This document shows, in pieces, positions 1 through 64,000 of a stretch of 64,000 nucleotides of DNA. The stretch is taken from IMG/VR virus record IMGVR_UViG_3300007169_000056. One strand, given 5' to 3'. The stretch is from a virus (Duplodnaviria > Heunggongvirae > Uroviricota > Caudoviricetes). A model generated the notes under the pieces. That model was not told where the DNA came from, made no database searches, and was given only the letters and a program-made list of their open reading frames with translations. Within the stretch, counting starts at the first letter, position 1. Each line of letters opens with the position of its first letter. A program made the translations under genes and the position numbers.

Positions 1-28
1 GAGTGGAGTGAGTGGAGTGAGTGGGGGG
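1..28. repeat. short GAGTG-based tandem repeat followed by a G-run, truncated by the window edge
   Basis: gagtggagtga occurs twice in tandem then gtgggggg; read directly. Confidence 0.5.
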
Positions 29-79
29 TGGGCAGCGCAAATAACCTCTATGGGGATAGGGAGGGTTTTGTATATATTT
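27..79 (+). promoter_or_regulatory. conserved upstream module copy R1 (GGTGGGCAGCGYAAATA ... CTATRGRG ... GTATATTTAT then ATG)
   Basis: three near-identical copies at 27, 585 and 2380, each ending a few nt before an ATG. Confidence 0.6.
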
Positions 80-544
80 ATGAATAAGCATACAGAATAT
101 ATGGTAATGAATGACGAGTGGGTATTGAATAATAGTGCGTATACGTTATGTAGTTACATGGCGAATTATTTGGATATAAGGATACGGGATAGCAGTAAAG
201 ATTTGATAAGGTATAGTGGCATATTGGATTATTATGTGCGTAACGAGTATGGATATGAGTATCGTAGTAGTAGGAGAGTGAATGGTATAGTTGCGGGCAG
301 GTATATGATGGATCCATGGAACCGGGAGTTTTTGGTATTTCCGTATGAGCGTGGTATCAATATGGGTAAGCATGGATATGAGGGATATTTTAGTGATAGT
401 GTGTACAAGAACACGTATTATGGCAATGAGGTTAAGGGAGAGGTGAGTGATATTAAGCATAATGTTATGTTATTGACTACGACGGTGCATGGCAGAATGG
501 TATATTGTTTGGATATATTGGCTGGAACGTATGGTAATAGGTAA
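80..544 (+). CDS. hypothetical Tyr/Gly-rich protein
   Basis: start trimmed to the ATG right after module R1; coding strand is C-depleted. Confidence 0.35.
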   Translation: MNKHTEYMVMNDEWVLNNSAYTLCSYMANYLDIRIRDSSKDLIRYSGILDYYVRNEYGYEYRSSRRVNGIVAGRYMMDPWNREFLVFPYERGINMGKHGYEGYFSDSVYKNTYYGNEVKGEVSDIKHNVMLLTTTVHGRMVYCLDILAGTYGNR

Positions 545-584
545 ATGAGTGATTGTGTGAATACCGGGCGGATATTGTTGGTGG

Positions 585-640
585 GGTGGGCAGCGTAAAT
601 AATCTATCTATAGAGGGAGAGGAGTATATTTATAGAAAAT
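585..640 (+). promoter_or_regulatory. conserved upstream module copy R2
   Basis: GGTGGGCAGCGTAAATAATCTATCTATAGAGGGAGAGGAGTATATTTAT then ATG at 641. Confidence 0.6.
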
Positions 641-1375
641 ATGAGATATCGTGATTTTTTTGAGGAGACTAGTATGAGCGTCGATCTTTTGGAGAGTGTG
701 AATGATCGAGGTATATTTAAGGCTGTATTTTTTGCGGGCATACCGGGTGCTGGCAAGAGTTATGTATTGAACAAGATAAGTGATGGAGGGATAATGCCTA
801 GGGTGGTGAATACGGATATTTATACGGAGTATTTGAGCAAGAAGTTTGGCAGAGATATATCTGGTGAGTTTGACGTGCATGTGGATATGATTAAGAAGGT
901 GACGGTCAATCAATTATCAGGGTATGTTAACGGTGCGTTGCCGTTGTTTGTGGATGGAACCAGCAATAGTGCGTCTAGTTTATTTAAGAGAGAAGGAATA
1001 TTGAAGTCATTTGGTTATGATACTGGCATGGTATATATTGACACTGATTTGGATGTTGCTATAGAGAGGAGTAAGGAGAGAGATCGTAAGGTACCGGAGG
1101 AGTTTATACGTAAGGTATATGAGTCATTGAGTAAAAACCGTGAGTATTATAAGAATCATTTTGAGTTTTTTGTGGAGGTAAAGAATTCGGATGGTGAATT
1201 GACTGACAAGGTGGTGATGGATGCGTATAAAAAGGTTAGAGGATTTTATAGTTCGGATATACAGAATCCTATTGGCATTGAGAGCAAGAATAAGATGGTG
1301 AATGGATATTTGGTACCGTCTGTGTATAGAGACATAAGTTCTATAGTGCGTGCTGTTCGTGGGTGGTACAACTAA
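641..1375 (+). CDS. P-loop NTPase, putative nucleotide or polynucleotide kinase
   Basis: Walker A FFAGIPGAGKSYV near the N-terminus; 244 aa. Confidence 0.5.
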   Translation: MRYRDFFEETSMSVDLLESVNDRGIFKAVFFAGIPGAGKSYVLNKISDGGIMPRVVNTDIYTEYLSKKFGRDISGEFDVHVDMIKKVTVNQLSGYVNGALPLFVDGTSNSASSLFKREGILKSFGYDTGMVYIDTDLDVAIERSKERDRKVPEEFIRKVYESLSKNREYYKNHFEFFVEVKNSDGELTDKVVMDAYKKVRGFYSSDIQNPIGIESKNKMVNGYLVPSVYRDISSIVRAVRGWYN

Positions 1376-1380
1376 AATGT

Positions 1381-2334
1381 TTATTTGTAGAAGTCTTTAT
1401 AATTGACGCGTTCGTTTATGTCATCTTGTTTGGTTCGTACAAGGTAGCATAAAGAGTCTGTCCATAGTTCGTATATTTTTGGATCGGACATGAGTGTTTT
1501 TGCTTGAGACACGTCCATCAGTTGAATATCATTTTTAGTTGGATTGAACAAGTCGTCTAGGATATTGAGTATGCGTCCCTGAGTTTCTAACAAAAGCAAA
1601 AAGGTGGACATAAAAGACTGTTCACCAAATGTGTATGGCAAAACGATATGATGGCGATATGAAATGTCGTTTCCGTACAAATACAAGAGAGGTTGTATAT
1701 ATTGTTTATAATCAGTGTTGTTGATTTTTTGTAAAAACTCTAATGTTCGTGGCACATCTTTGTAGAAACCGTCGCTTGAAGGCAGTGAAGTCATTAGTAA
1801 ATTTGACATATCGACGATCCATTCTTTTAATTGTGGTATGTTATTGGTGTCATATATATTTTTCAGTTCATTAAGGTGTGGATGTGTAGTGTATAGTACA
1901 TTTAGTCCCCGTGCTAGATTTGAAACGAGTGATGTTGTATCGTATAATTCGAAAACTCTAAATGCGTATGTAAATTTTATGAAATCGTTTTTAATTTCCG
2001 CGACTGCTATTTTTGCGTAGTTTGAAGGAAAAACTTGAAAAGTGTGTGTTCCGTATAATTCTGTGTATGATTTGTTGTTGGAAAATATGATGCTTTTGCT
2101 TCTGGATGGATAATTTTTGTAACTTGGAAGATTATCCATCAGAACGTAGTATAAGTTGTTTGTGTCTTTTGAGGTGCGTGTAAGTTTTTGTGGGTTAATA
2201 AACAAACTATTTTCTGTATATTTTGCACCTCTATAACCGTGAAATCCATCTGGATATGTTTTTGAGAAATGTTTATCCAAAGTAGATTGAATTTTGTCCG
2301 GCGGCATTTTTACAGTTCTAAGGCTATGTTTCAT
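1381..2334 (-). CDS. hypothetical protein, only minus-strand gene in the left 11 kb
   Basis: maximal ORF reaches 2436 but would overlap module R3; internal Met (MKHSLRT) taken as start. Confidence 0.4.
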   Translation of the reverse strand: MKHSLRTVKMPPDKIQSTLDKHFSKTYPDGFHGYRGAKYTENSLFINPQKLTRTSKDTNNLYYVLMDNLPSYKNYPSRSKSIIFSNNKSYTELYGTHTFQVFPSNYAKIAVAEIKNDFIKFTYAFRVFELYDTTSLVSNLARGLNVLYTTHPHLNELKNIYDTNNIPQLKEWIVDMSNLLMTSLPSSDGFYKDVPRTLEFLQKINNTDYKQYIQPLLYLYGNDISYRHHIVLPYTFGEQSFMSTFLLLLETQGRILNILDDLFNPTKNDIQLMDVSQAKTLMSDPKIYELWTDSLCYLVRTKQDDINERVNYKDFYK

Positions 2335-2379
2335 GTGATATAAATACAAAATGGTTAGATATATATGTATTTTTTTGGT

Positions 2380-2436
2380 GGTGGGCAGCGTAAATATATA
2401 GGCACTATGGGTATATGGGGTATATTTATTTTGCAT
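2380..2436 (+). promoter_or_regulatory. conserved upstream module copy R3
   Basis: GGTGGGCAGCGTAAATATATAGGCACTATGGGTATATGGGGTATATTTAT then ATG at 2437. Confidence 0.6.
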
Positions 2437-3801
2437 ATGATAAAACTTGCGAATGTGGTGAATGAGATAATACCATTTGATAAGGCACCGGCGGTAAAAG
2501 CTGGATTGGTTAAGAAGTATGGCACGGGAGAGTTGGATGCTTATACGTTTGGAATAGAGTTTGAATATGAGCCATCTAGCAGTGAAGAGGTGGATGAAAA
2601 CAAGTTGCGACTTGAGTTAGAGAACAACAGTGAAGTAGATGGCAATTATAGTGAGTGGGTGGAGGAGCAGCGTCGAGATGTTAATCGTAGGATGTATAAT
2701 GATGTGAGCAGATGGGATAACAGTTATGGTCCTATAGATACAGATACGTATGACAGTTTAGTATCTGAGCCTGAACCGCGTGATTTTGAGACTGATGAAG
2801 AGTATGATAAGGCGTATGACCAGTGGAAGAGCAGTAGAGATGATGTTAAGTATGAGTATAATTATTGGTTAGGTCGGGATTTTTATGATTACCGTGATGA
2901 TTATATTAGTTGGATAATACGAAGTGGTGAGTGGGAGAGATATGTGGATCGTAGCAGTGTGGCTGACAAGTCATCTATTGAAGACAATGTGAGGGAGGCT
3001 ATGTCATATATACAGAATAATATGGGTGAGAATGTTCAGTATGGTGATGGTGGCAAGGATGTATGGGGAGTGGGTCCTGATGGAGACAACATTGAGATAC
3101 GAAGCAAGCATTTGAAGCAGAGTGAGTTTGAGTTGGTGAAGCAGATAAGTGATTATGTATCTGAGCAGAATGTTAGTGGAGGAACGAGTGCTCATGTGCA
3201 TATTGGGTTACCTGATGATTTTGATGCGTTTGATTTATTGGCGATAACGACATTGGTGGATGAGCGAGCGATCAAGAATCAAGTTGGGCCGGGGCGGGAT
3301 TTGGCATCATGGGCACAATTGAGAGACAAGTTGCATAATTCTATAGTAAACAAGTTGATAAAGACGCCGGAGAATCAGAGTACCAAAGAAAAGTCATTTG
3401 TATTGAGCAACGAGCGGTTATTTGTGTTGTTGAGTGATTTGGGTCGATATTGGGGTACCAATGTGGCTGCTATGAGAAGCAAGCGAACCATAGAGTTTAG
3501 ATATTTGGGTAGTCAGATAGCGAGTAATGTAGTGGCATTTATAAAATGGATACAGTATTATTTGTTGTTACCCAAGGTAGCGAAGAGTCGTAATAGTGTT
3601 ATATTGAAGCAGACTATAGGAATAGACAGTCAGAGTGTGACTGCGATACGTCAATCTGGGTCTGTTAAGTTTGTATTGAATATTGGTAGATATTCTACAT
3701 CTAATTTACCCGCGGCTGATTTGAAGAAGGGTACAATTGGAGTGGTTAGTCCAAAAATAGCACAAGCTAAAAAAGAAAAGATTGCAAAAATAAGTATTTG
3801 A
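2437..3801 (+). CDS. acidic hypothetical protein; N-terminus MIKLAN shared with the next two genes
   Basis: long ORF, start placed after module R3; D/E/Y-rich. Confidence 0.5.
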   Translation: MIKLANVVNEIIPFDKAPAVKAGLVKKYGTGELDAYTFGIEFEYEPSSSEEVDENKLRLELENNSEVDGNYSEWVEEQRRDVNRRMYNDVSRWDNSYGPIDTDTYDSLVSEPEPRDFETDEEYDKAYDQWKSSRDDVKYEYNYWLGRDFYDYRDDYISWIIRSGEWERYVDRSSVADKSSIEDNVREAMSYIQNNMGENVQYGDGGKDVWGVGPDGDNIEIRSKHLKQSEFELVKQISDYVSEQNVSGGTSAHVHIGLPDDFDAFDLLAITTLVDERAIKNQVGPGRDLASWAQLRDKLHNSIVNKLIKTPENQSTKEKSFVLSNERLFVLLSDLGRYWGTNVAAMRSKRTIEFRYLGSQIASNVVAFIKWIQYYLLLPKVAKSRNSVILKQTIGIDSQSVTAIRQSGSVKFVLNIGRYSTSNLPAADLKKGTIGVVSPKIAQAKKEKIAKISI

Positions 3802-3815
3802 TATTTATAACACAT

Positions 3816-5261
3816 ATGATAAAATTGAAAAATCTTCTTGCAGAAAATCCCGATACACTCAAATATGGTGGAAAACGGTATGGATATACAACTCCAGCGA
3901 ATCGGTCTGCGTTTTTTGTGTATCGTGACAAAAAAACAAACAAAACGGAGTTATTTGGTTATAGTGATATCAAAAAGGAGTTTTTTTCATCGGATCCCAG
4001 TGTTGTGGCCGAGATAAAAGAGGTGGAACAGAAAGATGGTGATAATCGTGATCATGACAAGTTGTATAATATCAATCGTTTGAGAAAAGGAAATAATGGC
4101 GGTGGGCATAGCAATTTGGAGAGTATATTGTATGATATAAAGCGTCTCGATGGTGACGCTATAAGTCGTGCTCGTATATTTGAGGTGGACGGTGAAGATG
4201 GCAAGAAGGTTATAATATGTAGTTTTTGGGATAACAAAAGTGTTGCGTTGGAATATATGGATTTTTGGAAACAGGCCATAGAGTTTAATGGATACAAACC
4301 CGAAGAGATATTGTATGAACCGTACATTAATTTGTATACATATGAACAGTTTATTGATCCAAACTATGTATCTAGACCCGACAAGGTACAAATCAGCAAA
4401 GGTGACATAGTTAAGGTTGGGGATAGAGTTGTGTATTATTACAATTCGTCTGATGCATCAGATCCATATAATCCAAGAGGTGTAATTGATAGTATTATCG
4501 ATAATGATCGTGTCACTGTTAAGTTTACCTTAGTTACCAATCCGGGTGGAAGATTTTTTGAAGGTAACATTATTGAGATATATCCTAGAGATTTGGGTGT
4601 GTGGAAAGAAACACCAAAACCAGTAGAGGTTCCGAAACCAGAACACCCGGCTAGTACGACCAATAAAGATTTTTCAGTTGGTGATATTATAAAGTTTAAG
4701 TATTTGAATTTATATGCTAAGATATTGTCTATTGAAGATGATGAAGCGTATGTTGAAATAGTGCGTACATCCAATCAAACGCCTTATGTGAGTGTAGGCG
4801 ATCGGATTTATTATAAGTTGTCTGGGTTTCACAAAGCATCCTCTACCACACCGGAGGAACCTATTGCTCCGATATTGGATAATAAAACGGATATATTTAT
4901 TGAAAAACGTGCTCAATTACATACAACGGCTGCGCGATTTACTCCACAAGAAAAGCAAAATTTGGAACGTGAAGTTGATATGTTGGAATTTGAGATCAAG
5001 AAGTTGCAGTCATTTATTGACAGTGGTATTACTACATTGAATGATGATCGTAAGAAGGAATTGGAACAATATGTCAAGGATGAGATGGCTAAAAAGCATT
5101 CTGAAAAGAAGGATAGATATAGTTTGATAGCTCAGGCTGAAAAGCAGTATGGAATGCCTATAGCACAAATACGTCAAAAGTTTCGAGGAGTACCATTGGA
5201 TCAGTTGGTTAAAAAAGAGTCATTGTATAAGAGAATGATGAAACAACAGATTATGTTGTGA
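3816..5261 (+). CDS. hypothetical protein, paralog family member 1 (MIKLKNLL N-terminus, ...MPIAQIRQKFRGVPLDQLVKK C-terminus)
   Basis: shares N- and C-terminal motifs and an ISFW motif with the 5269 gene. Confidence 0.55.
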   Translation: MIKLKNLLAENPDTLKYGGKRYGYTTPANRSAFFVYRDKKTNKTELFGYSDIKKEFFSSDPSVVAEIKEVEQKDGDNRDHDKLYNINRLRKGNNGGGHSNLESILYDIKRLDGDAISRARIFEVDGEDGKKVIICSFWDNKSVALEYMDFWKQAIEFNGYKPEEILYEPYINLYTYEQFIDPNYVSRPDKVQISKGDIVKVGDRVVYYYNSSDASDPYNPRGVIDSIIDNDRVTVKFTLVTNPGGRFFEGNIIEIYPRDLGVWKETPKPVEVPKPEHPASTTNKDFSVGDIIKFKYLNLYAKILSIEDDEAYVEIVRTSNQTPYVSVGDRIYYKLSGFHKASSTTPEEPIAPILDNKTDIFIEKRAQLHTTAARFTPQEKQNLEREVDMLEFEIKKLQSFIDSGITTLNDDRKKELEQYVKDEMAKKHSEKKDRYSLIAQAEKQYGMPIAQIRQKFRGVPLDQLVKKESLYKRMMKQQIML

Positions 5262-5268
5262 TAATTGT

Positions 5269-6342
5269 ATGATTAAACTTAAAAATTTACTTGTTGAGGG
5301 CAGCAATTTGAAATGGATTTTGGGCTATGTAGACAGCTATGGAAAGGTTCATTACAAAGTTGTTGGTAAAGATGATTCTATAGACAGTCACAATCAAATC
5401 TGGCCGGGACCAAAACATGGCAAGTGGCGGTGGATGCCTGGCAACCCTTCACATTTGAATACATATGGTGAAGAGTTGTCGTTTGAGGATGAAGATAGAA
5501 TTTGGAAGATCATAGACAAGTATAAATCGTTGAGTGAAAGTCCTGATGGTGTATATTATGGAAACAACGAATATAGTTGGTATGATGATGGGTTATATAC
5601 GTTTTTAGTATATAATGATATTGTTGACAACCAGCGATATTGGTTTGCGTGGGATTATAGTAAAAAGACCATATTGTGTGAAAACAAACAAGTTGAAAAT
5701 GAAATATTACATACGGATGATACTGTATTGACTGCTATAGAAAAAAGAAGTAGTGACGGGAATTTTTCTTATCGAAGTATATCAAGTGTTTTTAACGATC
5801 TGTTGGACAGACCAACACATCATAATTTGATAGGATTATTGAGCACACTGAAACGTTGTTACGATAGTCGTGAGTATGCTGAATGTGATGGTCGTGTATA
5901 TGGTGTGAAGGGTGAAGACAAGTATATTATTAGTTTTTGGCAAGAAGATTCGGAGATTATCAAAGATCGAAACAAGTTGGATGATTTCTTTAATAGGGTT
6001 GGTATTGATAAAAACAAAATATTGTTTCAAAGATTTGATCGTGAAAACACTGTAAACTACTATCAATTTTTTGGAACCAAACCACCGGAAATTAGTGATG
6101 TCGAACGTCAGAAACAACAGATAGCCAGAGACTTGCACATGAAAAAAGCACAGTTAGATAAGGCTATATTGGATGCGTTGCAGAGCAAACCCAAGGATAT
6201 TAACAGTTTGTATGCTGCGTTAGAAAAACAATTAAACATGCCTTTGGCTAAGATAAAGCATGTATTTAGAGGAATACCGTTGGATAAGTTAGTGGTGAAA
6301 CAGTTGAGAGAATTTGTTAGCCGGGTGGGTATAAAAAATTGA
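5269..6342 (+). CDS. hypothetical protein, paralog family member 2 (MIKLKNLL ... MPLAKIKHVFRGIPLDKLVVK)
   Basis: paralog of the 3816 gene by direct protein comparison. Confidence 0.55.
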   Translation: MIKLKNLLVEGSNLKWILGYVDSYGKVHYKVVGKDDSIDSHNQIWPGPKHGKWRWMPGNPSHLNTYGEELSFEDEDRIWKIIDKYKSLSESPDGVYYGNNEYSWYDDGLYTFLVYNDIVDNQRYWFAWDYSKKTILCENKQVENEILHTDDTVLTAIEKRSSDGNFSYRSISSVFNDLLDRPTHHNLIGLLSTLKRCYDSREYAECDGRVYGVKGEDKYIISFWQEDSEIIKDRNKLDDFFNRVGIDKNKILFQRFDRENTVNYYQFFGTKPPEISDVERQKQQIARDLHMKKAQLDKAILDALQSKPKDINSLYAALEKQLNMPLAKIKHVFRGIPLDKLVVKQLREFVSRVGIKN

Positions 6343-6370
6343 CCCTCTATAGTGTGTGTGGTATGTTTGA

Positions 6371-6646
6371 TTGGATATGAACAAATCCGAGTATTACGGC
6401 ATTATATTTACAATATTGTTTAATATTGGTCCATTGTTTCAACTGTGGGCAATTTTCAAACATAAAAGTAGTTACAATGTTAGTATTGTCATGTGGGTAT
6501 TGGGCTTCATAGGTCAGATATTTGTATTGTTGTATTTGACCGAAAACAACGTCACTGGAATATTCAACTATATCAATAGTGGAATTGGATTATTATTGAA
6601 TATGATTATTACGGTGATGATTTTGGTATATCGTAACAAAAAATAA
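6371..6646 (+). CDS. small 3-TM membrane protein, PQ-loop / SemiSWEET-like
   Basis: 91 aa, three hydrophobic helices, GPLFQLWAIFKHKS resembles the LPQ..K.KS PQ-loop motif. Confidence 0.35.
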   Translation: MDMNKSEYYGIIFTILFNIGPLFQLWAIFKHKSSYNVSIVMWVLGFIGQIFVLLYLTENNVTGIFNYINSGIGLLLNMIITVMILVYRNKK

Positions 6647-6651
6647 GTTTA

Positions 6652-7053
6652 TTGTCTATGTTTCAACCGCATCATTTTGAGAAGTATTTTATAAACGATG
6701 GATTGTTTGTGCGTAAAAGTCACAAAGGGGGATTGGGAGTATTTACGTCAAATGACTTGGATCAGAACATAATTGTAGAATACAATCCATTTAGTAGTTT
6801 TATTAGATATGCATGGAAGGATGTGCCAGAACCTCTGAGAAAGATTGTATTTGCTCATCCTATAGGCAGTGACAGTTATGTTATTGGATTGGGATATTTG
6901 AGTTTATACAATCACGATGACGACAACAACTGTGTGTGGTCAACTGTGGATGAAGGTATTTACATTTATACCAGGCGAAAAATACAAGCTGGCGAAGAGT
7001 TGTATATTCACTATGGAGATGGTTATTGGAGCAACGGTTGGGAAAAACTATAA
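6652..7053 (+). CDS. SET-domain protein (putative protein lysine methyltransferase)
   Basis: NHDDDNNC resembles NHSCxPN and AGEELYIHYGDGYW resembles the GEELtxDYg SET C-terminal motif. Confidence 0.4.
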   Translation: MSMFQPHHFEKYFINDGLFVRKSHKGGLGVFTSNDLDQNIIVEYNPFSSFIRYAWKDVPEPLRKIVFAHPIGSDSYVIGLGYLSLYNHDDDNNCVWSTVDEGIYIYTRRKIQAGEELYIHYGDGYWSNGWEKL

Positions 7054-7056
7054 GTG

Positions 7057-7088
7057 TAGTGTTTCATATCCGTAACACTCTTTTTTAT
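7057..7088 (+). terminator. putative rho-independent terminator
   Basis: agtgtttcatatccgtaacact hairpin followed by a T-run. Confidence 0.45.
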
Positions 7089-7098
7089 ACTTATATCT

Positions 7099-7833
7099 AT
7101 GAAAGTAAGATCATTATTTTTAAGTGACGTACATTTGGGTGGTGATTATTGTAACCACGAAAAATTGCTTGAGTTGATAAGTGTAATTGAGTGTGAAAAC
7201 CTGTATATTGTTGGTGATTTTATTGATGGTTGGGTGTTGAAACGGAGAATGAAATGGCATTCTAACTATAACACTGTAATTCAAAAAATACTAAGAATGA
7301 GTCGTAAAGGTGTTAATGTTGTGTATTTATGGGGCAACCACGATGATTTTCTGGAACCATTTGATGGTGCTTATTTTGGAAGTAATATTTCTATAGTTCG
7401 TGAGACGGTACACATTACACTAAAAAATGAACGTATACTTATACTTCACGGTGATCAATTTGATGGAATTGTTACAAAAAACAAGTGGATACAAAAAATA
7501 GGAGCTGTAATATATGATTACAGTTTACATTTGAATAAACTTTTTCGTGTATTTAAGTTCAGCTTTAGCAACTTTCTAAAACAAAAAGCAAAAGAAGCTG
7601 TAAAATATATTTCTAGTTATGAGGACACAATGATTATGTACTGTATTAATCATGGGTATGACTCTGTACTATGTGGTCACATACACAAACCTGAATTGAA
7701 AAATATAGAAGGTGTAAACTATTACAATACAGGTGATTGGGTTGAGAACAACACTTTTGTTGTTGAAACATTAGATGGTGATATTAAATTATTAACGTAT
7801 GAAGATTTTATTCGGAGTTCAAACAGAGGGTAA
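7099..7833 (+). CDS. LpxH-like calcineurin-family metallophosphoesterase (UDP-2,3-diacylglucosamine hydrolase family)
   Basis: LFLSDVHLGGD, IVGDFIDGWV and WGNHDDF metallophosphoesterase motifs; N-terminus aligns with LpxH. Confidence 0.6.
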   Translation: MKVRSLFLSDVHLGGDYCNHEKLLELISVIECENLYIVGDFIDGWVLKRRMKWHSNYNTVIQKILRMSRKGVNVVYLWGNHDDFLEPFDGAYFGSNISIVRETVHITLKNERILILHGDQFDGIVTKNKWIQKIGAVIYDYSLHLNKLFRVFKFSFSNFLKQKAKEAVKYISSYEDTMIMYCINHGYDSVLCGHIHKPELKNIEGVNYYNTGDWVENNTFVVETLDGDIKLLTYEDFIRSSNRG

Positions 7834-8827
7834 CGGACATATAACACAATCGATTGCCGTAAAACAATATCTTGAATCCAAGGGATATAAGATCGGCTGC
7901 GCATTTGCTGCTAAAAAGAAAAAAGGTTTGTCACAATATTTCAAACAAGAATTCGAAGTGATAGAATATGAAGGATTTGATTTTGTATTTGGCAAAGACG
8001 GGAGGGTGATTATATGGAAAACATTTTTGAAAAATATATATGAGTTACCAAGACTTGCAAGTTCATTCATAAAAATATGTGACCGAATACGAAAAGAAAA
8101 ACCAGACGTTATATTTAATTACTACGAACCGTTGGTTGGATTGACTGCAATATTTTTCCCACGCATCAAATATGTTAGTATTGGTCATCAATATTCTATG
8201 TATTCACACATGTATCCTCGTATAGATGGATACTATGTACAAAAACTATTTCTAGCCATCATAAATTGGGTGACAAGTATTCGGGCAAAAATTGTAGCGT
8301 TGAGTTACTATAAATTTGTTGACTCAAAAATGATTGTGAGTCCACCAATACTTCGGCGTGAAAGTTATGAGATAGCAGATTACAAGATGGAAGATTTTGT
8401 TCTTGTATATCTAATGAATGAAGACATGTTACCACAGTTGATTGAAGAGTCAAAAAATCATCCAGAACTTCAAATACAATGTTTTACTAAATTGACTAAA
8501 CAACACATCGTTCCATCCAACTTACATTTGTACAACTTAGATTCTAAGTTGTTTCAGGAAAAAATGAAAGTTTGTAAAGCCGTGGTATGTAGTGGGGGTT
8601 TTGAAACCAGTTCAGAAGCTATATATCAAAACAAGCCATTGTTGATGGTACCTATGCCAAATCATTATGAACAACATGCAAATTGTGCTGATGCAAATTC
8701 ATATGGTTTGGCAGAGACCAATGAAACAATTGATTTATCTAAAATACCAACAACACAATGTGGAAACAAAGCATGGTTTGATGAATATAAAAAAGTTTTG
8801 GATAGACTTCTTGATTATTTGAATTGA
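7799..8827 (+). CDS. GT-B fold glycosyltransferase (MurG / UDP-glycosyltransferase-like)
   Basis: C-terminal VVCSGGFETSSEAIYQNKPLLMVPMPNHYEQHANCADANSYGLAE matches the GT-B sugar-nucleotide binding region. Confidence 0.55.
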   Translation: MKILFGVQTEGNGHITQSIAVKQYLESKGYKIGCAFAAKKKKGLSQYFKQEFEVIEYEGFDFVFGKDGRVIIWKTFLKNIYELPRLASSFIKICDRIRKEKPDVIFNYYEPLVGLTAIFFPRIKYVSIGHQYSMYSHMYPRIDGYYVQKLFLAIINWVTSIRAKIVALSYYKFVDSKMIVSPPILRRESYEIADYKMEDFVLVYLMNEDMLPQLIEESKNHPELQIQCFTKLTKQHIVPSNLHLYNLDSKLFQEKMKVCKAVVCSGGFETSSEAIYQNKPLLMVPMPNHYEQHANCADANSYGLAETNETIDLSKIPTTQCGNKAWFDEYKKVLDRLLDYLN

Positions 8828-8833
8828 CACAAT

Positions 8834-9154
8834 ATGGTAGGACTAAAGAATAGAGTTTATTTTGATCACATTTATTTGGAACAAGACGATTTGGAACGAT
8901 ATTATTGTACCATTCGTGATAACCAACAAAATGTTGTGGGGTGGTGTAAGTATTATAAACCCACCCTAGAGTATGAGGGTGTATGTATCGAATACATTAG
9001 TATAAATGATGAGTTTCAGAGAAAAGGTTATGGAACATTGACGGTAAAAGAATTGAGTCGCAAATATGGCAGACTCATATGGGATTATAGGTTTACAAAT
9101 GTTGGGCGTCAGTGGTTCGAATCGTTGATAAAAAAGGGTATAGTTTCAGCATAA
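8834..9154 (+). CDS. GNAT-family N-acetyltransferase
   Basis: acetyl-CoA motif A: FQRKGYGTLTVKEL (Q/RxxGxG/A). Confidence 0.45.
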   Translation: MVGLKNRVYFDHIYLEQDDLERYYCTIRDNQQNVVGWCKYYKPTLEYEGVCIEYISINDEFQRKGYGTLTVKELSRKYGRLIWDYRFTNVGRQWFESLIKKGIVSA

Positions 9155-9203
9155 GGAATATATTTATGTTATCATGCTATGCAGCATATAACATTTTATT
9201 CCT

Positions 9204-10052
9204 ATGACACGAAACGACCTAAAACAAATCATTCAAGAAGTATATCAAGAAATTGTAAACGAAGTTAGAGCAGACGATCCACAAACTCAATCATTGATCA
9301 ATGAGTTTGGTATGTTGACCGAAGAATTGAATCGTGAAAAACAACGATTGAAAGAAATGGAAGCTAAACATACTGCCATGGAATCACAAATTCGAGCATT
9401 GTTGGAATCGCTTGAATCAGTAGAAGACAAAACATTGGTTACCGAGAAATTTATTGCTGAAATTACCAGAAAGGGTTATACGCGTGATAACATCAAATAC
9501 AAAGAAGCCTTTGCGTTGGCATTGACCAAGGTAAATGAAGCAACTCGTCGTGTATTGGAAGAGGCAGTAGAAGCAACTAAAGGTGTTACCAAAGTAGCAT
9601 CATCTATTGGTATCAAAGGTATACGTGAAGATCACGGTGTACCGGGCGAACATCTTGCTGGAATTGAAAAAGCAAAAATTGATATTGATTTGGCTAACAA
9701 GGCACTGTCGAGACTTGCTATGTCACCAGTTGCTGAAGCTGGTGGTTCTGTTCCTAATCATCCATCACCGTTTGAACCAACAAACGAGTCTGCTAAAGGC
9801 AAGGGTGGTTGGTTGAGTGGTAAAGGCAAAGGTGGAAAACCAGCAGTTCACCCTAGCAAAAAGGGTATGTTTGATGACAAGTCCAAAGCTGAGATTGAAA
9901 AGATGAAAGCAGCATTGGAAAAACAAAATGATGCTTTGAAGAAAGCTGGAAAACCAATTCCACATCAAAACAGAGTAAAGATGGCACAATACAATTTTGC
10001 ACTTAGAGCCAAGAGCAAAGGTGGTATTACAAAAAATGAGAATGAGAAATAA
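9204..10052 (+). CDS. coiled-coil protein with Lys/Gly-rich C-terminal half
   Basis: heptad-rich N-terminus, KGKGGWLSGKGKGGK low-complexity; followed by a terminator. Confidence 0.4.
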   Translation: MTRNDLKQIIQEVYQEIVNEVRADDPQTQSLINEFGMLTEELNREKQRLKEMEAKHTAMESQIRALLESLESVEDKTLVTEKFIAEITRKGYTRDNIKYKEAFALALTKVNEATRRVLEEAVEATKGVTKVASSIGIKGIREDHGVPGEHLAGIEKAKIDIDLANKALSRLAMSPVAEAGGSVPNHPSPFEPTNESAKGKGGWLSGKGKGGKPAVHPSKKGMFDDKSKAEIEKMKAALEKQNDALKKAGKPIPHQNRVKMAQYNFALRAKSKGGITKNENEK

Positions 10053-10081
10053 TTAGAATAGTGTTATCTAATTAGTATAAT

Positions 10082-10113
10082 CCCCACAAGATTGAGTTCT
10101 TGTGGGTTTTTTA
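10082..10113 (+). terminator. rho-independent terminator
   Basis: cccacaagattgagttcttgtggg hairpin followed by tttttt. Confidence 0.8.
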
Positions 10114-10149
10114 TTGACCCAACTATATCTATAAGATACGTTATAACTT

Positions 10150-10527
10150 ATGAACAAAAAACAAATGACCAATAGAGCAATTTCTATTCATTCAATTCTT
10201 CTCTACGCTCGTAAAATTAGAAAAATTCAATCAGAACAAATTGATCCATTTGTAAAGATGATTGAACAAGAGTTGTTGGAACTGTATCCGACGTTGCTTG
10301 GTAAAAACAGCGATGGTGTTGAAGACTGGACATGTGACATTCTTAGCGAATCTGACGATCAAGGTATTAGAGATGTGTTGGATCGTATTGAAAAAATTGA
10401 AAATGATCGACGTATCAAACAACAACAGGATAAAGACCCATCATCTGATGATGTGATCAATTCTATTTTAGATAGACTGAATAGACTTGAAAGTACAATG
10501 TATGATGATGATAAATCACATTCGTAA
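10150..10527 (+). CDS. acidic hypothetical protein
   Basis: ORF after the terminator; D/E-rich. Confidence 0.4.
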   Translation: MNKKQMTNRAISIHSILLYARKIRKIQSEQIDPFVKMIEQELLELYPTLLGKNSDGVEDWTCDILSESDDQGIRDVLDRIEKIENDRRIKQQQDKDPSSDDVINSILDRLNRLESTMYDDDKSHS

Positions 10528-10532
10528 ATTAT

Positions 10533-11153
10533 ATGAATGACAGAAACGATTTGGTAAATTTGTTTGAACAACACAAACTAACTGGAAGGGGCGTTGAGGT
10601 TGGTGCATTTGAGGGTGAATATGCTCAACAAATTCTTCAACGGTGGTCTGGAAAGTTGTATTTGATTGATGTTTGGGCAAAATTAGATGATGGTGAGTAT
10701 CAAGATGTTTTGAATAGTTGTAATCCGGTTACAACGTACACCAATTGTTTTAATAGTATTGCTGGACACGAACGTAGATGTCATATGTTAAGGTGTTTCA
10801 GCGAAGATGCTATTGAGTTTTTCGATGATGAATCCTTAGATTTTGTTTATATTGATGCCAATCATCGTTATGATTTTGTGAAACGAGATTTGGAAATGTG
10901 GTTTCCAAAAGTTAGAAAAGGTGGAATATTTGCCGGTCATGATTATTTTAGAATGAACTGGTATGATGGAAATTTTAATTCGAATGGTAAAGATAAACAT
11001 ATTTGGTCGGGACAACGCCCTGATGGATCGTATTCTTTTTACCATGGAGTATTTGGTGTAATCAGTGCCGTTGATGAATTTTGTACACAAAACAACTATA
11101 AAGTAAATACTACAAACGAAGAATGGGTTCGTTCGTGGTATATAATAAAGTAG
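10533..11153 (+). CDS. class I SAM-dependent methyltransferase (TylF/MycF-like O-methyltransferase family)
   Basis: motif I VEVGAFEGEYA; FVYIDANHRYDFVKRDLEMWFPKVRKGGIFAGHDY. Confidence 0.55.
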   Translation: MNDRNDLVNLFEQHKLTGRGVEVGAFEGEYAQQILQRWSGKLYLIDVWAKLDDGEYQDVLNSCNPVTTYTNCFNSIAGHERRCHMLRCFSEDAIEFFDDESLDFVYIDANHRYDFVKRDLEMWFPKVRKGGIFAGHDYFRMNWYDGNFNSNGKDKHIWSGQRPDGSYSFYHGVFGVISAVDEFCTQNNYKVNTTNEEWVRSWYIIK

Positions 11154-11159
11154 AAATAG

Positions 11160-11408
11160 TTGACAAAAAGCATTAGTATCTACTATATTATTAGCACTAT
11201 GAAGATTAGATTCTTAAAAAACATGGATATAGATATTGACAAGACCAACTTAAAAGAAGTATGGCCTCGTTATATTAATCGTAACGACATTTACAATGTT
11301 GACAAAATCGAAAGCATTGATAGTAGGTTTGTCAACTTGGTATTGGACAACAATGATGTGTTGTTGGAAGTACCCGTAGATAGTTTTCAGTGTATAAAAA
11401 GTAGATAA
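11160..11408 (+). CDS. hypothetical protein
   Basis: ORF only. Confidence 0.3.
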   Translation: MTKSISIYYIISTMKIRFLKNMDIDIDKTNLKEVWPRYINRNDIYNVDKIESIDSRFVNLVLDNNDVLLEVPVDSFQCIKSR

Positions 11409-11434
11409 TCGGTAATTTACCTATATTTATTTGT

Positions 11435-11785
11435 ATGACCACTGAAAAACTTAGACAACTTATTCGTGAAGCCATTGATGAAGTATTAAATGAATCATGT
11501 GCTGCGTGTTCGATGGAATCTTCTGAACCTACTGATGTGAAAAAGACCGATGATAACGGTGATGAACCGGGACGTGGATGGGAAACAGATGTAGGTGCCA
11601 AAATGGATCCAAGAGAAACGGATCCTACTGGTGGTGACTATGACCCAGACGAATTTCGTGAGTGGTTAAACAAAGCTAAAGATGATCCAGCTATTCAGTT
11701 GGTATTGAAAGAGTATGTTAACCACAAAGATAAAACAAAAGCAAATACAATACTGTTGAGTTTGTATAAAAAGAAAAGAGTCTAA
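11435..11785 (+). CDS. acidic hypothetical protein
   Basis: ORF ending at the bidirectional terminator. Confidence 0.4.
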   Translation: MTTEKLRQLIREAIDEVLNESCAACSMESSEPTDVKKTDDNGDEPGRGWETDVGAKMDPRETDPTGGDYDPDEFREWLNKAKDDPAIQLVLKEYVNHKDKTKANTILLSLYKKKRV

Positions 11786-11786
11786 A

Positions 11787-11817
11787 CAAAAAACCCACCG
11801 AAAGGTGGGTTTTTTTA
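11787..11817. terminator. bidirectional rho-independent terminator between convergent genes
   Basis: aaaaaacccaccgaaaggtgggttttttt: A-run, hairpin, T-run. Confidence 0.85.
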
Positions 11818-11818
11818 T

Positions 11819-13435
11819 TTAGTTTTTTGTTTCACAGTTAATTTCAACAACGAATGACCATATAGAAGATGGTGCTATTATTGAGTTTAGCATGAATTTT
11901 GCCGGAGTAGTTTCCGTTGGCCAGTTGGTGTGTTTTGAAATATACCATCCATTGCCTGAAGTAAAATTGCCAGGATGTGATACCGGAATTACTTTGATTG
12001 ACGATAGTGATAATTCGTTATTTTCAGCAAACCCAAATGGAAATTCGCTTAATGACAATGTTACAAATCCACTGTTTGTTGATCCGGGGTTGATTGATAC
12101 TTTTTTGGTTATTTTTGTAGCAAATCCACGATTGTTTCTTACGATGTAAGATTCAACAGAAGGATGAAACAGTTCTGGGATTTCAAACTTTTGACCCACA
12201 CCAAAGTCGGACAAATCGTTGTCGTTAAACACAAATCTTTCTATATTTGCACCACGTCCCAACCCTGATATTATAAATCTAGGCAATTCATCAAAACCGC
12301 TAGCTTCAAATGTGTTATTGATAAATGAAATGCTTTTGATTTTTGAGTTATTGGAAAATTTTATGATAGATTGATTAGCTTTCAATCCATTAAACTGGCA
12401 TCGTTCAAAACTAATTTCGTTTACTATTCCGTTCAAAATATCATTTTGAATATCAATCAGAGTGTCGTTCGCATTAAATATACAATCAGCAAAACAGATT
12501 TTTTTTGTTATATCAACAGATGTTGAACCGTTTTCACATCTACCGATAATAACATTCTGGAAAAAAACCTTTTCGTCGAATACTAGGTTTCTTATAGTAG
12601 TGTTTGTTGGCGACAGTTTGTATATGATTTTTGGTATACCGGGAAAACCTTGAGCACCCTGTGCGCCTTGAGCTCCTCCTGGCAACCCTTGTGGTCCACG
12701 GTCACCTTGTGGACCTTTATCACCAATTTGCCCTTTATCACCAACGGGTCCTTTATCACCATCAATTCCTTTGTCGCCGATGGGTCCTTTATCACCATCA
12801 ATACCATCTACGCCGTCTTTACCAGGCAAACCTTGTGCACCAATAAAACCTTGTGCACCAATAAAACCTTGCGGACCAATATCACCCTGTTCACCTTTGT
12901 CACCACGTTCACCTTTGTCGCCTGGTTCACCTTTGTCACCTTGTGGCCCTCTATATCCTTCTGGACCACCGGGTAGTCCTTGTGGCCCTATCAATCCTTG
13001 TGGACCTAAATCTCCCGGTTCGCCTTTGTCACCACGTTCGCCTTTGTCGCCTGGTTCGCCTTTGTCACCTTGCGGTCCTCTATATCCTTCTGGACCACCC
13101 GGAAGTCCTTGTGGACCACGATCTCCCAGTTCACCTTTGTCGCCTGGCTCACCTTTGTCACCTTGAATGCCTTTATCACCCTGTGGACCTTTAGCACCGC
13201 GATTTCCTACTAAATCACTGTCTATTATTTTGAATTTGTCGTCTTGAAAAACAACGACTCTAAAAGGATCTGAGTCATTTACAGGCGATGCACTAACGTT
13301 TTCACCAACTGGATATCCGTCTTTGTCGGTACGCATCAACAAATTAGCACCTTGAATCTCAACAGTTTTATTTGCTAAAACCTTATTGGTATCAGTGAAT
13401 TCTGCGTACTTTAACTGAGTTTTGATGATTGACAT
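11819..13435 (-). CDS. collagen-like tail fibre protein with a C-terminal non-collagen domain
   Basis: long Gly-X-Y tract (GPQGDKGEPGDKGERGDKGEPGD...), 538 aa. Confidence 0.7.
   Translation of the reverse strand: MSIIKTQLKYAEFTDTNKVLANKTVEIQGANLLMRTDKDGYPVGENVSASPVNDSDPFRVVVFQDDKFKIIDSDLVGNRGAKGPQGDKGIQGDKGEPGDKGELGDRGPQGLPGGPEGYRGPQGDKGEPGDKGERGDKGEPGDLGPQGLIGPQGLPGGPEGYRGPQGDKGEPGDKGERGDKGEQGDIGPQGFIGAQGFIGAQGLPGKDGVDGIDGDKGPIGDKGIDGDKGPVGDKGQIGDKGPQGDRGPQGLPGGAQGAQGAQGFPGIPKIIYKLSPTNTTIRNLVFDEKVFFQNVIIGRCENGSTSVDITKKICFADCIFNANDTLIDIQNDILNGIVNEISFERCQFNGLKANQSIIKFSNNSKIKSISFINNTFEASGFDELPRFIISGLGRGANIERFVFNDNDLSDFGVGQKFEIPELFHPSVESYIVRNNRGFATKITKKVSINPGSTNSGFVTLSLSEFPFGFAENNELSLSSIKVIPVSHPGNFTSGNGWYISKHTNWPTETTPAKFMLNSIIAPSSIWSFVVEINCETKN
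12890..13150. repeat. tandem duplication of about 130 bp inside the collagen-like gene
   Basis: caccacgttcacctttgtcgcctggttcacctttgtcacc...ggaccacc recurs 130 nt later; both protein copies read GPEGYRGPQGDKGEPGDKGERGDKGE. Confidence 0.7.
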
Positions 13436-13539
13436 ATGTTATAAATATCCACAAGTGGGTGATGTTATCTAAATAAATTAAACAGTCTTGGTGTTATAAA
13501 ATTGACAACACAATACATATAGACTATAAGTATAACAAA

Positions 13540-14142
13540 ATGAAAAGTTACGTAGATCATGTATTTACCAATTTTGAAGATTGCCGACAGGTGTATGATG
13601 AATTGTGTGCATTTGAAGCATTTTTGAGAGAATATAAACCCAACAACATTCTTGAGATTGGAACGTATACCGGTGTTACATTTTGGCTTATGTGTCAATA
13701 CAGTAGCGGATTCAAAGTATCTATTGATATTGTTCCACCCGAATATGCTGAAGAACGGGAAAAACACAGAATGTTTGCGTCTGATGTTGTATTGATCAAC
13801 GCGTCTTCACAAAATCCAAATACGGTCAATACAGTATTGAAACAGACTGACAACTCTAAATTTGATTTGATTTTCATCGATGGTGATCACACATTCGATA
13901 AGGTTATGGAAGATTTCAACATCTATTCCAAACTGTTATCGACCAGAGGTGTAGTAGCATTTCATGATATAAATCCAAACCACATTCATAAAGACACATA
14001 TGGTGTTCGACGTGTATGGGATGGACTGATAGGTCACAAGATGGAAATTATATCCAAACAAAAAGAAGGAACTGTTAAATATGGGTATCCACATAATAGC
14101 GGTGGAATTGGTATTTGGAAACCATTTAACTACATATACTAA
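13540..14142 (+). CDS. class I SAM-dependent methyltransferase (Methyltransf_24 / CmcI-like)
   Basis: ILEIGTYTGV motif I; FDLIFIDGDHTFDKV; VAFHDI. Confidence 0.55.
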   Translation: MKSYVDHVFTNFEDCRQVYDELCAFEAFLREYKPNNILEIGTYTGVTFWLMCQYSSGFKVSIDIVPPEYAEEREKHRMFASDVVLINASSQNPNTVNTVLKQTDNSKFDLIFIDGDHTFDKVMEDFNIYSKLLSTRGVVAFHDINPNHIHKDTYGVRRVWDGLIGHKMEIISKQKEGTVKYGYPHNSGGIGIWKPFNYIY

Positions 14143-14151
14143 CACTACAAA

Positions 14152-14349
14152 ATGAAATTATTTGCTGACAATCTAGTTCGTGTTGAAGAAAAAGAAATGA
14201 CAAAGTATACGAAACTCAAAGAAGGATCGGACATTGATCCGGGCGATTTGCTTCATATATTTGATGACATTTATGCAATCCTCGGTGAAGGCAATATTGT
14301 TTGTAAGTCCAAGGTGACTAAATTTAATATTGTTCTGAGAAAGAAATAA
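14152..14349 (+). CDS. small hypothetical protein
   Basis: ORF only. Confidence 0.3.
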   Translation: MKLFADNLVRVEEKEMTKYTKLKEGSDIDPGDLLHIFDDIYAILGEGNIVCKSKVTKFNIVLRKK

Positions 14350-14381
14350 CAACCAGATGTATATTTATTGTAATCTAACAT

Positions 14382-14747
14382 ATGAATTTTGTAACCACAC
14401 TTCTTACATTGACACATCAACTTCATGTATATCACTGGCAAGTTGATAGTTTTAGCGCTCATGAGGCTTTAGGCGAAGCATATACTGATCTTGATGGATT
14501 GATGGATCAATTCGTTGAAGTGTTCATGGGTAAAAACGGAAAGATTTCCTCCAAAGGCGGATTCAACATTAAATTATCAAATATAACGGATCAAGAACCA
14601 GTTGCGTTTATTGATTCTGCTATTGGGTATTTGACAAATGATCTTCCAAAGGAGATTAAAGAACAAGACACTGATCTTCTCAATATTAGAGATGAAATGT
14701 TGGCGGTTCTAAACAAGCTTAAATATAAGCTCGTAAACCTTAAGTAA
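14382..14747 (+). CDS. ferritin-like / Dps-like protein (short)
   Basis: HVYHWQVDSFSAHEALGEAYTDL resembles the Dps helix-A/B motif (HW.V.G..F..lHe..ee.Y). Confidence 0.3.
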   Translation: MNFVTTLLTLTHQLHVYHWQVDSFSAHEALGEAYTDLDGLMDQFVEVFMGKNGKISSKGGFNIKLSNITDQEPVAFIDSAIGYLTNDLPKEIKEQDTDLLNIRDEMLAVLNKLKYKLVNLK

Positions 14748-14760
14748 ACAAAACAAAGTT

Positions 14761-15009
14761 ATGAATCAAACACCACTACAAGCTCCACGCGGAGGCATCG
14801 ACGTTAAACAAACAACCGAAGTTAACTGCACCAACTGTGGAAACACTGTGTTTAATCAGGGAGTATTTCTCCGTAAAGTAAGCGCATTGATAAATCCAGA
14901 CGGAAGAGACGGTTATTTACCAATTCCAACATTCTATTGTGTTTCATGCGGATCGGTAAATGAAGAATTTGTTCCGAAGGAACTTCAGAATAAAATTCAG
15001 TTGTCGTAA
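14761..15009 (+). CDS. zinc-ribbon protein
   Basis: CTNCGN ... CVSCGS cysteine pairs. Confidence 0.4.
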   Translation: MNQTPLQAPRGGIDVKQTTEVNCTNCGNTVFNQGVFLRKVSALINPDGRDGYLPIPTFYCVSCGSVNEEFVPKELQNKIQLS

Positions 15010-15052
15010 TTTTTGGATGGTAATTGCTGACGAGTAAGTTCCGTGAAACCCA

Positions 15053-15883
15053 GTGAAGACAAGCGACTTCACATCCAAACTTATGTTTCCTACTTTTTAT
15101 CATTCAGGAGAAATAGGCGATTTGCTATATGGATTAAAAGTAATTCAGTCTGTAGGTAAAAGTGATTTATATTCTCATATTGATCTTCATATAGATTTCA
15201 ACCCCAATGTTGAAATGTGTGTGTTTCCAAACAAACCATTTGATCAAAGAACCTATAACTTTGTAAAAAGATTACTGTTACGACAACCGTACATAAACAA
15301 GTTTGAATATGGTGTTCCAGATCATATTGACTATAATCTGAACTATTTTAGAAAAACAGTATTTTACAGTCCACGGGTTAGTTATGCTGACATATATTAT
15401 GAGATCTGTGATGTTAATATAGATGTTAATGACGGATATAAACCGTGGATAGAATGTGATGCAAAATCACTAGCACCTATAAGTGTCATAAGAACCAATG
15501 GAGCCAATCGGACAATACCAAATTATCCTTGGAAAACTGTTGTACAAAAGTATAAAAATGAAATGGTTTTTTTAGGAACGAAATCCGAATATGAAGCTTT
15601 TACCGTACAAGCAGGTGGTAAAAAAATACAATGGTTTGACAGTACGGACATGTTATCCATATGTGAAGTAATAAACGGAGCAAAATTGCATATGGGAAAT
15701 TCAACGTCCATATCAGCGTGTGCTGAAGCATTGAAAAAGAATATGATATTTGAAGAATCGGCAAACCGACATGATTTTCCAGAAGAATATTGGGACTTTA
15801 GAAGAACAAATAGATTGAACGTGTATGCAAATGAACTTGACGTAGATCTAATAATGGAAAAAATCGAGTTATTTATGTCATAA
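15053..15883 (+). CDS. hypothetical protein, weak resemblance to GT9 heptosyltransferase N-terminus
   Basis: HSGEIGDLLYGLKVI resembles the lsslGDvv..lP motif; weak. Confidence 0.3.
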   Translation: MKTSDFTSKLMFPTFYHSGEIGDLLYGLKVIQSVGKSDLYSHIDLHIDFNPNVEMCVFPNKPFDQRTYNFVKRLLLRQPYINKFEYGVPDHIDYNLNYFRKTVFYSPRVSYADIYYEICDVNIDVNDGYKPWIECDAKSLAPISVIRTNGANRTIPNYPWKTVVQKYKNEMVFLGTKSEYEAFTVQAGGKKIQWFDSTDMLSICEVINGAKLHMGNSTSISACAEALKKNMIFEESANRHDFPEEYWDFRRTNRLNVYANELDVDLIMEKIELFMS

Positions 15884-15899
15884 TTCATATTTATGACAT

Positions 15900-16262
15900 G
15901 TGAATAAACAAAAGAAGTTAATCATTGCCAAGTTTGTCAAATATGTGTTGGCTCAACTAGGAATTACCAATTCGTTCAAAGTTCAATTGGTATCCGACAG
16001 AGATCCTTCATTTAAGACATATGCTTTTTATGATCCATCCACTGGACTAACTAAGGTATATGTTAAAAATCGTGGACTTGCAGATATACTTAGAAGCATA
16101 GCTCATGAATTTGTTCATCACAAACAAAACCAAGATAATCGTCTAAACGAACCACATCAAGATGTAGGTGGAAATATTGAGGATGAAGCAAACTCAAGAG
16201 CAGGATCTTTAGTAAAACAGTTTGGATACGATAATCCCAAATTCAAAATTTACGATTTGTGA
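15900..16262 (+). CDS. hypothetical protein with HExxH motif (possible Zn metallopeptidase-like)
   Basis: IAHEFVHH. Confidence 0.3.
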   Translation: MNKQKKLIIAKFVKYVLAQLGITNSFKVQLVSDRDPSFKTYAFYDPSTGLTKVYVKNRGLADILRSIAHEFVHHKQNQDNRLNEPHQDVGGNIEDEANSRAGSLVKQFGYDNPKFKIYDL

Positions 16263-16774
16263 TTTAAGTATAGTTGGTGTTTATCTTTTATTAGTTGCCA
16301 GATCGTTTCTCTTCTGTACCATTTATCAACTGATACTGTTTTGGTTGATTTGTTGTAATTTTTGTAGTGTGTAAAAAAGTCAGCGGTAACTTCCAAAAAC
16401 ACATCATCAATTTGATCGATATAAGTATAGTTATTTGGATTGTACAGTGGTATTCCGAGGATTTTGTAGTCGGGTACACCATTGTCAATTGTTTTTAATC
16501 CTCCGACAATTCTACATTCTACTAGTGTTCCTGTTTGAATCGGAACAGTGTTATAAACCAAAATATCCAAGGGATCACCATCATCACTGATTGTTTGTGG
16601 TATAAATCCATAACTAGCTGGATATCTCATGCTGCTAATCAAACAACGATCTAATCTAAAACAGTCATATTTTGGATCGTATTCGTACTTTGCACTACTA
16701 TCTTTTGGTATTTCTACTATTGCATTTACTATTTCTGGTGCTTTTTCACCGATAAAAATATCTAGTTTGTTCAT
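16250..16774 (-). CDS. ppa: inorganic pyrophosphatase (family I)
   Basis: signature DDGDPLDILVY; 174 aa typical size. Confidence 0.8.
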   Translation of the reverse strand: MNKLDIFIGEKAPEIVNAIVEIPKDSSAKYEYDPKYDCFRLDRCLISSMRYPASYGFIPQTISDDGDPLDILVYNTVPIQTGTLVECRIVGGLKTIDNGVPDYKILGIPLYNPNNYTYIDQIDDVFLEVTADFFTHYKNYNKSTKTVSVDKWYRRETIWQLIKDKHQLYLNHKS

Positions 16775-16777
16775 AAC

Positions 16778-16987
16778 TTAGTTTTCTTCACAGTGTATAT
16801 CAACTCTACACTTTTTTGTTATCACAAAGTATTCGTCCATCAAATACTGAATCACGTTGTCTATCATTATTCTCTGATCCTCCGAAACCTCTGTATGTTT
16901 GTGATAAACAACAACTGATTTACCACCGTTACGTACTGCGACTCTAATTCCTCTGACGTAAAATGGTTTTTCGTAATCCATATTCAA
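16778..16987 (-). CDS. small hypothetical protein co-oriented with ppa
   Basis: ORF abutting ppa on the minus strand. Confidence 0.3.
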   Translation of the reverse strand: MNMDYEKPFYVRGIRVAVRNGGKSVVVYHKHTEVSEDQRIMIDNVIQYLMDEYFVITKKCRVDIHCEEN

Positions 16988-17094
16988 AATCTAATTTGAT
17001 CTTTGTGAAATGTCAATAATATATAGTTGGACACATTTTTATTCTTGACCAAATAGTTCTTGACGCTAATAAAATGTGATGATACGTTCGGAAT

Positions 17095-17718
17095 ATGAAA
17101 TGTAAACAACTTGAATTCGACTTTAGATCACCAGCTGAAATAGAAGAAATAAATTTAGAGATCAAACAATGTATCGATAAATATGAAGCTGAAGAATATT
17201 TTCGTATAAACAAATACGCAGATTGGTGGTGTGATAGAGTTCCACGGTGGTTAGGGTGGGGAATTTATGATGGATACAGAAATACCATACTATGGATCAA
17301 GTCTACATATCAAAAACTTCGGTATGGAGTAAGTGATCAAGAATGTTGGAGTTTATCAAACACTTTTGCTGAGTATATTCTTCCAAGGTTGAAACATTTT
17401 CGTAAAATGAAAAAAGTTGGAGTTCCATCTTGTATGTTTGTAACAAGCTATCCAACAAACAAATATGGTATCGAATTAGCGGAAATTCAGTGGAATGAAG
17501 TTTTGGACGAAATGATTTGGACATTTGAATATATCATCGATTCCGAAAAGTTTAATCCAATTCCAACTACGGGTAGTTTGTTTGATTCTGAAAAACAAAA
17601 AACGCCAGATGAAATGAAAGAGTGGGATATTTATTTTGAAAGAGCAGAAAAGTTCAATGAACGTAAAAACAAAGGACTTCAACTGTTTGCTAAACATTTT
17701 GACAACCTCTGGGATTAA
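17095..17718 (+). CDS. hypothetical protein
   Basis: ORF only. Confidence 0.4.
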   Translation: MKCKQLEFDFRSPAEIEEINLEIKQCIDKYEAEEYFRINKYADWWCDRVPRWLGWGIYDGYRNTILWIKSTYQKLRYGVSDQECWSLSNTFAEYILPRLKHFRKMKKVGVPSCMFVTSYPTNKYGIELAEIQWNEVLDEMIWTFEYIIDSEKFNPIPTTGSLFDSEKQKTPDEMKEWDIYFERAEKFNERKNKGLQLFAKHFDNLWD

Positions 17719-17728
17719 ATTTCAAAAA

Positions 17729-17929
17729 ATGGAAGATCAAATCAAAAACATAATCACGACGTATTGTGACCAAATCAAAAACGAAGCCAACACCGAAACA
17801 ATATCCAAGTCGGTCAAATCAATAGATACAATTATACAGAAAATGTATATGGATTTGTACGGATTAAGAGACATAAGATACAATTGTGTAAAACCAGAAG
17901 ATACAGAAAAGAAAGGACATTGTTGTTGA
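17729..17929 (+). CDS. small hypothetical protein
   Basis: start trimmed to an internal Met avoiding overlap. Confidence 0.3.
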   Translation: MEDQIKNIITTYCDQIKNEANTETISKSVKSIDTIIQKMYMDLYGLRDIRYNCVKPEDTEKKGHCC

Positions 17930-17932
17930 AAT

Positions 17933-18118
17933 ATGAATGTAAACGAATTTGAAAGAACCAAACCAGTCGTCACAATGAAAAAGATCAACGATCTTTTACG
18001 ACGTATCGAAGAGGAACGTGTCAAAACTGAAATACTTTACAGAGACCGTGTGCGTAGTCTTGATGAAATAAAAGTAACAATACAAGACTTAAAATCATCC
18101 TTTATCAAAGGCGAATAG
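17933..18118 (+). CDS. small hypothetical protein
   Basis: ORF only. Confidence 0.3.
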   Translation: MNVNEFERTKPVVTMKKINDLLRRIEEERVKTEILYRDRVRSLDEIKVTIQDLKSSFIKGE

Positions 18119-18179
18119 ACAAATTAAACAAAATCCTAATTGTCGCCAGTATATTTTATATTTATTCTGACGACATATT

Positions 18180-18785
18180 ATGAATCTATTTGGATATGAT
18201 TTAACTACCGTTGAGCACCTGTTTCAAATCATTATAACAGGTGCAGCAGCATTTGGTATATTGTACAAAGTGATTTCTTGGATAAGTGGTAAACTTAAAA
18301 AAGAATACGAAAAGATAGTAAAAGTACACGACATGATTGAGTTTATATGTAGTGAACTCAAACCAAATCATGGATCTAGTCTCACCGACAAAATCAATCG
18401 TATCGAAAGCGATGTCAAAGAAAATACATATTTAACCAAACAAATTTGTAACCGACAACGATGGATTCTAAATTCAAAACAAGAACTCATATTTGAATGT
18501 GACAAAAAAGGTAATTGTACATGGGTCAGCGAAGAATATTGCAGACTGATGAATGTACCTCTAAAAGACTTTTTCAACAACGGGTGGAAAAATGTTATAC
18601 ACGAAGATGACCGTGAACGAGTAACAACTGAGTGGCAATCGGCGGTAAAAGAAAAACGAAATTCTCGTATATCATATCGTATCGTTTCCAAAGACGGTGA
18701 TGTCTACGAAGTGGAATCTACTGCCACAATCAGTGATGAGTTTGGATATATCGGAAAAATCGATATAATCAAAAAAGTTGAATAA
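18180..18785 (+). CDS. N-terminally membrane-anchored PAS-domain protein
   Basis: TM helix IIITGAAAFGILYKVISWI; PAS-like core WILNSKQELIFECDKKGNCTWVSEEYCRLMNV...NVIHEDDRERV. Confidence 0.45.
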   Translation: MNLFGYDLTTVEHLFQIIITGAAAFGILYKVISWISGKLKKEYEKIVKVHDMIEFICSELKPNHGSSLTDKINRIESDVKENTYLTKQICNRQRWILNSKQELIFECDKKGNCTWVSEEYCRLMNVPLKDFFNNGWKNVIHEDDRERVTTEWQSAVKEKRNSRISYRIVSKDGDVYEVESTATISDEFGYIGKIDIIKKVE

Positions 18786-18834
18786 CTTAATATAACTAGA
18801 CAGATCGTTTTTCATATGTCAATATCAACAACAT

Positions 18835-19335
18835 ATGAAAGATTGGAATTCGTGGTTCATGGAGGGAGTTTATTGGGTCGCAAGTAAAAGCAAAGATCCA
18901 AAAACTAAAATAGGAGCAATTATTGTCAAAGACAAACGTATTGTTTCTACTGGTTATAATGGTCTGCCAATAGGCGTAGATGACACCATACAGGCTCGCA
19001 ATGAACGACCTGACAAGTACAAGTGGTACGAACATGCAGAAAGAAATGCCATTTACGCTGCTGCAAAATTTGGAATAAGCACTGATGGTGCCACTCTTTA
19101 TACCAATGCACTTCCTTGTGCAGATTGTGCTCGAGGTATCATTCAGAGTGGCATAACCAGCGTATACGTTCATCAAAAATTCAGTGACATCTGCAATTCC
19201 ATACAACGTGAACAATGGAAAGGTCATGATGATGCCACTTTTGCCATGTTTCGTGAATCGGGTGTGAATGCTTTCGCTGTACCTCATTCGTTAGGATGTA
19301 AAGCGTTCTTCGATGGAAAGGAATATGATGTATGA
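18835..19335 (+). CDS. dCMP deaminase
   Basis: zinc motifs HAERNAI and PCADC; about 166 aa. Confidence 0.8.
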   Translation: MKDWNSWFMEGVYWVASKSKDPKTKIGAIIVKDKRIVSTGYNGLPIGVDDTIQARNERPDKYKWYEHAERNAIYAAAKFGISTDGATLYTNALPCADCARGIIQSGITSVYVHQKFSDICNSIQREQWKGHDDATFAMFRESGVNAFAVPHSLGCKAFFDGKEYDV

Positions 19336-19745
19336 AAGTTACACTAATAGGAAAAGTCAGATACAGCGAAGACAACCTTTACAAAGTTACTTATGATAAG
19401 CCCACCAAGTATATTTGTGAACACTGTCGTGAAAAGAAAGGAAAAATCTCTTTCATTGAAGTTGATAGAAAAGTAAAAAATCCAAAACCCGGAGATGGAA
19501 TTGGTTGGTGTAAGGAGTGTACATATTCTATCGACATTGGTGAAGACACTCCAAAAAAGAATTTCAAGAATGGACAAATAGTGTATTACATGGGTGGTTT
19601 TCGTGGCGAAAACAAAGTATACTGCAAGTTTCTTTATGCCACATCTGACGAATACGCTGTGGTAGAGGTTACACAAAAAGATAAAAGTACGGTAAAACTA
19701 CTTGATGTTCAGTTTGATGACCTCTTTTCTGACGAATCCACTTGA
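19332..19745 (+). CDS. hypothetical Cys-containing protein
   Basis: CEHC ... CKEC pairs. Confidence 0.4.
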   Translation: MKVTLIGKVRYSEDNLYKVTYDKPTKYICEHCREKKGKISFIEVDRKVKNPKPGDGIGWCKECTYSIDIGEDTPKKNFKNGQIVYYMGGFRGENKVYCKFLYATSDEYAVVEVTQKDKSTVKLLDVQFDDLFSDEST

Positions 19746-19804
19746 CTTTCTGGAAAACCGTGGTACGATGGTATCGTAAACTGAAACACTAATAAAAACT
19801 TAAT

Positions 19805-20440
19805 ATGAGTGCCAAACTGACTAAGACCGAAAAGATTAAAGCAGCAATTAAGAAGACCAACGCCGAGTTCAAGAAGGCAACCAAGGCGCAAAAGCGAGTC
19901 CTTATTGCTCAAGATGTTCTTGCTCAAATCAAGGCTAAGCGATATGTGGCCGCGTCGGGAATCTGGGTTCTGCCGAATTGGTCAGACAAGATTGATCGTG
20001 GCCAAATCCGGGTTACTGATTCAGTTCAGAAGCTTTTTGCCGAAAATGCCATTGATACGTGCAATGTTTGTGCTCTCGGAGGTATGTTTATGAGTTGTAC
20101 CAATCTCAACAACAACACCACCGTTAAACAGCTTACGGATGAGGCTCAGGATGGGTTGGGTGCATCGATTGACGGTGGAGAAAAGTTGTCTAATGGTCTC
20201 AATCAAATCTTCAGCAAAACGCAATTGGAGATCATTGAAACCTATTTTGAACACGGTGATGGGTGGTTTCGGAGGGATGGATACACCGGAAGGTCTAACG
20301 GGGTGGATCAAAAACACGTTGACGCGTTTTTTGAGAAGTATCCCGAGGACGATGACCGTCTCAAGGAAATCATGAAGAACATTGTTGCCAACAACGGTAC
20401 CTTTGTTCCTTCCAAGTTGAAGGTTGCTAAGAACAAGTAA
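19805..20440 (+). CDS. hypothetical protein
   Basis: ORF followed by a terminator. Confidence 0.4.
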   Translation: MSAKLTKTEKIKAAIKKTNAEFKKATKAQKRVLIAQDVLAQIKAKRYVAASGIWVLPNWSDKIDRGQIRVTDSVQKLFAENAIDTCNVCALGGMFMSCTNLNNNTTVKQLTDEAQDGLGASIDGGEKLSNGLNQIFSKTQLEIIETYFEHGDGWFRRDGYTGRSNGVDQKHVDAFFEKYPEDDDRLKEIMKNIVANNGTFVPSKLKVAKNK

Positions 20441-20449
20441 AAACCAACA

Positions 20450-20480
20450 AAACCCAGTGGACATACACTGGGTTTTGTGT
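20450..20480 (+). terminator. rho-independent terminator
   Basis: cccagtggacatacactggg hairpin followed by tttt. Confidence 0.7.
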
Positions 20481-20495
20481 TATTGTGTAAAACGA

Positions 20496-20996
20496 ATGAA
20501 CAAAATGTATCTTGTGTTGGGTGACTGGTCTGATGACGGTCATGGTAAACATGACAAAGTGTTGCTTCAAAGCAATGTCAGTGTCAACGAAATTCAAAAT
20601 GCCTATAAAAAGAGTTGTAAGTTGACAGGTGTATCGTTTAATCATAACGACGATTACACCGAAAGCAACCGCAGTTGGGAAGATCGTGGAGAATATCAGG
20701 TTTGTGTGGAATACGAGAATAACACACTTTCCGACACTGTGTTCAAGGTATTGACCAAGTTTGGTTTGACAAAAAAGCTCTTGAATTCTTTCGATACCGA
20801 GGATATGATGGGTGAAGACGGTGAAATTTGTCTATATGAGGAGTCTTACGTCAATCTGTGGATTTGGTTTGTCAAGCTTAGCTTGCCCAAAGACGCTGTG
20901 ATTGAAAAAGTCGATGTAAAAGATGAGATTCCTGTAATTAATGGATATTGGAACAAAAATCTTAATGTCCAGTTTGGTTACGGACTTTACTATTAA
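20496..20996 (+). CDS. hypothetical protein
   Basis: start moved downstream of the terminator (MNKMYLVLGDW). Confidence 0.4.
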   Translation: MNKMYLVLGDWSDDGHGKHDKVLLQSNVSVNEIQNAYKKSCKLTGVSFNHNDDYTESNRSWEDRGEYQVCVEYENNTLSDTVFKVLTKFGLTKKLLNSFDTEDMMGEDGEICLYEESYVNLWIWFVKLSLPKDAVIEKVDVKDEIPVINGYWNKNLNVQFGYGLYY

Positions 20997-21008
20997 ATAC
21001 AAACACTT

Positions 21009-21467
21009 ATGGCTAAACCTATTATTCATGCTCAGAGTTCTGCTCGTAAATTCGGAGGTAAACCCGAAGATTATGAACCTGTTCACGCCTTCATGGATTG
21101 TAGTAAGGGTGCAATCGCTGACAATCGTCATCGTACATTGACACATAACAGTTGGTTTTTGAGCAATGTACTTGAACGAGTCAAGTTTGCTAATAGTGGG
21201 CCCGAAACTGCTGATCATCGTTTTCCTACGATTATTAACAGTGACGGGCGAGCCGTAAGTGTTCGTGACATCGGTGAACAACATTGTTTGGAGGATTTTG
21301 CAAACAAATTCATTCCATCAGCCCAAGATTATTTGGCTGAAATGGAATACAAGAGTTGGATGCAAAATGGAATCGGTGATCCTCCTAGTTTTGCTAAAAT
21401 TGCAGAAAAGAGAAAAACCAAAATCAAAAACATTAACATTAACAACAAATCGGTAATGGGAGATTAA
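21009..21467 (+). CDS. hypothetical protein
   Basis: ORF only. Confidence 0.4.
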   Translation: MAKPIIHAQSSARKFGGKPEDYEPVHAFMDCSKGAIADNRHRTLTHNSWFLSNVLERVKFANSGPETADHRFPTIINSDGRAVSVRDIGEQHCLEDFANKFIPSAQDYLAEMEYKSWMQNGIGDPPSFAKIAEKRKTKIKNININNKSVMGD

Positions 21468-21471
21468 AAAT

Positions 21472-21864
21472 ATGAAGAATACTATTGCAAGAATTAATGA
21501 ACTGAATAATCAGTTGCGTGATGCCACAAAGGCACTCGAAAATGAGTTTTGGATTGAACTCAAGAACATTTTCGATAATAATCCAAAGCTTGAATCCATC
21601 AGTATGTATGTCAACAACCATGAATTCAACGATGGTGATGCAACCACGTTTTATCTTGGGTACGATGATATGACCATTACTGTCGATGATGAGGAGGTCG
21701 GCCGTGAGTGGGATTCTAAAACCAAGGAATATGTTTCCAATCCTACTCTTGACAGTTTGATTGAACTGTTTGAAAATACACAAGACATTCATGAAGACAT
21801 GTTTAGTGGCGAATATGAAAACATGACGATTGATCGGGACGATGTTCTCAATCGAAAGAACTAA
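21472..21864 (+). CDS. acidic hypothetical protein
   Basis: AGGA-like SD then ATG. Confidence 0.4.
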   Translation: MKNTIARINELNNQLRDATKALENEFWIELKNIFDNNPKLESISMYVNNHEFNDGDATTFYLGYDDMTITVDDEEVGREWDSKTKEYVSNPTLDSLIELFENTQDIHEDMFSGEYENMTIDRDDVLNRKN

Positions 21865-21868
21865 CAAT

Positions 21869-22291
21869 ATGACAAAGAGTAAAATTAAAAAGGCTCTAAC
21901 TGATATCAATAATTCGCACCGTGAGGCTGTTGTTCAACTGATTCTTGCGGTAGGAAACGAAGTCATCAGCAAGAACCCGGAAATCAAAACTATTGCTTTC
22001 GGTGCATCATACGAGTATAATGATGAAGGATATGAATACTACTATCGTATCTCTGCTGATGATATTGAAATCAACGGATACAATATGTGGCAATTGGATG
22101 ATGAGGATGATGATTTTTGCAAGAAGAACGTGAACATTGATTCACTTGATAAGTTTTCTGAACTTGTTGAATCTATTGAGGAAACATTTTCTCCATTTGA
22201 AGGCGAAATTCATGGTGTTTTTGGCAAAAACTTTAAACTTGTGATTTCCAAAAACGCTGTTAAGATCGAAGAAGATGCGTATGACTACTAA
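21869..22291 (+). CDS. acidic hypothetical protein
   Basis: start trimmed to MTKSKIKK. Confidence 0.4.
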   Translation: MTKSKIKKALTDINNSHREAVVQLILAVGNEVISKNPEIKTIAFGASYEYNDEGYEYYYRISADDIEINGYNMWQLDDEDDDFCKKNVNIDSLDKFSELVESIEETFSPFEGEIHGVFGKNFKLVISKNAVKIEEDAYDY

Positions 22292-22517
22292 ATCAAAAAA
22301 GGAAAAGTTTGGATGGCGATGTGGGTATGAGAAAATCTACGGAGGTTTTCATGCCGACAACGAACGGTGTACCAGTGCTTGTCGTAAAAAATACGATAGT
22401 CTGGATGATGCAATTCGTGCTGCTCTACAACATAAAACCCATCGTAGTTCTGTGTACGTCTATTCAACCAAGACTGGTTACATTGGACTCGCCGAAGGAC
22501 TTAACTTTAACAAGTAA
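22275..22517 (+). CDS. small hypothetical protein
   Basis: ORF only. Confidence 0.3.
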   Translation: MRMTTKSKKEKFGWRCGYEKIYGGFHADNERCTSACRKKYDSLDDAIRAALQHKTHRSSVYVYSTKTGYIGLAEGLNFNK

Positions 22518-22523
22518 ACAAAC

Positions 22524-22907
22524 ATGAGTAAATATCGCAAAGCCACATTGGAGGAACTTTCTGCTATTGGATATGTTCCCAACAAAACCAAGTACGAAAA
22601 GCATATTGCTTTCGCACAAAAGTATTATCCTTCTAACGCTGCAACAATGGTTATTTCCATTCACAGCGAGTACAATGATAATACATATGACAACTCAACG
22701 AGATACGTAATTGTTCTTGATAAGGATGGAAATGAACTTCCACCTCTCAAGGCGACTGCCAAAAAGTGTCGTGATGAGTGGTATAGTCTTCCTATTCCCG
22801 GCACACGCAGCGGTGGATATTCTACGTTTGAAACCGATGAACATATGGATGATGTTGTAATTCCTTTGAATGCAACCATTCCTGAATTTTACGTAAAAGA
22901 AGATTAA
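22524..22907 (+). CDS. hypothetical protein
   Basis: ORF only. Confidence 0.4.
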   Translation: MSKYRKATLEELSAIGYVPNKTKYEKHIAFAQKYYPSNAATMVISIHSEYNDNTYDNSTRYVIVLDKDGNELPPLKATAKKCRDEWYSLPIPGTRSGGYSTFETDEHMDDVVIPLNATIPEFYVKED

Positions 22908-22910
22908 ACT

Positions 22911-23153
22911 ATGAAAAACAGAACTATTATTTGGTATGTTGTCAAGTATGTTTCTCTGATCGTAGCGACTATTGGCATTTGGCAATGGTCTGGTGTGTTG
23001 ATAACTGCCAAAAGCGATATTCAAAATCTGATTGGAGTTGCCCTTTGTACTGGACTTTTTCTTGGAGTTGTCCTAACATTTAGGAGTGACGTGATCAAGG
23101 TGATCAAAGCGTTTAACGAGTCGAAAACTAAGAAAAATGATGAAAATGAATAA
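22911..23153 (+). CDS. small membrane protein
   Basis: two hydrophobic helices. Confidence 0.35.
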   Translation: MKNRTIIWYVVKYVSLIVATIGIWQWSGVLITAKSDIQNLIGVALCTGLFLGVVLTFRSDVIKVIKAFNESKTKKNDENE

Positions 23154-24048
23154 AAAGTTGATTAGTCTGTTGGTCGGTATTATTGCAATTTTTGCTCTTA
23201 CCGGATGTGATCGAGTCGAACCGGGATACGTTGGTATCAAGGTAAATCAGTGGGGTAGTCAGAAGGGTGTCAATGACTTTCCTTTGGTTACCGGTGGTGT
23301 TTTCTACAATCCCATTACAGAAGACATCTATAAGTTTCCCACGTTCATGCAGAATGCTGTTTGGACTAAGGAACCCTCCCGAGAGAGTCCCGGTGATGAT
23401 AGTGTTACCTTCAACAGCATTGAGGGTGCAGTAGTGAATGCTGATATTGCTCTCGCATACACCTTTGTGGCAGACAAAGTTCCTCAAATTTTTGTTGAAT
23501 TTCGTCAGAGTCCCGAAGTAATCACTCATGGATTTATGAGGAACGAGATCAATAACGCATTCAATCGTGTCGCTTCCACCATGAAGGCAAGTGACATCTT
23601 TGGCGAGAGGAAACAATATCTTCTTGATAGTGTTCGAAGCAATTTGAACAGTCAATTGGGACCGAAAGGATTCAAATTTGAATTGATTAGTTTTCATGGT
23701 GGTCTACGTGTAGATCAAAGTGTTCAGTCCCGAATCAATGCTGTTCTTGAGGCAAGTCAGAGGGCAATTGAGGCTGAGACCAAGGTGAAGCAGTCTAAGG
23801 CTGAAGCTGATCAGGCAATTGAGAAGGCTCGTGGTGAAAAGGAGAGTAACATTGCTAAGGCCGAAGGTGAGGCAAAGAGTATCGCCTTGAAAGCTGAAGC
23901 TCAGGCAAAGGCTAACCTTGTGTTGGCTCAGTCTTTGACCCCGACGTTGGTACAGTACGAGGCACTACAACGATGGGATGGTAAGTTGCCTGTTTACAAT
24001 GGTGGTGGAGTTGTGCCATTCATGAATCTGTCGGTGACAAACCGATAA
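23137..24048 (+). CDS. SPFH / band-7 (prohibitin, HflKC-like) lipoprotein
   Basis: lipobox LTGCD after a signal peptide; SPFH core and C-terminal Ala/Glu/Lys coiled coil. Confidence 0.7.
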   Translation: MMKMNKKLISLLVGIIAIFALTGCDRVEPGYVGIKVNQWGSQKGVNDFPLVTGGVFYNPITEDIYKFPTFMQNAVWTKEPSRESPGDDSVTFNSIEGAVVNADIALAYTFVADKVPQIFVEFRQSPEVITHGFMRNEINNAFNRVASTMKASDIFGERKQYLLDSVRSNLNSQLGPKGFKFELISFHGGLRVDQSVQSRINAVLEASQRAIEAETKVKQSKAEADQAIEKARGEKESNIAKAEGEAKSIALKAEAQAKANLVLAQSLTPTLVQYEALQRWDGKLPVYNGGGVVPFMNLSVTNR

Positions 24049-24067
24049 CAAAGCCAAGGAAGGTGAA

Positions 24068-24097
24068 GCCCACCGGAGAAATCCGGTGGGTTTTTTC
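24068..24097 (+). terminator. rho-independent terminator
   Basis: cccaccggagaaatccggtggg hairpin followed by tttttt. Confidence 0.85.
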
Positions 24098-24146
24098 ATG
24101 CGTAAATTAAATTGATCAACTGACAAATACGTGATACATATCTTTT

Positions 24147-24680
24147 ATGAGAATCAATTTTTTGGCAGGCCCCGGTGCGGGCAAAAGCACCACAGCAGCA
24201 TGGTTGTTCAGTGAAATGAAAACCAAACATTATTCGGTTGAACTAATAACCGAATACGTCAAAAGCTGGGCGACCCAACAACGTAAAGTTGCACCTTTTG
24301 ATCAGGTATATTTGTTTGGAAAACAAATGCAGTACGAGTATCGGTTTTTGAACGCCGGGATCAAAAACATTGTCACAGACAGTCCTCTTGTGTTGTCGTG
24401 TATATACTCGGATGTATATTATCCCAAATTGAAAATTGGAGAAAAACTTTGGCCGGTATTAAATGAATACGACCGAATGTATCCGTGTGTTAATATCTAC
24501 TTGGAACGTAAGGACAAACGTTACAACCAAGAAGGTCGATATCAATCATACGAAGAAGCAAAAAAGATTGATCAGGTGGTAAAAGACTTTATAAATCAAC
24601 ACTATCAACATGTATATTATGTTGACTATTCAGATAGAAAAGCCATATTGGATATCGTTTCAAACTGCGCCTCGTTATGA
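24147..24680 (+). CDS. P-loop NTPase of the AAA_28 / NadR-kinase-like family (possible nucleoside or nucleotide kinase)
   Basis: Walker A INFLAGPGAGKSTTA at the extreme N-terminus; 177 aa. Confidence 0.45.
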   Translation: MRINFLAGPGAGKSTTAAWLFSEMKTKHYSVELITEYVKSWATQQRKVAPFDQVYLFGKQMQYEYRFLNAGIKNIVTDSPLVLSCIYSDVYYPKLKIGEKLWPVLNEYDRMYPCVNIYLERKDKRYNQEGRYQSYEEAKKIDQVVKDFINQHYQHVYYVDYSDRKAILDIVSNCASL

Positions 24681-24886
24681 AAAAACTAAGAACGTTAATG
24701 TTAACACAATTGGAACATAAACCAAACGGACCATTTATTACTGGAGAAGACATGGTATCTTTTCTAACCGGAAAAGAAATACCACAGGGATCAACAGCAT
24801 ATCTCCTTGAAGGTCATATTTGCAGAAATGAAAAAGAAGCAATAGAACTGTATAACCAGTTACATAGGGATGATATATTGGATTAA
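24677..24886 (+). CDS. small hypothetical protein
   Basis: ORF overlapping the upstream stop. Confidence 0.3.
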   Translation: MKKLRTLMLTQLEHKPNGPFITGEDMVSFLTGKEIPQGSTAYLLEGHICRNEKEAIELYNQLHRDDILD

Positions 24887-24904
24887 AAAAGTCCAAAAAA
24901 CCTA

Positions 24905-24932
24905 TTGACTTTTCAAAAAACTCTGGTACATT
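24905..24932 (+). promoter_or_regulatory. sigma70-like promoter (TTGACT, 16 nt, TACATT) placed for a leaderless ligase mRNA
   Basis: -10 ends 6 nt before the ATG at 24939. Confidence 0.45.
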
Positions 24933-24938
24933 CTTATC

Positions 24939-26087
24939 ATGATCAAGACCTATTCTACGCTCTACACCAAGGATTCACTCGGAAACATTCGTGTCTGGTA
25001 CATGGAACAGAACGGTAGCAAGTATCGTACTGTCGCTGGACTCACCGATGGTGAAAAGGTGACTTCCGAGTGGAGTCATGCTGAAGCCAAGAATGTTGGG
25101 CGGTCAAATGAGACCACCGCAATCGAACAGGCAACGGCTGAAATCGAAGCCAAGTACAAGAAACAGTTGAAGACTGGATACCACAAAAGTGTCAAGGACG
25201 TTGACGTTTCTACGTATGTGGAACCTATGTTGGCACAACCTCTTAACAAGCTCACCAAGCAACCGGACTTTGCCAAGGATAAGTGGGCAATGCAGTGTAA
25301 ATTCAATGGCAATCGTTGTATTGCTACCAAGGACGGGTTGTTTACCAGAAAGGGTGAGAAGTATGTCAGTGTACCGCACGTTGAGAACGCTCTCAAACCT
25401 TTCTTCAAGGAATATCCCAATGCAGTTCTCGACGGTGAGCTGTTCAATAATGATCTTCGTCAACAGCTGAACGAAATCAGCAAGTTGATTCGTAAGACGA
25501 AAAATATTGATCCTTCCGATTTGGCAGAAAGTGAGAAGAAGGTCAAGTTTTATATCTATGACGGTTACAATTTCCGTGGCAAATCGGATATTTTGGACGA
25601 GGAAGCTCCATACTCTGAACGCAAGAATTGGATCGACAAGGTTGTGATTCCTCTTTCCAAGTATTTTGTTGAAGTCGAAACCACGATTGTCAAGTCGAAT
25701 GACCACATGAACCAGTTGTTTCAGGATCTTCTCAATGACCAACAGGAGGGTGGCATTCTTCGTAAAATGGATGCTCCTTATGAGCACAAGCGTTCCAAGA
25801 ATCTTGTGAAGGTCAAGAGTGAAGATGATGACGAGGGTACGATTCTTGACATCACAGATGGTGATGGTAACTGGAAGGGTGCTGCTACCAATGTGACTCT
25901 CAAGTGGAAGAACGTTACATTTGATGCTGTGTTTAAGGGTAGTTATGAGAAGCGTGCTCAAATCTTGAAGGAAAAGAACAAGTGGATCGGCAAGGAGGTT
26001 ACGTTCCTTTATATGGGACTTACCGGACTTGGAACACCGAATTATGGACGTGTCGATCCTGATAATTGTTTCAAGAGTGATCGATAA
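24939..26087 (+). CDS. ATP-dependent DNA ligase
   Basis: motif I KFNGNR (KxNG variant), LDGELF, EGGILRK, NLVKVK nucleotidyltransferase motifs. Confidence 0.7.
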   Translation: MIKTYSTLYTKDSLGNIRVWYMEQNGSKYRTVAGLTDGEKVTSEWSHAEAKNVGRSNETTAIEQATAEIEAKYKKQLKTGYHKSVKDVDVSTYVEPMLAQPLNKLTKQPDFAKDKWAMQCKFNGNRCIATKDGLFTRKGEKYVSVPHVENALKPFFKEYPNAVLDGELFNNDLRQQLNEISKLIRKTKNIDPSDLAESEKKVKFYIYDGYNFRGKSDILDEEAPYSERKNWIDKVVIPLSKYFVEVETTIVKSNDHMNQLFQDLLNDQQEGGILRKMDAPYEHKRSKNLVKVKSEDDDEGTILDITDGDGNWKGAATNVTLKWKNVTFDAVFKGSYEKRAQILKEKNKWIGKEVTFLYMGLTGLGTPNYGRVDPDNCFKSDR

Positions 26088-26089
26088 GT

Positions 26090-26368
26090 ATGAATGCATA
26101 CGAATTATGGAAAAACACCGAAGGTCTTAGTGAAAAAGATCGACTTCGCAAGTTATACGAACATCAGATCGTAAAATACGAAGGCGAAGTCAAAGGTTTA
26201 CAAATCATGATTCGACGTGAAGAGTTAAGTGAACACCACTGGTTAACCAAACGTGATAATATTGATGGATTCAAAAAGGCATTGCATAAAGCCAGATATA
26301 ACTTGACGAGAACCAAGACTCTATTGGCTAATCTTGACAAGCCTCCAATCATAGATTATAGTATCTAG
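26090..26368 (+). CDS. small hypothetical protein
   Basis: ORF only. Confidence 0.35.
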   Translation: MNAYELWKNTEGLSEKDRLRKLYEHQIVKYEGEVKGLQIMIRREELSEHHWLTKRDNIDGFKKALHKARYNLTRTKTLLANLDKPPIIDYSI

Positions 26369-26369
26369 T

Positions 26370-26798
26370 ATGAAACTTCTACAGTGGGTAAAAGAAATTC
26401 GAAGCAAAACAGGTCGATTGCATTTCAAACGATTTGCCATCATTGAAACCAAGAATTTTGCTTTGTATATCCATAGAATCTATGAACATGATCGTGATAT
26501 ACATCTTCACAGTCATCCGTGGAACTTCAAGACGGTTGTCTTGAGTGGATGTTATATTGAACAATATCTTGGAAAAGATTTGTTCTGTGAACCACAGGAG
26601 TTCACCCGCGTTCGACGACCTTTTTCATACGCGAGTGGCGATAGAAACTATTACCACAAAATACTTGAAATTACAAACGGACCAGTGACTACATTGTTTT
26701 TCACGTTTGGTCGCCACCAACCTTGGCATTACAGTGTTGGTGATACACAAATTGAAAGTGAAGAGTATCGCAGACTAAAACACGAAGGAAAACTATGA
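26370..26798 (+). CDS. hypothetical protein
   Basis: ORF only. Confidence 0.4.
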   Translation: MKLLQWVKEIRSKTGRLHFKRFAIIETKNFALYIHRIYEHDRDIHLHSHPWNFKTVVLSGCYIEQYLGKDLFCEPQEFTRVRRPFSYASGDRNYYHKILEITNGPVTTLFFTFGRHQPWHYSVGDTQIESEEYRRLKHEGKL

Positions 26799-26920
26799 AA
26801 GAATTTTTTACATTTGCAGGGCACACCCCGTTTTAACTTTTTTCTTGGTACTGATCATATCACAACTAATTTACGTTTGTGTTGACAGTATCAGTTCAAT
26901 TTTCAGAAATAGGAATTAGT

Positions 26921-27451
26921 ATGCAGGTCAAGTATAAAAACGTACATGATTTTTTACAAACTCTTGATGTTGAAGACATTAAGGATTATTGTAAACGTCA
27001 TACTATTCCACATGCATTGGCAATGATGCATGTTGATGGAGATTTCAACCTTGGAACTGTTGTGCGTAATGCCAATTTCTTTGGTTTTGAACGTGTTTAT
27101 TACATTGGTGGAGGCAAACAGTACGACCGTCGTCCAACGGTGGGAACGCATTTGTATACACCTATGGAATACTACAAGACGGTTGACGAGTTTTTTACTG
27201 CTATTGAAGGAAAATATAGTCCTGTGGCGGTAGAAAACAATATCAACTATACGTGTCACAACTATCATGACTATCAGTATCCAGATCGTACTGTGTTGAT
27301 CTTTGGAGAAGAACAGTTTGGATTAAGTGATAGTATGTTGACTAGATGTATGGGAATTGTTACTATTCCGTCAGCTGGAAGTGTACGAAGTCTTAATGTG
27401 GGAACAGCAAGTGGCATTTTGTGTGCTCACATGAGAACATTATCTAGTTGA
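26921..27451 (+). CDS. SpoU/TrmH-family RNA 2-prime-O-methyltransferase
   Basis: LGTVVRNANFFG, LIFGEEQFGL and IPSAGSVRSLNVGTASGI SPOUT motifs; AGGA SD before ATG. Confidence 0.65.
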   Translation: MQVKYKNVHDFLQTLDVEDIKDYCKRHTIPHALAMMHVDGDFNLGTVVRNANFFGFERVYYIGGGKQYDRRPTVGTHLYTPMEYYKTVDEFFTAIEGKYSPVAVENNINYTCHNYHDYQYPDRTVLIFGEEQFGLSDSMLTRCMGIVTIPSAGSVRSLNVGTASGILCAHMRTLSS

Positions 27452-27483
27452 TGGATGCATTCAATAATATTGTTATAATGATA

Positions 27484-27514
27484 GGCGTATTACTTTTGTT
27501 TTACGCCTTTTTTA
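27484..27514 (+). terminator. rho-independent terminator
   Basis: ggcgtattacttttgttttacgcc hairpin followed by tttttt. Confidence 0.7.
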
Positions 27515-27536
27515 TATTAATGGGGGATAGAGATTA

Positions 27537-27734
27537 ATGATTACAAATAAGTTTTTTCTTGTTTTAGCACGAACAATAGACCATCGTGTAGGTCAAACAG
27601 ACGAATGTAAACCTGACATTCCTGTATTGCCTGTAAAATACGCACTTATTTCATTTTTCATACGATTTGTTATAGTTATGGTAAATTTCATTACATGTGC
27701 GTTTATCATAGCAAATATAGTGCATCATTGGTGA
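27537..27734 (+). CDS. small membrane protein
   Basis: hydrophobic 65-aa ORF. Confidence 0.3.
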   Translation: MITNKFFLVLARTIDHRVGQTDECKPDIPVLPVKYALISFFIRFVIVMVNFITCAFIIANIVHHW

Positions 27735-27783
27735 TACGTTATAATGGTTTACGTTATGTATGTGACACATAGAAATTTACACG

Positions 27784-29154
27784 ATGATAAAATTAGTTAA
27801 AATTCAAATCGACCCAACGATTTCATTTGAGTTAAAAAATGAATTGCCAGGAACCCGGCAGGTGTTGTTTGTTTGGGAAGATGCAAAATATAATACTCCG
27901 TTGTTCACGGATATTGTGACATTGACCGATGGCATCAATGCATTTTCATCGTTGAATAAACCTCTTTCATTTTTTCCTGATGGTATCACTTTCAAAGTGA
28001 TTGACTTAACTAATCAAGAATTATTGTTTAGTCACACGGCTCACAATCTGAGTTTTATTCGTGGCAGAAGAATCCTATATGTGTCACAGAACAACCATAC
28101 CGGATATGGATTTGCAGCTCGCAATTGCATCTATCAATTGTTGACACAAGGTTATGATGTACAATGGGTAACAGACATTCTAAGTGAAAATCAAACGCAG
28201 TACGTGCCAAGTAATGAGTTTGAAAAATCTGTCAATGAGTGCAGAAACAAAACTATTGATTACGATTGTGTAATAATCCATCATGTTCCAATCGATTATG
28301 ATGATTTGATAACTCGGTTAAAAATCAAACCAAACGTTCCAATATATGTTTCGACTGTTTGGGAAACCACACATGTTCACCAATCGTGGTGTGATATTCT
28401 AAACAATTTCAAATCGTTGACCGGTGTTATTGTTCCATCACAATTCAATGTGGATGTGTTCAAACGATCCAACATTAATCACCCTATTTATTTGTGGAAC
28501 TACGACATATTTCCAATCACAGACAAGACCGAAATCGAACCGGTATTGGCAAATCTTTGGATGTATAAAAACGGCGAGTATACTAATGATATATCAACGG
28601 TATATTCTGCCATTATTTCAAACACTGTGTTTTATAACATCAGTCAATATAGCACTAGAAAGAATATAGATCAAATTGTTAGAACGTTTTGCAAAACATA
28701 CGATGGCAACGATAAAGTTTGTTTGTTGTTGAAAACATTCTTTAAAACGTTCACCAATCAGGAAAAAGAATATATCAAGTACAAGATCAAGTCATTGACC
28801 AGTATATACGAAAAACCTCCTACTATTTTGCTTTGTTTGGATGATTTGAATACCGAACAAATCAATGTATTGCACAAACTATCAGACATATATTTTACAC
28901 TCAATCGTGGAGAAGGATTCGGACTTTGTAGTTACACTGCCAAAAAGTTTGGCAACAGAGTTATATGTGGAGGATTTGGTTCCGAGTCAGAGTTTGTTGA
29001 CGAAAACGACTGTATTGTTCCGTATTCTTTGGAAAAACCCCATGGCATGATCACATTCCACAATCTTTACGATGGTGATAACCAACTGTGGGCATCATAC
29101 GATGATAATGATGTCATTCATTGTTTGAAACAAATTAAACTGGTAAAAAAATGA
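27784..29154 (+). CDS. putative GT-B glycosyltransferase (GT4-like)
   Basis: C-terminal RGEGFGLCSYTAKKFGNRVICGGFGSESEFV resembles the EX7E GT4 motif region. Confidence 0.4.
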   Translation: MIKLVKIQIDPTISFELKNELPGTRQVLFVWEDAKYNTPLFTDIVTLTDGINAFSSLNKPLSFFPDGITFKVIDLTNQELLFSHTAHNLSFIRGRRILYVSQNNHTGYGFAARNCIYQLLTQGYDVQWVTDILSENQTQYVPSNEFEKSVNECRNKTIDYDCVIIHHVPIDYDDLITRLKIKPNVPIYVSTVWETTHVHQSWCDILNNFKSLTGVIVPSQFNVDVFKRSNINHPIYLWNYDIFPITDKTEIEPVLANLWMYKNGEYTNDISTVYSAIISNTVFYNISQYSTRKNIDQIVRTFCKTYDGNDKVCLLLKTFFKTFTNQEKEYIKYKIKSLTSIYEKPPTILLCLDDLNTEQINVLHKLSDIYFTLNRGEGFGLCSYTAKKFGNRVICGGFGSESEFVDENDCIVPYSLEKPHGMITFHNLYDGDNQLWASYDDNDVIHCLKQIKLVKK

Positions 29155-29158
29155 ACAT

Positions 29159-29380
29159 ATGAGAATGGCGATTCTTTTACTTTTTGCTTTACTTTTGTCC
29201 GGGTGTGGTGTAGTATTACGTTATAACTACATTGATGCTATCAACAACATGCCATCGGGATCCAAGTTGGTTTATGTAAACAATAACTACATAGAGTATA
29301 CAAATTCCAGTGGACATTTCAAAGGACACTATGTTGCTGATAGTGGACAATTGTTCAGAATTGAACAACTAAAAGATTGA
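29159..29380 (+). CDS. small lipoprotein
   Basis: signal peptide with lipobox LLSGCG. Confidence 0.4.
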   Translation: MRMAILLLFALLLSGCGVVLRYNYIDAINNMPSGSKLVYVNNNYIEYTNSSGHFKGHYVADSGQLFRIEQLKD

Positions 29381-29546
29381 CACATGGAATATAAAAGCAA
29401 AGACGAAATTATTGACGAATTGTATCACAACGTCAAACAATTGCATGAAGAAAACCAACAAATGCAGATGGATATCGAGTTGTTGAAACAAAAACTGCAA
29501 GATATTATTCAGGACATTGATGACATTTACGACGGAAAATAAATAT

Positions 29547-30341
29547 ATGAAAACGATCAGACACAACGTATTTGAGACTAATAGTAGTTCCACGCATAGT
29601 ATCAGTATCAATTCGACCACCGAACTTTATGATAGTATTACGCCTGATTCAAATGGCGTTATTACTCTTACAGGTGGACAGTTTGGTTGGGAGTGGCAAC
29701 AGTATAACGACGCATTGACCAAGGCGAATTATTGCGCTGTTGATTCGTATGGCAATGGTGATTTGGAAAAAATGCTTCGGGATGTTATCATGGAACATAC
29801 TGGTGCCAAAGACGTGGTGTTTGATCTGACAACAGATTACAGACAAGATAATTATTCATATATCGATCATCAAAGTGTTGGTACGTCTCATCCCGCATTT
29901 AGTAGTTCCGATAACTTGAAGAATTTTATCTTCAATCCCAAGAGTTATTTGTTCACTGGAAATGATAACGGCGACGAACCTGCTAACTTTTATGATGTTG
30001 GTGTAGAAGATTTCACACATCAAATTGTGTTGGAGGGTTGCCGTGAGGTTTACAAATTGCGAGAGACCGATATCAATAATCCTGAAAAAATTACGGAGGC
30101 TGTGTTGAATTTGTTTTCACGAAACATTTACAACCAGTACAACTCAGACAGAACATATTGGTTAAGTGACAGTGAAAAGTTGTACATGATACCATACCGT
30201 GAAGAAAATCGTGGCGTTGATATTGCCAACAACAGATTGAAAATTGTAAAAGAGACCGCCGTCTATAAAAAAGATGGTAGTTTTGACGATTACAAACTTG
30301 ACGAAGTGAAGTTTTTGACGTATTATATCGTTAAGATATGA
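29547..30341 (+). CDS. hypothetical protein
   Basis: start trimmed to MKTIRHN. Confidence 0.4.
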   Translation: MKTIRHNVFETNSSSTHSISINSTTELYDSITPDSNGVITLTGGQFGWEWQQYNDALTKANYCAVDSYGNGDLEKMLRDVIMEHTGAKDVVFDLTTDYRQDNYSYIDHQSVGTSHPAFSSSDNLKNFIFNPKSYLFTGNDNGDEPANFYDVGVEDFTHQIVLEGCREVYKLRETDINNPEKITEAVLNLFSRNIYNQYNSDRTYWLSDSEKLYMIPYREENRGVDIANNRLKIVKETAVYKKDGSFDDYKLDEVKFLTYYIVKI

Positions 30342-31228
30342 ATCTTCTTCACGAATACATCAACGGAAACTACACGATTAAACTTTACGATGATGGGACG
30401 AAGGAAAGGATTTACGATTCCGATCCTCGTCCCATTTTTCCTGAAAGCATGGACGTAAAGATTACGGATTATTGTGATGCAAACTGTGCTTTTTGCCATG
30501 AGAAGTCCACCATCCAAGGAGTTCACTCCGACGAAAACTTTCTACTCAACCTTTTCAACGGTCTACCCAAAGGAACAGAATTGGCCATCGGAGGAGGCAA
30601 TCCTCTTTCTTACCCTGGCATTTATTATGTGTTGTCTCAATTCCGTGAAAAAGGATTGATCTGCAATGTCACTGTTAACAGTGTACATATTCGTAAAAAT
30701 CGTGGCATGATTCACGATATGATTTATTGTAAAGATATTCGTGGTCTTGGAATCAGTTATTTTCCATCTATGCACCAAGAGTGTGTAGAAATGGCACAGT
30801 TCACCAATAACACGGTTTTTCATGTGATTATGGGTGTTCATACCATTCGTGATTTGCAACGTATTGTTGACACTGTGGAGAAGCCCAAGGTCTTGTTGCT
30901 TGGATACAAGCAATATGGCCGTGGAGAAAAATACTACAGTTCAACCGTCGAGAAGACTATTTACGAATGGTACACCAACCTACACAAGTTTTTTGGTTCG
31001 AAGAACCTTACCATTTCATTTGACAATCTCGGTATTCGACAAATGAATCTGAAGAGATTCTTTACAGCTGAAAACTGGAACAAGTTCTATATGGGCGACG
31101 ATGGAAAATTTACCATGTACATTGATGTTGTAAGGAAACAGTATGCAATGTCTTCCACGTCCAAAACTAGATTTGACATTGACAATAAGACTGTTGCTCA
31201 AATGTTTGAACACGTTAGAAGTCTTTGA
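30338..31228 (+). CDS. radical SAM domain protein
   Basis: CX3CX2C cluster motif CDANCAFC near the N-terminus; GGGNP glycine-rich SAM motif. Confidence 0.5.
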   Translation: MNLLHEYINGNYTIKLYDDGTKERIYDSDPRPIFPESMDVKITDYCDANCAFCHEKSTIQGVHSDENFLLNLFNGLPKGTELAIGGGNPLSYPGIYYVLSQFREKGLICNVTVNSVHIRKNRGMIHDMIYCKDIRGLGISYFPSMHQECVEMAQFTNNTVFHVIMGVHTIRDLQRIVDTVEKPKVLLLGYKQYGRGEKYYSSTVEKTIYEWYTNLHKFFGSKNLTISFDNLGIRQMNLKRFFTAENWNKFYMGDDGKFTMYIDVVRKQYAMSSTSKTRFDIDNKTVAQMFEHVRSL

Positions 31229-31261
31229 TTATGACAAAGTTACAGAAAAACATCCAATAAT

Positions 31262-31501
31262 ATGAGACTATACTCAAAACAAAACGAAAAGTTGTGGTTT
31301 GATACATTCAACATTTATCTGTTGTTTCCATCTTTCAAACGGTTCACGGAAAAAAACGAATGGATTCATGATTCTTCTGTTTTTGGTTGTCAAGTAGAAT
31401 TTAACACACAATTTTTGTTCAAAAAAGAACGGGGATTTTGGTGTTTCATTGTAACTTTGTTAGGATTCGGTGTGTCTATTACTAAACAAACAGACTATTA
31501 A
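31262..31501 (+). CDS. small hypothetical protein
   Basis: ORF only. Confidence 0.3.
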   Translation: MRLYSKQNEKLWFDTFNIYLLFPSFKRFTEKNEWIHDSSVFGCQVEFNTQFLFKKERGFWCFIVTLLGFGVSITKQTDY

Positions 31502-31598
31502 AACATGAAAAACATAATTAACGTGGTCATTAAACATTGGTACCTAACATTGTTAGCTATTGCAGCAATCATTATCGGGATTGATTTTTTGTTTTGAC

Positions 31599-31859
31599 AT
31601 GACACCACAGATTTCATTTAGAAAACAATTCAGCGAATGCACTGATGCTGGATTCTGTAACAACACAGTTTTTGAATCATTTGAAGAACATCCTGAAAAC
31701 CTTCCTGCGTTTTTGTTTTTGCCAAAATTTGACAAGATGCGAAAAGCCATTGAAACTGGCGAATTGAAAGGTTTCGACAAAATTCTCTGCGGACGATTCG
31801 GTGGAGATTGTCATTCTGGCAACCCGGAATGTAGAAAACTTCGTGGATTTTCAGATTGA
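31599..31859 (+). CDS. small Cys-containing hypothetical protein
   Basis: start trimmed; 31505-31597 encodes a 30-aa TM peptide upstream. Confidence 0.3.
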   Translation: MTPQISFRKQFSECTDAGFCNNTVFESFEEHPENLPAFLFLPKFDKMRKAIETGELKGFDKILCGRFGGDCHSGNPECRKLRGFSD

Positions 31860-31884
31860 CCTTTTGGAATTACTGTGTTAGTGT

Positions 31885-32403
31885 ATGGTTGTTATGGAAA
31901 ATACAAAACAAAATACTGTGGTTCGTCCTAAATTTGACCCCAATAAAATTGACAGGAATCACAAGGCATTCAAGACTTTGGTCGATCAATATCAGCGGTG
32001 GTCCCAATCTGGTGACATTGACGAGTCCCGTGAGACATATGAAAACGATATCATCGGCTGTCTGGGTCATTATAACCTTGATGGATATCAGTTGGCTAAA
32101 CGTCTTGAATCCACAGTGTATCTTGAAGCTGATAGCGAATTGGTCGGTATTCTCGATGATCTGTTTTTTGTTAAGGATTCACTTGTACGTTCCATGTTGA
32201 AAACGTGGGTAGACGAAAACTCTCTTACAATCGACCCATCGGTGGTGGGTAAGAAGGTTAATGCCAAACAGGGATTTCATAAATACGAAAACCACTATAT
32301 TACTGGTATCAGATCCGAAACTTACGAAGTTACTATCAGTACCGAAACGGGCAAAAATGGAGGATTCGTTATTGCTTACGAAAACATTCAATTTGTTGAC
32401 TGA
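31885..32403 (+). CDS. hypothetical protein
   Basis: ORF only. Confidence 0.4.
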   Translation: MVVMENTKQNTVVRPKFDPNKIDRNHKAFKTLVDQYQRWSQSGDIDESRETYENDIIGCLGHYNLDGYQLAKRLESTVYLEADSELVGILDDLFFVKDSLVRSMLKTWVDENSLTIDPSVVGKKVNAKQGFHKYENHYITGIRSETYEVTISTETGKNGGFVIAYENIQFVD

Positions 32404-32405
32404 TT

Positions 32406-32576
32406 ATGAAGTTTAATCGTAAAAGTATTTTGTGGACATCAATATCTTTTGCTATTGCAACAGTAATTCTATTGTTTACTGGAAAAACCAGTTGGAGTTA
32501 TGAATTTGCAATTTTCAATCTTAAAGTGGCATTAGTTTTGTATGCGTTGTATAACATAACAACGGAAGAAAAATAA
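32406..32576 (+). CDS. small 2-TM membrane protein (56 aa)
   Basis: hand-translated MKFNRKSILWTSISFAIATVILLF...; below the ORF-track cutoff. Confidence 0.3.
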   Translation: MKFNRKSILWTSISFAIATVILLFTGKTSWSYEFAIFNLKVALVLYALYNITTEEK

Positions 32577-32580
32577 CCAG

Positions 32581-33150
32581 ATGAATTATTATATTGTTTT
32601 TGACACTGAGACAGGTGGTATTGGTCTTGATAAGAGTCTTCTCACAGCTTATTTTGCGTTGTTGGAACTTAACAACGGTACATTTGTTGTCAAAGACGAT
32701 TTGGATCTTCGTATCAAGCCAGACGATGACATTTATCGTGTTACGGCTGAAAGTCTTGAGATCAATCAAATTGATTTGAAGCAACACAACCGAGGTGCAA
32801 TTTATCGAAAGAGAGCTGGCACCATGTTGTATGACAAACTTCGCGTTTGGAATACTATTGCCAAAGACAAGTTGATTCCGGTCGGACACAATATTGGTTT
32901 TGATATTCAACGTGTTACTCATGACCTTGTGAGCCAAGGTAGTTGGGAACAGTATGTTTCATACCGAGTTTTGGATACCTGTACTATTGCTCAGTTTCTT
33001 CGCATCAGTGGTCGATTGCCCGCTGATTTGAGTTGTAGTTTGGTCAATCTTGGTGAATACTTCGATGTACAAGTAAACGGTATTCCTCACGAAGCCAAGT
33101 ATGACGCTCTTGTTACTGCTAAAGTGTTGGAGAACCTACTTAAAGTCTGA
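32581..33150 (+). CDS. DEDD-family 3-5 exonuclease (DnaQ-like)
   Basis: Exo I FDTETGG, Exo II GHNIGFD, Exo III HEAKYDA. Confidence 0.65.
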   Translation: MNYYIVFDTETGGIGLDKSLLTAYFALLELNNGTFVVKDDLDLRIKPDDDIYRVTAESLEINQIDLKQHNRGAIYRKRAGTMLYDKLRVWNTIAKDKLIPVGHNIGFDIQRVTHDLVSQGSWEQYVSYRVLDTCTIAQFLRISGRLPADLSCSLVNLGEYFDVQVNGIPHEAKYDALVTAKVLENLLKV

Positions 33151-33253
33151 TATGACTATCAAAACCAAGAGAATTATTGCTTTGATTGGATTGGTTACTA
33201 CAGTGATTGTTATAGCAATCGACGCTTTGCTTAAAACCCAATAATAATGTTGT

Positions 33254-33505
33254 ATGCACAAATGTGGATGTGGAAACGAAATTCACCCCGAACGATTTGA
33301 ATTGGGGTATAAGGTGTGTTTGTCATGTGGCGAAAAATCAGCTTCCAAAAAGAAGCCGTTTGGTTATGTGTCATATGGTCATAAAACAGCGGGAGCCATC
33401 GTGATTACATCTAAAGCCGGATTTGACAATTATGCCAAAGTTTCGTACCGTAAAAATAAGGGAAGCAATATGGGATATGCTTCTCGTTTGACAACATCGT
33501 TTTGA
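33254..33505 (+). CDS. TraR/DksA-type C4 zinc-finger protein
   Basis: CGCGN...x...CLSCGE four-cysteine finger in an 83-aa protein. Confidence 0.4.
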   Translation: MHKCGCGNEIHPERFELGYKVCLSCGEKSASKKKPFGYVSYGHKTAGAIVITSKAGFDNYAKVSYRKNKGSNMGYASRLTTSF

Positions 33506-33676
33506 AATTATGAAATATATTGGCGAAGGAACAGTCGGACACATTGGCAAAAAGACGTGGAGCCGTCTCAGTCACAAACAACGTGAAGTGATTAAGCGTG
33601 ATCGTGCGAATGCTGCCAAACTCGTTGCAGCATTCATCAGAGAAAAAGATCTTCGATTGGGTTTTGTGAAAAAGTC

Positions 33677-33704
33677 TTGACGTTTTCTGAATCTAGGGTA
33701 TAGT
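33677..33704 (+). promoter_or_regulatory. sigma70-like promoter (TTGACG, 16 nt, TATAGT) upstream of the NMNAT-Nudix gene, embedded in a 7-bp inverted repeat
   Basis: atctagg (33691-33697) pairs with cctagat (33721-33727) across the -10 and +1. Confidence 0.45.
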
Positions 33705-33784
33705 TATCAACGTAATCAGACCTAGATTTTGATATGGTCGGTTTACAAAAACATAAACAAACATAGAAAGGTATAGATAAATCT

Positions 33785-34744
33785 ATGAAGGAAAAGACTG
33801 CTAAGCCCGCAGATGTGGGCGTTATTGTTGGCCGGTTTCAGGTCAACGAACTTCATGAGGCTCATATTGACCTCATCAATTCTGTTGCTCAGAAGCATGA
33901 TCGGGTGCTTCTTTTCTTGGGTAACAGCATCATCCGGAATACCACCTCTAATCCACTTGACTATCGGGCACGTCGTGCCATGATTGCTGACAAGTTTCCG
34001 AACGTCGAGGTGCATTACATCAATGATCATCCATCAGATGCTGTATGGTCTAAAAATCTTGACAAGCAGATCACAGAACAACTGCTTCCGCTTCAGACGG
34101 TTACACTGTATGGTAGCCGTGATAGTTTTCTCAAAGCATACAGCGGAAAGTTCAACGTATGTGAACTTGAGGCGACCACGTTTATCAGTGGTACCGAGGT
34201 TCGTCGTCGAGTTTGTAACAATTATCCTCCCACAGCTGACTATCGTGCCGGAATGATTGCAGCCACCGCATATCGTTATCCTACGGCGTTTCAGACTGTA
34301 GACATCGCTGTTGTGAACGACAAGCGAGAGATTCTGCTGGCCCGTAAGCCCGATGAAAAGAAGTGGCGATTCATTGGAGGTTTCAGCGATCCTCGTAGTC
34401 CATCGCTTGAGGCAGACGCAAAGCGTGAGGTAAGTGAGGAAGCCGGTATTGAAGTGGATGGCATTACGTATCTTGGATCTACGTTGATTGATGATTGGCG
34501 TTATCGTGGTGAACAGGACAAGATCAAGACTGCTCTGTTTGTTGCCAAGTATATGTACGGAAAGCCAGAGGGTGCTGATGACATTGCTGAAGTCAAGTGG
34601 GTTCCAATTGGTACCGGACTCAGCAAGGACAACGTTGAACCTCTTCACCATGTTTTGGTGGATATGTTCAACGATAAGTTTGGCGGAAATCGTGATCTTC
34701 AAGACAAGTTTTTTCAGCCAAATGTTGACGGTAATATGACTTAA
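33785..34744 (+). CDS. bifunctional NMN adenylyltransferase / Nudix hydrolase (NadM-Nudix type)
   Basis: N-terminal GRFQVNELHEAH cytidylyltransferase motif; C-terminal Nudix box GGFSDPRSPSLEADAKREVSEEAGIE. Confidence 0.7.
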   Translation: MKEKTAKPADVGVIVGRFQVNELHEAHIDLINSVAQKHDRVLLFLGNSIIRNTTSNPLDYRARRAMIADKFPNVEVHYINDHPSDAVWSKNLDKQITEQLLPLQTVTLYGSRDSFLKAYSGKFNVCELEATTFISGTEVRRRVCNNYPPTADYRAGMIAATAYRYPTAFQTVDIAVVNDKREILLARKPDEKKWRFIGGFSDPRSPSLEADAKREVSEEAGIEVDGITYLGSTLIDDWRYRGEQDKIKTALFVAKYMYGKPEGADDIAEVKWVPIGTGLSKDNVEPLHHVLVDMFNDKFGGNRDLQDKFFQPNVDGNMT

Positions 34745-34751
34745 AAATTAT

Positions 34752-35063
34752 ATGAAAACATTCAAAGTTTGGGCGTGTACTGCCAATCGTGATCAAACCG
34801 AAGGACGTGGACCTAGTTATGACGTATGTTATGCTGAGACCCGTGAAGTTGCGCTAAAAATCGTAAACAACCCATTGTTCTACGGAAAGTATGGTGTGAT
34901 GGGTTGCCAACCCTTCGATGGTGGCAAGTACGATGTTAGTGAACGAGAAATGTTTGTTTATGAAAGCATTTCTGAATATTTGGAAAGTGAAAAGAATGCC
35001 GAAATCAAAGCAGCTTTGAACAAGCTGTCTGACAAGGAAAAGAAACTGTTGGGTTTGATGTAA
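34752..35063 (+). CDS. small hypothetical protein
   Basis: ORF between the NMNAT and NAMPT genes. Confidence 0.4.
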   Translation: MKTFKVWACTANRDQTEGRGPSYDVCYAETREVALKIVNNPLFYGKYGVMGCQPFDGGKYDVSEREMFVYESISEYLESEKNAEIKAALNKLSDKEKKLLGLM

Positions 35064-35069
35064 AACACC

Positions 35070-35097
35070 TTGACTTTGAGTGAAGTTGAGGTACAAT
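35070..35097 (+). promoter_or_regulatory. sigma70-like promoter (TTGACT, 16 nt, TACAAT) upstream of NAMPT
   Basis: consensus-like hexamers; 68-nt leader with AAGGA SD. Confidence 0.55.
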
Positions 35098-35165
35098 GAA
35101 AGAGTAGAAACGTAGTAAAGATTAAGGTACAGATAAAATCATTACAACAAAAGGAAAATAAGATT

Positions 35166-36785
35166 ATGAATAAGTATAATATTGGTGACACTGTTATGAT
35201 TTCGACCGATTTGATGGATAATTCGGCGGGATCTATTAGACAAGTTGCAGAAGTGTTTCGTAACGACAATGTGGTTCGTTATTTGCTAACTGGTACTCGC
35301 GCTCTCTATAACGAGAATGAACTCACCCGACCTACCAAGAAGCAGATTGAAGACGCCAAGAATGGCAATTCGATCCGCAATGGATCGTTTGTCAAGAACA
35401 TTTGTTTGACTACAGATTCGTATAAGTTGAATCACTGGAATCAGTATCCCAAGGGCACCGAGAAGGTTTATAGTTACTTTGAGTGCCGTAAGGGTGCTAA
35501 GTTTGCTGAGACTCCGTTCTTCGGACTTCAGTATATTATCAAGAACCACCTTGAAGGCGTGGTTGTGACCCGCGAGAAGATTGAGAAGGCTGCCAAGTTG
35601 TGTAAGGCACATTTTGGTGACGAGAAGTATTTTAACCGTGAAGGTTGGGAGTACATTCTGAACAACTTTGGTGGTAAGTTGCCGGTTGTTATTAAGGCCG
35701 TTGAGGAGGGAACCGTGGTTCCTATCAACAATGTGTTGATGACTATTGAGAATACCGGTGGATGGGAAACCGCTTGGTTGACCAACTTCCTTGAGACGAT
35801 TTTGTCTCAGGTTTGGTATCCTATTACTGTGGCGTCTTTGTCCCGAGAAGTGAAGATGAATATCAAGGAGTATCTTGACCTCACTTCGGATGGTGGTCTT
35901 CTCAATTTCGGACTGCACGATTTTGGTTTCCGAGGCGCATCTTCGTGGGAGACTGCTGGTATTGGTGGTGCTGCCCACCTGATTAACTTCCTCGGCACCG
36001 ATACGGTTGTGGCTATGGAAGTGGCAATCAACTACTATAATGCCAACCTTGATGGTCTGGCGTATAGTGTGGCGGCTACCGAACACAGTGTTATGACTGC
36101 CCTTGGTAGGGATGGGGAGGTTGCTGTGGTTGAAAGTCTTCTCAATGAATATCCTACGGGTATTCTGTCTGTTGTTGCCGATAGTTACGACATTTATAAC
36201 TTTGTTGATAACATTGTTGGAAAGAAATTCAAGGATCGTATTTTGGCACGTAAGGGTGTGTTTGTGGTTCGTCCCGATAGTATCACTCCTACTCACCAGA
36301 CTCCCGAGGAGGAGATGGTGTGGATCATGGAATCCTTGTGGAAGAACTACGGTGGCACGGTGAACAGTAAGGGATATAAGTTGATCAATCCTTCTGTCCG
36401 TGTGTTGTGGGGTGACGGCATTGATCTTGATGGTATCAAGAAGATTCTGTATGCTGTTACCAAGGCGGGATTTGCCACGGAGAATATCGCTTGTTTTGGT
36501 ATGGGTGGGGGTCTTCTCCAGAAGGTCAATCGTGACACTCAACGCTGTGCTTTCAAGTGTAGTGCTCAGTACCGTGATGGTCAGTGGTATGACATTCAGA
36601 AGAATCCCAAGGACGTTTCTAAGGCTTCTAAGAAAGGTCGTCTCAAGTTGACTAAGGTTGATGGTAAGTTTGTTACTGTCAATGAAAACGATCCCGGTGA
36701 GGATTATTTGAAGGTTGTGTTTACGAATGGTGTGTTGGTCAAGGAAATTGATTTTGACACTGTTCGCAAGAACGCTGCTCTGTAA
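35166..36785 (+). CDS. nadV: nicotinamide phosphoribosyltransferase (NAMPT / NadV)
   Basis: 539 aa; GLHDFGFRGASS and other NAMPT-family motifs. Confidence 0.85.
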   Translation: MNKYNIGDTVMISTDLMDNSAGSIRQVAEVFRNDNVVRYLLTGTRALYNENELTRPTKKQIEDAKNGNSIRNGSFVKNICLTTDSYKLNHWNQYPKGTEKVYSYFECRKGAKFAETPFFGLQYIIKNHLEGVVVTREKIEKAAKLCKAHFGDEKYFNREGWEYILNNFGGKLPVVIKAVEEGTVVPINNVLMTIENTGGWETAWLTNFLETILSQVWYPITVASLSREVKMNIKEYLDLTSDGGLLNFGLHDFGFRGASSWETAGIGGAAHLINFLGTDTVVAMEVAINYYNANLDGLAYSVAATEHSVMTALGRDGEVAVVESLLNEYPTGILSVVADSYDIYNFVDNIVGKKFKDRILARKGVFVVRPDSITPTHQTPEEEMVWIMESLWKNYGGTVNSKGYKLINPSVRVLWGDGIDLDGIKKILYAVTKAGFATENIACFGMGGGLLQKVNRDTQRCAFKCSAQYRDGQWYDIQKNPKDVSKASKKGRLKLTKVDGKFVTVNENDPGEDYLKVVFTNGVLVKEIDFDTVRKNAAL

Positions 36786-36832
36786 TTGAATTGCCACAAA
36801 GGTTTACGGTTATCCTTCACACAAAACCGTTC

Positions 36833-36861
36833 TTGACTTTCTATAAACATCGTGGTAAGCT
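36833..36861 (+). promoter_or_regulatory. repeated promoter element copy 1 (TTGACTTTCTATAAACATCGTGGTAAGCT)
   Basis: matches 26 of 28 nt of the 38509 copy; -10 ends 6 nt before the ATG at 36868. Confidence 0.5.
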
Positions 36862-36867
36862 GATTGT

Positions 36868-37077
36868 ATGATGAAATACAACCTTGCTCTCAAAACTGGT
36901 GGATTGATGGAAGATCCTGAATGGCATTACGACAACATTCGTGTAATTGAAGCGGATAATTTGATTGATGCAAAAAACAAATACGCTGAACTTACAGGAC
37001 TTGTTGATAAGCCACATTGGAATGCAAATCAACAGACATATTTTGGATGGCATATTGTTGCATTGACAGAAGAATAA
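36868..37077 (+). CDS. small hypothetical protein
   Basis: ORF right after promoter copy 1. Confidence 0.4.
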   Translation: MMKYNLALKTGGLMEDPEWHYDNIRVIEADNLIDAKNKYAELTGLVDKPHWNANQQTYFGWHIVALTEE

Positions 37078-37101
37078 GTGGTTATAAATCAAAGTAACTC
37101 T

Positions 37102-37278
37102 ATGGAACAAACTCCATACGATAAAGGACGTGCGTATTGTAAAAATACGCATGGAATGAACAAATATCTTGAGGACAACCCGTATGATCCTAAAACAGAG
37201 GAATATACTCAGTGGAGAGAAGGATTCCAAGACGAACGGGTATCGCATCTTGAAGGATATGAAGAATACTACTCTTGA
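37102..37278 (+). CDS. small hypothetical protein
   Basis: preceded by aaagtaactctATG, identical to the 37873-37886 leader. Confidence 0.35.
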   Translation: MEQTPYDKGRAYCKNTHGMNKYLEDNPYDPKTEEYTQWREGFQDERVSHLEGYEEYYS

Positions 37279-37308
37279 CTTTCTACAAACACAGTGATAG
37301 TGTATAAT
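37275..37308 (+). promoter_or_regulatory. repeated promoter element copy 2 (TTGACTTTCTACAAACACAGTGATAGTGTATAAT)
   Basis: same TTGACTTTCTAYAAACA core; TATAAT 3 nt before the ATG at 37312. Confidence 0.4.
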
Positions 37309-37311
37309 CAC

Positions 37312-37527
37312 ATGAACATCATTAGCATCATCAATACGAATACAGTTAAAGACATTCCTGATGCCCTGCGGGCTTTGGCTAATATCGTGGAAAAGGATAT
37401 TGCTATTCAAGGTTGCAGAGCAAATTCTATAGGAATGTTCGGGGAAATTGATAGTGTATCAGGCGATTTTGATTATCAAATTCAACAAACTAATTTCACA
37501 AGCCTTTCTGAGTCGGTGATAAACTAA
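37312..37527 (+). CDS. small hypothetical protein
   Basis: start trimmed to the Met after the -10 element. Confidence 0.35.
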   Translation: MNIISIINTNTVKDIPDALRALANIVEKDIAIQGCRANSIGMFGEIDSVSGDFDYQIQQTNFTSLSESVIN

Positions 37528-37531
37528 AAAT

Positions 37532-37852
37532 ATGAGTTATCTAGGTGAAACAGTGGTGGATGTATCTACACATCCAGAATTCAAACATTATACAGCCAAT
37601 GATTGGGCAATGTCTTTTATTTCAAGATATGGTCAAATTGACGGTGCTCACCACAAAACGTGGGTATTGGATCAGGTTGCGCGATGTTTGAAAAATACAC
37701 CGATTGTAGTTTTAGAAGCTCGATGGACAGATCACGAATCGGAATATCGTATTCTCACAGGAGAACCCAGTGAAGAATACAAAGAATGGGTCAAGGACAT
37801 GACGAGTGGAGTCAACGAGGGATACGACTACGACACAGGAATTGCTCCTTGA
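37532..37852 (+). CDS. small hypothetical protein
   Basis: AGGA-like SD; its stop lies inside the next promoter copy. Confidence 0.4.
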   Translation: MSYLGETVVDVSTHPEFKHYTANDWAMSFISRYGQIDGAHHKTWVLDQVARCLKNTPIVVLEARWTDHESEYRILTGEPSEEYKEWVKDMTSGVNEGYDYDTGIAP

Positions 37853-37877
37853 CTCTCTATAATCTTCTTGGTAAAGT
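37849..37877 (+). promoter_or_regulatory. repeated promoter element copy 3 (TTGACTCTCTATAATCTTCTTGGTAAAGT)
   Basis: TTGACT, 17 nt, TAAAGT; ATG 6 nt after the -10. Confidence 0.45.
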
Positions 37878-37883
37878 AACTCT

Positions 37884-38372
37884 ATGAAAAATATTATTCC
37901 TCAAGACCGTGTGCTTAAACTGAACGACCCCAACGTCACAAAGCGTGAATATGACGCTATTATTGGAGAAATTGGAGAACGTGTGGATTATGTTTGGCGT
38001 AAACTATTGAAGATTTCGGGTCGTAGACTTAATTGGTATGCATTCCAGAACGACGTTGAGTATAATGATGGTGATGGAAGCAGTGGTGGAAGTTTTGATC
38101 CAGAAACCGATGGTGAATTCATTGAACTTTCGGGTGATTATGCAAGTAGGGAAGTTGATGGTGATTTTGCAACGGGATTTCCCACCCGTTTTTTGTGGAC
38201 CGATGACGATATTTGGACGAAAGAGGTTTTGGACCATGTTGATCAAAACAAGAAACTGAAAGAATCAGCGAAACAAAAGGCTGAACTTTCTAAGGTTGCT
38301 CGCACCAAGATTATTGAGTCAATCAAGAGTAAGTTGACCAAGGAAGAACTGAAGTACGTATCATTCAAATAA
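37884..38372 (+). CDS. hypothetical protein
   Basis: ORF after promoter copy 3. Confidence 0.4.
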   Translation: MKNIIPQDRVLKLNDPNVTKREYDAIIGEIGERVDYVWRKLLKISGRRLNWYAFQNDVEYNDGDGSSGGSFDPETDGEFIELSGDYASREVDGDFATGFPTRFLWTDDDIWTKEVLDHVDQNKKLKESAKQKAELSKVARTKIIESIKSKLTKEELKYVSFK

Positions 38373-38375
38373 TTT

Positions 38376-38522
38376 ATGGTTGAAACCGATATCACAAAAC
38401 GTTGGGAGCAAGGCATTCGTCATCATCCAAAAAGCATTGAAATCTTAAAAGCTATCATGAACAATGGATGGAAGACGAAAGAAATTCTAAAAACAAAACA
38501 TGTTGTGATTGACGTTCTATAA
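38376..38522 (+). CDS. small hypothetical protein (48 aa)
   Basis: hand-translated MVETDITKRWEQGIRHHPKSIEILK...; stop lies inside promoter copy 4. Confidence 0.3.
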   Translation: MVETDITKRWEQGIRHHPKSIEILKAIMNNGWKTKEILKTKHVVIDVL

Positions 38523-38537
38523 ACATCGTGGTAGGAT
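38509..38537 (+). promoter_or_regulatory. repeated promoter element copy 4 (TTGACGTTCTATAAACATCGTGGTAGGAT)
   Basis: 26 of 28 nt identical to copy 1; ATG 9 nt after the -10. Confidence 0.5.
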
Positions 38538-38546
38538 ATTGAAACT

Positions 38547-38861
38547 ATGAAGATCAAAACTTTTGTCATCGTTGTTGCTTCCATCGTCACTCTCACCGGA
38601 TGTCGTGGCCGCAACGATCCACAAACAAAGGCAAATAATTGGGTCAATGTCAATAATCCTGAATTTGTTGTGGATACTCCCAAGGGTAAACTGTTCCGAA
38701 TTTGGATTGATATGGGTGCAGGAAACCACCCGGATCGTATTTACTTTTTTGAAAATGCCACCAACAATACTATCAGTGTCAACAAAACTATCAGTAACGG
38801 AAAAAGCTCACATACCGAGACGATTGTGGTGATCGATGGTGTTGAGTATATTCGTAAGTAA
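38547..38861 (+). CDS. small lipoprotein
   Basis: signal peptide plus lipobox LTGCRG. Confidence 0.4.
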   Translation: MKIKTFVIVVASIVTLTGCRGRNDPQTKANNWVNVNNPEFVVDTPKGKLFRIWIDMGAGNHPDRIYFFENATNNTISVNKTISNGKSSHTETIVVIDGVEYIRK

Positions 38862-38866
38862 ACAAT

Positions 38867-39373
38867 ATGAGTGAAGAATCCAAAGAGTTCCGAAATGTTC
38901 ATTCCGCCAAGTTTTATCTCAACATTTACGTTGAACGTGGGCGTGATCTACGAGTAATTCGCAATATTCCAATTGATGAGATCGGACGTTTTGATGTGTG
39001 GCAATGTGTTTTTGAGAAGGAGCCAGAAGCATATCGGGAGCTTTGTGTCAAAGAATGGTATAATGATAACCTTAAATCGTCAGACAACGATGATGTAAAC
39101 AAATTCCGGTTGGAGTTCTCTGTTTACAGACTTATTCAACTTGAAGAATGGAACACTTCATTTACCGTGCAAGATGCGATTAAGATCATTTTTGATTGTT
39201 ATGGAACAGAGTGTTTGCCATTTCTCATTGAAAAAGCAGAAAAATGTGTGGAATCTCGAAAAGAAATTGTCAAGCCATATTACAAGCCCGACAACGAATG
39301 GGTTGGGTTTGCAGAAAGAGTATTAGAAAAATTGAAACAGTATGAACGACACTACACAGAAAAGGACCATTGA
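38867..39373 (+). CDS. hypothetical protein
   Basis: ORF only. Confidence 0.4.
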   Translation: MSEESKEFRNVHSAKFYLNIYVERGRDLRVIRNIPIDEIGRFDVWQCVFEKEPEAYRELCVKEWYNDNLKSSDNDDVNKFRLEFSVYRLIQLEEWNTSFTVQDAIKIIFDCYGTECLPFLIEKAEKCVESRKEIVKPYYKPDNEWVGFAERVLEKLKQYERHYTEKDH

Positions 39374-39485
39374 CGATGTTTGTGGTCAACCGAAAGGATC
39401 ATTTCAGAAGTTTTTACAAACGATTGAACTTGAAAACAAGCAATCCGAAGAACGAAGATCAGAAAGAATCAGAAAGCATATCAAT

Positions 39486-40268
39486 ATGAAGAATTTGTCA
39501 AACGAAATTGTGCAGTGGATCAAGGATTATGCCACCAAAAACAACCGTAAGTCGCTGGTCGTGGGTGTATCGGGTGGTGTGGACAGTGCGCTTGTGAGCA
39601 CTCTGTGTGCCATGACAGGTCTACCTACGCATTGTGTAGTGATGCCGTGTCAGACCAAGACAGATCAAACGGATCGTGGTAACAAGCACATTGAATGGCT
39701 TCGCAGCAAATTTGATAATGTTTACTACGAGTGTGTAGACCTTACCAACACGTTTGAAGCGTTTCAACGTGTGACCACCACTTGCTATCACAATAAATTG
39801 GGCTATGCCAACAGCAAGAGTCGGCTTCGCATGGTAACTTTGTATCAGATTGCCACGGCTACTAACGGTTTGGTTGTTGGAACCGGCAACAAGGTTGAAG
39901 ATTTTGGTGTGGGTTTCTTTACCAAATATGGTGACGGTGGTGTGGACATCAGCCCTATTGGAGATCTGCTCAAGAGCGAAGTGCGAACCATGTGTCGTGC
40001 TTTGGGAGTTCTTCCAGAACTTAGTGAAGCTGTTCCTACCGATGGACTGTGGGACGATACTCGTACCGACGAGGATCAAATTGGTGCTACGTATGACGAA
40101 TTGGAATGGGCTATGGAGTTTTTTGAATCAAACGATCCAGGCGACATTCATTTGTGGGGAGGCGAAGTGACCACTCGTCAGCGTGAAGTTCTTGCCATTT
40201 ACGACAAGTGGCACAATGCTGGTGCTCACAAATTGGCCCCAATTCCAGTCTTTGTGCGAAATGCGTAA
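39486..40268 (+). CDS. nadE: NH3-dependent NAD+ synthetase
   Basis: PP-loop SGGVDSALVSTLC; FFTKYGDGGVDISPIGDLLKSEV and the C-terminal region align with NadE; maximal ORF starts at 39342 but 39486 gives the canonical length. Confidence 0.75.
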   Translation: MKNLSNEIVQWIKDYATKNNRKSLVVGVSGGVDSALVSTLCAMTGLPTHCVVMPCQTKTDQTDRGNKHIEWLRSKFDNVYYECVDLTNTFEAFQRVTTTCYHNKLGYANSKSRLRMVTLYQIATATNGLVVGTGNKVEDFGVGFFTKYGDGGVDISPIGDLLKSEVRTMCRALGVLPELSEAVPTDGLWDDTRTDEDQIGATYDELEWAMEFFESNDPGDIHLWGGEVTTRQREVLAIYDKWHNAGAHKLAPIPVFVRNA

Positions 40269-40272
40269 ATCG

Positions 40273-40461
40273 ATGAAACAAAAGAACGTCAAGAAAATCA
40301 ATGAGATTGTGGGCAATTTGACGGAGTTGGAAACCGCTATTGCCCAACATTCTTATTATGATGGACCCGCTACCAAGACCAAACAACTGGAGTGGTTCCG
40401 CAAACTACAAGAAATTACTGCAAAGTTAAACAGAATTTATCGTGACGAAACCACGTTGTGA
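40273..40461 (+). CDS. small hypothetical protein
   Basis: start trimmed to the Met after the nadE stop. Confidence 0.3.
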   Translation: MKQKNVKKINEIVGNLTELETAIAQHSYYDGPATKTKQLEWFRKLQEITAKLNRIYRDETTL

Positions 40462-40487
40462 TTTCTATGTCTACTCAGTGATGTTGT

Positions 40488-40703
40488 ATGAGAACAATAT
40501 TCAATAAGGGAAAACAAATCTACAAATTTTTTCCAAATAAACAAAAATCCACTATGAACGAAAAAGACAACGCTGTCGATCAAAACAAAAAGAAATGGAT
40601 CAATCAGGACGTGAAGTTTTCGGTAAACTTTTCACTTGAATTTCCACGGTGGTTCTGGATGTTGATTTCTGGATTGATGTTGGCATTGATTGTTTTATGG
40701 TAA
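40488..40703 (+). CDS. small membrane protein
   Basis: C-terminal TM helix. Confidence 0.3.
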   Translation: MRTIFNKGKQIYKFFPNKQKSTMNEKDNAVDQNKKKWINQDVKFSVNFSLEFPRWFWMLISGLMLALIVLW

Positions 40704-40781
40704 AACGTTGACATTGGTTACTAACCGTGATACCATATGTAAACGGTATGAGTAAATCGTAGAAACAACAAATAAACAAAT

Positions 40782-41237
40782 ATGAATAATTCCGTTACAA
40801 ACAATATTCCACAAGAAACCATCAACAGTGTACTTGTTGACATCCTCAAGGGTGCCAAGGACGCAGGTAGTGAAATCTATGGTGCCAGCAAAACTGGCAT
40901 CATCAAGGCAGTGGATTTTGCTCAAGAGCAAGCTCCGTTGGTTGTGCAAGAGTTTTTGACATGGAAATTTGCACAAGCCACCATTTGGACTGTTATTAGT
41001 GTGATCGGATTGATTGTGTTGGGATATTGCATCAAGAAATGTATTAATTGGCTTGAAGAAAGCGGGGGTGGATCGATGGTTGGCATACTTTTTGGTGTAA
41101 TTTTATTTGTAGTGGTGATGTTTGTGGGATTGATTCCCAACGTTGAACAAATGGTCAAGGTCAAGGTGGCTCCCCGAGTATTCATCATCGAATGGGTTAG
41201 TGATCAGGTCAAACCTACAAATCATCACAACCGATAA
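40782..41237 (+). CDS. membrane protein (2-3 TM helices)
   Basis: hydrophobic segments. Confidence 0.4.
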   Translation: MNNSVTNNIPQETINSVLVDILKGAKDAGSEIYGASKTGIIKAVDFAQEQAPLVVQEFLTWKFAQATIWTVISVIGLIVLGYCIKKCINWLEESGGGSMVGILFGVILFVVVMFVGLIPNVEQMVKVKVAPRVFIIEWVSDQVKPTNHHNR

Positions 41238-41242
41238 AATTT

Positions 41243-41500
41243 ATGAAAGCATCTGAAGCACGTACTTTGAGTGAAAAAGCATGTAATTCATCGTTGAGTA
41301 TATATTTGAAAAATGTATATGAACATATCAGTAAACAAGCGAGTCTGGGACTTTCTACGGTATCAGTTAAATCTCCAAACAGTGTAATTATTACATCTGT
41401 AATGGAACAACTTCGTAAAGATGGATATCAAGTTAAACGAAAAAATGGATATGATCATCGAGACTGCGACAGTTGGGACTATTTGAATATTTCTTGGTAA
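41243..41500 (+). CDS. small hypothetical protein
   Basis: ORF only. Confidence 0.35.
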   Translation: MKASEARTLSEKACNSSLSIYLKNVYEHISKQASLGLSTVSVKSPNSVIITSVMEQLRKDGYQVKRKNGYDHRDCDSWDYLNISW

Positions 41501-41503
41501 ACT

Positions 41504-42067
41504 ATGAACTACGAAAAAGAAAAGTTGATTGAACGTGCAGAAATTCTTGGCGTATACGATATTGCATCAGTAGTTATTGCAGATCCACGTTTTGAATTGT
41601 GGAGTGGGTCTAGCAAACCTGAACAACACCACTATGGTAAGGGTGGTCTACTTAGACATACGCATGAAGTGGTTGAGTTGTGTATTACCAATTGTAGTCT
41701 GTTGCAACTAAATATCGATCAGGTAGAGTTGTATTTGAGTGCATTGTTTCATGATTGTGGTAAGATGTGGGATTATGAACCAGTTGATTCGATTATGAAT
41801 TCTTGGCGTAGCACCGAACACAAACGATTGATTCATCACATCAGTCGTAGTGCATTGGTTTGGAATAGTGCGTGTACATTTCGCCGGCTTAAGTATGGTA
41901 ATTATGCGGATAGTGTCACACACAACATTTTGTCCCACCATGGACATCGTGAATGGGGTAGTCCTGTGATGCCAAAGACGAAGGCAGCATGGTTGTTGCA
42001 TTTGTGTGATGGTATTAGTGCTAGAATGAATGACGCAGACAAATGTGATTTTGTAAAGAAAGTATGA
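41504..42067 (+). CDS. HD-domain phosphohydrolase
   Basis: HTHEVVE and LFHDCGK (H...HD) metal-binding motifs. Confidence 0.5.
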   Translation: MNYEKEKLIERAEILGVYDIASVVIADPRFELWSGSSKPEQHHYGKGGLLRHTHEVVELCITNCSLLQLNIDQVELYLSALFHDCGKMWDYEPVDSIMNSWRSTEHKRLIHHISRSALVWNSACTFRRLKYGNYADSVTHNILSHHGHREWGSPVMPKTKAAWLLHLCDGISARMNDADKCDFVKKV

Positions 42068-42459
42068 CTAAAGACTATTATAATTCGTTGATGAATCCTG
42101 GTTTTTTATCAAGCGAAAAAAGTAAAAAAGATGAGATTGAATCGATAAAAAAGGAAAATATAGAGTTAAAGGCAAAGTTGACATTGTTGGAAACACTATA
42201 TAATGATTTGCAAAAAAGGATCAATATGAAAGAAACGCAAATAGAAGATATAAATGAATTGACCCACGAAGATGGTAATCCCCTTGTTGGATGTAGAATG
42301 CACGTAGGACCTGTAGGATCAAAACATGGATGGTTTTTTACTGTATCAAAAGAACCAACTAGTACAAAGGAATACGTTGAAATATTGGAAGAATTGATTA
42401 GGATGGCAAAAGCTCCCGATGTTGAAGATACAGAGGTATTGGGTGATCGTTCTTTGTAA
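42064..42459 (+). CDS. coiled-coil hypothetical protein
   Basis: ORF only. Confidence 0.4.
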   Translation: MTKDYYNSLMNPGFLSSEKSKKDEIESIKKENIELKAKLTLLETLYNDLQKRINMKETQIEDINELTHEDGNPLVGCRMHVGPVGSKHGWFFTVSKEPTSTKEYVEILEELIRMAKAPDVEDTEVLGDRSL

Positions 42460-42462
42460 CAT

Positions 42463-43038
42463 ATGAACGACTATATTTGTCATAGTGGTGGATGTGAAGG
42501 TGCTGACATGGGTTGGGAGGAAATTGGGTATCACTATAATGTCAAAACCATTGCATATAGTTTTTACAATCATCGACAGCACGGTCGAAACCAAAAGATC
42601 TTGACCTCTGAAGAACTTCAAGAAGGATATTCTGCTGCAAGAATTGCTAGTAGATCCATCGGCAGACCTTTTGATACAATTCAATATCCATACATCAAAA
42701 ATCTATTGGCACGAAACTGGTTTCAAGTCAAGAACAGTGAGGCAATTTTTGCAATTGCCAAAAGTTTTTTGACCAATACAATTGTTGAAGGAGGAACTGG
42801 TTGGGCCGTTCAAATGGCAATTGATTGTGACAAACCGGTATATGTGTGGGTTCCCGATGCATCGTGCTTTACTGGAGGATATTGGTGTAGATATAAGCCG
42901 GTTGTGGGATTTGAAGGCATGCGTGGTGAGATTCCGAAGTTAACCAAGAATTTTGCTGGTATTGGAACGAGAGATTTGACCGACGCTGGTTTAGCAGCAA
43001 TTGCAGAAGTGTATAAAAATACGTTTGGGGATATATAA
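42463..43038 (+). CDS. SLOG-superfamily Rossmann-like protein (YpsA/DprA/LOG-like)
   Basis: N-terminal glycine-rich HSGGCEGADMGW and second GGTGWAVQ motif, as in SLOG/LOG nucleotide-binding domains. Confidence 0.35.
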   Translation: MNDYICHSGGCEGADMGWEEIGYHYNVKTIAYSFYNHRQHGRNQKILTSEELQEGYSAARIASRSIGRPFDTIQYPYIKNLLARNWFQVKNSEAIFAIAKSFLTNTIVEGGTGWAVQMAIDCDKPVYVWVPDASCFTGGYWCRYKPVVGFEGMRGEIPKLTKNFAGIGTRDLTDAGLAAIAEVYKNTFGDI

Positions 43039-43042
43039 CAAT

Positions 43043-43360
43043 ATGAATACAAAGACAAGTTACATCAAAGACGAATCGTATTATGCTGAAGCTGAATCGA
43101 TGCAAGATGGTTGGGGTGATACATTGCGTTGGATTGATGTTTTGAAAGACAAAATTCAATATAAGAAAGAAATCACTCTCAAAGAATTTTGTTATAGTTT
43201 ATATGGCGATGGTTGGTGTAGTCATACGTGGGATGCGTTCAAGATGTATTGTGAAGAAGAATTGAAGTATTCACGTAAGCGGTTGGTTTATGATGCTTGG
43301 AAAGGTGTGTTTGACAAGTGGGTAAACACAGAGTATGATCGTAGTAAATTCTATCGATGA
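43043..43360 (+). CDS. hypothetical protein
   Basis: start trimmed to MNTKTSY. Confidence 0.4.
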   Translation: MNTKTSYIKDESYYAEAESMQDGWGDTLRWIDVLKDKIQYKKEITLKEFCYSLYGDGWCSHTWDAFKMYCEEELKYSRKRLVYDAWKGVFDKWVNTEYDRSKFYR

Positions 43361-43361
43361 T

Positions 43362-43571
43362 ATGACCAAACCTATTGGAGCAACACAAAAACAACTTGAC
43401 GACAACGATATTGAGTGGGTATTGTGCGGAAGTTACAATATTGGTATGAATAAAGGTCCAGAGAAATGGGCATTACGTCACAGCACTGAATATGAATGGG
43501 CTAAGGAACGAACAATGTTGTTGCAAGAAATTGCTAATTTGAAACGAATCAATAAAAGTCTACAAAATTAA
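43362..43571 (+). CDS. small protein carrying repeat module A (KPIGATQKQLDDNDIEWVLCG...ERTMLLQEIANLKR)
   Basis: cgaTGAtATGa junction; paralogous to the C-terminus of the 50815 gene. Confidence 0.4.
   Translation: MTKPIGATQKQLDDNDIEWVLCGSYNIGMNKGPEKWALRHSTEYEWAKERTMLLQEIANLKRINKSLQN
43368..43556 (+). repeat. direct repeat module A (left copy) bracketing the small-gene array
   Basis: shares the 36-nt identical core gaacgaacaatgttgttgcaagaaattgctaatttg (43506-43541) with 51262-51297. Confidence 0.7.
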
Positions 43572-43575
43572 ATAT

Positions 43576-43842
43576 ATGATAACCACACACGAACTAATAA
43601 AAGGTACAAGCGAAGAAATTCTACAACATATAACATCCAAACCAACATATAGTCACAGAGATAGTTTTGACATACAAACACAACTGGACACTATTGGGTT
43701 GGAAAAACAAGGCATGGTGTTTTATCTCGAACAACCAGATGCATCAAATTTTGTTTTTAAAAATGTATATGTTCATATCATTGATGGTGTTCGAAGAAAA
43801 CATATGGAAGATGTTTTAATTGATAAATATACTGTAAAATAA
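43576..43842 (+). CDS. small hypothetical protein
   Basis: array ORF. Confidence 0.4.
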   Translation: MITTHELIKGTSEEILQHITSKPTYSHRDSFDIQTQLDTIGLEKQGMVFYLEQPDASNFVFKNVYVHIIDGVRRKHMEDVLIDKYTVK

Positions 43843-43843
43843 T

Positions 43844-44113
43844 ATGAGAAAATACCCAAAAGAATGTAAATCTCCTGATCCTGATTTTGACTGGACCAAA
43901 ATCAAATGGACAAAATACAAGATTGTTGTGCCAACCAAAGCCGATGAAAAAGAACTAAGAGATGCGTTTAGACATATTCACGATTCAGATATTGATACAG
44001 ATTATATCGCCGTCAATCAATTGGCACATGAATATCTTGAAGACGATGGTTGTTGTAGTATCATTGTAGATAAAGAATTATATGAAGCACTAAATAAAAA
44101 AGAAAATAAATAA
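43844..44113 (+). CDS. small acidic hypothetical protein
   Basis: array ORF. Confidence 0.4.
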   Translation: MRKYPKECKSPDPDFDWTKIKWTKYKIVVPTKADEKELRDAFRHIHDSDIDTDYIAVNQLAHEYLEDDGCCSIIVDKELYEALNKKENK

Positions 44114-44114
44114 T

Positions 44115-44681
44115 ATGAACCGCCGAAAATTTATTACATCAACCGCACGTGCATTGCCATCAGTGACAGTGCTTGGTGCAATATCAACTCAACTTACCAA
44201 GACTTATAGAAGTCCAAAAAGCGTCTTTACAAATGAAGAATTAACTGAGTGGTGTGAAAAGAATGGTGGTCACTACGCTCAAGACAATGAATTGGTATAT
44301 GCTTATTATCAGACAAGTGATAGGGAATATGACCCAAAAAGTCCAAATGCGTATAAAGATCCATATAAGTCATTTAGACATTTGATTTTTCATATTCCAA
44401 CAGAATGTGATAAATACGAAGCACTCAATCGGTGGTTGGTATTTTATAGCCACAAGTATGGCAGTTATAGATTCATCATCAAAGACATCTATTATCCAGA
44501 TTATGTGATTGAAAATACCAAAATGATGCCTTTGATTGCGTCAACCAGAGAATATCCCAACGGTAAATCGCATGGATTTGGTTCTCCGATTTTTGATATC
44601 AAATCACACAAATACATTGTTCCAACATTTGAAGAACTGGATGAACGAACACTCAATTTTACAGGATTCAAATCTGTATGA
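44115..44681 (+). CDS. hypothetical protein, paralog B (FTNEELTEWCEKNGGHYAQDNEL)
   Basis: shares motifs with the 49518 gene. Confidence 0.45.
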   Translation: MNRRKFITSTARALPSVTVLGAISTQLTKTYRSPKSVFTNEELTEWCEKNGGHYAQDNELVYAYYQTSDREYDPKSPNAYKDPYKSFRHLIFHIPTECDKYEALNRWLVFYSHKYGSYRFIIKDIYYPDYVIENTKMMPLIASTREYPNGKSHGFGSPIFDIKSHKYIVPTFEELDERTLNFTGFKSV

Positions 44682-44863
44682 ACGAACGAGACATTCTACG
44701 TATAGCAAAACAAAGTGCAAAAAAGTTGGGATTACCTTCTCGATCTAAACGAATTTTACTAGAATATTTTGATGATTTTTTATGGTTTTTTGTTGCAACT
44801 TATATACGAATAGTATTTACCGTTGTACCAAAGAGATATCGTCATCTGTTTTTTAACCCATGA
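44678..44863 (+). CDS. small hypothetical protein
   Basis: array ORF. Confidence 0.3.
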   Translation: MNERDILRIAKQSAKKLGLPSRSKRILLEYFDDFLWFFVATYIRIVFTVVPKRYRHLFFNP

Positions 44864-45111
44864 ATATAATTTACGTTACATATGCAGTAGGCCCTCATTT
44901 GCAAGAGCTTGATTTGATTGAGCGTTTGTGCAAGTATGAGGGATACAGTGTTGCATTGATTTATCCGGAGAATCCGGATTTCAAACGATACTACAAGGGA
45001 GGACATCCAGCTATTCTGTTTTACGAGGAAGTTGACAAAGATCCCACTGTGTTGTATGGATTTTGGCAATTGGCAGAGTTTATGTTGAAACATGGAATGA
45101 TACGTTGTTGA
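44860..45111 (+). CDS. small hypothetical protein
   Basis: array ORF. Confidence 0.35.
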   Translation: MNIIYVTYAVGPHLQELDLIERLCKYEGYSVALIYPENPDFKRYYKGGHPAILFYEEVDKDPTVLYGFWQLAEFMLKHGMIRC

Positions 45112-45116
45112 CTACT

Positions 45117-45299
45117 ATGAATAGTATAACATCTGATATAGAAAAAATCATTAAAGATGGAAAAGGTTGGGGATCAGCATGGTATAGTCATGATGACAAG
45201 GTTCAATTGGATGGCACATTCTCAATTCAAGTATTGAGAGATATTGCCGATTTGGTTGAACGATGTATAAAGGAAGCTTCCAATAAACAGAAGGATTGA
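45117..45299 (+). CDS. small hypothetical protein
   Basis: start trimmed; ends in the AAGGATTGATATG junction. Confidence 0.35.
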   Translation: MNSITSDIEKIIKDGKGWGSAWYSHDDKVQLDGTFSIQVLRDIADLVERCIKEASNKQKD

Positions 45300-45300
45300 T

Positions 45301-45513
45301 ATGAAAAAACCAACCATCGTCACGACTGAACATCAAAGAAAATGGAACAAAGAAACTGTGGGAGTCACTCATATTGTTAGATATGATACTGAGTCAGAAC
45401 GCAGTTTTGTTACCAAAATAGATAAAGATACTGGCGAAGAACATTTTGATCATTGGGAGACACCAGATTTCCGACAACTAATCAAAGAAAAATACAATAT
45501 TGATGTCAAATAA
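45301..45513 (+). CDS. small hypothetical protein
   Basis: bounded by conserved junctions. Confidence 0.4.
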   Translation: MKKPTIVTTEHQRKWNKETVGVTHIVRYDTESERSFVTKIDKDTGEEHFDHWETPDFRQLIKEKYNIDVK

Positions 45514-45521
45514 GGATTGAT

Positions 45522-45767
45522 ATGAATGAAGATTACAATGTGCTTGGATTTGTGGCATTTATAAAGAATGGTGAACGCCACTATGGATGTCGTGGAAGAG
45601 GAAAAGACTATGATGATTTTTATGGTAGATTTCTAAATGGAAAATCATACAAATGCACTTCAGAAGATTTTCCTTGGGATTATTTTATATTCACTGATAT
45701 TAATGATGAACAACTCTTCTTGAAAGAATATTCATCAAAAATAGACTTTATAACTTCCGAGGATTGA
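45522..45767 (+). CDS. small hypothetical protein
   Basis: bounded by conserved junctions. Confidence 0.4.
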   Translation: MNEDYNVLGFVAFIKNGERHYGCRGRGKDYDDFYGRFLNGKSYKCTSEDFPWDYFIFTDINDEQLFLKEYSSKIDFITSED

Positions 45768-45768
45768 T

Positions 45769-46254
45769 ATGAATGATTCTAAACTACCAGATTGCATTGA
45801 CGATCAAGGACATTATTTTAAGACGTGTTCTAGGTGTGCATATATGGTATGTAGACGGTGCAACGCTCAATCTTATGATCATACATTAGGTATGTGTTCA
45901 ACCTATGGAGATTTTAGTGGAACAACAGCGGAATATGATAGATATTGTGATAGATGTGAACGATTATTGCAAAGGGGACGACCAACAGTGTATTCTCACT
46001 CATTCAAGTGTTATGAAGATTGGGAACAACATAGAATAGTTACCGGTGATATAATATGTAGACAATGTGACGGCAATGGATATTATATGACATATGGGAA
46101 TGAACCACGCAAATGTTGTAGTTGTGAAGGAACTGGCAAGTTTCCATCTCCAAGCCGTATTAAATACTTAGAGAGAATAAAAAAAGAAAAAAGTGAATAT
46201 CCTAAAGAAATGACTTCGTGGGATCTTTTCCTACAGTTATTCAAACTAAAATAA
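45769..46254 (+). CDS. Cys-rich zinc-finger protein
   Basis: multiple CxxC pairs (CSRCAYMVCRRC, CDRCE, CRQCDGNG, CCSCEGTG). Confidence 0.4.
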   Translation: MNDSKLPDCIDDQGHYFKTCSRCAYMVCRRCNAQSYDHTLGMCSTYGDFSGTTAEYDRYCDRCERLLQRGRPTVYSHSFKCYEDWEQHRIVTGDIICRQCDGNGYYMTYGNEPRKCCSCEGTGKFPSPSRIKYLERIKKEKSEYPKEMTSWDLFLQLFKLK

Positions 46255-46259
46255 TTGAT

Positions 46260-46739
46260 ATGACACAACCAGATACGGCGGATTTCTATTTGACCGCAAT
46301 AAAAAACAACAAAGAACGAAAAGAAAAAGAAAAGCACGAACAAAAAGAGCGTAATAGAACATATAAATCAACGCATCATCCTTGTGGTTGTAGAAATGAT
46401 GCGCCTCATTCTATACAATGTATTGAATATGATGTTGATAAAGGATTCAAAAACAGATTTATTGAACGTCATCCTAACTGGTATGATTCAGATGAATATT
46501 TTACATTGAATTTCAATACCACTGATGAATTGTTGCAATGTGAATATGTTGCTAGATATAAAAAAGACACTGATGCTGACAAATTTTACCAATATTCACT
46601 ATCAATAGACAAATATAGCCCGCCAATGTTGATGGCTGAGTATAATAATGGAACCAGTTGGTGGTGTCTTGGTAAACTACGAACAACCGATGGATTAAAT
46701 TTGCCAAAATGGGAACCTGTATACAAAAAGAAGGATTGA
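46260..46739 (+). CDS. hypothetical protein
   Basis: start trimmed to the junction ATG. Confidence 0.4.
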   Translation: MTQPDTADFYLTAIKNNKERKEKEKHEQKERNRTYKSTHHPCGCRNDAPHSIQCIEYDVDKGFKNRFIERHPNWYDSDEYFTLNFNTTDELLQCEYVARYKKDTDADKFYQYSLSIDKYSPPMLMAEYNNGTSWWCLGKLRTTDGLNLPKWEPVYKKKD

Positions 46740-46740
46740 T

Positions 46741-46980
46741 ATGAAAATACAAAATATAAACACGTCGTGGAAAAATCAAAATGCAATAGATGATGATATG
46801 TGTAATTATGCTATTCAGATTAGCAAACCAACCGGAAAAATAGGCTTTTATGAAAACGTAACACTGAAAGATAAATATCTCAATATAGAAACAGCAGTGC
46901 AAAAAGCCACCGAAGTTCAAAACGTATTAAAAGCAATAGATTCGTACATCCAAGTTTCAGTGGTAGAAGGATTGATATGA
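46741..46980 (+). CDS. small hypothetical protein
   Basis: bounded by conserved junctions. Confidence 0.4.
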   Translation: MKIQNINTSWKNQNAIDDDMCNYAIQISKPTGKIGFYENVTLKDKYLNIETAVQKATEVQNVLKAIDSYIQVSVVEGLI

Positions 46981-47252
46981 AATACAAAACATTTGCGGAT
47001 GCTATGAATGATGGATGGTCATTGGTGCCTATAGACAAAGAAATTGCACAAATAGGAACTTATTATTCATATTGGAAAAAGGATGGCAAAGTATTGTGTG
47101 AGGACGAGTTGATTGAAAATTGGACCATGAACAATTCACACCAACAACTAACTACTATTTCTGAAAAATGGAAGCACATATTTCCGCCCAATGAACCGTC
47201 TGGTCCGATGAAGCCAATTCTCATTGAAGGACAACAGAAAAAATTGATATGA
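46977..47252 (+). CDS. small hypothetical protein
   Basis: ATGA start/stop overlap junctions. Confidence 0.4.
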   Translation: MKYKTFADAMNDGWSLVPIDKEIAQIGTYYSYWKKDGKVLCEDELIENWTMNNSHQQLTTISEKWKHIFPPNEPSGPMKPILIEGQQKKLI

Positions 47253-47503
47253 ATGAAAAACTAATAAACGTTGGTGATTGTTGTGTGGCTATCAAGGCTA
47301 TCAATTTAGATAAATCATCTCATGATGAAATCGATGCCTATGGTAAAGCTAATAACTTGACAATAGTATATGCTGACTGGCATCCAAATCCTGAATATCG
47401 TATATCAAAAACTGGTAGTTTTTTGAGTCAAAATAAAAAATATCCAAGCGGACTAATTTTAGTGGATAATAAAGGAGAACCACATCCATACAAAAAAGAT
47501 TGA
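47249..47503 (+). CDS. small hypothetical protein
   Basis: bounded by conserved junctions. Confidence 0.4.
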   Translation: MNEKLINVGDCCVAIKAINLDKSSHDEIDAYGKANNLTIVYADWHPNPEYRISKTGSFLSQNKKYPSGLILVDNKGEPHPYKKD

Positions 47504-47504
47504 T

Positions 47505-47690
47505 ATGACCCGTAAAGAAGAACTAGAATATAGACTTAAACAAATTGGTAATAGAATAATTGAGCATGGACGAGATGCTGCATTAAAAGGAATATCCATT
47601 GATGATAATCCGTGGAAAGGATTTTCACATGAGTTCCATATTTGGCGAAACGGTTGGATATTTGAAACCAATTTGAAAAAAGAGGATTAA
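47505..47690 (+). CDS. small hypothetical protein
   Basis: bounded by conserved junctions. Confidence 0.4.
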   Translation: MTRKEELEYRLKQIGNRIIEHGRDAALKGISIDDNPWKGFSHEFHIWRNGWIFETNLKKED

Positions 47691-47691
47691 T

Positions 47692-48174
47692 ATGAAAACA
47701 ATACCCATAAAAATTGGAGGATCTACACTGGTAGGTTATGTTGCTGACAGTTATCCAATCGACGGTGGCAATTGTTTTGATTTGATTGATACCGATGGTA
47801 GTAGACATCGTGTTGTAAACTTTGGATATGAGAATCTAAAAGAGTGGATGAAACGAACTGGACAGACTGATATTATGGTTCGTTGTATTCCAAAATCAGA
47901 TAAATTGTGGGAGATTTGTGATGAACGTATACCCAAAGAGTGGTATAGCAGTGAATATTGCACAGTTTGCACTCCTATTAGGATGTTGCCGTTTGAGCAG
48001 CGTAAACAATATGTCAAAAACAAGAAGTTTACAAAGACAAAAGATGGAGATTTAATAATTTCTACGACTCTTGTTCCACAAGCCAGAAAATTGAATTTCA
48101 AATGGGCGACTGAAATTGAACAAAATATGGTATACGCCCATTATATACCAATAATCAAAAACAAAATGATATGA
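47692..48174 (+). CDS. hypothetical protein
   Basis: bounded by conserved junctions. Confidence 0.4.
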   Translation: MKTIPIKIGGSTLVGYVADSYPIDGGNCFDLIDTDGSRHRVVNFGYENLKEWMKRTGQTDIMVRCIPKSDKLWEICDERIPKEWYSSEYCTVCTPIRMLPFEQRKQYVKNKKFTKTKDGDLIISTTLVPQARKLNFKWATEIEQNMVYAHYIPIIKNKMI

Positions 48175-48353
48175 GCCGCAAGATTTTAAAGAACTATTGT
48201 TTTGAATTAGACAATTTTGAACGAGGTATAAACAAACGAATGCAAATTATTGTATCCGATTACAATTTGAAAAATGCTAAAAACCAAGTAAAAAAAATGT
48301 TGGGTAAGATTGTAGCAGATAAAATGACATTAGAGTTTTCAGAAAAGGCTTGA
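48171..48353 (+). CDS. small hypothetical protein
   Basis: bounded by conserved junctions. Confidence 0.35.
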   Translation: MSRKILKNYCFELDNFERGINKRMQIIVSDYNLKNAKNQVKKMLGKIVADKMTLEFSEKA

Positions 48354-48354
48354 T

Positions 48355-48573
48355 ATGACTTATGAAGATAAATTAAATGAGTTGAAATTAAAAGGTTATG
48401 ATAGTTCAAATATTAATAATGTGATTGAATACAAGTGCAGCAATCCAGAGTGTGATGTTGTTAATTATGGAACGACATTTTCTTTTTATGCATATACATT
48501 GTATGGCAAACCAAAAGGTGGATGCCGCGTATGTAAATCACCAATAGAAATTACAGTAATTAATGAAAATTGA
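48355..48573 (+). CDS. small zinc-ribbon protein
   Basis: CSNPEC ... CRVCKSP. Confidence 0.4.
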   Translation: MTYEDKLNELKLKGYDSSNINNVIEYKCSNPECDVVNYGTTFSFYAYTLYGKPKGGCRVCKSPIEITVINEN

Positions 48574-48574
48574 T

Positions 48575-48847
48575 ATGTCAATAGTAAATTATATGATATA
48601 CGGTGGGTATAAAGAAATACCACGGGAAGAATATTATGAGTGGTTCAAAAACGCCTCTATCATAAGAGAAGAAAGTTTTGTAATTTCAAATTTTTGCGGA
48701 CCCCACGAATTTTCCACTACTATCAGTAAAAATGGAATGACTTATGAGTTGGGATGGGGATGGCATGTAGAAAATGGTAAAACCATAGACTGGTATGGAG
48801 TAAGAAAACTACACACAGATCATAATCAAAATGGAAACGGTATATGA
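48575..48847 (+). CDS. small hypothetical protein
   Basis: start trimmed to the junction ATG. Confidence 0.4.
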   Translation: MSIVNYMIYGGYKEIPREEYYEWFKNASIIREESFVISNFCGPHEFSTTISKNGMTYELGWGWHVENGKTIDWYGVRKLHTDHNQNGNGI

Positions 48848-49260
48848 CCACAAAAACACATATAGTATGTCCTGCGTGCAATAAACCCACCGGAGAGATT
48901 GATCATTTTGTAGATTTTAACAAGTCAGTTAAAACACGATGGTATTGTGATAGTTGTATGACGGACTTGGAATATAATAAAGCAATCATATTAAATAATT
49001 TTACAGAAGAACAATATAGAGAATTGTTTGAGGGTCCGGACTATGATTTGAAACTCATACGAGCGGCAAAAAAATATAAACTTAGAATGGATAAAGAAGT
49101 GTTAACTGAGTATCTTACGGAACAATTAATTCATGCGAGTTCCGGAGAATATATTGGGGAGGGTTATCACGGAGGGTTATCATGTGAAGAATGGAGACGT
49201 AGAAGAATTTGTTTGGAACAATGTTTAGCCGAATTAAATAGTATAAATGAAGAGAATTAA
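48844..49260 (+). CDS. zinc-finger hypothetical protein
   Basis: CPACNKP ... CDSCMTD. Confidence 0.4.
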   Translation: MTTKTHIVCPACNKPTGEIDHFVDFNKSVKTRWYCDSCMTDLEYNKAIILNNFTEEQYRELFEGPDYDLKLIRAAKKYKLRMDKEVLTEYLTEQLIHASSGEYIGEGYHGGLSCEEWRRRRICLEQCLAELNSINEEN

Positions 49261-49261
49261 T

Positions 49262-49513
49262 ATGACCAAAACACAACTAAAAAAAATCAAAGAACTTGAC
49301 GCATTTCTAAAACAAAGAAAGATGGAATTGCGAGGAAGTGATATTATTATGGGGTTTAATATGCAGACGTATGGAACTGAAAAGCATGTTCAACTAAATC
49401 TAGATATAGGATATATCAGAGGCAGCGACTCTGATATTCAAGAACTAAACAAAATACCAAAAATAAAAGAACATTATCATATTGACAAAAATGGAAAATT
49501 AAAATCATATTAA
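49262..49513 (+). CDS. small hypothetical protein
   Basis: start trimmed to the junction ATG. Confidence 0.4.
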   Translation: MTKTQLKKIKELDAFLKQRKMELRGSDIIMGFNMQTYGTEKHVQLNLDIGYIRGSDSDIQELNKIPKIKEHYHIDKNGKLKSY

Positions 49514-49517
49514 TGAG

Positions 49518-49949
49518 ATGATAATACCCAATACTTCATGTAGAAGTGCTACGAGTTTGTTCACAAATGAAGAATTGACTGTCTGGTGCAAAAATAACGG
49601 TGGACATTATGCACAAGAAAATGAACTAAACAGTGTGTTTTTTGAACAACAATATGAACAATGTGTTGAGGTTTATAATACACTTGATCCAGATTTTATC
49701 CGAAAATATGATCATCTAAATGATTTTCTTGATATTCATAGAACCAATATCGCTAGATACAATCGTTATATCACAAGAAAGAATAACAACATTCGGTTTG
49801 ATATATTTGACGGCGATCCATTTATTTCTGGATTGGATTTAATATATAATTCCAACAGATTTGTGATCAAAGACGTGTATACAAAACCAAGTATTATTTC
49901 ATTTCGATATGTAATAGATGGTAGAAGATCCGACAAACAAAAAGATTGA
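49518..49949 (+). CDS. hypothetical protein, paralog B-prime (FTNEELTVWCKNNGGHYAQENEL)
   Basis: shares motifs with the 44115 gene. Confidence 0.4.
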   Translation: MIIPNTSCRSATSLFTNEELTVWCKNNGGHYAQENELNSVFFEQQYEQCVEVYNTLDPDFIRKYDHLNDFLDIHRTNIARYNRYITRKNNNIRFDIFDGDPFISGLDLIYNSNRFVIKDVYTKPSIISFRYVIDGRRSDKQKD

Positions 49950-49950
49950 T

Positions 49951-50142
49951 ATGACTGAAAAAGGATATACATTAAATGAGATGTTGGAAAACAGCAGAAT
50001 ACTTGCGAGTGAAATCAAAAAGGATAATTTTCCAATAGAAGGCACCACTGAAAAAGATTATATGATAGTTGGTAACATTGCTGTTTACACACCGTATATT
50101 CCATTGTATACTACACCTTTAATAACAGATAAGAAGGATTGA
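49951..50142 (+). CDS. small hypothetical protein
   Basis: bounded by conserved junctions. Confidence 0.4.
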   Translation: MTEKGYTLNEMLENSRILASEIKKDNFPIEGTTEKDYMIVGNIAVYTPYIPLYTTPLITDKKD

Positions 50143-50143
50143 T

Positions 50144-50344
50144 ATGAAGATCAAAGTAATTAAGCAATACGATCCCATCAAATTTACAGAGGCGGTAAAT
50201 AATCATTTAACTGATGGATGGCAATTATTTGGAGAACCAAAAATTGAAACAGTTGTAGAACAAAAGATGTGGGATGGTGATCCATATAGCGTAACCCATA
50301 CTGTATATCATCAAATAGTAAAAACCGGAAAAAATGAAAACTAA
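50144..50344 (+). CDS. small hypothetical protein
   Basis: bounded by conserved junctions. Confidence 0.4.
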   Translation: MKIKVIKQYDPIKFTEAVNNHLTDGWQLFGEPKIETVVEQKMWDGDPYSVTHTVYHQIVKTGKNEN

Positions 50345-50552
50345 GTATCTATCAGTATATCCAGAATGGCATTGTAGAAAAGCTGGAGGATTGTTTTTTG
50401 GATTTCGATTAGACTTTCCATGTAGTATTTACGACGCTGATGCTTTTGCGTCAAATCACACCTATACTGATATTAGATTGACATTAGGACTAATTGCGTT
50501 TAGTGTCAAAGTACATATCAAATACAACTATAAGAAAACGTTACCTCAATGA
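50334..50552 (+). CDS. small hypothetical protein
   Basis: ORF only. Confidence 0.35.
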   Translation: MKTKYLSVYPEWHCRKAGGLFFGFRLDFPCSIYDADAFASNHTYTDIRLTLGLIAFSVKVHIKYNYKKTLPQ

Positions 50553-50818
50553 ATAAAAATATAACTATAATTAAGAAACTAAAAGACGATAAATATCAAA
50601 ATGATCATTCTCAGGTCGATGAAGAAACCAGAAATATTTATAAATGGCCCAAATGGTATTGGGGATTAGGATCCGATGGAGAATTATATTTTAAAGGACA
50701 AATCTCCGGATATTCGTATCCAAACTGGACAAAAAAATCGGGGGTAGAGTTGCCACTTTCAACAGAGGAAATTTGCAGGCTAAGTGATTTTATACGTTTT
50801 TATCTAAACTTGATATGA
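50549..50818 (+). CDS. small hypothetical protein
   Basis: ends in a TTGATATGA junction. Confidence 0.4.
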   Translation: MNKNITIIKKLKDDKYQNDHSQVDEETRNIYKWPKWYWGLGSDGELYFKGQISGYSYPNWTKKSGVELPLSTEEICRLSDFIRFYLNLI

Positions 50819-51333
50819 AAGCGAACACACGACCGATTGTTAAACCGTGGGTAGTAAGCAGTTTAAAAAAATCTATAGACGAATATTTGTATAGTATGGC
50901 AGAAAAGGAAAATCGATGTTTACACGATTCGTGTTTAGAGTGTAATGGAACAGGAACAAACAAATATAACGGACAGCCGTGTGTCCATATGATAAGTTGT
51001 AGATGTAGTAAATGTTCTAGCGGGGCACAAATAGAACCATGGATTATGAAAAAAGTTGACGAATCTTTACGAAACAGATTTCCGGATAGAGAAAGTCGAA
51101 CATTGCCTTTTGAAAAAAATATGAATAAACCCATCGGTGCAACACAAAAACAGTTGGATGACAACAATATCGAATGGGTATTATGCGGCAACTATGGACA
51201 TAGAGATACCCAAGAACCAAAATGGGCATTGCGTCATAGCAGTGAATATGACTGGGCGAAAGAACGAACAATGTTGTTGCAAGAAATTGCTAATTTGCGT
51301 AGACAGATAACACGATTGGAAGGTTTGACATGA
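50815..51333 (+). CDS. Cys-rich protein with C-terminal repeat module A-prime
   Basis: CLHDSCLECNGTG, CRCSKCS; C-terminus KPIGATQKQLDDNNIEWVLCG...ERTMLLQEIANLRR. Confidence 0.45.
   Translation: MKANTRPIVKPWVVSSLKKSIDEYLYSMAEKENRCLHDSCLECNGTGTNKYNGQPCVHMISCRCSKCSSGAQIEPWIMKKVDESLRNRFPDRESRTLPFEKNMNKPIGATQKQLDDNNIEWVLCGNYGHRDTQEPKWALRHSSEYDWAKERTMLLQEIANLRRQITRLEGLT
51127..51310 (+). repeat. direct repeat module A-prime (right copy)
   Basis: 36-nt identical core at 51262-51297 matching 43506-43541. Confidence 0.7.
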
Positions 51334-51488
51334 TAGAAATTGACTATCAACCGACGAACAGACAAAAGGTTCAAAAAACCACAAAACACAAGTTTTGGTG
51401 TAAATGTGACCGGAATATTGTTGGTGAAATAGGCAAATGTCCCGTATGTGGTCGATACAATAGAAAAAACAGAAAACGGTTGAGATAA
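51330..51488 (+). CDS. small zinc-ribbon protein (52 aa)
   Basis: hand-translated MIEIDYQPTNRQKVQKTTKHKFWCKCDRNIVGEIGKCPVCGRYNRKNRKRLR. Confidence 0.35.
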   Translation: MIEIDYQPTNRQKVQKTTKHKFWCKCDRNIVGEIGKCPVCGRYNRKNRKRLR

Positions 51489-51679
51489 TGAGTGAAATAT
51501 CACCAAAATGGCCAACATTGGAAGGCCGACTAAATAATCCAATCACCGATGAACTTACTGCTTTACTTCAGTTGAAAGAGTCAGTACCATTGTCTGAATT
51601 GGCAGAAAAACGTCTCAAACAGTTATTAAACGATAAAAACAAAATTAACTATGAAGTGGACAAAAAAGAAACCAAATAA
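51488..51679 (+). CDS. small hypothetical protein
   Basis: TAATG overlap with the upstream gene. Confidence 0.35.
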   Translation: MSEISPKWPTLEGRLNNPITDELTALLQLKESVPLSELAEKRLKQLLNDKNKINYEVDKKETK

Positions 51680-51842
51680 AACTGGATACTATTGGTATAA
51701 ATCAGATTCTACTCAAGGACTTGAAATGCTACGCGTCAGAGAACATAAAGGTGGGTTTTTTGCGGACAACGAAGAATATAATTTCGTAATTGATGCATCT
51801 GATGAATCTGAAAGATGGTGTTACATTCCAGAACCCAAATAA
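51651..51842 (+). CDS. small hypothetical protein
   Basis: ORF only. Confidence 0.3.
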   Translation: MKWTKKKPNKTGYYWYKSDSTQGLEMLRVREHKGGFFADNEEYNFVIDASDESERWCYIPEPK

Positions 51843-51845
51843 CAT

Positions 51846-52361
51846 ATGAGTAATTTATTAAAACATGCTGAACGTGAACTGTCTCTCATTGGTTATGACG
51901 GTACAGATGAATATGATAATACAGCAAAAAAGGCTATATTAGAACTAATAGAAACATTTGCCAAACAAGGTCACAGCGGATTTAGCGCTGGTTACGTGGT
52001 AAGTCTTTTCAACAAACTGGCAAGATATGAGACATTATCTCCATTGACTGGTAATGATGATGAATGGAATGAAATACTCGACAATCAACCTCAACACGGA
52101 GTTTTGTTTCAAAATAATAGAAACAGTGCTGTTTTTAAAACAGACGGTGGATGTTATTATATTGATGCTATTGTGTGGATTGACGAAACCGGATGTAGCT
52201 TCACCAATGGAAGAAGCCGAGGATATATCAAGTCGTTTCCATTCACACCCAAAACGTTTTATGTACATGTAGATGCAAATGATGTCGTCATAGACACCGA
52301 AGAACATCAGAAAGCTCTCGACTATTATCACCATGAACAAAACGTTGGAAAAGTTTTGTGA
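51846..52361 (+). CDS. hypothetical protein
   Basis: ORF only. Confidence 0.4.
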   Translation: MSNLLKHAERELSLIGYDGTDEYDNTAKKAILELIETFAKQGHSGFSAGYVVSLFNKLARYETLSPLTGNDDEWNEILDNQPQHGVLFQNNRNSAVFKTDGGCYYIDAIVWIDETGCSFTNGRSRGYIKSFPFTPKTFYVHVDANDVVIDTEEHQKALDYYHHEQNVGKVL

Positions 52362-52608
52362 AGTAGAACTTCGTGCTTTGTCTATCTACAAAGAAAAATA
52401 CACGACAAAAGATCAATTGTATGATCAGTTACTTGCTGAGTTTGGTAAAAGGTACGAAAATGTTATTTTACTGGCAATTGAAGCTGCCGCAGAAGCAAGC
52501 AATTTTCATGACGATGTTGGTCCTTGGATGCGTGACTTGAAAGAAAAAGCTGGACACTTTACCCTAGAAGATCTAAAATCAACAAGAATTTATGTCAAAT
52601 CCAACTAG
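52333..52608 (+). CDS. small hypothetical protein
   Basis: ORF only. Confidence 0.35.
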   Translation: MNKTLEKFCEVELRALSIYKEKYTTKDQLYDQLLAEFGKRYENVILLAIEAAAEASNFHDDVGPWMRDLKEKAGHFTLEDLKSTRIYVKSN

Positions 52609-52879
52609 AGAAAAACTAACGTTAACTAAAGAACAAGCCCTAGATATTATCGGGGGTGATAACAAAGACTTTGTTGAAATCCAAAACGAAATCGTGGAAC
52701 ACAAACGGTGGAGTGTGGTACACGAAATCGTCGTTAAACGAAAGTCTGACGGAAAATATTTCATGGACACTTATCAAACTGGTGCAACTGAAAGCCAAGA
52801 CGAATGGCCCTATGAATATACCGATCCGGATTTTACAGAAGTCTTTCCAGTAACTAAAACATACATCGATTATGAATAA
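52592..52879 (+). CDS. small hypothetical protein
   Basis: ORF only. Confidence 0.35.
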   Translation: MSNPTREKLTLTKEQALDIIGGDNKDFVEIQNEIVEHKRWSVVHEIVVKRKSDGKYFMDTYQTGATESQDEWPYEYTDPDFTEVFPVTKTYIDYE

Positions 52880-53297
52880 CCGAAACACAATCAGTGAATG
52901 TCGTGTCTATGACGAGAAGTATCGGTGTTGGGACGACACGCCGTTGATGATTTATCCAAACCAACAGATTGTCAAACAAGGTCGTATCATTCAGTGGTAT
53001 ACAGGTGTTCTTGACAAACATGGTAAGAAAATCTATGAAGGTGATGTAGTCAAAACCATTGATAGTGGTATTGGCGTATTGTTTGGCGCACCAAAATACA
53101 CCCGTGGAGTAATCACATGGCTTCGTGAATCATTTTGTATATGTCAAAGTTACGTGGGCGGTAACGAACTAAGCAATTATGTTTTTTGTGATTGCTGTGG
53201 CTGTGACTTGATTGTCATTGGCAATATCTTTGACAATCCAGAATTGTTGGAAGACGATCCTGTTGTCAAACAATCGCGAGAAACTAAAAAAGATTGA
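52872..53297 (+). CDS. YopX-family protein
   Basis: C-terminal IGNIFDNPELLE resembles the YopX IGNIyeNPELL signature. Confidence 0.5.
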   Translation: MNNRNTISECRVYDEKYRCWDDTPLMIYPNQQIVKQGRIIQWYTGVLDKHGKKIYEGDVVKTIDSGIGVLFGAPKYTRGVITWLRESFCICQSYVGGNELSNYVFCDCCGCDLIVIGNIFDNPELLEDDPVVKQSRETKKD

Positions 53298-53329
53298 CAA
53301 TTTGTGGAAGTTAGTATAAAGTATCTGTA

Positions 53330-53797
53330 ATGAGAACATACAAGAGTGATCACTACAAGAATTCCAAGGGCGAACAGATAGAGTTCAGGGTTTTGGTGTA
53401 TACTCGCCCCAATCTTCGTGATGGTATTGGTGAAATGTTGATGTATCGTGGAAAAACCATTTTGGAAATCATGTTTGACAAGTGTATGGTTGATCCTGAC
53501 ATTACGTGTATCGATATGGAATACCCTGAACGATGGGCAAACATTCTTGAACTTCGGGCAATTCCAAATCGTATGTTGGCTTGTTTTCCTAATTTGAAAC
53601 AAGTATTGATTAAGACCCATTCGGTCTACATTATTCAGTGTGTTCACTCCGAACACATTGGTATTTGTGACGACGCCAGCAAGTATCCAGAAAAGGATTA
53701 TGCTGATATCAACACTCGTTATTGCGATGGTCCTGAGCAGTTTACGGGACTGTGGACAATGACTCCTTCTACTGGTCTAAAGAAAGTACATCCATGA
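53330..53797 (+). CDS. hypothetical protein
   Basis: ORF only. Confidence 0.4.
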   Translation: MRTYKSDHYKNSKGEQIEFRVLVYTRPNLRDGIGEMLMYRGKTILEIMFDKCMVDPDITCIDMEYPERWANILELRAIPNRMLACFPNLKQVLIKTHSVYIIQCVHSEHIGICDDASKYPEKDYADINTRYCDGPEQFTGLWTMTPSTGLKKVHP

Positions 53798-53970
53798 AAT
53801 ACTCTTACGCATACAATTTGTATGATAAAGACGGCGACGTGTATGAAGACTGTTTATTGGTTTTCATTGGTGACAATACCATCGTTAAATTTCAAGATAG
53901 TATTGAACTTGAACAATTTGCACATCGTATTCTAAGCAGCATCAAAGAAATCCGAGAGAGTGAAAAATGA
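53794..53970 (+). CDS. small hypothetical protein
   Basis: ATGA overlap start. Confidence 0.35.
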   Translation: MKYSYAYNLYDKDGDVYEDCLLVFIGDNTIVKFQDSIELEQFAHRILSSIKEIRESEK

Positions 53971-54449
53971 AAACTGCATACGACTTGATCACAGAATTCT
54001 ATGGTACTCGTTGTGCCAAACGGTCGGGGGTACCACTGATCAATCATATCAATGAGGGATTGAAGATTTTGGATCTTTTGAATTGTTGTGATGCCACCAA
54101 AAAAGCATACGTTATTCATCCAATTGTACAAGACGGTGAATCTTTAGCAAAAAATTACGAAACTGTTCAACATCTTGACGGCAAGACGTTGATTTTTGCT
54201 ATGGAATACCGCAGAACTGCCAATGCGTGGTTGTGTGGCATGAAAAAGCCAAAGAATCCACTGTCGCCGTTGCATCAAGTTAATCAAATGTTGACAGCAG
54301 ATAAGATTCAGAACCGTAAAGATTTTGAAATCTATCATAAAGCTACTCATGAAAACTCAGCAGAGTTGACTCAGTATTTTTCAGAGTGGTTAGACACATT
54401 GGGTGTGTCTGAATCGGACTATACCAAATGGTTAGAAATTATCAAATAA
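53967..54449 (+). CDS. hypothetical protein
   Basis: ORF only. Confidence 0.4.
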   Translation: MKTAYDLITEFYGTRCAKRSGVPLINHINEGLKILDLLNCCDATKKAYVIHPIVQDGESLAKNYETVQHLDGKTLIFAMEYRRTANAWLCGMKKPKNPLSPLHQVNQMLTADKIQNRKDFEIYHKATHENSAELTQYFSEWLDTLGVSESDYTKWLEIIK

Positions 54450-54451
54450 GT

Positions 54452-54709
54452 ATGAAACCAGACAAAGAAGGATTGTGGGAATGGACCGACGACAACGGAG
54501 ACGTTCGTGTCGTAAACGTCATTGACGTTGGACATGACAGTCCGTGGTTGAGGGTGTATTATCTTGGTGGATACTACAATGTTCACGACGAATGTATTGG
54601 AACTCCCGACGAGGAATATTCAAAAGCAGAATGGCCAGATCGTTGGGGTCGTTACTTGGGAACGCTCGAAAGCATTCCTCTTGAAGAAACTTACGGTGGA
54701 ATTTTATGA
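54452..54709 (+). CDS. small hypothetical protein
   Basis: start trimmed. Confidence 0.35.
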   Translation: MKPDKEGLWEWTDDNGDVRVVNVIDVGHDSPWLRVYYLGGYYNVHDECIGTPDEEYSKAEWPDRWGRYLGTLESIPLEETYGGIL

Positions 54710-55107
54710 CTGACAAAGTAAAACAAGTTATTGTAATTCGTACCGATCTTCGCAATAGTCAAAATAAAAAAGTTAGAACTGGCAAATTGATTGCACAAGC
54801 CTGTCATGCTAGTATTGCTTTTCTAAGCAACCGAATCAGAAAAAATTTTGGATTGCCAATTCCTTTATCCAAAGCAGAAATGCAATGGATCGAAGGATCT
54901 TTCTTCAAAGTTTGTGTCGGTGTTGATACCGAACAAGAATTGCTTGACATTTTGGAAAAAGCCCGTACACTGGGTGTAGAGTGTAATCTGATTACCGACC
55001 AAGGACATACTGAATTTAATGGTGTTCCTACCAACACTTGTTTGGCTTTGGGACCAGATTACAGCAGCAAAATTGATACTATTACGGGACATCTTAAACT
55101 ACTATAA
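54706..55107 (+). CDS. peptidyl-tRNA hydrolase, PTH2 family
   Basis: VIVIRTDLRNSQNKKVRTGKLIAQACHAS N-terminus and C-terminal LITDQGHTEFNGVPTNTCLALGPD match PTH2. Confidence 0.6.
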   Translation: MTDKVKQVIVIRTDLRNSQNKKVRTGKLIAQACHASIAFLSNRIRKNFGLPIPLSKAEMQWIEGSFFKVCVGVDTEQELLDILEKARTLGVECNLITDQGHTEFNGVPTNTCLALGPDYSSKIDTITGHLKLL

Positions 55108-55110
55108 ATT

Positions 55111-55698
55111 ATGCCAACCGGATATACAGCATTGGTTTATGAAAACAAAAACGTGTCGTTCAAAGATTTTGTACTTACATGTGCACGTGCTTTTGGACCG
55201 TGTATGCATCAACGTGACGACGATATGAGGGATAAGCCCAAACTTCGTGAACCATCCATTCAATATCACTTGGATGCAATCGAAGCAGCTAAGAAAAATT
55301 CAAAACCGTCCAAGACTGCGTTCAACAAATACAAGAAGGATAAAATCGAGGAATATAAACAATACATCCAAGAAAAGAAACAACTCAAGGAACGATATCA
55401 ACTTATGCTGAATCAGGTACAGATGTGGACTCCTCCTACATCCGATCATGATGGACTTAAAAAGTTCATGATCAGTCAGTTGAACAGTAGCATTGAATTT
55501 GATTGTTCAGTTGATGGATCTACGCGTGATTTGGATACCTACACAAACATGACTTATGAAGATTATGTTGCAGAGTTGAAAAAGAGTAATGATTGGGAGA
55601 TCAAATATCACACAGAAGAAATTGAAAAAGAAAAGATAAATGCTGAACGTGCAAATAAATGGATTTTGGCTTTGTACGACAACTTGAACAACAACTAA
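55111..55698 (+). CDS. hypothetical protein
   Basis: ORF only. Confidence 0.4.
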   Translation: MPTGYTALVYENKNVSFKDFVLTCARAFGPCMHQRDDDMRDKPKLREPSIQYHLDAIEAAKKNSKPSKTAFNKYKKDKIEEYKQYIQEKKQLKERYQLMLNQVQMWTPPTSDHDGLKKFMISQLNSSIEFDCSVDGSTRDLDTYTNMTYEDYVAELKKSNDWEIKYHTEEIEKEKINAERANKWILALYDNLNNN

Positions 55699-55704
55699 AA
55701 ACTT

Positions 55705-56004
55705 ATGATTGGATTTATTTCATACTTTATTGTTCCCACTGCAGTTTTTTTGACGTTGGTCAAACTCAACAACAAGCAACGATGGCTTACTGCTCGTATT
55801 CGATCAAGTGACTATTGGACCAAGAATGGAAAGTCCATAGACAAGGGGTTTTTCTGGGCGTTAGTTTTCTTTAGTTTTCTGTTGTGGTGGATTTCCATTC
55901 CTGTAGTGGTTATTGTACTTGCTGTATCAAAGATCATTAATTGGATTACCAACGGAGAAGGTGCAATTCCTGTTAACAAAGAAGATAGCAGATATCGTTA
56001 CTAA
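55705..56004 (+). CDS. small membrane protein
   Basis: two hydrophobic helices. Confidence 0.35.
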   Translation: MIGFISYFIVPTAVFLTLVKLNNKQRWLTARIRSSDYWTKNGKSIDKGFFWALVFFSFLLWWISIPVVVIVLAVSKIINWITNGEGAIPVNKEDSRYRY

Positions 56005-56180
56005 ACATATGAACATTGTCAAAAAAGTGTGGGATACCGTCAAACTTGGCATTGTCGAAATGTACGAATGTATTACTGCCAGTAGTTTTGGAATCATTCT
56101 TTTTTGGCTAGTGATTTTTCTGTTGATTTTTGGAAATTCCAGCTGTAAACTTGAGTTGTCGATTCATTCTACTCCATAAT

Positions 56181-57161
56181 ATGAACAATCTTAAAATCTT
56201 CAGTGGTACCAGCAACATTCCTCTTGCACAAAAAATTGCCGGTAATCTTCTCACCAATCTAGGTGAGATCTATCATCACACGTTTCCTTCTGGTGAATCG
56301 TATTGTCAGTTTAAGGAAAATATTCGCGGCAGCGATGTGTTTTTGATTCAATCTATCAGTCAACCTGCTAATGAAAATCTGATGCAGCTTTTGATTATGG
56401 CTGACGCTGCTAGACGTGCCAGCGCAGATCGTATCACGGCCGTGATTCCATATTTTGGATACAGCAGACAGGACCGTAAGGACAAAAGCAGAGTGCCTAT
56501 CAGTGCCAAGTTGGTGTTGGACCTGTTTGAAGCAAGTGGCATTGACCGTGTGGTTACCATGGATCTTCATAGTCCACAGGTAGGTGGGTTCACCAATTTG
56601 CCATTTGATCATCTTACATTTGAACCCGTATTGATTGATCATATCAAGTCGTATGGTGTCAATGTCAAGGATATTATCATTATGGCGCCTGACGTTGGTG
56701 CTGTAAAGCGTGCTGAAAAGTATGCTAGTTATTTGAAATGTGACTTTGGTTTTATCTCCAAGAAGCGAATTGGTGATGAACAGGTCGAATTGCAGAGTAT
56801 TTCAGGTAATGTTCAGGACAAACACGTATATCTTATCGATGATCTTACTGAATCGTGTGGCACTTTGATTCAGGCGGGCGCAGCGTGTAAGAAAAATGGT
56901 GCCCGTAGGGTTGTTGGTGCTGTAACGCATGGTTGTTTTACTGAGACCGGCATGGAAAGACTGTCAGCAGCAATGCCACACCCTAATTTGTTGGAACAAA
57001 ATCCGTCTATCGACGAATTTATTCACAGCAACAGTGTTAATCACTGGTGGAAAAACAAGTACAAGCCAAGCGATATTGTATCGTTGGATGTTAGCAGTTT
57101 GTTTGCCAAAGCAATCAATAGTATTCATAAAAACGAAAGTGTTAGTGAATTGTTTGTATGA
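56181..57161 (+). CDS. prs: ribose-phosphate pyrophosphokinase family (Prs; ADP-ribose pyrophosphokinase-like alternative not excluded)
   Basis: KIFSGTSNIPLAQKIA, NENLMQLLIMADAARRASA, ITAVIPYFGYSRQDRK and DDLTESCGT PRPP loop; start trimmed to MNNLKIF. Confidence 0.8.
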   Translation: MNNLKIFSGTSNIPLAQKIAGNLLTNLGEIYHHTFPSGESYCQFKENIRGSDVFLIQSISQPANENLMQLLIMADAARRASADRITAVIPYFGYSRQDRKDKSRVPISAKLVLDLFEASGIDRVVTMDLHSPQVGGFTNLPFDHLTFEPVLIDHIKSYGVNVKDIIIMAPDVGAVKRAEKYASYLKCDFGFISKKRIGDEQVELQSISGNVQDKHVYLIDDLTESCGTLIQAGAACKKNGARRVVGAVTHGCFTETGMERLSAAMPHPNLLEQNPSIDEFIHSNSVNHWWKNKYKPSDIVSLDVSSLFAKAINSIHKNESVSELFV

Positions 57162-57442
57162 AACTGAAGGTTACATATTATGATATCGAGTCGAACAAAG
57201 TTGTAGAAAAAACTTGCTTCGATTTCGAAACCGACAGTCATGCAGATATGTTTGTATTTACGCCAATAGATGAACCGGTGAAACAATACAAGTCAGTATG
57301 CATTGATCATCCGAACACACAAATGTATTGGAATAATAACAAACTAAAGATTATTATTGAAGGGTATCAATTGGTCAAACAAGAACACCAGAGCGGTTAT
57401 TGGAAAACAAGAACAACAATAGAAAGTGTATCTGAGGATTAA
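57158..57442 (+). CDS. small hypothetical protein
   Basis: ATGA overlap with prs. Confidence 0.4.
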   Translation: MKLKVTYYDIESNKVVEKTCFDFETDSHADMFVFTPIDEPVKQYKSVCIDHPNTQMYWNNNKLKIIIEGYQLVKQEHQSGYWKTRTTIESVSED

Positions 57443-57447
57443 TCACT

Positions 57448-57906
57448 ATGGAAATCAACAAAGAACAGGTGTACAAATTGTACATGCAAAAAGTAGAGAA
57501 AATTGCAGACGAATGTGATTGGAAGACGCATTTTACCCCAGAGGAATGTGTGAATTTGGTGTGTAACGTTTTGCAAGAAAATCCATCATTGATTGAATAC
57601 CCAGATACAAACGAATCGGAGTTTTCTCCAACAACACACGCATATAAACTGGCATATATGCGAGATTTTGATTATGAATATCTTGGATGTGAGTATTACA
57701 TTTTGGGTATAATTGACACACAAGGAAAATTCCTAGATTTCTATTACAATTCAGGATTGGAATACGAAGAGTTTCAAAAATTCATTCCAAAAGAATTTTC
57801 GGAGGCAGCAGAGAGTGTCTATGAGTTCAGTATTAAACGACATCCCGGCAAAACTGCAAAAGAAATTCTAGAAAAGTATGGATATGTCGAATTCACCACA
57901 TCGTAA
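57448..57906 (+). CDS. hypothetical protein
   Basis: AGGATT SD then ATG. Confidence 0.4.
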   Translation: MEINKEQVYKLYMQKVEKIADECDWKTHFTPEECVNLVCNVLQENPSLIEYPDTNESEFSPTTHAYKLAYMRDFDYEYLGCEYYILGIIDTQGKFLDFYYNSGLEYEEFQKFIPKEFSEAAESVYEFSIKRHPGKTAKEILEKYGYVEFTTS

Positions 57907-58333
57907 ATTTTTTCATGCCAATAAGATTCCATGTGTAAGCCAAACACGCGAATGGAAAGGTATTTTTGAAAATCATTTCATGAATGGTAAAGAAATATGT
58001 GAAAAGTATCCGATACTCGACCCACGTTGGCAATATGAAAGTGGTTCGTCAGAAACAATCAATCATATCCGATATGATGGTCACTATTATACATATTTCA
58101 ATGATTTTCATAAAGTAGATGATCCATATAGCGATCCGTGGTACCGAGAGTTGAAACACGACAATCCAATATTCGAAGATTCGTTAATGAGAAAATACCA
58201 TACAACCATCGAAAGCAACGGAATTCTATTGGTTTTTTACAAAACTAGCCTAGAAGATTTAACATATACGAATTACACGTATTTTAACGACAGTGATAAA
58301 TATCCTTTAAGCGGAAGTCTTGACTTTTTCTGA
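57878..58333 (+). CDS. hypothetical protein
   Basis: ORF only. Confidence 0.35.
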   Translation: MDMSNSPHRKFFHANKIPCVSQTREWKGIFENHFMNGKEICEKYPILDPRWQYESGSSETINHIRYDGHYYTYFNDFHKVDDPYSDPWYRELKHDNPIFEDSLMRKYHTTIESNGILLVFYKTSLEDLTYTNYTYFNDSDKYPLSGSLDFF

Positions 58334-58384
58334 ACACCGTGACATACTAAGACGTAGAGTAAAAACAACGTAAAACATAAAACT

Positions 58385-59017
58385 ATGGGCTGTGACATTC
58401 ATTTGTATATTGAATATAGGAGTAAGAAGGTCGGACACGATGGTGTTAAAGACGGTTGGCTTGATTTTGGAGGTCGTATAAACCCCGGGCGTAATTACGC
58501 ATTGTTTGCGTTAATGGCCGGTGTTCGTGATTATACCAACAAAATTCAACTGATGGTACCTCCACGCGGTATGCCAGAAGATCCAGCATACACGTCAAGA
58601 AACGATAACCGGATTTATATCAGTGAAAATGAATTTTCTGGTGAACGAACCGTTACTATGGAACGAGCTAAGGGTTGGGTTGAACGTGGTAATAGTCAAT
58701 TTATCTTTGGTAAAAGTGGCGACCAAGATAAACCTATCTGGGTTACCGATCCAGATGCACATACCCATAGTTGGTTGACTACTGGTGAATTTGAGACTAT
58801 CTTTAACAAGTATCTTGAATTGGAGTCCGGTTGGCATAAGGAACGAATCGATGAACACAACAAGTATATCAAAGAGAATGATATCAAGAATGATAGTTGG
58901 ATGTTTGATCCTCCGTCGATGAACATTGAACCAGAATATCAAGCTGTTTTGGCTAGCATGAAACGGTTTGAGGAACTTGGATATGATGCTCGTATTGTGT
59001 TTTGGTTTGACAATTAA
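58385..59017 (+). CDS. hypothetical protein
   Basis: ORF only. Confidence 0.4.
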   Translation: MGCDIHLYIEYRSKKVGHDGVKDGWLDFGGRINPGRNYALFALMAGVRDYTNKIQLMVPPRGMPEDPAYTSRNDNRIYISENEFSGERTVTMERAKGWVERGNSQFIFGKSGDQDKPIWVTDPDAHTHSWLTTGEFETIFNKYLELESGWHKERIDEHNKYIKENDIKNDSWMFDPPSMNIEPEYQAVLASMKRFEELGYDARIVFWFDN

Positions 59018-59022
59018 AGATT

Positions 59023-59229
59023 ATGACCTTTACAATTAACATAAACAGTGTGATTATTCCTGTGATTTTCACAGTAGCATCAGTATTACTTATTTCTATT
59101 ACTGCTTTTAGAGAAAGAAATCAACGAGGGTGGTTTTCTGGGTTGGGTACAGCTATTGCATTTCTAATCGGTATTGCTGTTACTTTAGTGGCATGGATTG
59201 TTTGGCTATTGACGTACTTCAGTAAGTAA
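59023..59229 (+). CDS. small 2-TM membrane protein
   Basis: hydrophobic. Confidence 0.35.
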   Translation: MTFTININSVIIPVIFTVASVLLISITAFRERNQRGWFSGLGTAIAFLIGIAVTLVAWIVWLLTYFSK

Positions 59230-59230
59230 T

Positions 59231-59635
59231 ATGAACACTCTTAAAATTGGAGTCGCTTGTGTTTTGTTGGATCGAGACAACAATGTTTGGCTTAGCCAAC
59301 GACTTGGACCCTACCAGACCGGAAAATACGCATGTCCGGGTGGCATGGTTGATCTAACCGATACGAATGATGTAGTTGCAATTCGACGAGAAATCTTAGA
59401 AGAAACTGGCATCAATATTGTAGATACAACCAGATTCAAGCGTAGTATTAAATCATATCATCCGGGTGGCAAAAGTGATATTACACAATGGTTTCTTTTA
59501 ATCTTGAAACCATCTGAAACACCTGTTAATCTGGAGCCTACAAAACATGGCGATTGGAAAAAGTATTCGTTAACGGATGCTAAGCTATTGCCATTAATGG
59601 TCAGTACCAACGAAGTATTGGACACACTAAAATGA
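59231..59635 (+). CDS. Nudix hydrolase
   Basis: Nudix box GGMVDLTDTNDVVAIRREILEETGI. Confidence 0.65.
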   Translation: MNTLKIGVACVLLDRDNNVWLSQRLGPYQTGKYACPGGMVDLTDTNDVVAIRREILEETGINIVDTTRFKRSIKSYHPGGKSDITQWFLLILKPSETPVNLEPTKHGDWKKYSLTDAKLLPLMVSTNEVLDTLK

Positions 59636-59756
59636 ATCTAAAATGGGTAGAAGAAATCAAACCAGTATTGGAATTACAAGAATTCCTTGACGGTATGATA
59701 GAACTTGGCAAAAAAGAACAGGGAATTGTATCATGGGAGTGGTGGATGGAGGAACA

Positions 59757-60146
59757 ATGAAATATCTATGTGAATGTGGCAAATTGGCTACATGGAGTTA
59801 CATGCCCAGCACGAGCAAACCCATTTACGGATATTATTGTGACGATTGTGTCCCCCGTGGATGCAGTTGCAATGAAGAATATACTGTAAAAAGTCCACAG
59901 GCTCACGAAAACGGTTACGGTGAAGATCCTCCACAAGATGGAGCCAGATATTGGAAGTGGATTGACAAGGACATTCGTTGGGCATATACTGACAACAAAG
60001 GAAGAGAACTTCCGTGTATCGAGTTTTTGCAGTCCGAAGACGGATATGAGGTCGAAAACGAAGAAACAACATACTTTGATACACACAACGTAAAATACTA
60101 TACAACAAACGATAATGAAAGAAGTATATCTGGTAACCCGAGGTAG
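59757..60146 (+). CDS. zinc-finger hypothetical protein
   Basis: GGAGGA SD; CECGK ... CDDC ... CSC. Confidence 0.4.
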   Translation: MKYLCECGKLATWSYMPSTSKPIYGYYCDDCVPRGCSCNEEYTVKSPQAHENGYGEDPPQDGARYWKWIDKDIRWAYTDNKGRELPCIEFLQSEDGYEVENEETTYFDTHNVKYYTTNDNERSISGNPR

Positions 60147-60573
60147 TTACAGTGATTATAGCGTATGTGGAGTGTTTGCTGACAAAGATTTAGCGACTGA
60201 ATATGCTGAACAATTGACAGGTCGATGGGATAATGCTCGAGTTGAGACACGTCAGTTGCGTACAAGTGTAGATGACCTGAGGGCTCCTATCGGATTCAGG
60301 GCATATGAAGTTAATATGGACCAAGATGGTAATTCACATTATCATCGTGATGAAATTACTGGCGAGTACAAAGACAGAGATGGATATGAGGAACTTGATT
60401 GTTCCAATAATAATGGCACATATACAAAAACAGGTCGTTATGTTTTTTACATTGTAACTGACAAGGGCGAAGAAGGTGCAATCAAGATTGCAAATGAGCG
60501 TCGTATTCAGATGATTGCAAATGGAACGTGGCCCAAGAAAACAGATGTATATGATCAATCCAAACTATTTTGA
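60115..60573 (+). CDS. hypothetical protein
   Basis: ORF only. Confidence 0.4.
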   Translation: MKEVYLVTRGSYSDYSVCGVFADKDLATEYAEQLTGRWDNARVETRQLRTSVDDLRAPIGFRAYEVNMDQDGNSHYHRDEITGEYKDRDGYEELDCSNNNGTYTKTGRYVFYIVTDKGEEGAIKIANERRIQMIANGTWPKKTDVYDQSKLF

Positions 60574-61114
60574 AGTAACTCCAGATCCTAGCACACATCC
60601 GATTCGCAAAAATCCAGAGCATGTCAAGAAAAACTACTTTGGTGTGTTGAACGTGTCGGATACTCCGTGCATGACTTTTGATTTTGCCACACATGGTATT
60701 TTGTCACTGTGGTTTCCTATTCATGAAGTCGGGCAGTGGGGGTATAGTCCATTTTATGGAGCGGCTAAATTTCTTGATCATAAACTAGCGAGTGGTGATG
60801 AACGTCCTATTTTGTTACATTGTCATGCTGGTGTAAATCGTTCTGTTTGTGTAGCATATGCTGTTCTTAAATCTGTTGAATCTACACAATCGGAAATTGA
60901 TCATAAATTAGAAATTGGAGAAGGATTGCCAAATTTATTTCAAATCAACATAAATAAAGGTTATATTCCTTCGGATGTAATTGATTTCTTAAAAGCCAGA
61001 CATCAATGTCCAACTTACGGAATCCATGGGTTGCTTGCATCTTCTGGAAGCGAACATACGTTTTATCACAAAAACGGCAAACCCAATCTGAAATTCAAAG
61101 GAGTGTCTATATGA
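60545..61114 (+). CDS. dual-specificity / tyrosine-type protein phosphatase (Cys-based)
   Basis: CX5R P-loop HCHAGVNRS. Confidence 0.6.
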   Translation: MYMINPNYFEVTPDPSTHPIRKNPEHVKKNYFGVLNVSDTPCMTFDFATHGILSLWFPIHEVGQWGYSPFYGAAKFLDHKLASGDERPILLHCHAGVNRSVCVAYAVLKSVESTQSEIDHKLEIGEGLPNLFQININKGYIPSDVIDFLKARHQCPTYGIHGLLASSGSEHTFYHKNGKPNLKFKGVSI

Positions 61115-61416
61115 AGCTTGAATTTATCAAAGATAGTTCTGAGTTGAACGAGTTTACAAAAACCCTCAAATGGAAAGATAGTGTAGATTTTGAGGGTGAT
61201 TTGGATGATTGTCACGCATTTCAATCAATCTTTTTGCAAGAATCTACTGGCAAATACTATATGGTTGAAATGTATCGCGGTGGCGGAGTCTATAATAGAG
61301 CCGACTATGTTTCGTATCACCGAAACTTCAAAACAAGTGAACCTTATGTGGTTTCATTTCATGAAGTAAAACCAGTTGAAGTTGTTAGAACAGTGTGGAA
61401 AGATGTAGAAAGCTAA
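61111..61416 (+). CDS. small hypothetical protein
   Basis: ATGA overlap start trimmed from a longer ORF. Confidence 0.35.
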   Translation: MKLEFIKDSSELNEFTKTLKWKDSVDFEGDLDDCHAFQSIFLQESTGKYYMVEMYRGGGVYNRADYVSYHRNFKTSEPYVVSFHEVKPVEVVRTVWKDVES

Positions 61417-61423
61417 GAATCAT

Positions 61424-61948
61424 ATGAACATTGAAGACACGAAAAATTTCGCAGGAAAAAACTTGACCACTGATACCCACATTTATTTCTGGACAAATTG
61501 GTTGAGCAATTTCAAGGTATGTAAAATAACCGATCCACTGATTCGTATTTCGTTTAATACGACCGAACAAGCCTACATGTGGCGAAAAGCCTACTTTTTT
61601 GGTGATGAAGATACCATGAAAAAATTGGAAAATGCTGATCTGACTCCCAGAGAAGCAAAAAACTTGGGCAGAGAAGTGGTAGGCTATAACGACGATTTGT
61701 GGGGGTGTGTCCGATATGGATACATGGTGTATGTCAACTATTTGAAGTACACACAAAACGATGACTTGAAAAAGAAACTTTTGGATACCGGTGAAAAAGT
61801 TCTTGTAGAAGCATCACCTTATGATAAAATCTGGGGAGTCGGTTTTTCAGCCGACAACCCGCTTATTTTGGACGACAAAAATTGGACCGGACAAAATTTG
61901 CTTGGCAAAGCACTAATGGATGTTCGTAAAAAACTTGCAAACGCATGA
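61424..61948 (+). CDS. NADAR (YbiA-like, DUF1768) domain protein
   Basis: DLWGCVRYGYM ... EASPYDKIWGVGFSADNP matches NADAR conserved blocks. Confidence 0.5.
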   Translation: MNIEDTKNFAGKNLTTDTHIYFWTNWLSNFKVCKITDPLIRISFNTTEQAYMWRKAYFFGDEDTMKKLENADLTPREAKNLGREVVGYNDDLWGCVRYGYMVYVNYLKYTQNDDLKKKLLDTGEKVLVEASPYDKIWGVGFSADNPLILDDKNWTGQNLLGKALMDVRKKLANA

Positions 61949-62412
61949 AAACTTGGAAAACCATCATTGAAAATACACTACAGCAAAAAAAGGCCCGAGG
62001 TTGGACCAAATTGTATTGGTGTATTGACCTACATGACACTGTAATCACTGGTACATACAATCGTCACAACGATGGTTCCAAAATTTTTCCATACGCCAAA
62101 GAAACATTGGATTGGTTGTTTAATCAACCAGATCATTCAACTATCTTGTGGACAAGCAGTTACACCGATTCAGCCAATGAAGTGTGTAATCGATTTGACC
62201 TGAAGTTTCACTACTTTAACGTTAATCCCGAGTGTCCAAACACTGGCATTTGTGATTTTGAACGTAAACTTTATTTCAATTTTCTACTCGACGACAAGGC
62301 TGGATTTGATCCACAATACGATTGGAGAGAAATCTATGAAACCTTGACCAACACGTCTGTATTTATGTCAAACAAACAAAAACGTTTTTGTGAAGACATT
62401 CACGGACCTTAA
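61945..62412 (+). CDS. hypothetical protein (weak HAD / 5-prime-nucleotidase-like N-terminus)
   Basis: WCIDLHDTVITG only loosely resembles HAD motif I. Confidence 0.3.
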   Translation: MKTWKTIIENTLQQKKARGWTKLYWCIDLHDTVITGTYNRHNDGSKIFPYAKETLDWLFNQPDHSTILWTSSYTDSANEVCNRFDLKFHYFNVNPECPNTGICDFERKLYFNFLLDDKAGFDPQYDWREIYETLTNTSVFMSNKQKRFCEDIHGP

Positions 62413-62415
62413 CAT

Positions 62416-62634
62416 ATGAGTGCTGATCCGTTCCGAGACATTGTAAAACAAAATGCACATTTGTACAGGGACAGTGAAGATGCACGTGTAAAAAATACAG
62501 AAAGAAAATGTATAGAATACATTGAGTGGAAAAAACTCAATGATGTTTACCAAAACGCCAAAAAGTCTCTTGAATACACAGAACAATTATATGAAAAAGA
62601 ACATCGAATATATCGAAGCACCAAATTACAATGA
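62416..62634 (+). CDS. small hypothetical protein
   Basis: ORF only. Confidence 0.3.
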   Translation: MSADPFRDIVKQNAHLYRDSEDARVKNTERKCIEYIEWKKLNDVYQNAKKSLEYTEQLYEKEHRIYRSTKLQ

Positions 62635-63151
62635 TCCTAGGGATCATACATGTACTGTTTTTCTGGGAGGAGGAATTACCAACTGCAAAGATTGGCAAAA
62701 GGATTTGGTTTCTCGTCTACAAGTGTCAGATGAAAAAATGCGTCTGTATAATCCACGTCGAGAAAATTTCGATCTGGCAAACCCAAAAGAGTCTGAAATT
62801 CAGATTGATTGGGAACACCATTATCTAAATATGTGTGACATTTTGGTGTTTTATTTTTCAGAGGAAACGTTGTGTCCAATTACGTTGTTTGAACTAGGTG
62901 GTGCATTGGAAAGGAATCTTCACATTGAGCCATATTATGGCTGTCGCAGGCAAAAGATTCTTGTGTATTGTGACCCCGAGTACAAACGCAAGTTTGATGT
63001 AAATTACCAGATTGGTCTGGTTCGAAAATTAGAGGCGACTATGTATAACTATGGAGAATTTGTATATAGTTATGAAACCTATGGGGAATTTGTAGAGGGT
63101 TTGATGAACCAGATTCGTATTCACAATGAAAAATATAGAAAGATGATTTAA
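62591..63151 (+). CDS. nucleoside 2-deoxyribosyltransferase-like protein (Nuc_deoxyrib_tr / DNPH1 fold)
   Basis: N-terminal VFLGGGITN and C-terminal TLFELGGALE resemble the family AGP..F and ELGyA blocks. Confidence 0.4.
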   Translation: MKKNIEYIEAPNYNDPRDHTCTVFLGGGITNCKDWQKDLVSRLQVSDEKMRLYNPRRENFDLANPKESEIQIDWEHHYLNMCDILVFYFSEETLCPITLFELGGALERNLHIEPYYGCRRQKILVYCDPEYKRKFDVNYQIGLVRKLEATMYNYGEFVYSYETYGEFVEGLMNQIRIHNEKYRKMI

Positions 63152-63795
63152 TGAAAGTGAAAGTTTACAACGACAGTAGCGTGAAGAATTTTGTTTCAAG
63201 TGATTGGCATTTGGGACATCGAAAAGATTTCATTTGGGCTAAGCGTGGTTATAGTTCCGTCGAGGAACATGACCGAGCCGTTATTGCCAAAGTGAATGAA
63301 CTTGTTGGTCCGGATGACAACTTGTTTTATCTCGGTGATTTTTGTTTGAATACAAACGAGGAACGATTTGAGTCATATTTGAATCAAATTACTTGTCAGA
63401 ACATTCATTTGATCTGGGGTAATCATCCTAATCCGATTCGCAAGGTTTATGACCGTTTAGTTGCAGAATGGTATGGACCTAATATTGATGTGTATCCGCT
63501 CAGATATCGTAACCTTAACATTCTTGGATATCACTATGAATGTGTGATTCAAGGTAAGTACGTAGTGTTCAATCATTTTCCTATCAGCGTATGGGAAAAC
63601 ATGAAAGACGGTGCATACATGTTGTGTGGTCACAGTCATTATAGCTATCCAGACACACGCATTGAGTCGCATAACGGCTTAACGTTGGATTGTGGATGGG
63701 ATGGACATGCCCGTCCTCTTTTGTTTGACGAAGTAATTCGGATTATGAATCAAAAGAAGATCCGACAAGTTGATCATCACGTAAAGAATCTGTAA
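63151..63795 (+). CDS. calcineurin-like metallophosphoesterase
   Basis: SDWHLGH, LGDFCLN, WGNHP and GHSH motifs. Confidence 0.6.
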   Translation: MKVKVYNDSSVKNFVSSDWHLGHRKDFIWAKRGYSSVEEHDRAVIAKVNELVGPDDNLFYLGDFCLNTNEERFESYLNQITCQNIHLIWGNHPNPIRKVYDRLVAEWYGPNIDVYPLRYRNLNILGYHYECVIQGKYVVFNHFPISVWENMKDGAYMLCGHSHYSYPDTRIESHNGLTLDCGWDGHARPLLFDEVIRIMNQKKIRQVDHHVKNL

Positions 63796-63801
63796 ACAAC
63801 A

Positions 63802-63837
63802 CCCCCACTTATAATAATTTGTGGGGGATTTTTTTGC
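63802..63837 (+). terminator. rho-independent terminator
   Basis: cccccacttataataatttgtggggg hairpin followed by a T-run. Confidence 0.85.
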
Positions 63838-63875
63838 ATTTGAATAGTGATATTGAACAGTATATATTGTTGGTT

Positions 63876-64000
63876 ATGATATCTCAATTACATCATCACG
63901 AAAGCCATAAATTTCTAACTGATATAGGCTTTGTTGCCCGACCACTATTAGGTGATAATCAACGAATTGCATATGATTATCCGGGTTCCGTATCAATTGT
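63876..64000 (+). CDS. 5-prime fragment of a hypothetical gene truncated by the window end
   Basis: ATG after the terminator, open to the window edge. Confidence 0.25.
   Translation, partial: MISQLHHHESHKFLTDIGFVARPLLGDNQRIAYDYPGSVSI

Follow-up and report, generated by a model that had tools for sequence, protein, structure and literature searches.

Among the described systems closest to the locus reported here are the promoter-early stem-loops (PeSLs) of T4-type phages, which consist of ~100 bp of intergenic DNA with a strong sigma-70 promoter and a terminator hairpin (Arbiol et al. 2010, PMC2839356; Comeau et al. 2014, PMC4122927). PeSLs are conserved repeats concentrated in hyperplastic regions beside orphan genes (PMC2839356, PMC4122927), they delimit the indels that distinguish close relatives, and their expression signals travel with the cassette so that recombinants stay viable; our locus shares all of these properties. 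For lambdoid phages, the Susskind-Botstein idea (summarised in PMC3029335) likewise places homologous recombination at short conserved 'linker' sequences between functional units. At the level of translation, ATGA/TGATG junctions with a 4-nt overlap or a 1-nt gap and an SD-like element inside the 3' end of the upstream gene are described for termination-reinitiation (Huber et al. 2019, PMC6728339; 2023, PMC10666635). This form of coupling requires overlaps or very short gaps (PMC10666635), and in some leaderless-rich lineages Shine-Dalgarno motifs serve mainly re-initiation (PMC6728339). T4 RegA operators are, like the element described here, A/U-rich and unstructured, with the AUG included and a 5' A-tract, and common to many early genes (PMC3014915). 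Integron arrays also resemble our locus, in their promoterless single-gene cassettes, conserved separating site and strain-variable content. Their attC sites are imperfect inverted repeats of 57-141 bp that are recombined by an integrase.

Unlike a PeSL, the connector that we describe is conserved over only ~14 nt (with up to 19 nt of identity), lies where genes are separated by about -4 to +8 nt, and acts at a translational stop-start junction that accepts two upstream frames. Unlike the lambdoid linkers, it recurs at almost all junctions of a single array, on the scale of single genes, and doubles as stop and start codons. Ordinary coupled junctions share the stop-start overlap and often an upstream SD-like element, whereas the connector adds ~10 conserved bases, which recur whatever the gene pair, related or not, and whatever the reading phase.

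In the 64-kb stretch of phage DNA analysed (the window), 22 gene junctions follow one another on the + strand between 45291 and 51333 (the array), and 17 of them carried AAGGATTGATATGA or a close variant, with at least 10 of 14 matching bases as the threshold for calling a connector. Within ~14 nt the motif combines stop and start codons with a site that resembles a ribosome-binding site; in the consensus, AAGGATTGAT-ATG-A is preceded by an A-rich tract. Five copies were perfect (45291, 45512, 46731, 46967, and 50134). The core GATTGATATGA occurred eight times in the window, always on the + strand (45294, 45515, 45762, 46734, 46970, 47498, 49944, and 50137), where shuffles predict 0.16 occurrences, and this verified the shared junction cassette proposed in an initial annotation of the sequence. 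All 12 copies of TTGATATGA fell within 45.1-50.9 kb and none in the remaining 58 kb; this confinement applies to the 64-kb window only, and the whole phage genome is probably larger than 200 kb. Outside 45291-51333, four of 117 start sites reached 10/14 and none scored higher. Of 21 array junctions, 6 had the 11-mer GGATTGATATG; among the 117 non-array junctions, no 11-mer was common to more than two. The initial annotation had let the array run from 43358 to 50818, which held from 45291 onwards; the first seven junctions (43358-45120) matched at 4-10 of 14 bases and carried only a generic stop-T-ATG-A. Its core coordinates, as starts of the 14-mer, were exact at 45291, 45512, 45759, 46731, 46967, 47495, and 49941, and the eighth moves from 50131 to 50134. 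The positions it gave for variants were those of adjacent start or stop codons and not of motif starts, and two junctions had been overlooked (48565-48578 and 51320-51333).

The motif contains TGA in two frames (bases 7-9 and 12-14) and the ATG of the next gene in the third (bases 11-13). It is read in the two phases that had been recognised initially, and in addition as intergenic DNA after a TAA. The K-D-stop reading applies to the perfect copies at 45291-45304 (TGA, gap of 1 nt, ATG 45301), 46731-46744 (ATG 46741), and 50134-50147 (ATG 50144), to AAAGATTGATATGA at 47495-47508 (13/14, ATG 47505), and, as E-D-stop, to GAGGATTGATATGA at 45759-45772 (13/14, ATG 45769) and GAGGATTAATATGA at 47682-47695 (12/14, stop codon TAA, ATG 47692). 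In the other phase, the perfect copy at 46967-46980 ends the upstream protein in E-G-L-I-stop with an ATGA overlap (ATG 46977), as does AAAAATTGATATGA at 47239-47252 in K-L-I-stop (12/14, ATG 47249). Stop-start overlaps were also seen for the degenerate copies ACAAAATGATATGA at 48161-48174 (10/14, M-I-stop, ATG 48171) and TAAACTTGATATGA at 50805-50818 (10/14, L-I-stop, ATG 50815), and for the final array copy, AAGGTTTGACATGA at 51320-51333 (12/14, G-L-T-stop, ATG 51330). The gene upstream of the connector at 48161 has an orthologue in a related contig, L089, that terminates in the other phase with K-K-N-stop. The intergenic reading was found for the perfect copy at 45512-45525, where the upstream TAA overlaps the first motif bases and leaves a gap of 8 nt (ATG 45522), and for AATAATTGATATGA at 46250-46263 (12/14, ATG 46260). 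The remaining copies are AAGGCTTGATATGA at 48345-48358 (13/14, ATG 48355), GAAAATTGATATGT at 48565-48578 (10/14, with the true start of the next gene at ATG 48575), GAGAATTAATATGA at 49252-49265 (11/14, ATG 49262), and a second AAAGATTGATATGA at 49941-49954 (13/14, ATG 49951).

All-against-all blastp comparison of 32 array proteins revealed two related pairs only. Since the flanking proteins are unrelated, the likeness of the array junctions does not stem from paralogy; together with the several reading phases this confirms the initial view that conservation lies on the DNA or RNA and not on the peptide. The contrasting case is contig L027, where the recurring junctions are due to YopX paralogues that lie in tandem and whose protein ends are conserved. 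A paralogous segment brackets the array: its left copy (43362-43541, +) shares 77% amino-acid identity by blastp with the right copy (51121-51303, +), which is the C-terminal domain of g50815, and the segment is also present in L082 and L083.

The array is part of a hyperplastic accessory region of ~13 kb (41504-54705, +) delimited by tblastn and Pfam searches, in which g41243 and g54706 enclose ~50 small genes, most of them orphans. When window proteins were searched by tblastn against the relatives L001, L002, and L004, the counterparts of these two genes were found only ~1 kb apart. Pfam gave almost no matches to array proteins. Homologues of array genes were found in altered orders in the more distant relatives L089, L084, L211, and L027, in homology blocks that correspond to single genes and with the motif still at the junctions. 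The 3' half of the motif (ATTGAT-ATG) accompanies the downstream gene, as it precedes homologues of g48575 behind four different upstream genes. Several cassette boundaries in relatives lack the exact motif, e.g. ACGGTATATGA after g48575.

In near-identical strain contigs (98-99.8%), homology to the window stops at the motif. L082 is 99.8% identical from 46265 onwards, whereas the sequence ahead of this point is unrelated and the break falls at TTGATATGACACAA in the connector at 46250, and L083 is 99.2% identical from 48568 onwards, with its breakpoint at the connector at 48565. At the connector at 49941, L083 has an additional 77-aa gene between two copies of the 13-base GATTGATATGACT, of which the window has a single copy (49944); it is at a third copy in L083 that homology between L083 and L082 ends. 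L089 contains a three-gene insert flanked by a 20-nt repeat that includes the motif. Presence, absence and reordering of cassettes with breakpoints at the motif agree with the shuffling suggested initially, in a comparison that comprises a handful of events on short metagenomic contigs, where assembly errors at repeats are possible. Outside the array, two strain-level indels (54769-55591 and 60592-61797) both break inside genes, and the inspected junction of the latter shares at most ~2 nt. Gene g51651 is flanked by AGAAACCAAATAA and AGAACCCAAATAA, imperfect 13-nt repeats that both end in TAA (51667-51842, +, repeats included), and L083 lacks the segment between them; this indel is at junction level without the main motif. 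Because this indel and some boundaries in relatives lack it, the motif is not required for junction-level exchange.

The gaps between array genes were +1 nt (n = 9), -4 nt (n = 7), -11 nt (n = 2), and +4, +5, and +8 nt (n = 1 each), so that the array junctions show the stop-start overlap or few-nt spacing that is one feature of coupled junctions. Outside the array no Shine-Dalgarno signal rose above background: AGGA, GGAG or GAGG at -20 to -5 preceded 9 of 102 starts, compared to 8.9% expected. Within it, AAGGA was present at -10 to -6 in ~7 of 20 starts and at only ~7-9 of the 17 connector junctions. AAGGA may act as a Shine-Dalgarno sequence, a function that is uncertain since the rest of the window uses none. 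Among 27 matches to TTGAC-N16-18-TAnnnT, 13 end 6-11 nt ahead of a start codon, which implies transcripts of the leaderless type. The best sigma-70-like match near the array (TTGACA-17-TATGAT, 11/12; 43311-43339, +) ends 22 nt before ATG 43362 and is a candidate promoter of the long gene train to which the array belongs. The next strong match, of the leaderless type (TTGACA-17-TAAAGT; 53294-53322, +), ends 7 nt before ATG 53330 and likely marks the end of a promoter-poor stretch, within which a single weaker match was found at 50478; the array falls in the longest stretch of the window between strong matches (43311 and 53294). Unlike PeSLs, the connectors bring neither promoter enrichment (77 matches in 40-56 kb vs. 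68.2 ± 8.7 in shuffles) nor hairpins: a promoter-like match coincided with only three junctions, through the motif's own TTGATA, and no terminator hairpin was found at any junction, with 11 terminator-like sites compared to 7.5 ± 2.9 in shuffles. Folding predictions further revealed that junction windows were less stable than intragenic ones (-4.1 vs. -7.0 kcal/mol, p = 5e-4).

The motif could be a translation-initiation region and nothing else, conserved because every small gene depends on precisely such a start context, with random illegitimate recombination as the source of rearrangements and selection retaining the junction-to-junction products. That the ATTGAT-ATG half moves with its downstream gene, that some junction-level breakpoints lack the motif, and that unstructured A-rich junctions are typical of start regions would all follow. 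We nevertheless consider it unlikely that the motif is without a mechanistic role in recombination: inserts have direct repeats of 13 and 20 nt at their flanks, perfect and with the motif inside, which is a homology signature, the gene-internal indels that persist outside the array in the same strains indicate that imprecise events are not quickly purged, and over 100 further window genes do without such a start context. It is scarcely credible that the pattern is trivial, left over from genes duplicated in tandem or simply the usual ribosome-binding context of the phage. ATGA starts, a T at -1 and closely spaced stop and start codons are indeed common window-wide, but none of the other 117 junctions has the specific part, (A)AGGATTGAT, the proteins on either side are unrelated, and the Shine-Dalgarno frequency outside the array equals background. 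The possibility raised initially, of a merely generic ribosome-binding context, was thus not borne out in the window.

An improbable alternative is that the motif serves as the RNA operator of a post-transcriptional regulator of the phage, a RegA-like repressor or RegB-like endoribonuclease in early-gene shutoff, and that recombination is a side effect. The T4 RegA SELEX consensus, aaAAUUGUUAUGUAA (PMC3014915), is, by eye, identical in 12 of 15 positions to the junction at 47249, AAAAUUGAUAUGAAU, RegB targets GGA in early start regions (PMC3014915) and the motif contains GGA, and the array genes resemble early accessory genes. Likeness to a short AU-rich consensus could, however, be due to chance, and the connector differs from RegA sites in its G-rich AAGGA and obligatory stop codons, neither of which RegA requires. 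No regA homologue was found by tblastn in the window or the fetched relatives, with a T4 RegA query that was validated by a 1e-36 match to an unrelated T4-like contig, L115. Pfam scans of array and other window proteins likewise returned no RNA-binding regulator family, and an operator would leave the motif-flanked indels unexplained. A dedicated site-specific recombinase or homing nuclease acting on the motif, in an integron-like cassette system, would account for single-gene cassettes, a conserved separating site and strain-variable content, and integrons and attC sites are reported to occur in phage genomes (PMC9892861). We regard this as very improbable. The conserved element is merely ~14 nt long, without the inverted repeat or hairpin of an attC site, and its junctions are less structured than controls; Pfam identified no recombinase in the window, with no integrase, HNH or GIY-YIG family among the array and other scanned window proteins; and the repeats flanking inserts are not of one length (13 and 20 nt), which points to homology-based and not to site-specific events.

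We hypothesized that the connector acts at two levels, as DNA homology for cassette exchange and as stop-start coupling on the mRNA, and we assign this reading a probability of roughly 0.6. On the DNA, connector copies would constitute dispersed direct repeats, between which recombination or replication slippage could produce clean deletion, insertion or reassortment of single-gene cassettes. The comparison of relatives supports a role of the motif as short homology for such exchange, and we infer that the homology itself may drive it. Identity between motif copies is unbroken for 11-19 nt in the window and 13-20 nt in relatives, and copies that share 11-20 nt could plausibly recombine in a phage. 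In T4, deletions between short direct repeats are known. As TGA is present in two frames and ATG in the third, genes should emerge intact from exchanges between such copies: whichever of the two frames the upstream gene uses, it would end at the motif, and the downstream gene would keep its start. On the mRNA, ribosomes that terminate where the stop codon lies 1 nt before the next start or overlaps it by 4 nt, in A-rich and unstructured sequence, could re-initiate on the following cistron, and they may be retained or attracted by AAGGA, a putative Shine-Dalgarno sequence placed 5 nt ahead of the AUG. The anatomy of the junctions fits translation that would be coupled across the connector. The feature is a portable stop-start connector between unrelated small genes in the variable region of a large uncultured phage of the virulent type.

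The 14-base connector AAGGATTGATATGA was present in five perfect copies, and the sequence GATTGATATGA occurred eight times against 0.16 expected, each time at a gene junction and on the + strand. At least 10 of the 14 bases were matched at 17 of the 22 consecutive junctions that form the array (45291-51333); outside the array, 10/14 was reached by 4 of 117 starts and exceeded by none. All 12 window copies of TTGATATGA lay within 45.1-50.9 kb, and GGATTGATATG was common to 6 of 21 array junctions, while elsewhere in the window no junction 11-mer was shared more than two times. This distribution is known within the 64 kb of genome that was read. The positions listed in the initial annotation correspond to the starts of the 14-mer and were exact with one exception; two extra copies had been overlooked (48565 and 51320), and the junctions at 43358-45120, which had been counted into the array, lack the motif. 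Scanning IMG/VR for the exact 14-mer returned 120 single matches, at chance level, and no arrays. Minus-strand matches in the contigs L008 and L018 were dismissed as chance, as they lie on the non-coding strand.

Paralogy was tested as the source of the motif and rejected. In blastp comparisons among the 32 array proteins (genes are named by their start coordinate) only two pairs were related, g43362 with the C-terminus of g50815 and g44115 with g49518; the proteins flanking the motif are otherwise unrelated, and conservation ends after approximately 14 nt. By contrast, the YopX tandem in the related contig L027 shows repeated junctions that arose from paralogy, with the protein ends conserved as well. 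Nor is it the peptide that is conserved, in agreement with the initial annotation's reading of the two phases: identical bases give K-D-stop or G-L-I-stop, or form spacer after a TAA stop. The possibility that the motif is simply the generic start context of this phage was also tested and rejected. The context outside 45.2-51.4 kb consists only of T at -1 (75%) and A at +4 (79%), and AGGA, GGAG or GAGG occurred at -20 to -5 in 9 of 102 starts outside the array, equal to the background of 8.9%, which gives no Shine-Dalgarno signal. G was depleted upstream of starts outside 45.2-51.4 kb. The absence of Shine-Dalgarno sites is unusual for a phage using sigma-70-type promoters; a Bacteroidota host, first suspected from this absence, was dropped in view of intergenic TTGACA-N17-TAnnnT promoters and GC-stem/T-tract terminators.

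The array is bracketed by two copies of a paralogous segment (77% amino-acid identity), arranged as direct repeats (43362-43541 and 51121-51303), with a further copy at the start of strain contig L082; recombination between the bracketing copies could remove the array entirely. The g44115 family is conserved; in relatives (L084, L086, L087) it lies between DHFR and thymidylate synthase. The window member (44115-44681) is located in the accessory region, with a diverged paralogue at 49518-49949.

Cassette variation among near-identical strains was compared in a few short metagenomic contigs that cover the array except for its left part (43-46 kb). L082 matches window 46265-51201 at 99.8% identity and is unrelated to it farther upstream, with the change at TTGATATGACACAA; its differing upstream genes are joined by AAGAATTGAT-ATG and AAAGATTGAT-ATG. 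In the same contig (1135-1821), g46260 carries an N-terminal domain resembling g44678, fused in frame (window 44678-44863 and 46260-46739), and the two forms differ by 68 codons in frame, bounded by a 4-nt ACAA microhomology. The second strain contig, L083, is 99.2% identical from window 48568, with the breakpoint at a connector. It contains an extra gene of 77 aa, absent from the window, with GATTGATATGACT on both flanks versus one window copy at 49944, and a third copy of this 13-mer in L083 marks the point where homology to L082 ends. Gene g51651 is missing from L083 and lies between two imperfect 13-nt repeats each ending in TAA; its absence is a junction-level event via a repeat other than the motif.

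The main rival explanation is that the connector is an element for translation only, and that illegitimate recombination followed by selection produced the observed variants. Both the motif-flanked inserts and the behaviour of the same strains elsewhere weaken it. Outside the array, the breakpoints of the two strain-level indels (54769-55591 and 60592-61797) lie inside genes. The 60592-61797 deletion, which was inspected in detail, shares at most about 2 nt at its junction and removes a DSPc-like gene together with part of the NADAR gene, leaving remnants. Since imprecise intragenic indels of this kind persist in strain populations, selection alone seems an unlikely source of the breakpoint precision within the array.

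In relatives whose Prs is 70-83% identical, only about 1 kb separates the genes on either side of the entire region, and we therefore consider the 13 kb of small, mostly orphan genes around the array (41504-54705) hyperplastic. No loci related to g47692 were found in IMG/VR, and in JGI metagenomes only the 2-kb contig L089 was recovered. At approximately 76-78% nucleotide identity, L089 carries homologues in the order g48575, the extra gene of L083, g47692, and g44860. The motif occurs four times within its 2 kb, and an insert of three genes is bounded by a 20-nt repeat that includes the motif. Two of its connectors are followed by mini-ORFs (1312-1329, MNNTNK-stop, and 1606-1629, MKKMNGL-stop), the first of which matches exactly the first codons of the gene at L089 2000 and resembles a scar from a past exchange. 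The order in L084 is g48575, g44678, g51330, g47692, and further on g42463 and g44115. L211, which comes from a widespread and more distant relative, contains four copies of TTGATATGA in 20 kb, all at junctions, including those ahead of the g48575 homologue and ahead of DHFR.

AAGGATTGATATGA contains TGA at bases 7-9 and 12-14, in two frames, and ATG at bases 11-13, in the third. An upstream gene in either TGA frame would end inside the motif and the next gene would start there, so that exchanges between such copies should give intact genes. This layout would explain how one sequence can be a safe crossover point and also serve in different phases. No enrichment of promoter-like or terminator-like matches was observed in the array region, and the array is located within the longest stretch between strong promoter matches (43311 to 53294). 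Of 27 promoter-like TTGAC-N16-18-TAnnnT matches in the window, 13 have a start codon 6-11 nt beyond their end; examples are 10114-10142, 11160-11189, 17060-17088, 24905-24932, 26334-26362, 37849-37877 and 53294-53322, and several come after GC-stem/T-tract terminators. This spacing suggests leaderless-type transcripts, with many first genes leaderless or nearly so. Gaps at the array junctions are nearly all +1 or -4, the stop-start spacing required for re-initiation (PMC10666635), and in some leaderless-rich lineages Shine-Dalgarno motifs are used mainly for re-initiation (PMC6728339). From the promoter spacing, the junction gaps and these published studies we infer that the connector may also couple the translation of successive genes in the train and that its AAGGA may help to retain ribosomes.

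It may also be suggested that the motif is an operator for a RegA- or RegB-like regulator, given its 12/15 resemblance to the RegA SELEX consensus (PMC3014915), but a regA homologue was not found in the window or in the related loci. Site-specific recombination at the motif, as in integrons, is opposed by the lack of an integrase among the window proteins scanned and of structure at the junctions, which on folding were less structured than gene interiors. The connector functions similarly to the promoter-early stem-loops (PeSLs) of T4-type phages (PMC2839356, PMC4122927) and to the boundary sequences suggested for lambdoid phages (PMC3029335). Of four PeSL-defining features that were tested, three are missing from the connector, and it differs from PeSLs in kind because a PeSL is a transcriptional cassette and the connector a translational stop-start junction. 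We found no specific prior description in the literature of stop-start connectors as recombination sites.

The window is an accessory part of a large uncultured phage. Its relatives in IMG/VR and other metagenomes are found on contigs of up to 365 kb, and array proteins are also carried by longer contigs of 50 kb to 1 Mb. The array had no megablast match among GenBank phages, and tblastn with the ligase and NadV gave distant matches only (<50% identity), in phages of many hosts. Nearly all genes are tightly packed on the + strand, and no tRNA genes were found. Recognisable products include an ATP-dependent DNA ligase, a glycosyltransferase, a collagen-like tail fibre, pyrophosphatase, PTH2, SpoU methylase, dCMP deaminase, a PAS domain protein, and a SET-domain protein (6658-7053; PF00856, E = 1e-10) of a type uncommon in phages. 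A further NAD-related set consists of an NMN adenylyltransferase/Nudix protein, NadV, Prs and NADAR (33785-34744, 35166-36785, 56181-57161 and 61424-61948) and NAD synthase, and it may counter NAD-depleting host defences. Directly downstream of the array, 51846-52361 strongly matches the Type I Thoeris inhibitor Tad3 (PF25185, E = 7e-38), homologues of which occur on 56 IMG/VR contigs. A small array protein (47505-47690) weakly matches ribosome modulation factor (RMF; E = 0.002, below the Pfam cutoff), and clearer RMF-family genes are present in relatives (L086 9034-9198, L087 8042-8206). GC skew is very high in window 1-6000 (0.32-0.47), and the G-rich string GGGGTGGGCAGCG(C/T)AAATAA recurs upstream of two genes, e.g. 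at about 25-50 and 580-605.

Phage genomes are mosaics, and it is an old and unsettled question whether their modules are exchanged at short conserved boundary sequences or recombine illegitimately at random, with selection acting afterwards. Against the boundary-sequence view it is usually objected that such sequences are not found at most boundaries (PMC3029335). In this accessory-gene array nearly all junctions (17/22) show such a sequence, and natural variants show whole-gene differences flanked by the motif, against breakpoints inside genes elsewhere in the same strains, which makes the question testable in a defined system. We hypothesize, with a probability of roughly one in four, that large environmental phages of one lineage share the connector as a standard plug-and-play interface, an integrase-free analogue of the integron that spreads by the exchanges it promotes. 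Any ORF with an 11-14 nt connector could be inserted at any other copy by general or phage recombination, and its expression would be immediate, since the stop of the preceding gene, a ribosome-retention site and the ORF's own start all come with the connector; each such exchange would in turn spread the motif. If true, this would be the clearest natural example, at single-gene resolution, of the boundary sequences long proposed for phage modular evolution. A 14-nt connector that links arbitrary genes into a polycistron, with coupling as we infer it, could also be a useful element for design. Because Tad3 and NAD-salvage genes adjoin it, the array is probably a reservoir of anti-defence or host-takeover genes, and the speed at which this reservoir turns over is relevant to phage-host arms races.

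Follow-up and report, generated by a model that had tools for sequence, protein, structure and literature searches.

The literature of the Hendrix, Hatfull and Casjens era describes 'boundary sequences', mosaic joints where genes meet, for tailed phages including the lambdoid ones. In T4-type phages, hyperplastic regions (HPRs) are described in which modules are shuffled by means of PeSL elements (Arbiol et al. 2010, PMC2839356). A PeSL is a ~100-bp element with a sigma-70 promoter and a stem-loop terminator, and the mini-circle insertion model for it yields a cassette with ~100-nt direct repeats on both sides (PMC2839356). An NAD+ reconstitution pathway is described as phage anti-defence (bioRxiv 10.1101/2024.02.11.579819). 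Here we compare with these systems a locus of the window (the whole stretch of DNA that was analysed, 64,000 nt) in which one coding module occurs twice, in genes A and A', on either side of an array of small genes (Table 1). The interval is a typical T4-type hyperplastic region, as its small genes number 25, two weak PHROG matches are all that these gave and close relatives have other genes in the region; the small-gene regions of relatives are likewise poor in PHROG matches. An exchange of genes at short junction signals, and not at the repeats, is ordinary for such phages. No recombinase or nuclease was found among the 25 interval genes, and no integrase, transposase or homing nuclease among A, A', these 25 and the flanking genes by PHROG, which was used for all the proteins, with Pfam and PADLOC used on a subset; a mobile element or an integron-like cassette array was rejected on this basis. 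We consider it probable (about 0.75) that A and A' are old paralogs from one orphan family, that turnover proceeds by cassette exchange at gene boundaries and that the repeat is a by-product. In this reading the paralogs have separate histories: A' is fused to a Cys-rich N-terminal domain and lies in the backbone, where Tad3 (anti-Thoeris) and a Zn-ribbon protein are encoded next to it, and A heads a strain-specific cassette block of 5.2-5.9 kb that close relatives replace with unrelated genes.

Table 1. Features of the A/A' locus, with positions in the window
Feature	Position	Strand	Remarks
Putative sigma-70-like site TTGACA-17-TATGAT	43311..43339	+	11/12; best of 19-kb scan
Left mosaic joint ..CGATGATATGA	43352..43365	+	window, L056, L058 and L019 near-identical to the ATG, then four different genes
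Gene A, stand-alone, 69 aa, orphan A-module family	43362..43571	+	ORF; homolog start positions
Strain-specific block, A and 17 genes	43365..48567	+	replaced by ~1.8 kb of other genes in L058+L059
Exact 36-mer GAACGAACAATGTTGTTGCAAGAAATTGCTAATTTG, copy 1	43506..43541	+	inside A; encodes ERTMLLQEIANL, start of C-terminal coiled-coil-like helix
Dense run of 25 small genes (60-188 aa) separating A from A'	43576..50818	+	GC 0.33
Gene B, 188 aa, twin-arginine-like N-terminal signal	44115..44681	+	paralog of B' (D6)
Gene-junction motif AAGGATTGATATGA (Shine-Dalgarno, TGA stop, ATG start)	45291..45304	+	one of 13 copies, at most 2 mismatches
Other copies of AAGGATTGATATGA	45512, 45759, 46250, 46731, 46967, 47239	+	
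Further copies of AAGGATTGATATGA	47495, 47682, 48345, 49941, 50134, 51320	+	
Gene B', 143 aa, 32% aa identical to B	49518..49949	+	conserved backbone part of interval
Gene A', 172-aa fusion (Cys-rich N-domain, linker, A module)	50815..51333	+	ORF, alignment, PHROG
A module within A'	51121..51303	+	alignments; ancestral ATG kept at 51121-51123
Exact 36-mer GAACGAACAATGTTGTTGCAAGAAATTGCTAATTTG, copy 2	51262..51297	+	inside A' module; kept in L047, L001, L007, L008
Small Zn-ribbon gene	51330..51488	+	3' of A-module genes in many relatives

The repeat and the genes that carry it

The repeat lies where a sequence-only reading of this DNA had placed it, and its 36-mer is exact in both copies. It occurs exactly twice on the + strand, with the copies 7,756 nt apart, and no recurrence is expected in shuffles even when 3 mismatches are allowed. 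On aligning the copies, 43358-43547 was found to match 51118-51303 with 44 mismatches in 183 aligned bases of the module (76% nt identity), which agrees with the diverged but alignable flanks of that reading. The peptides of the two copies align over the common module of ~62 aa with 48 of 63 identities (76% aa, E=9e-34). In the 3' 78 nt the identity is 92%, in the 5' 70 nt 81% (repeat families D5 and D8). A run of 36 nt exceeds the length that the A/A' divergence predicts, with P=0.00065 when the mismatches are shuffled uniformly and P=0.003 with family-derived site rates, and is not due to chance.

For gene A, the start at ATG 43362 agrees with the start of most homologs and with the stand-alone 69-aa gene claimed earlier; the JGI gene caller takes the upstream ATG 43335, giving 78 aa. 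Its hairpin loop YNIGMNK resembles the remote-homolog pattern and is followed by a truncated tail of type 2 (KRINKSLQN), whereas the module of A' has the loop YGHRDTQEPK and a tail of type 1 (RRQITRLEGLT). This module forms the C-terminal third of the A' ORF, the N-terminal domain of which is CxxCxGxG-like and matches the Cys-rich family phrog_17149 over residues 18-68. Also, A' has orthologs at 91-98.5% nt identity in the independent contigs L047, L057 and L059, so the fused ORF is real and the module is the C-terminus of a Cys-rich 172-aa protein, as had been claimed. The 90% cluster of A' has six members, and the stretch from B' through A' to Tad3 is conserved at 98-99% in close relatives; A' thus belongs to the conserved backbone. 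The nearest ortholog of A is in L048 (86%).

Distribution and predicted fold of the A family

Homologs of the A module number 25 among 5.8 billion clusters, with 24 representatives among 1.84 billion, and none was found in 50,697 GenBank phage records or in the genomes of 185,579 species. The family is restricted to T4-like phages of one uncultured freshwater lineage, and the T4-like marks on the contigs of the relatives are Pfam rIIB, RNA ligase, Gp23, Y10B and a gp21-like protease. It may be noted that a trio of A, Zn-ribbon and B-like gene recurs in L001, L042 and L043. The AlphaFold model of A (pLDDT 92.3) consists of a helix, a beta-hairpin and a long helix, and in it the variable residues 23-35 are predicted to lie at the hairpin tip on a conserved scaffold. 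No fold match was found for this model, and the module has no significant sequence or fold match to described protein families.

The loop types are discrete and combine almost freely with the tail types, which would suit a reading, tentative but compatible with the explanation preferred here, that two copies are kept by selection because the family acts in anti-defence or host takeover and its variable loop binds targets. If so, two loop variants would broaden the range of host targets. The position of the genes suggests such a role: A' sits 0.5 kb from a confident homolog of Tad3 (Thoeris inhibitor, Pfam PF25185), Tad3 homologs adjoin A-module genes, or lie close to them, in the window as well as in L015/16, L022, L023, L032, L040, L045 and L059, and NAD-synthesis genes are nearby, the window encoding NAMPT, NMNAT/Nudix, NAD synthetase and PRPP-synthetase-like genes. 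However, adjacency is weak evidence where every gene is a small accessory one, no homology of the family to known anti-defence proteins or PADLOC models was detected, and one copy suffices for most relatives.

Origin of the shared 36-mer

The sequence-only reading took the run to suggest ongoing gene conversion or recent recombination, and the corresponding model is that A and A' are kept alike by ongoing gene conversion and serve both as substrates and as boundaries of an island that is deleted, amplified or swapped as a unit. We consider this unlikely, although several observations speak for it. The 36-nt run is above expectation, and E. coli RecA-dependent recombination has a minimal processing segment of ~23-27 bp, which 36 nt of identity exceeds. 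Also, where L048 differs at two synonymous sites of the core (148 and 174), A agrees with A', as it does at several sites in the 5' part, and the max-chi2 triplet with A' as donor and L048 as own-type parent is borderline (P=0.068). With L005 or L004 as own-type parent, A' as donor gave no significant mosaic signal (P=0.09 and 0.23).

Yet the exact 36-mer is present in at least five other phage contigs (L001, L007, L008, L047 and L059), and the 3' segment of A has an identity of 0.96 to L007 and 0.95 to L048 but only 0.88 to A'. That of A' is in turn 0.96 identical to L008 and 0.94 to L047, so that the two resident copies were not closer to each other in the tract than to foreign orthologs. 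These results make the 36-mer a clade-wide allele, and conversion between A and A' is not demonstrable; a short A'-to-A tract is possible, neither needed nor demonstrated. Third-position diversity in the family is 0.36 within the 36-mer against 0.35 outside it, so that there is no constraint at the nucleotide level. Intragenic recombination within the family is strongly supported by the max-chi2 mosaic test, with P=0.0002 for A (own-type parent L005, donor L007) and P<0.0002 for L001 and L034. Through recombination in the conserved segment, loops and tails have been exchanged again and again among phages, and A and A' share the 36-mer because it is a clade-wide allele of this recombining segment, which is the most conserved one of the family and lies between variable loop and tail.

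Replacement of the interval in close relatives

The comparison of populations covered the three close-relative genomes readable across the region. A near-isogenic strain was obtained from L058 and L059, joined by a 25-nt exact overlap, which are 92-99.6% identical to the window at the nucleotide level. They follow it to 43,372, rejoin it at 48,568 and contain a single A module, that of A'. In L056, agreement with the window ends at 43,365 and resumes at 49,250, and unrelated genes stand in place of 43,365-49,261. The interval is thus hypervariable, as had been claimed, for the part that these two replace. Neither L056 nor L058 has A at this place, and A is the first gene of a strain-specific cargo block. 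Any direction of block gain or loss would be a matter of parsimony only. In both L056 and L058, a Peptidase_S77-like gene comes after w43043.

Each of the 4 breakpoints mapped for the two replacements coincides with the start codon of a gene, and the A modules contain none of them; the distinct indel joints are 43,365, 48,567 and 49,261. At two of the three distinct sites the stereotyped junction (..ATTGATATGA) is found, the breakpoints being at ..GATGATATG and ..ATT[GA]ATATGA. On the left, the replaced block begins at the start codon of A in L056 as in L058+L059, and this half of the proposed island boundaries stands. The right half does not, as the block ends at 48,567 or 49,261 and A' is in conserved backbone, while A itself lies within the replaced cargo and its 90% cluster has one member only. 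The best two-change-point GC fit, at 43,525 and 50,650, falls near both repeats and would favour island boundaries there; low GC is no mark of a foreign island, however, because it is common to the small-gene regions of all relatives (median 0.327). Also, looking through related phages, as the sequence-only reading proposed, showed part of the interval replaced in two of them, but no relative with two A copies and no A/A' deletion hybrid among 60+ loci. As the recombination substrate the repeats are not supported, the mapped breakpoints being outside the modules. A rare in-frame deletion of 7,756 nt is mechanistically possible and could be supported by the repeat; none was seen in the relatives read.

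Cassette exchange joints at start codons and the junction ..AAGGATTGATATGA are shown for the four breakpoints and by the deletion and fusion scars of L019, where the A gene is flanked by a 102-nt direct repeat (98% identical). Turnover of genes at their boundaries makes the A/A' repeat a by-product of cargo acquisition and not the engine of variability. All 13 copies of the junction motif have + orientation and lie from 45.3 to 51.3 kb. We observed 19 hits against 1.6 expected, and the density is 1.16 per kb in the interval vs 0.12 per kb in relatives. Many upstream proteins get a ..KKD C-terminus from it, and its Shine-Dalgarno, stop and start may act as recombination microhomology. The putative sigma-70-like site, 22 nt upstream of the A ATG, is conserved in L056 and L019. 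No terminator-like site was found near A or A' or beside the joints, and the promoter family of the window, TTGACT-N14-15-GTGGTA, is absent from 40.7 to 58.3 kb.

Duplication and assembly

A recent segmental or tandem duplication that made A and A', possibly with B and B', and was followed by divergence is very improbable. Within 8 kb, two pairs of paralogs do occur in direct orientation, with B/B' nested inside A/A'. But the order A-B...B'-A' is not collinear, and B/B' are far more diverged (32% vs 76% for A/A'), with the 5' ~190 nt of B forming a block conserved in many relatives. Only the 62-aa module is common to A and A', and the flanks are unrelated. Different loop subtypes of an orphan phage family, as carried by the two copies, also argue against a recent duplication; each has closer foreign kin (L048 for A; L047 and L008 for A'), and the near-isogenic strain is without A. 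The candidate was therefore rejected.

Least probable of all is a false second copy made by a metagenomic assembler that joined two strains at the 36-mer: the DNA does come from a metagenome contig, and the change point 43,525 falls inside the 36-mer. The assembly is sound, however, as 10 of 10 tested proteins of the region are exact on 4 JGI contigs (the longest 289,645 nt), the proteins recorded there include the 78-aa A call spanning the w43043/A junction, the sequence runs on through A' in three independent contigs (L047, L057 and L059), L048 has the A module along with its tail, and a chimeric switch at the repeat alone would not yield 7.7 kb of unique sequence between the copies.

Comparison with known systems

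Two direct-orientation paralogs with a perfect 36-nt tract in diverged DNA resemble a case of concerted evolution, from which the locus differs in that its resident copies are not mutually closer than to orthologs elsewhere. The closeness of A' to Tad3 and the NAD-synthesis genes of the window are as in phage anti-defence neighbourhoods; unlike the genes of such neighbourhoods, the A family is without detectable kinship to described anti-defence proteins. With the T4 HPRs the locus shares a T4-like lineage and dense small ORFans that vary between near-identical strains at intergenic joints, by the same kinds of change (insertion, deletion and replacement). The L019 cassette with its ~100-nt direct repeats and the sigma-70-like site at the left joint are also as in the PeSL model. 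However, A/A' is the coding sequence of a protein domain and not a ~100-bp cassette of promoter and stem-loop, and at the joints there is a Shine-Dalgarno/stop/start junction of 10-14 nt, with no terminator found adjacent. A/A' was accordingly rejected as a PeSL-type cassette, the sigma-70-like site being outside the repeat, and so were PeSL-type indels at repeated elements, as the joints are not in the A modules. The locus also resembles the boundary sequences of lambdoid and other tailed phages, in that similarity among relatives begins and breaks off exactly at start codons and gene ends and short conserved junction sequences recur at the joints; unlike in those joints, the sequence here is a single stereotyped translational-coupling motif that is enriched ~10-fold in one 6-kb array.

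Identity of the 36-nt core

The exact 36-mer occurs in two copies in the window where chance would give none, inside alignable DNA of about 43358-43547 and 51118-51303 that has 44 mismatches in 183 module bases (92% identity over the 3′ 78 nt and 81% over the 5′ 70 nt), and the two peptides are 76% identical (E = 9e-34). The direct repeat claimed by the sequence-only reading is therefore real. The gene structure it described was borne out as well, with A a stand-alone gene of 69 aa starting at an ATG at 43362, the same start as in most homologs, and the A′ module the last third of a 172-aa ORF whose residues 18-68 match the small Cys-rich family phrog_17149. An all-against-all comparison of plus-strand ORFs of the window turned up a single further paralog pair in the region, B and B′ (32% identity), nested in the order A-B...B′-A′.

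The identical run exceeds expectation (P = 0.00065 if mismatches are shuffled uniformly, P = 0.003 once the site rates of the family are applied), and among identical codons capable of synonymous change 16 of 42 differ between A and A′ as against 0 of 11 consecutive ones in the core. A functional element at the nucleotide level (RNA or binding site) was rejected, since third-position diversity in the family is 0.36 within the core and 0.35 outside it and Rfam finds nothing; core codons vary freely across the family (L53 TTG/CTT, L54 CTA/TTG, A58 GCT/GCC, L60 TTG/CTA). The run had also been read as ongoing gene conversion between A and A′. A does match A′ at both synonymous sites where its nearest ortholog, at the relatives' locus L048, differs. 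Against conversion, the exact 36-mer is also found in L001, L007, L008, L047 and L059, and with 1-3 mismatches in many other contigs. The 3′ segment of A is 96% identical to L007 (with a 61-nt run), 95% to L048 and 88% to A′, while that of A′ is 96% identical to L008 and 94% to L047. Max-chi2 resolves A as a mosaic in which a 3′ segment like that of L007 is joined to sequence of A's own type (P = 0.0002), and L001 and L034 are mosaics too (P < 0.0002), but with the resident A′ as donor the signal in A was not significant (P = 0.09, 0.23 and 0.068). Conversion between A and A′ is unproven, and recombination at the level of the A family is supported by these comparisons. As the 36-mer is present in other contigs and the core of A lies nearer to foreign alleles, it marks a lineage-wide allele of a conserved linker between two shuffled variable parts.

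Positions of features in the window
Feature	Position	Strand
36-mer, copy in A	43506-43541
36-mer, copy in A′	51262-51297
B gene	44115-44681
B′ gene	49518-49949
Tad3 gene	51846-52361	+
NAD+ synthesis/salvage genes	33785-34744, 35166-36785, 39342-40268, 56130-57161	+
Extended -10 promoter family	6339, 19742, 24905, 33957, 35070, 36833, 37275, 37849, 38509, 40708, 58320	+
YopX-family protein	52872-53297
G-rich element, three copies	15-43, 573-601, 2368-2396	+
Four large ORFs	2365-8827	+
538-aa ORF	11819-13435	-
18-nt periodic repeats in the 538-aa ORF	12702-13217

Comparison with relatives

The window proteins from w42463 (genes are named by their start) to A′ have exact sequences on 4 JGI contigs, the longest of 289,645 nt, which argues against misassembly and shows that the sequence comes from a phage with a very large genome. 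Pfam matches on the contigs of relatives (rIIB, RNA ligase, Gp23, Y10B and a gp21-like protease) place the lineage among T4-like phages. A megablast of the region against GenBank phages gave no match, and a search of IMG/VR with the left-flank gene gave no relative.

Two contigs of one near-isogenic strain, L058 and L059, come from the same run, share a 25-nt exact overlap and are 92-99.6% identical to the window. They match it up to 43,372 and rejoin it at 48,568 (99.2%); between the joints lie a 139-aa gene, a B that has diverged and four further genes, and beyond 48,568 they keep B′, A′, the Zn-ribbon region and Tad3, up to 54,768. Their single A module is A′. Another close relative, L056 (76-94% identity), matches the window over 31,756-43,365, then has four unrelated genes and rejoins at 49,250, and the A′ locus is confirmed by L047 and L057 at 91-93% identity. 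In L019 a gene of the A′ subtype follows the w43043 ortholog between two copies of a direct repeat (102 nt, 98% identical, at 2187-2288 and 2514-2615, 327 nt apart), and looks like a recent cassette insertion or duplication; the repeat itself is a deletion scar, with the start of one gene (w44860-like) joined to the end of another (w45301-like). The same locus has an ORF that fuses the 5′ end of B to the 3′ end of w47249 at an 11-nt microhomology. The 2,271-nt L055 has the order w43576, a 60-aa gene, w43844, a B-like gene, a 69-aa gene and w43043, which is circularly permuted with respect to the window (w43043, A, w43576, w43844, B). Its homology had seemed to end exactly at the end of the 36-mer, but alignment puts the solid boundary at the start codon of w43576. 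Nor could the duplication history be rebuilt from tandem duplication or from A-Zn-B units inserted in the Campbell manner, since no single simple event relates the gene orders of the window, L019, L055 and L001/L042.

L056, L058 and L019 match the window almost perfectly through ..CGATGATATG, and all four diverge from there on. A conserved sigma-70-like site (11/12) stands 22 nt upstream of this left joint. The right joints are at ATT(G/A)ATATGACC (49,262) and at the start of w48563 (48,567). The junction motif AAGGATTGATATGA combines a Shine-Dalgarno sequence, a TGA stop and an ATG start, so that many upstream proteins end in ..KKD. The window has 19 copies of it where 1.6 would be expected, and 13 of these are on the plus strand at 45.3-51.3 kb (45291-51333); its density is 1.16 per kb in the array and 0.12 per kb in the loci of relatives (about 10-fold enrichment), where it often stands directly 5′ of the A-module ATG. 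Two of the three distinct divergence sites (43,365 and 49,262) carry the motif or a degenerate form of it, and the third (48,567) is the start codon of w48563 only. With the joints at start codons and gene junctions, cassettes are exchanged at gene boundaries, with A as cargo. Further evidence for a swap at the start codon is that '..CGLKHI*' and 'MGWSNLSFMRLETYIS' are followed by an A-type gene in L048 (60-145) and by a different gene with the same leader in L059.

The repeats had also been proposed as substrates for deletion, which the comparison does not support. A 7,756-nt in-frame deletion between the 36-mers is possible in principle, but the joints lie at gene junctions, and among the relatives compared we found neither two A copies nor an A/A′ hybrid. 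It may be added that A is the only member of its 90% cluster.

Composition of the interval

A two-change-point fit of GC content placed the breaks at 43,525 and 50,650 (0.400 / 0.330 / 0.381), with a sharp left boundary and a diffuse right one that could fall almost as well anywhere in 50.4-52.6 kb. The 25 proteins of the interval gave only two weak PHROG matches and no recombinase. An island of foreign origin, as low GC might suggest, was rejected because the small-gene regions of relatives have the same GC (median 0.327; 0.38-0.41 in their enzyme-gene stretches). Since the right third of the interval, including A′, is also conserved backbone, the compositional block is the small-gene compartment of this phage group and no unit bounded by the repeats, and the proposal that the repeats mark the boundaries of an island is not supported. 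The wider claim of recombination and hypervariability is right in part, as seen in the family-level mosaics and the replaced genes of L056 and L058+L059, but none of the mapped joints lies inside an A module. A promoter family in the window (sigma-70-like with extended -10, TTGACT-N14-15-GTGGTA..) has no copy between 40.7 and 58.3 kb, and for this reason the A-A′ array is probably one long transcription unit.

The A-module family

The A module has no match in Pfam, PHROG or PADLOC. Its family is a narrow orphan one, with 25 clusters among 5.8 billion and 24 representatives among 1.84 billion, and it is carried by 43 JGI metagenome loci and 2 IMG/VR contigs. The module is absent from the genomes of 185,579 prokaryotic species (bacterial and archaeal) and from 50,697 GenBank phage records, where the sole matches were those of A′ residues 18-86 to hypothetical proteins. 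An AlphaFold model from a 38-sequence alignment (pLDDT 92.3) predicts that a short helix is followed by a beta-hairpin, with the variable stretch of the module at its tip, and then by a long C-terminal helix starting at the 36-mer. As modelled, the fold is confident and new-looking, with a cassette-like variable loop. Codons 1-22 and 36-61 are conserved among members, and the loop comes in discrete types (YNIGMNK, YGHRDTQEPK, YSHRGSYEPT, YSHRSIEKPV and YSHRNVYEPM). At least five mutually unrelated tails follow QEIANL(K/R)R, and nearly every combination of loop and tail types is present. The loop of A is YNIGMNK, like the pattern of remote homologs, and that of A′ is YGHRDTQEPK; as the types differ, A and A′ are old, distinct lineages and not recent duplicates. 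A 60-aa domain that stands N-terminal to the A module in the fusions of P0002, L007 and L009 is part of a separate gene in L059 (579-866, 821-1219).

One speculative view, which we consider a long shot, is that the members of the family could be small dimeric proteins of a new class that target the host, possibly its defences, with an architecture suited to modular diversification. Their conserved 5′ and 3′ segments, including the 36-mer, would serve as recombination handles by which phages exchange discrete hairpin-loop cassettes and C-terminal tails. A genome with two copies would then have a swap donor of its own and could cut out the 7.76-kb array as a circle, in the fashion of PeSL mini-circles.

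Neighbouring genes

A 171-aa protein encoded 0.5 kb downstream of A′ belongs with confidence to the Pfam family 'Type I Thoeris inhibitor Tad3' (PF25185; E = 6.9e-38, 129.5 bits, cutoff 27), and Tad3 homologs adjoin or lie near A-module genes in L015/16, L022, L023, L032, L040, L045 and L059. The window also carries an NAD+ synthesis and salvage set, namely an NMNAT-like cytidyltransferase with Nudix, NAMPT, NAD synthetase and a ribose-phosphate pyrophosphokinase-like protein. The set is similar to the pathways of NAD+ reconstitution by which phages are reported to counteract defences that deplete NAD (bioRxiv 10.1101/2024.02.11.579819).

The N-terminus of B has a twin-arginine-like signal (MNRRKFITSTARALPSVTVLGAIS), and a second Tat-like start was seen in the L019 protein at 209-667. 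Members of the B family are also present in L001, L019, L042, L043, L055 and L059; the first ~190 nt form a block conserved at 78-90% nucleotide identity across relatives, and the C-terminal portions are variable or joined to other genes. The window has a YopX-family protein (Pfam, E = 1.4e-13), of which L015, L019, L038 and L046 carry 2-4 tandem paralogs. Near the window start, where GC skew is very strongly positive (0.40-0.47), are the three copies of a G-rich element, GGGGTGGGCAGCG[CT]AAATAA. Four large ORFs (478, 487, 357 and 342 aa) matched no PHROG at E<=1e-5; the 342-aa one gave a single distant tblastn match among GenBank phages (30% identity, an unannotated human faecal phage contig), and its orthologs adjoin A-module genes on the opposite strand in L009, L011 and L018. 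The many 18-nt periodic repeats of the 538-aa minus-strand ORF suggest a collagen-like Gly-X-Y repeat protein, perhaps a fibre. In L002 a 769-aa ATPase-like protein (10311-12620, plus strand) has a putative intein by eye (..NRCLSGDTKIL.. to ..GIFVHNS..).

Comparison with known systems

This case shows the limits of inference from a perfect short repeat inside diverged paralogs, where only the comparison with relatives exposed the identical tract as a lineage-wide allele and the real joints at gene junctions. In these uncultured freshwater T4-like phages, moreover, the borders of cassettes coincide with a stereotyped junction of the translational-coupling type. Given the Tad3 and NAD+ synthesis neighbourhood, it would be reasonable to include the surrounding ORFans in screens for counter-defence genes. 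These results leave current views on the plasticity of phage genomes standing.

The region is a T4-like hyperplastic region of the RB49 and phi1 kind, in which PeSL cassettes of ~100 bp flank ORFans and mediate insertion, excision and the formation of mini-circles (PMC2839356). The repeat-gene-repeat structure of L019 fits the PeSL model. The joints of the window differ from it in being short translational junctions with no promoter-terminator cassettes, and the A/A′ repeat likewise falls outside the PeSL definition. What is new here is the orphan family together with a junction-motif variant of known phage genome plasticity, a modest novelty.

Follow-up and report, generated by a model that had tools for sequence, protein, structure and literature searches.

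The window analysed here, a 64,000-nucleotide stretch of a jumbo phage, is one long array of co-directional genes. Between 59.2 and 63.8 kb lies a cluster with six domains: a Nudix hydrolase, a Cys-phosphatase (DSP), a NADAR protein, a HAD phosphatase of the capless type, a PF15891 protein resembling nucleoside deoxyribosyltransferases (NDT2) and a calcineurin-type phosphoesterase (MPE). When the window ORFs were checked, every gene named in the first-pass annotation was found on the plus strand with the start assigned to it, and family profiles, PDB matches and conserved motifs bore out the six domain assignments, including the NADAR (PF08719) and Nuc_deoxyri_tr2 (PF15891) profiles. The cluster is real and its domain identities hold. 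The HD and SLOG-like proteins placed at 41.5–43.0 kb were also recovered, the former by Pfam and the latter by PHROGs, its Pfam search giving no match.

Table 1. Features of the window, with the evidence for each.
Feature	Position	Strand	Evidence
NMNAT-Nudix fusion (NadM/NatV type)	33785..34744	+	NUDIX 1.7e-12; weak N-terminal CTP_transf_like match
Nicotinamide phosphoribosyltransferase (NadV/NAMPT)	35166..36785	+	NAMPT_N 3e-39, NAPRTase 3e-44
NAD synthetase (NadE)	39342..40268	+	NAD_synthase 4.3e-49
HD-domain phosphohydrolase	41504..42067	+	PF01966 8.2e-6 (Pfam); phrog_5889
SLOG/DprA-like protein	42463..43038	+	phrog_768, DprA-like, 7.5e-16
Tad3	51846..52361	+	PF25185 6.9e-38, over cut-off
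PTH2-family hydrolase	54706..55107	+	PF01981 1.3e-29
Canonical class-I PRPP synthetase (Prs)	56181..57161	+	Pribosyltran_N 1.1e-51 and Pribosyl_synth
Stand-alone small MutT-type Nudix hydrolase	59231..59635	+	PF00293 7.7e-14
42-aa ORF	59632..59760	+	ORF list; gene called in L001
Cys-rich protein, 130-137 aa	59754..60146	+	kept in close relatives only
DUF7336-containing protein	60115..60573	+	PF24024 3.2e-7
DSP-fold Cys-phosphatase (HCHAGVNRS)	60545..61114	+	homologues in L262, L264 and L265
101-aa protein	61111..61416	+	found in close relatives only
NADAR N-glycosidase	61424..61948	+	PF08719 2.5e-45
Capless (C0) HAD-fold phosphatase, BT0820 type	61945..62412	+	motif I DLHDT
72-aa ORF, overlapping NDT2 start	62416..62634	+	in L009; missing from L010, L011
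NDT2, PF15891 (Nuc_deoxyri_tr2/DrHyd-type) putative N-glycosidase or transferase	62591..63151	+	PF15891 1e-18; PDB 4mcj
Calcineurin-type metallophosphoesterase (MPE)	63151..63795	+	phrog_547 8e-39
Intrinsic terminator-like hairpin, T7 tail	63802..63836	+	CCCCCAC, 12-nt loop, GTGGGGG, then T7

The nearest solved structures to the Nudix protein are MutT-like proteins, one of them named ADPR pyrophosphatase, and its specificity is putative. The NADAR protein matches PDB 8bau (3.9e-20) and scores above the cut-off of TIGR02464 (128.9 bits), the YbiA or riboflavin-intermediate N-glycosidase type; counted on the translation, the seven-residue spacing of its E48 and K55 equals that of E36 and K43 in T4 AdfN (PMC11825919). 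In motif I of the HAD protein a histidine replaces the usual second aspartate, so that simple phosphatase chemistry is not assured; its model resembles small sugar-bisphosphate phosphatases, among them one from a phage that acts on pentose-1,5-bisphosphate. The stop codon of the HAD gene overlaps the NDT2 start in two relatives (L010 and L011). NDT2 has 18 invariant columns, including E101 within PITLFELG, and the metal and catalytic residues of the MPE (DxH, GD, GNH, H and GHxH) are invariant, while a Pfam search with this protein gave no match. In each of NDT2, DSP, HAD and MPE the nucleophile or metal residues do not vary, which we count as support for four putatively competent enzymes. The Cys-rich protein found no family in Pfam, PHROGs or NCBIfam, nor did the 101-aa protein in Pfam or PHROGs; several small ORFs of the cluster are restricted to close relatives. 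The near-identical contig L005 has lost the DSP gene through a 465-bp in-frame deletion, and the gene is dispensable in that relative. L001 carries an inserted homing endonuclease.

Upstream of the cluster, on the same strand, the window encodes in order an NMNAT-Nudix fusion, NAMPT, NadE and a canonical PRPP synthetase. NMNATs of the NadM/NatV type carry out the adenylyltransferase step of NAD+ salvage, and the window fusion grouped with the NMNATs of related loci in phmmer searches. NAMPT matches solved NAMPTs with 427 bits, and Prs gives a full-length match of 231 bits to the B. subtilis and human enzymes. The phage carries a NARP2-type core (NAMPT and NMNAT-Nudix), and it also has NadE and a dedicated Prs of the canonical class; some 19 kb separate the NMNAT-NadV pair from Prs. 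Also upstream of the cluster on the same strand is the gene for Tad3, which inhibits type I Thoeris and binds the TIR protein ThsB (PMC13402655).

The first-pass annotation had described a terminal operon closed by a strong terminator. The terminator stands: its hairpin folds at -18 kcal/mol (z -3.85), and none of 200 shuffles was equally stable. The operon does not, since from at least Prs (56181) onward the genes are co-directional and tightly packed, with no evident start at 59231, and the cluster looks terminal only through the cut at the window edge. Beyond that point, near-identical contigs carry on along the same strand with a 110-aa gene, a 70-aa gene, DUF6445 and a GT2 gene, and a relative (L009, 83% identical) has an extra second GT2 and a Macro gene downstream. 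The cluster forms the distal portion of a larger NAD+ salvage neighbourhood and is not a self-contained operon.

This linkage extends well beyond the window. After Prs, the block Nudix-(DSP)-NADAR-HAD-NDT2 is kept in relatives whose NDT2 is 83%, 66% and 53% identical, with differing flanks. In phages whose NadV is 89–91% identical to that of the window (L019–L037), NMNAT-NadV-PTH2-Prs-HAD-NDT2-MPE is contiguous, and PTH2 lies between NadV and Prs in L019, L021, L023, L030 and L033. Neighbourhoods in diverse phage contigs were compared from three independent anchors, namely the Cys-phosphatase, NDT2 and the HAD-like protein; the genes that recurred in them were Prs, NadV, NMNAT, NADAR, HAD and MPE, in widely varying orders.

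For NDT2, 62 dereplicated viral loci were compared. A NAD-salvage or Prs gene lies within 10 kb in 27 of them and within 2.5 kb in 17, in at least nine distinct gene orders. These include Prs-NDT2-NadV, NMNAT-NDT2-NadV, NMNAT-Nudix-NDT2-NadV-Prs-HAD-NADAR, Nudix-NadE-NMNAT-PncA-NDT2, PncB-NDT2 and NADAR-NDT2-Prs, and Sinorhizobium phage Phosso has NadE-PncB-Nudix-NMNAT-PncA-x-NDT2. Unbiased ORF clustering ranked Prs (18 loci), NadV (16), NADAR (14), HAD and MPE (10 each) and NMNAT (8+5) below antisense shadow ORFs alone. A rough binomial estimate for the proximity of NadV, which takes its background from published frequencies and an assumed genome size, gives p of about 6e-8 at 10 kb and 8e-7 at 2.5 kb. 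About half of the loci returned no seed-family neighbour by phmmer with few seeds; the number of loci with such a neighbour is a lower bound, so the missing neighbours are not evidence of absence. dCMP deaminase directly adjoins NDT2 in four clusters, which fits a general (deoxy)nucleotide role: no NAD gene was detected near the pair in three of these (L012, L014 and L038), and NadV and NMNAT lie 6–7 kb away in the fourth (L095). In two further clusters the deaminase is about 9–10 kb away, giving six within 10 kb. In Tunturi_5, NDT2 is fused with an ADP-ribosyltransferase domain.

The other anchors returned the same genes. Among 40 clusters around the HAD-like protein, NadV and NMNAT each occur in 14 and Prs in 10, with NDT2 in only four; other phage contigs have SLOG/DprA-like homologues 1.1–1.2 kb away from the HAD-like gene. 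Around the Cys-phosphatase we found NMNAT-DSP-NadV (L262), Prs-DSP (L264 and L265) and NADAR-PTH2-Prs-Nudix-DSP-HisPhos-HAD-MPE-Macro. In cellular genomes, NAD-related genes accompany NDT2 at 41 of 80 loci, as in NrtR-NADAR-PARG-NDT2-PnuC-NadR on a Deinococcales chromosome and PncB-PncA-NadE-Nudix-x-NDT2 on a Woesearchaeota contig. Deinococcales and DPANN archaea have the NDT2/NADAR/Nudix set within NAD salvage operons on their chromosomes, where a conflict context is absent.

Because the cluster enzymes recur beside NAD+-rebuilding genes in phages, bacteria and archaea, their most likely role is to aid the phage in recycling degraded NAD+ when host defence destroys this cofactor. The comparative evidence, including the position of NDT2 inside cellular salvage operons, favours the earlier suggestion that ADPR is fed back into the upstream NAD-reconstitution genes, and we consider it probable that the cluster constitutes the accessory part of a larger phage neighbourhood for NAD+ salvage and ADP-ribose recycling. 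Mechanistically, we infer all substrates and the order of the steps as follows. Host NADases would cut NAD+ into nicotinamide and ADPR or ADPR derivatives; a Nudix activity would split ADPR into AMP and ribose-5-phosphate, which Prs would convert to PRPP; NadV would join PRPP and nicotinamide into NMN, and NMNAT would restore NAD+. The additional enzymes would broaden the range of breakdown products able to join this loop, turning them into ribose-5-phosphate, nicotinamide or ADPR for resynthesis. NADAR and the PF15891 enzyme may cleave or exchange N-glycosidic bonds, with ADP-ribosylated guanine in DNA, N-linked ADPR derivatives and nucleotides such as NMN or AMP as candidate substrates, and would yield nicotinamide or ribose-5-phosphate. 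Phosphorylated ADPR or pentose intermediates, such as ADPR-1''-P, 2'-phospho-ADPR or ribose-1,5-bisphosphate, may be dephosphorylated by the metallophosphoesterase, the capless HAD and the Cys-phosphatase. The substrates proposed for the PF15891, HAD and phosphatase families are guesses. Several points weigh against this accessory role: an NMN- or AMP-cleaving activity next to NadV would create a futile cycle, the phage NADARs tested so far target DNA, not metabolites, dCMP deaminase adjoins NDT2 in some clusters, the HAD motif I has its histidine substitution, NMNAT and NadV lie far from Prs in this phage, and L005 does without the DSP gene.

The first-pass annotation had preferred destruction of defence signals. 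In such a reading the enzymes would break down nucleotide immune messengers (cADPR isomers, His-ADPR, N7-cADPR, cyclic oligonucleotides, cyclic oligoadenylates), which would silence Thoeris, CBASS, Pycsar or type III CRISPR, with NAD+ recycling at most a by-product. As a main role we regard this as unlikely. The phage encodes Tad3, so Thoeris is a relevant pressure; the cluster holds phosphoesterases, enzymes able to cleave cyclic nucleotides; NADAR and PF15891 N-glycosidases might in principle open N-linked cyclic ADPR species; and in some contigs NDT2 is flanked by a divergent PRPS-like gene and a NadV-like gene, the place that the accessory phosphatase occupies in NARP1-AP. Signal destruction was proposed for phage NADAR, Nudix and SLOG proteins by Iyer et al. 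2022 (PMC9503650), and RyDEP couples signal cleavage with NAD+ refuelling (bioRxiv 10.64898/2026.05.28.727677). However, specific support is lacking: Pfam, PHROGs and NCBIfam assign none of the cluster proteins to a family known to degrade signals, the closest neighbours of NDT2 are biosynthetic (Prs, NadV, NMNAT) and not sponges or inhibitors, the NDT2/NADAR/Nudix set is also found in chromosomal salvage operons, and the NADARs tested work on guanine-ADPr (PMC11125620).

That last activity raises a second, still less likely alternative, in which an AdfN-type NADAR strips DarT1-type ADP-ribose from guanine in phage DNA, and the neighbouring Nudix and phosphatases either clear away the freed ADPR or are unrelated genes. 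The sole experimentally established activity of phage NADARs is to take ADP-ribose off guanine in DNA (PMC11825919, PMC11125620): those of T4, Bas32 and Bas60, all the phage ones tested, reverse guanine ADP-ribosylation and counter DarTG1 (PMC11825919), and every NADAR subfamily tested hydrolyses G-ADPr in vitro (PMC11125620). The window NADAR retains the E and K pair, and the Deinococcales NADAR adjoins PARG, another de-ADP-ribosylase. Yet the window protein scores as the YbiA type, and YbiA gave no protection from DarT1 in cells (PMC11125620); this reading also accounts for one of the 11 cluster genes and leaves the linkage of NADAR with Prs, NadV and NDT2 unexplained. It is compatible with NAD+ salvage, because the released ADPR would join the loop.

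It is very unlikely that these are unrelated accessory genes of a jumbo-phage variable region, their order shared by common descent only. The fluid content (the DSP deletion, the homing endonuclease, the restricted small ORFs), the absence of MPE and DSP from some relatives and the single co-directional array would agree with this, but proximity to NAD genes survives at least nine gene orders across phages, bacteria and archaea, and the same few families recur in the unbiased ranking. Least probable is a role in (deoxy)nucleotide pool remodelling, DNA modification or RNA-end repair, with NDT2 hydrolysing or exchanging bases on (d)NMPs alongside dCMP deaminase and the phosphatases acting as nucleotidases or RNA-end healers: the adjacent deaminases, the glycosyltransferases and DUF6445 immediately downstream in near-identical contigs, the RNA ligase, Thg1 and PTH2 genes nearby in relatives and the MPE family next to RNA ligase in some phages point that way, but NAD genes neighbour NDT2 far more often than the deaminase does, the HAD and DSP anchors also return them, and the window ORFs that were profiled include no RNA ligase, KptA or sirtuin beside the cluster.

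The first-pass annotation knew of no described phage operon of this composition. For NADAR and Nudix this does not hold, since Iyer et al. 2022 (PMC9503650) described phages in which they are co-located with NadM and NadV; for the association of PF15891, HAD and Cys-phosphatase with NAD salvage genes it does, as we found no description in the searchable literature. The accessory role favoured here has precedents. Bacterial prs-nadV operons are known (PMC2330246), as are accessory enzymes, encoded in NAD-reconstitution operons, that turn alternative products into substrates of the pathway, namely Adpp in NARP1-AP (bioRxiv 10.64898/2026.01.28.702374) and, as a further case, RyDEP (bioRxiv 10.64898/2026.05.28.727677).

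The cluster at 59231-63795 consists of eleven plus-strand ORFs that are tightly packed and in the majority overlapping, and profile searches bore out every domain that the first-pass annotation had named in it (see table). That annotation had also described a terminal operon closed by a strong terminator. Sequence and folding confirm the terminator, and near-identical metagenome contigs run on past the cluster on the same strand with genes for proteins of 110 and 70 aa, a DUF6445 gene and a GT2 gene, so that the description as a terminal operon has to be dropped. In L009, a relative with 83% identity, another GT2 gene and a Macro-domain gene are also present downstream. No start of the unit is visible at 59231; co-directional, closely spaced genes extend back to at least the PRPP synthetase gene (Prs). 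The window contains no tRNA genes. Minus-strand genes are few here, one of them encoding a protein with collagen triple-helix repeats.

Features of the window discussed in the text, with the matches that identify them
Feature	Coordinates	Strand	Match or evidence
Collagen-repeat protein	11819-13435	-	538 aa; PF01391, 4.8e-29
NMNAT-Nudix fusion	33785-34744	+	Nudix domain; weak CTP_transf_like N-terminus, 18.4 bits (cut-off 21)
NadV (NAMPT)	35166-36785	+	NAMPT_N and NAPRTase domains; 427 bits against solved NAMPTs
NadE	39342-40268	+	
SLOG/DprA-like	42463-43038	+	
Tad3 homologue	51846-52361	+	PF25185, E 6.9e-38
PTH2-family hydrolase	54706-55107	+	
Prs	56181-57161	+	full-length alignment to canonical PRPS, 231 bits
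Nudix	59231-59635	+	PF00293, 7.7e-14
Cys-phosphatase (DSP)	60545-61114	+	HCHAGVNRS; DSPc 27.2 bits, below Pfam cut-off
NADAR	61424-61948	+	PF08719, 2.5e-45; above NCBIfam cut-off for TIGR02464
HAD-like	61945-62412	+	only NCBIfam (BT0820 family, 6e-9) and PHROGs
PF15891 Nuc_deoxyri_tr2 (NDT2)	62591-63151	+	1e-18
Metallophosphoesterase (MPE)	63151-63795	+	only PHROGs, phrog_547 8e-39
Terminator	63802-63836		sequence and folding

Two of the cluster proteins are candidates for acting on N-glycosidic bonds, the assignment being putative for NDT2. The NADAR protein retains the conserved catalytic Glu and Lys (EQ...K motif) when aligned to 8bau. The earlier assignment of NDT2 to the nucleoside 2-deoxyribosyltransferase type stands through PF15891, matched with 68.1 bits against a gathering cut-off of 30 and carried by 113/113 NDT2 homologues, but fails on the classical profile PF05014, which gave no match at E<=0.1. 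Profile searches of the PDB found no characterised relative, only the uncharacterised structure 4mcj. An alignment of homologues revealed an invariant Glu within a PITLFELG motif, whose ELG segment we take to resemble the catalytic nucleophile motif of DNPH1 and NDT. The Nudix protein at the head of the cluster gave only weak, MutT-like matches in NCBIfam and the PDB.

The phosphatase assignments hold as well: the P-loop of DSP and the motifs and PHROG match of MPE support them; the DSPc gathering score was not reached, and MPE has no Pfam match. The P-loop conforms to HCX5R(S/T), with H92, C93 and R99 invariant, and an invariant E61 aligns with D92 of VHR, the upstream general acid. MPE retains all five calcineurin-type motifs (DxH, GD, GNH, H, GHxH), and across 11 diverse homologues there is no variation at D18, H20, G62, D63, G90, N91, H92, H142, G160, H161 or H163. 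The HAD-like protein has a Rossmannoid HAD fold in which motif I reads DLHDT, with D28 invariant and followed by D31 and T32. Position +2, normally the Asp general acid, is a His that is invariant in alignment A2, with Asp in 4/21 more distant homologues; motifs II to IV are conserved (S/T, K108, DD116-117). Its structural model resembles phosphatases of sugar bisphosphates, among them a phage pentose-1,5-bisphosphate phosphatase.

The source contig of ~290 kb indicates that the window comes from a large phage. A near-identity DNA search of the cluster against 50,697 phage records returned only a 40-bp chance match and no close relative. Upstream, and on the same strand, lie genes for the NMNAT-Nudix fusion, a canonical NAMPT, NadE, an HD protein, a DprA/SLOG-like protein, Tad3, PTH2 and a canonical class-I Prs. 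The fusion protein clusters with the NMNATs of related loci and, as far as sequence tells, both genes of the NARP2 pathway are encoded. We considered NARP1 for the same core: the strong full-length match of Prs to canonical PRPS rules out Adps, a divergent PRPS-like enzyme devoid of the regulatory modules, and in place of an Adps gene adjoining Namat there is a canonical NAMPT 19 kb away. The core is therefore of NARP2 type with its own PRPP supply. NARP1-AP is excluded as well, the Macro-domain ADPR-1''-P phosphatase of that operon not being present in the window (phmmer with the Macro seed found no homologue there); a Macro gene does lie ~5 kb downstream of NDT2 in three related loci (L009, L018, L025).

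The gene for the Tad3 homologue precedes the cluster by ~7 kb. Tad3 acts directly on ThsB, the TIR protein of Thoeris, and inhibits it; this phage thus combines a block of Thoeris with genes for NAD+ salvage. In several phage lineages (L019-L033), NadV and Prs again have a PTH2-family hydrolase gene between them. The NadV ORF spans 539 aa, compared with 464-465 aa in 89-91% identical relatives, and similarity begins near residue 77; its first ~75 codons (35166-35390) form an extension at the N-terminus, unless the start has been called too far upstream.

To place the cluster among related viruses we used alignment-based searches, as single-protein IMG/VR scans with NDT2 and with DSP gave no close relatives; tblastn of the phage collection found no DSP. 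The scan with a 49-homologue NDT2 alignment reported 216 NDT2-encoding viral stretches, from which 80 loci were fetched and dereplicated to 62 clusters. An NAD-salvage or Prs gene lies within 10 kb of NDT2 in 27/62 clusters and within 2.5 kb in 17/62. Gene orders are diverse, among them Prs-NDT2-NadV, NMNAT-NDT2-NadV, NMNAT-Nudix-NDT2-NadV-Prs-HAD-NADAR, Nudix-NadE-NMNAT-PncA-NDT2, PncB-NDT2 and NADAR-NDT2-Prs. When all ORFs up to 7 kb from NDT2 were compared with one another and clustered without bias, Prs (18 loci), NadV (16), NADAR (14), HAD-like (10), MPE (10) and NMNAT (8 + 5) emerged as the top real families, the other high-ranking clusters being antisense shadow ORFs. Proximity of NadV to NDT2 gave p ~6e-8 at 10 kb and ~8e-7 at 2.5 kb, values that refer to a rough background without matched control, derived from the NadV frequencies that PMC9503650 gives for large phages and from a genome size of 100 kb or more.

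Other anchors gave a similar picture. With the HAD-like family as an independent anchor (40 clusters), NadV was found 14 times, NMNAT 14, Prs 10 and NDT2 only 4. For the DSP family the arrangements are NMNAT-DSP-NadV, Prs-DSP and a complete array of the order Prs-Nudix-DSP-HisPhos-HAD-MPE-Macro. In another phage lineage (L211 and L213, the latter representing 17 loci) the HAD-like gene adjoins, at about 1.1-1.2 kb, a homologue of the SLOG/DprA-like protein and not NDT2. The HAD family thus has two alternative partners, whose folds are related and Rossmannoid, of N-glycosidase type.

Cellular genomes with PF15891 belong to Deinococcales, Chloroflexota, cyanobacteria, Bdellovibrionota and DPANN archaea. 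NAD-related neighbours are present at 41/80 cellular loci, and two loci received a detailed annotation. A chromosome of 5 Mb from Deinococcales (OZ252252.1; L111 5584-10014) carries the operon NrtR-NADAR-microbial PARG-NDT2-PnuC-NadR, which joins two de-ADP-ribosylating enzymes and NDT2 to nicotinamide-riboside salvage, and a Woesearchaeota contig carries PncB-PncA-NadE-Nudix-x-NDT2. Among phages, Sinorhizobium phage Phosso has the order NadE-PncB-Nudix-NMNAT-PncA-x-NDT2. Tunturiibacter phage Tunturi_5 (L007 5989-9777) encodes a 1262-aa protein with PF15891 at the N-terminus followed by an ART-PolyVal ADP-ribosyltransferase domain; its gene adjoins the portal gene, and the fusion may be a virion-packaged polyvalent protein. 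Taken together, the cellular loci, Phosso and Tunturi_5 argue that the link between PF15891 and NAD metabolism exceeds shared descent in one phage lineage.

The Prs-like genes adjoining NDT2 fall into two groups, one canonical (37-83% identical to the window Prs) and the other short and divergent (22-26%). Members of the second group pair with a NadV-like gene ~33% identical to that of the window, with no NMNAT nearby. Three such loci (L046, L080 and L084, about 9.2-12 kb in each) show the divergent PRPS-like gene, then NDT2, then the NadV-like gene, a layout that resembles NARP1-AP with NDT2 in the position of the Macro phosphatase. On this basis the divergent genes may be called Adps-like; no chain named Adps was among their PDB matches.

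Close relatives show which parts of the arrangement are kept. Where NDT2 is 83%, 66% or 53% identical, Prs and a few genes are followed by Nudix-(DSP)-NADAR-HAD-NDT2, and the small ORFs, DSP, MPE and flanks vary. In phages whose NadV is 89-91% identical, NMNAT-NadV-PTH2-Prs-HAD-NDT2-MPE are contiguous in ~5 kb, which indicates that what is one cluster elsewhere is split in this phage into two halves with ~19 kb of other genes between them. One near-identical contig (L005) has a precise in-frame deletion of 465 bp (155 codons; window 60630-61094) that removes nearly the whole DSP gene, so DSP is dispensable in a natural relative. In another (L001 6080-7072), ~1 kb with a NUMOD3 homing-endonuclease gene replaces 65 bp (window 62684-62748) at the 5' end of NDT2, and the insertion is followed by a diverged version of the sequence that codes for the N-terminus of NDT2. 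In two loci (L010, L011) the stop codon of HAD and the start of NDT2 overlap, suggesting co-translation.

From the established identities, folds, conserved catalytic residues and genomic linkage we infer the following mechanism. Nudix activities would convert ADPR to AMP and ribose-5-phosphate, Prs would turn the latter into PRPP, and NadV and NMNAT would rebuild NAD+, with the accessory enzymes admitting a wider range of starting compounds. Both NADAR and PF15891 could free ADPR from adducts or N-linked ADPR derivatives or, alternatively, nicotinamide or ribose-5-phosphate from nucleotides, while the HAD, Cys-phosphatase and phosphoesterase could dephosphorylate ADPR-1''-P, 2'-phospho-ADPR or ribose-1,5-bisphosphate. 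There are two caveats: motif I of the HAD deviates from DxDxT, and if an enzyme beside NadV cleaved NMN or AMP, a futile cycle could result.

More broadly, it is possible, if doubtful, that PF15891, the BT0820-type HAD and DSP, together with NADAR and Nudix, perform uncharacterised NAD+ recycling steps common to phages, bacteria and archaea, and that in phages they make up an extended reconstitution pathway. Such a pathway would deliver non-standard NAD+ cleavage products (N-linked ADPR signals or adducts, phosphorylated ADPR, pentose bisphosphates) to Prs, NadV and NMNAT or, in NARP1-like contigs, to Adps and Namat. PF15891 would then catalyse a reaction so far unassigned to any gene family, with pyridine-nucleotide N-ribohydrolysis, base exchange and hydrolysis of N-glycosidic ADPR derivatives as candidates. 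If true, this would overcome those NADase defences with which NARP1 or NARP2 by itself copes badly.

Of the other explanations, an AdfN-type anti-DarT role of NADAR is well grounded, since experiments have shown that phage NADARs strip ADP-ribose from guanine in DNA and counteract DarTG1 (PMC11825919, PMC11125620). It accounts for one gene only and can be combined with the salvage model. A role in nucleotide pools or RNA repair draws on a minority context, NDT2 directly adjoining dCMP deaminase in four clusters, and on some fold resemblances. Destruction of immune signals, which the first-pass annotation had put first with ADPR feed to NAD reconstitution second, is possible but less probable; nothing supports it specifically, and the NAD-operon contexts on chromosomes are hard to square with it, whereas neighbourhood linkage supports the salvage part. 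Among the Pfam, PHROG and NCBIfam matches of ten cluster proteins there was no Acb1, Apyc1, ring nuclease or RyDEP family. That the cluster forms no functional unit is contradicted by a linkage that is multi-anchor, multi-order and cross-domain.

NAD+ depletion is among the commonest bacterial anti-phage strategies, and the phage pathways NARP1, NARP2, NARP3, NARP1-AP and RyDEP are emerging enzyme by enzyme. Here, three families without assigned function (PF15891, the capless HAD and the DSP-fold phosphatase) are tied genomically to NAD+ salvage in phages, bacteria and archaea. The result is a small, well-defined set of proteins, with candidate substrates, that may uncover new NAD+/ADPR recycling steps and new counter-defence activities. 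The case also advises caution, as a phage Nudix/NADAR/phosphoesterase cluster need not mean an immune-signal destroyer.

Reconstitution of NAD+ by phages with the aid of accessory enzymes is already known as a type of system; the particular accessory families and the breadth of their association are, as far as the literature can be searched, undescribed. The claim that no phage operon of this composition had been described therefore stands for the PF15891, HAD and DSP links and not for NADAR and Nudix, since Iyer, Burroughs, Anantharaman and Aravind (2022, PMC9503650) reported NADAR, Nudix, SLOG and Macro co-occurring in large phages, with phage NADAR beside NadM and NadV. That survey favoured signal or toxin degradation over salvage, did not mention Prs or PRPP, and stated that the DrHyd domains of viruses are all of ARC type; the links with PF15891, the capless HAD and DSP go beyond it. 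In the searchable literature there was no paper on PF15891/Nuc_deoxyri_tr2, nor on a deoxyribosyltransferase-like protein with NadV or NrtR.

Individual enzymes also have known counterparts. The window NADAR shares with AdfN (PMC11825919) the fold, the conserved Glu and Lys and the stand-alone phage setting, but scores as YbiA-type (TIGR02464) in a metabolic gene context, and activity on DNA is putative. PF15891 is named for its likeness to the fold of the nucleoside 2-deoxyribosyltransferase/DNPH1/MilB-BlsM N-ribohydrolases, although NDT2 has no significant match to PF05014 or to any characterised member of the group. In the literature on NMN nucleosidase genes, the only precedent found was NMN base exchange by CD38, of the same broad superfamily (PMC11903787).

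At the pathway level, bacterial NrtR-regulated prs-nadV(-nadM) operons (Rodionov et al. 2008, PMC2330246) likewise devote a PRPS paralogue to nicotinamide salvage and include Nudix-family proteins and a link to ADPR. The phage differs in having no NrtR regulator and a Nudix without winged-helix domain, and NADAR, PF15891 and HAD members are not described in those operons. NARP1 and NARP2 were both described in bioRxiv 10.1101/2024.02.11.579819, the latter being the NAMPT and NMNAT pathway with NadV/NatV of Vibrio phage KVP40 (Osterman et al.). The window shares both NARP2-defining enzymes, a canonical NAMPT and an NMNAT-Nudix fusion, with PRPP and nicotinamide as substrates; it differs by adding a dedicated PRPS, NadE, a conserved Nudix, DSP, NADAR, HAD, PF15891 and MPE, and by placing the core pair ~19 kb from Prs and the cluster. 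Accessory enzymes feeding NARP1, Adpp and RyDEP, are the subject of two 2026 preprints, and NARP1-AP comprises Adps, the Macro phosphatase Adpp and Namat (bioRxiv 10.64898/2026.01.28.702374). In the window, by contrast, Prs and NadV are canonical and not Adps and Namat, no Macro domain is present, and the accessory enzymes have other folds with putative substrates. The two systems are alike in logic, in that an accessory enzyme inside an NAD-reconstitution operon makes an unusable NAD+ cleavage product a pathway substrate, and some NDT2 loci share the three-gene layout, with NDT2 between divergent PRPS-like and NadV-like genes.
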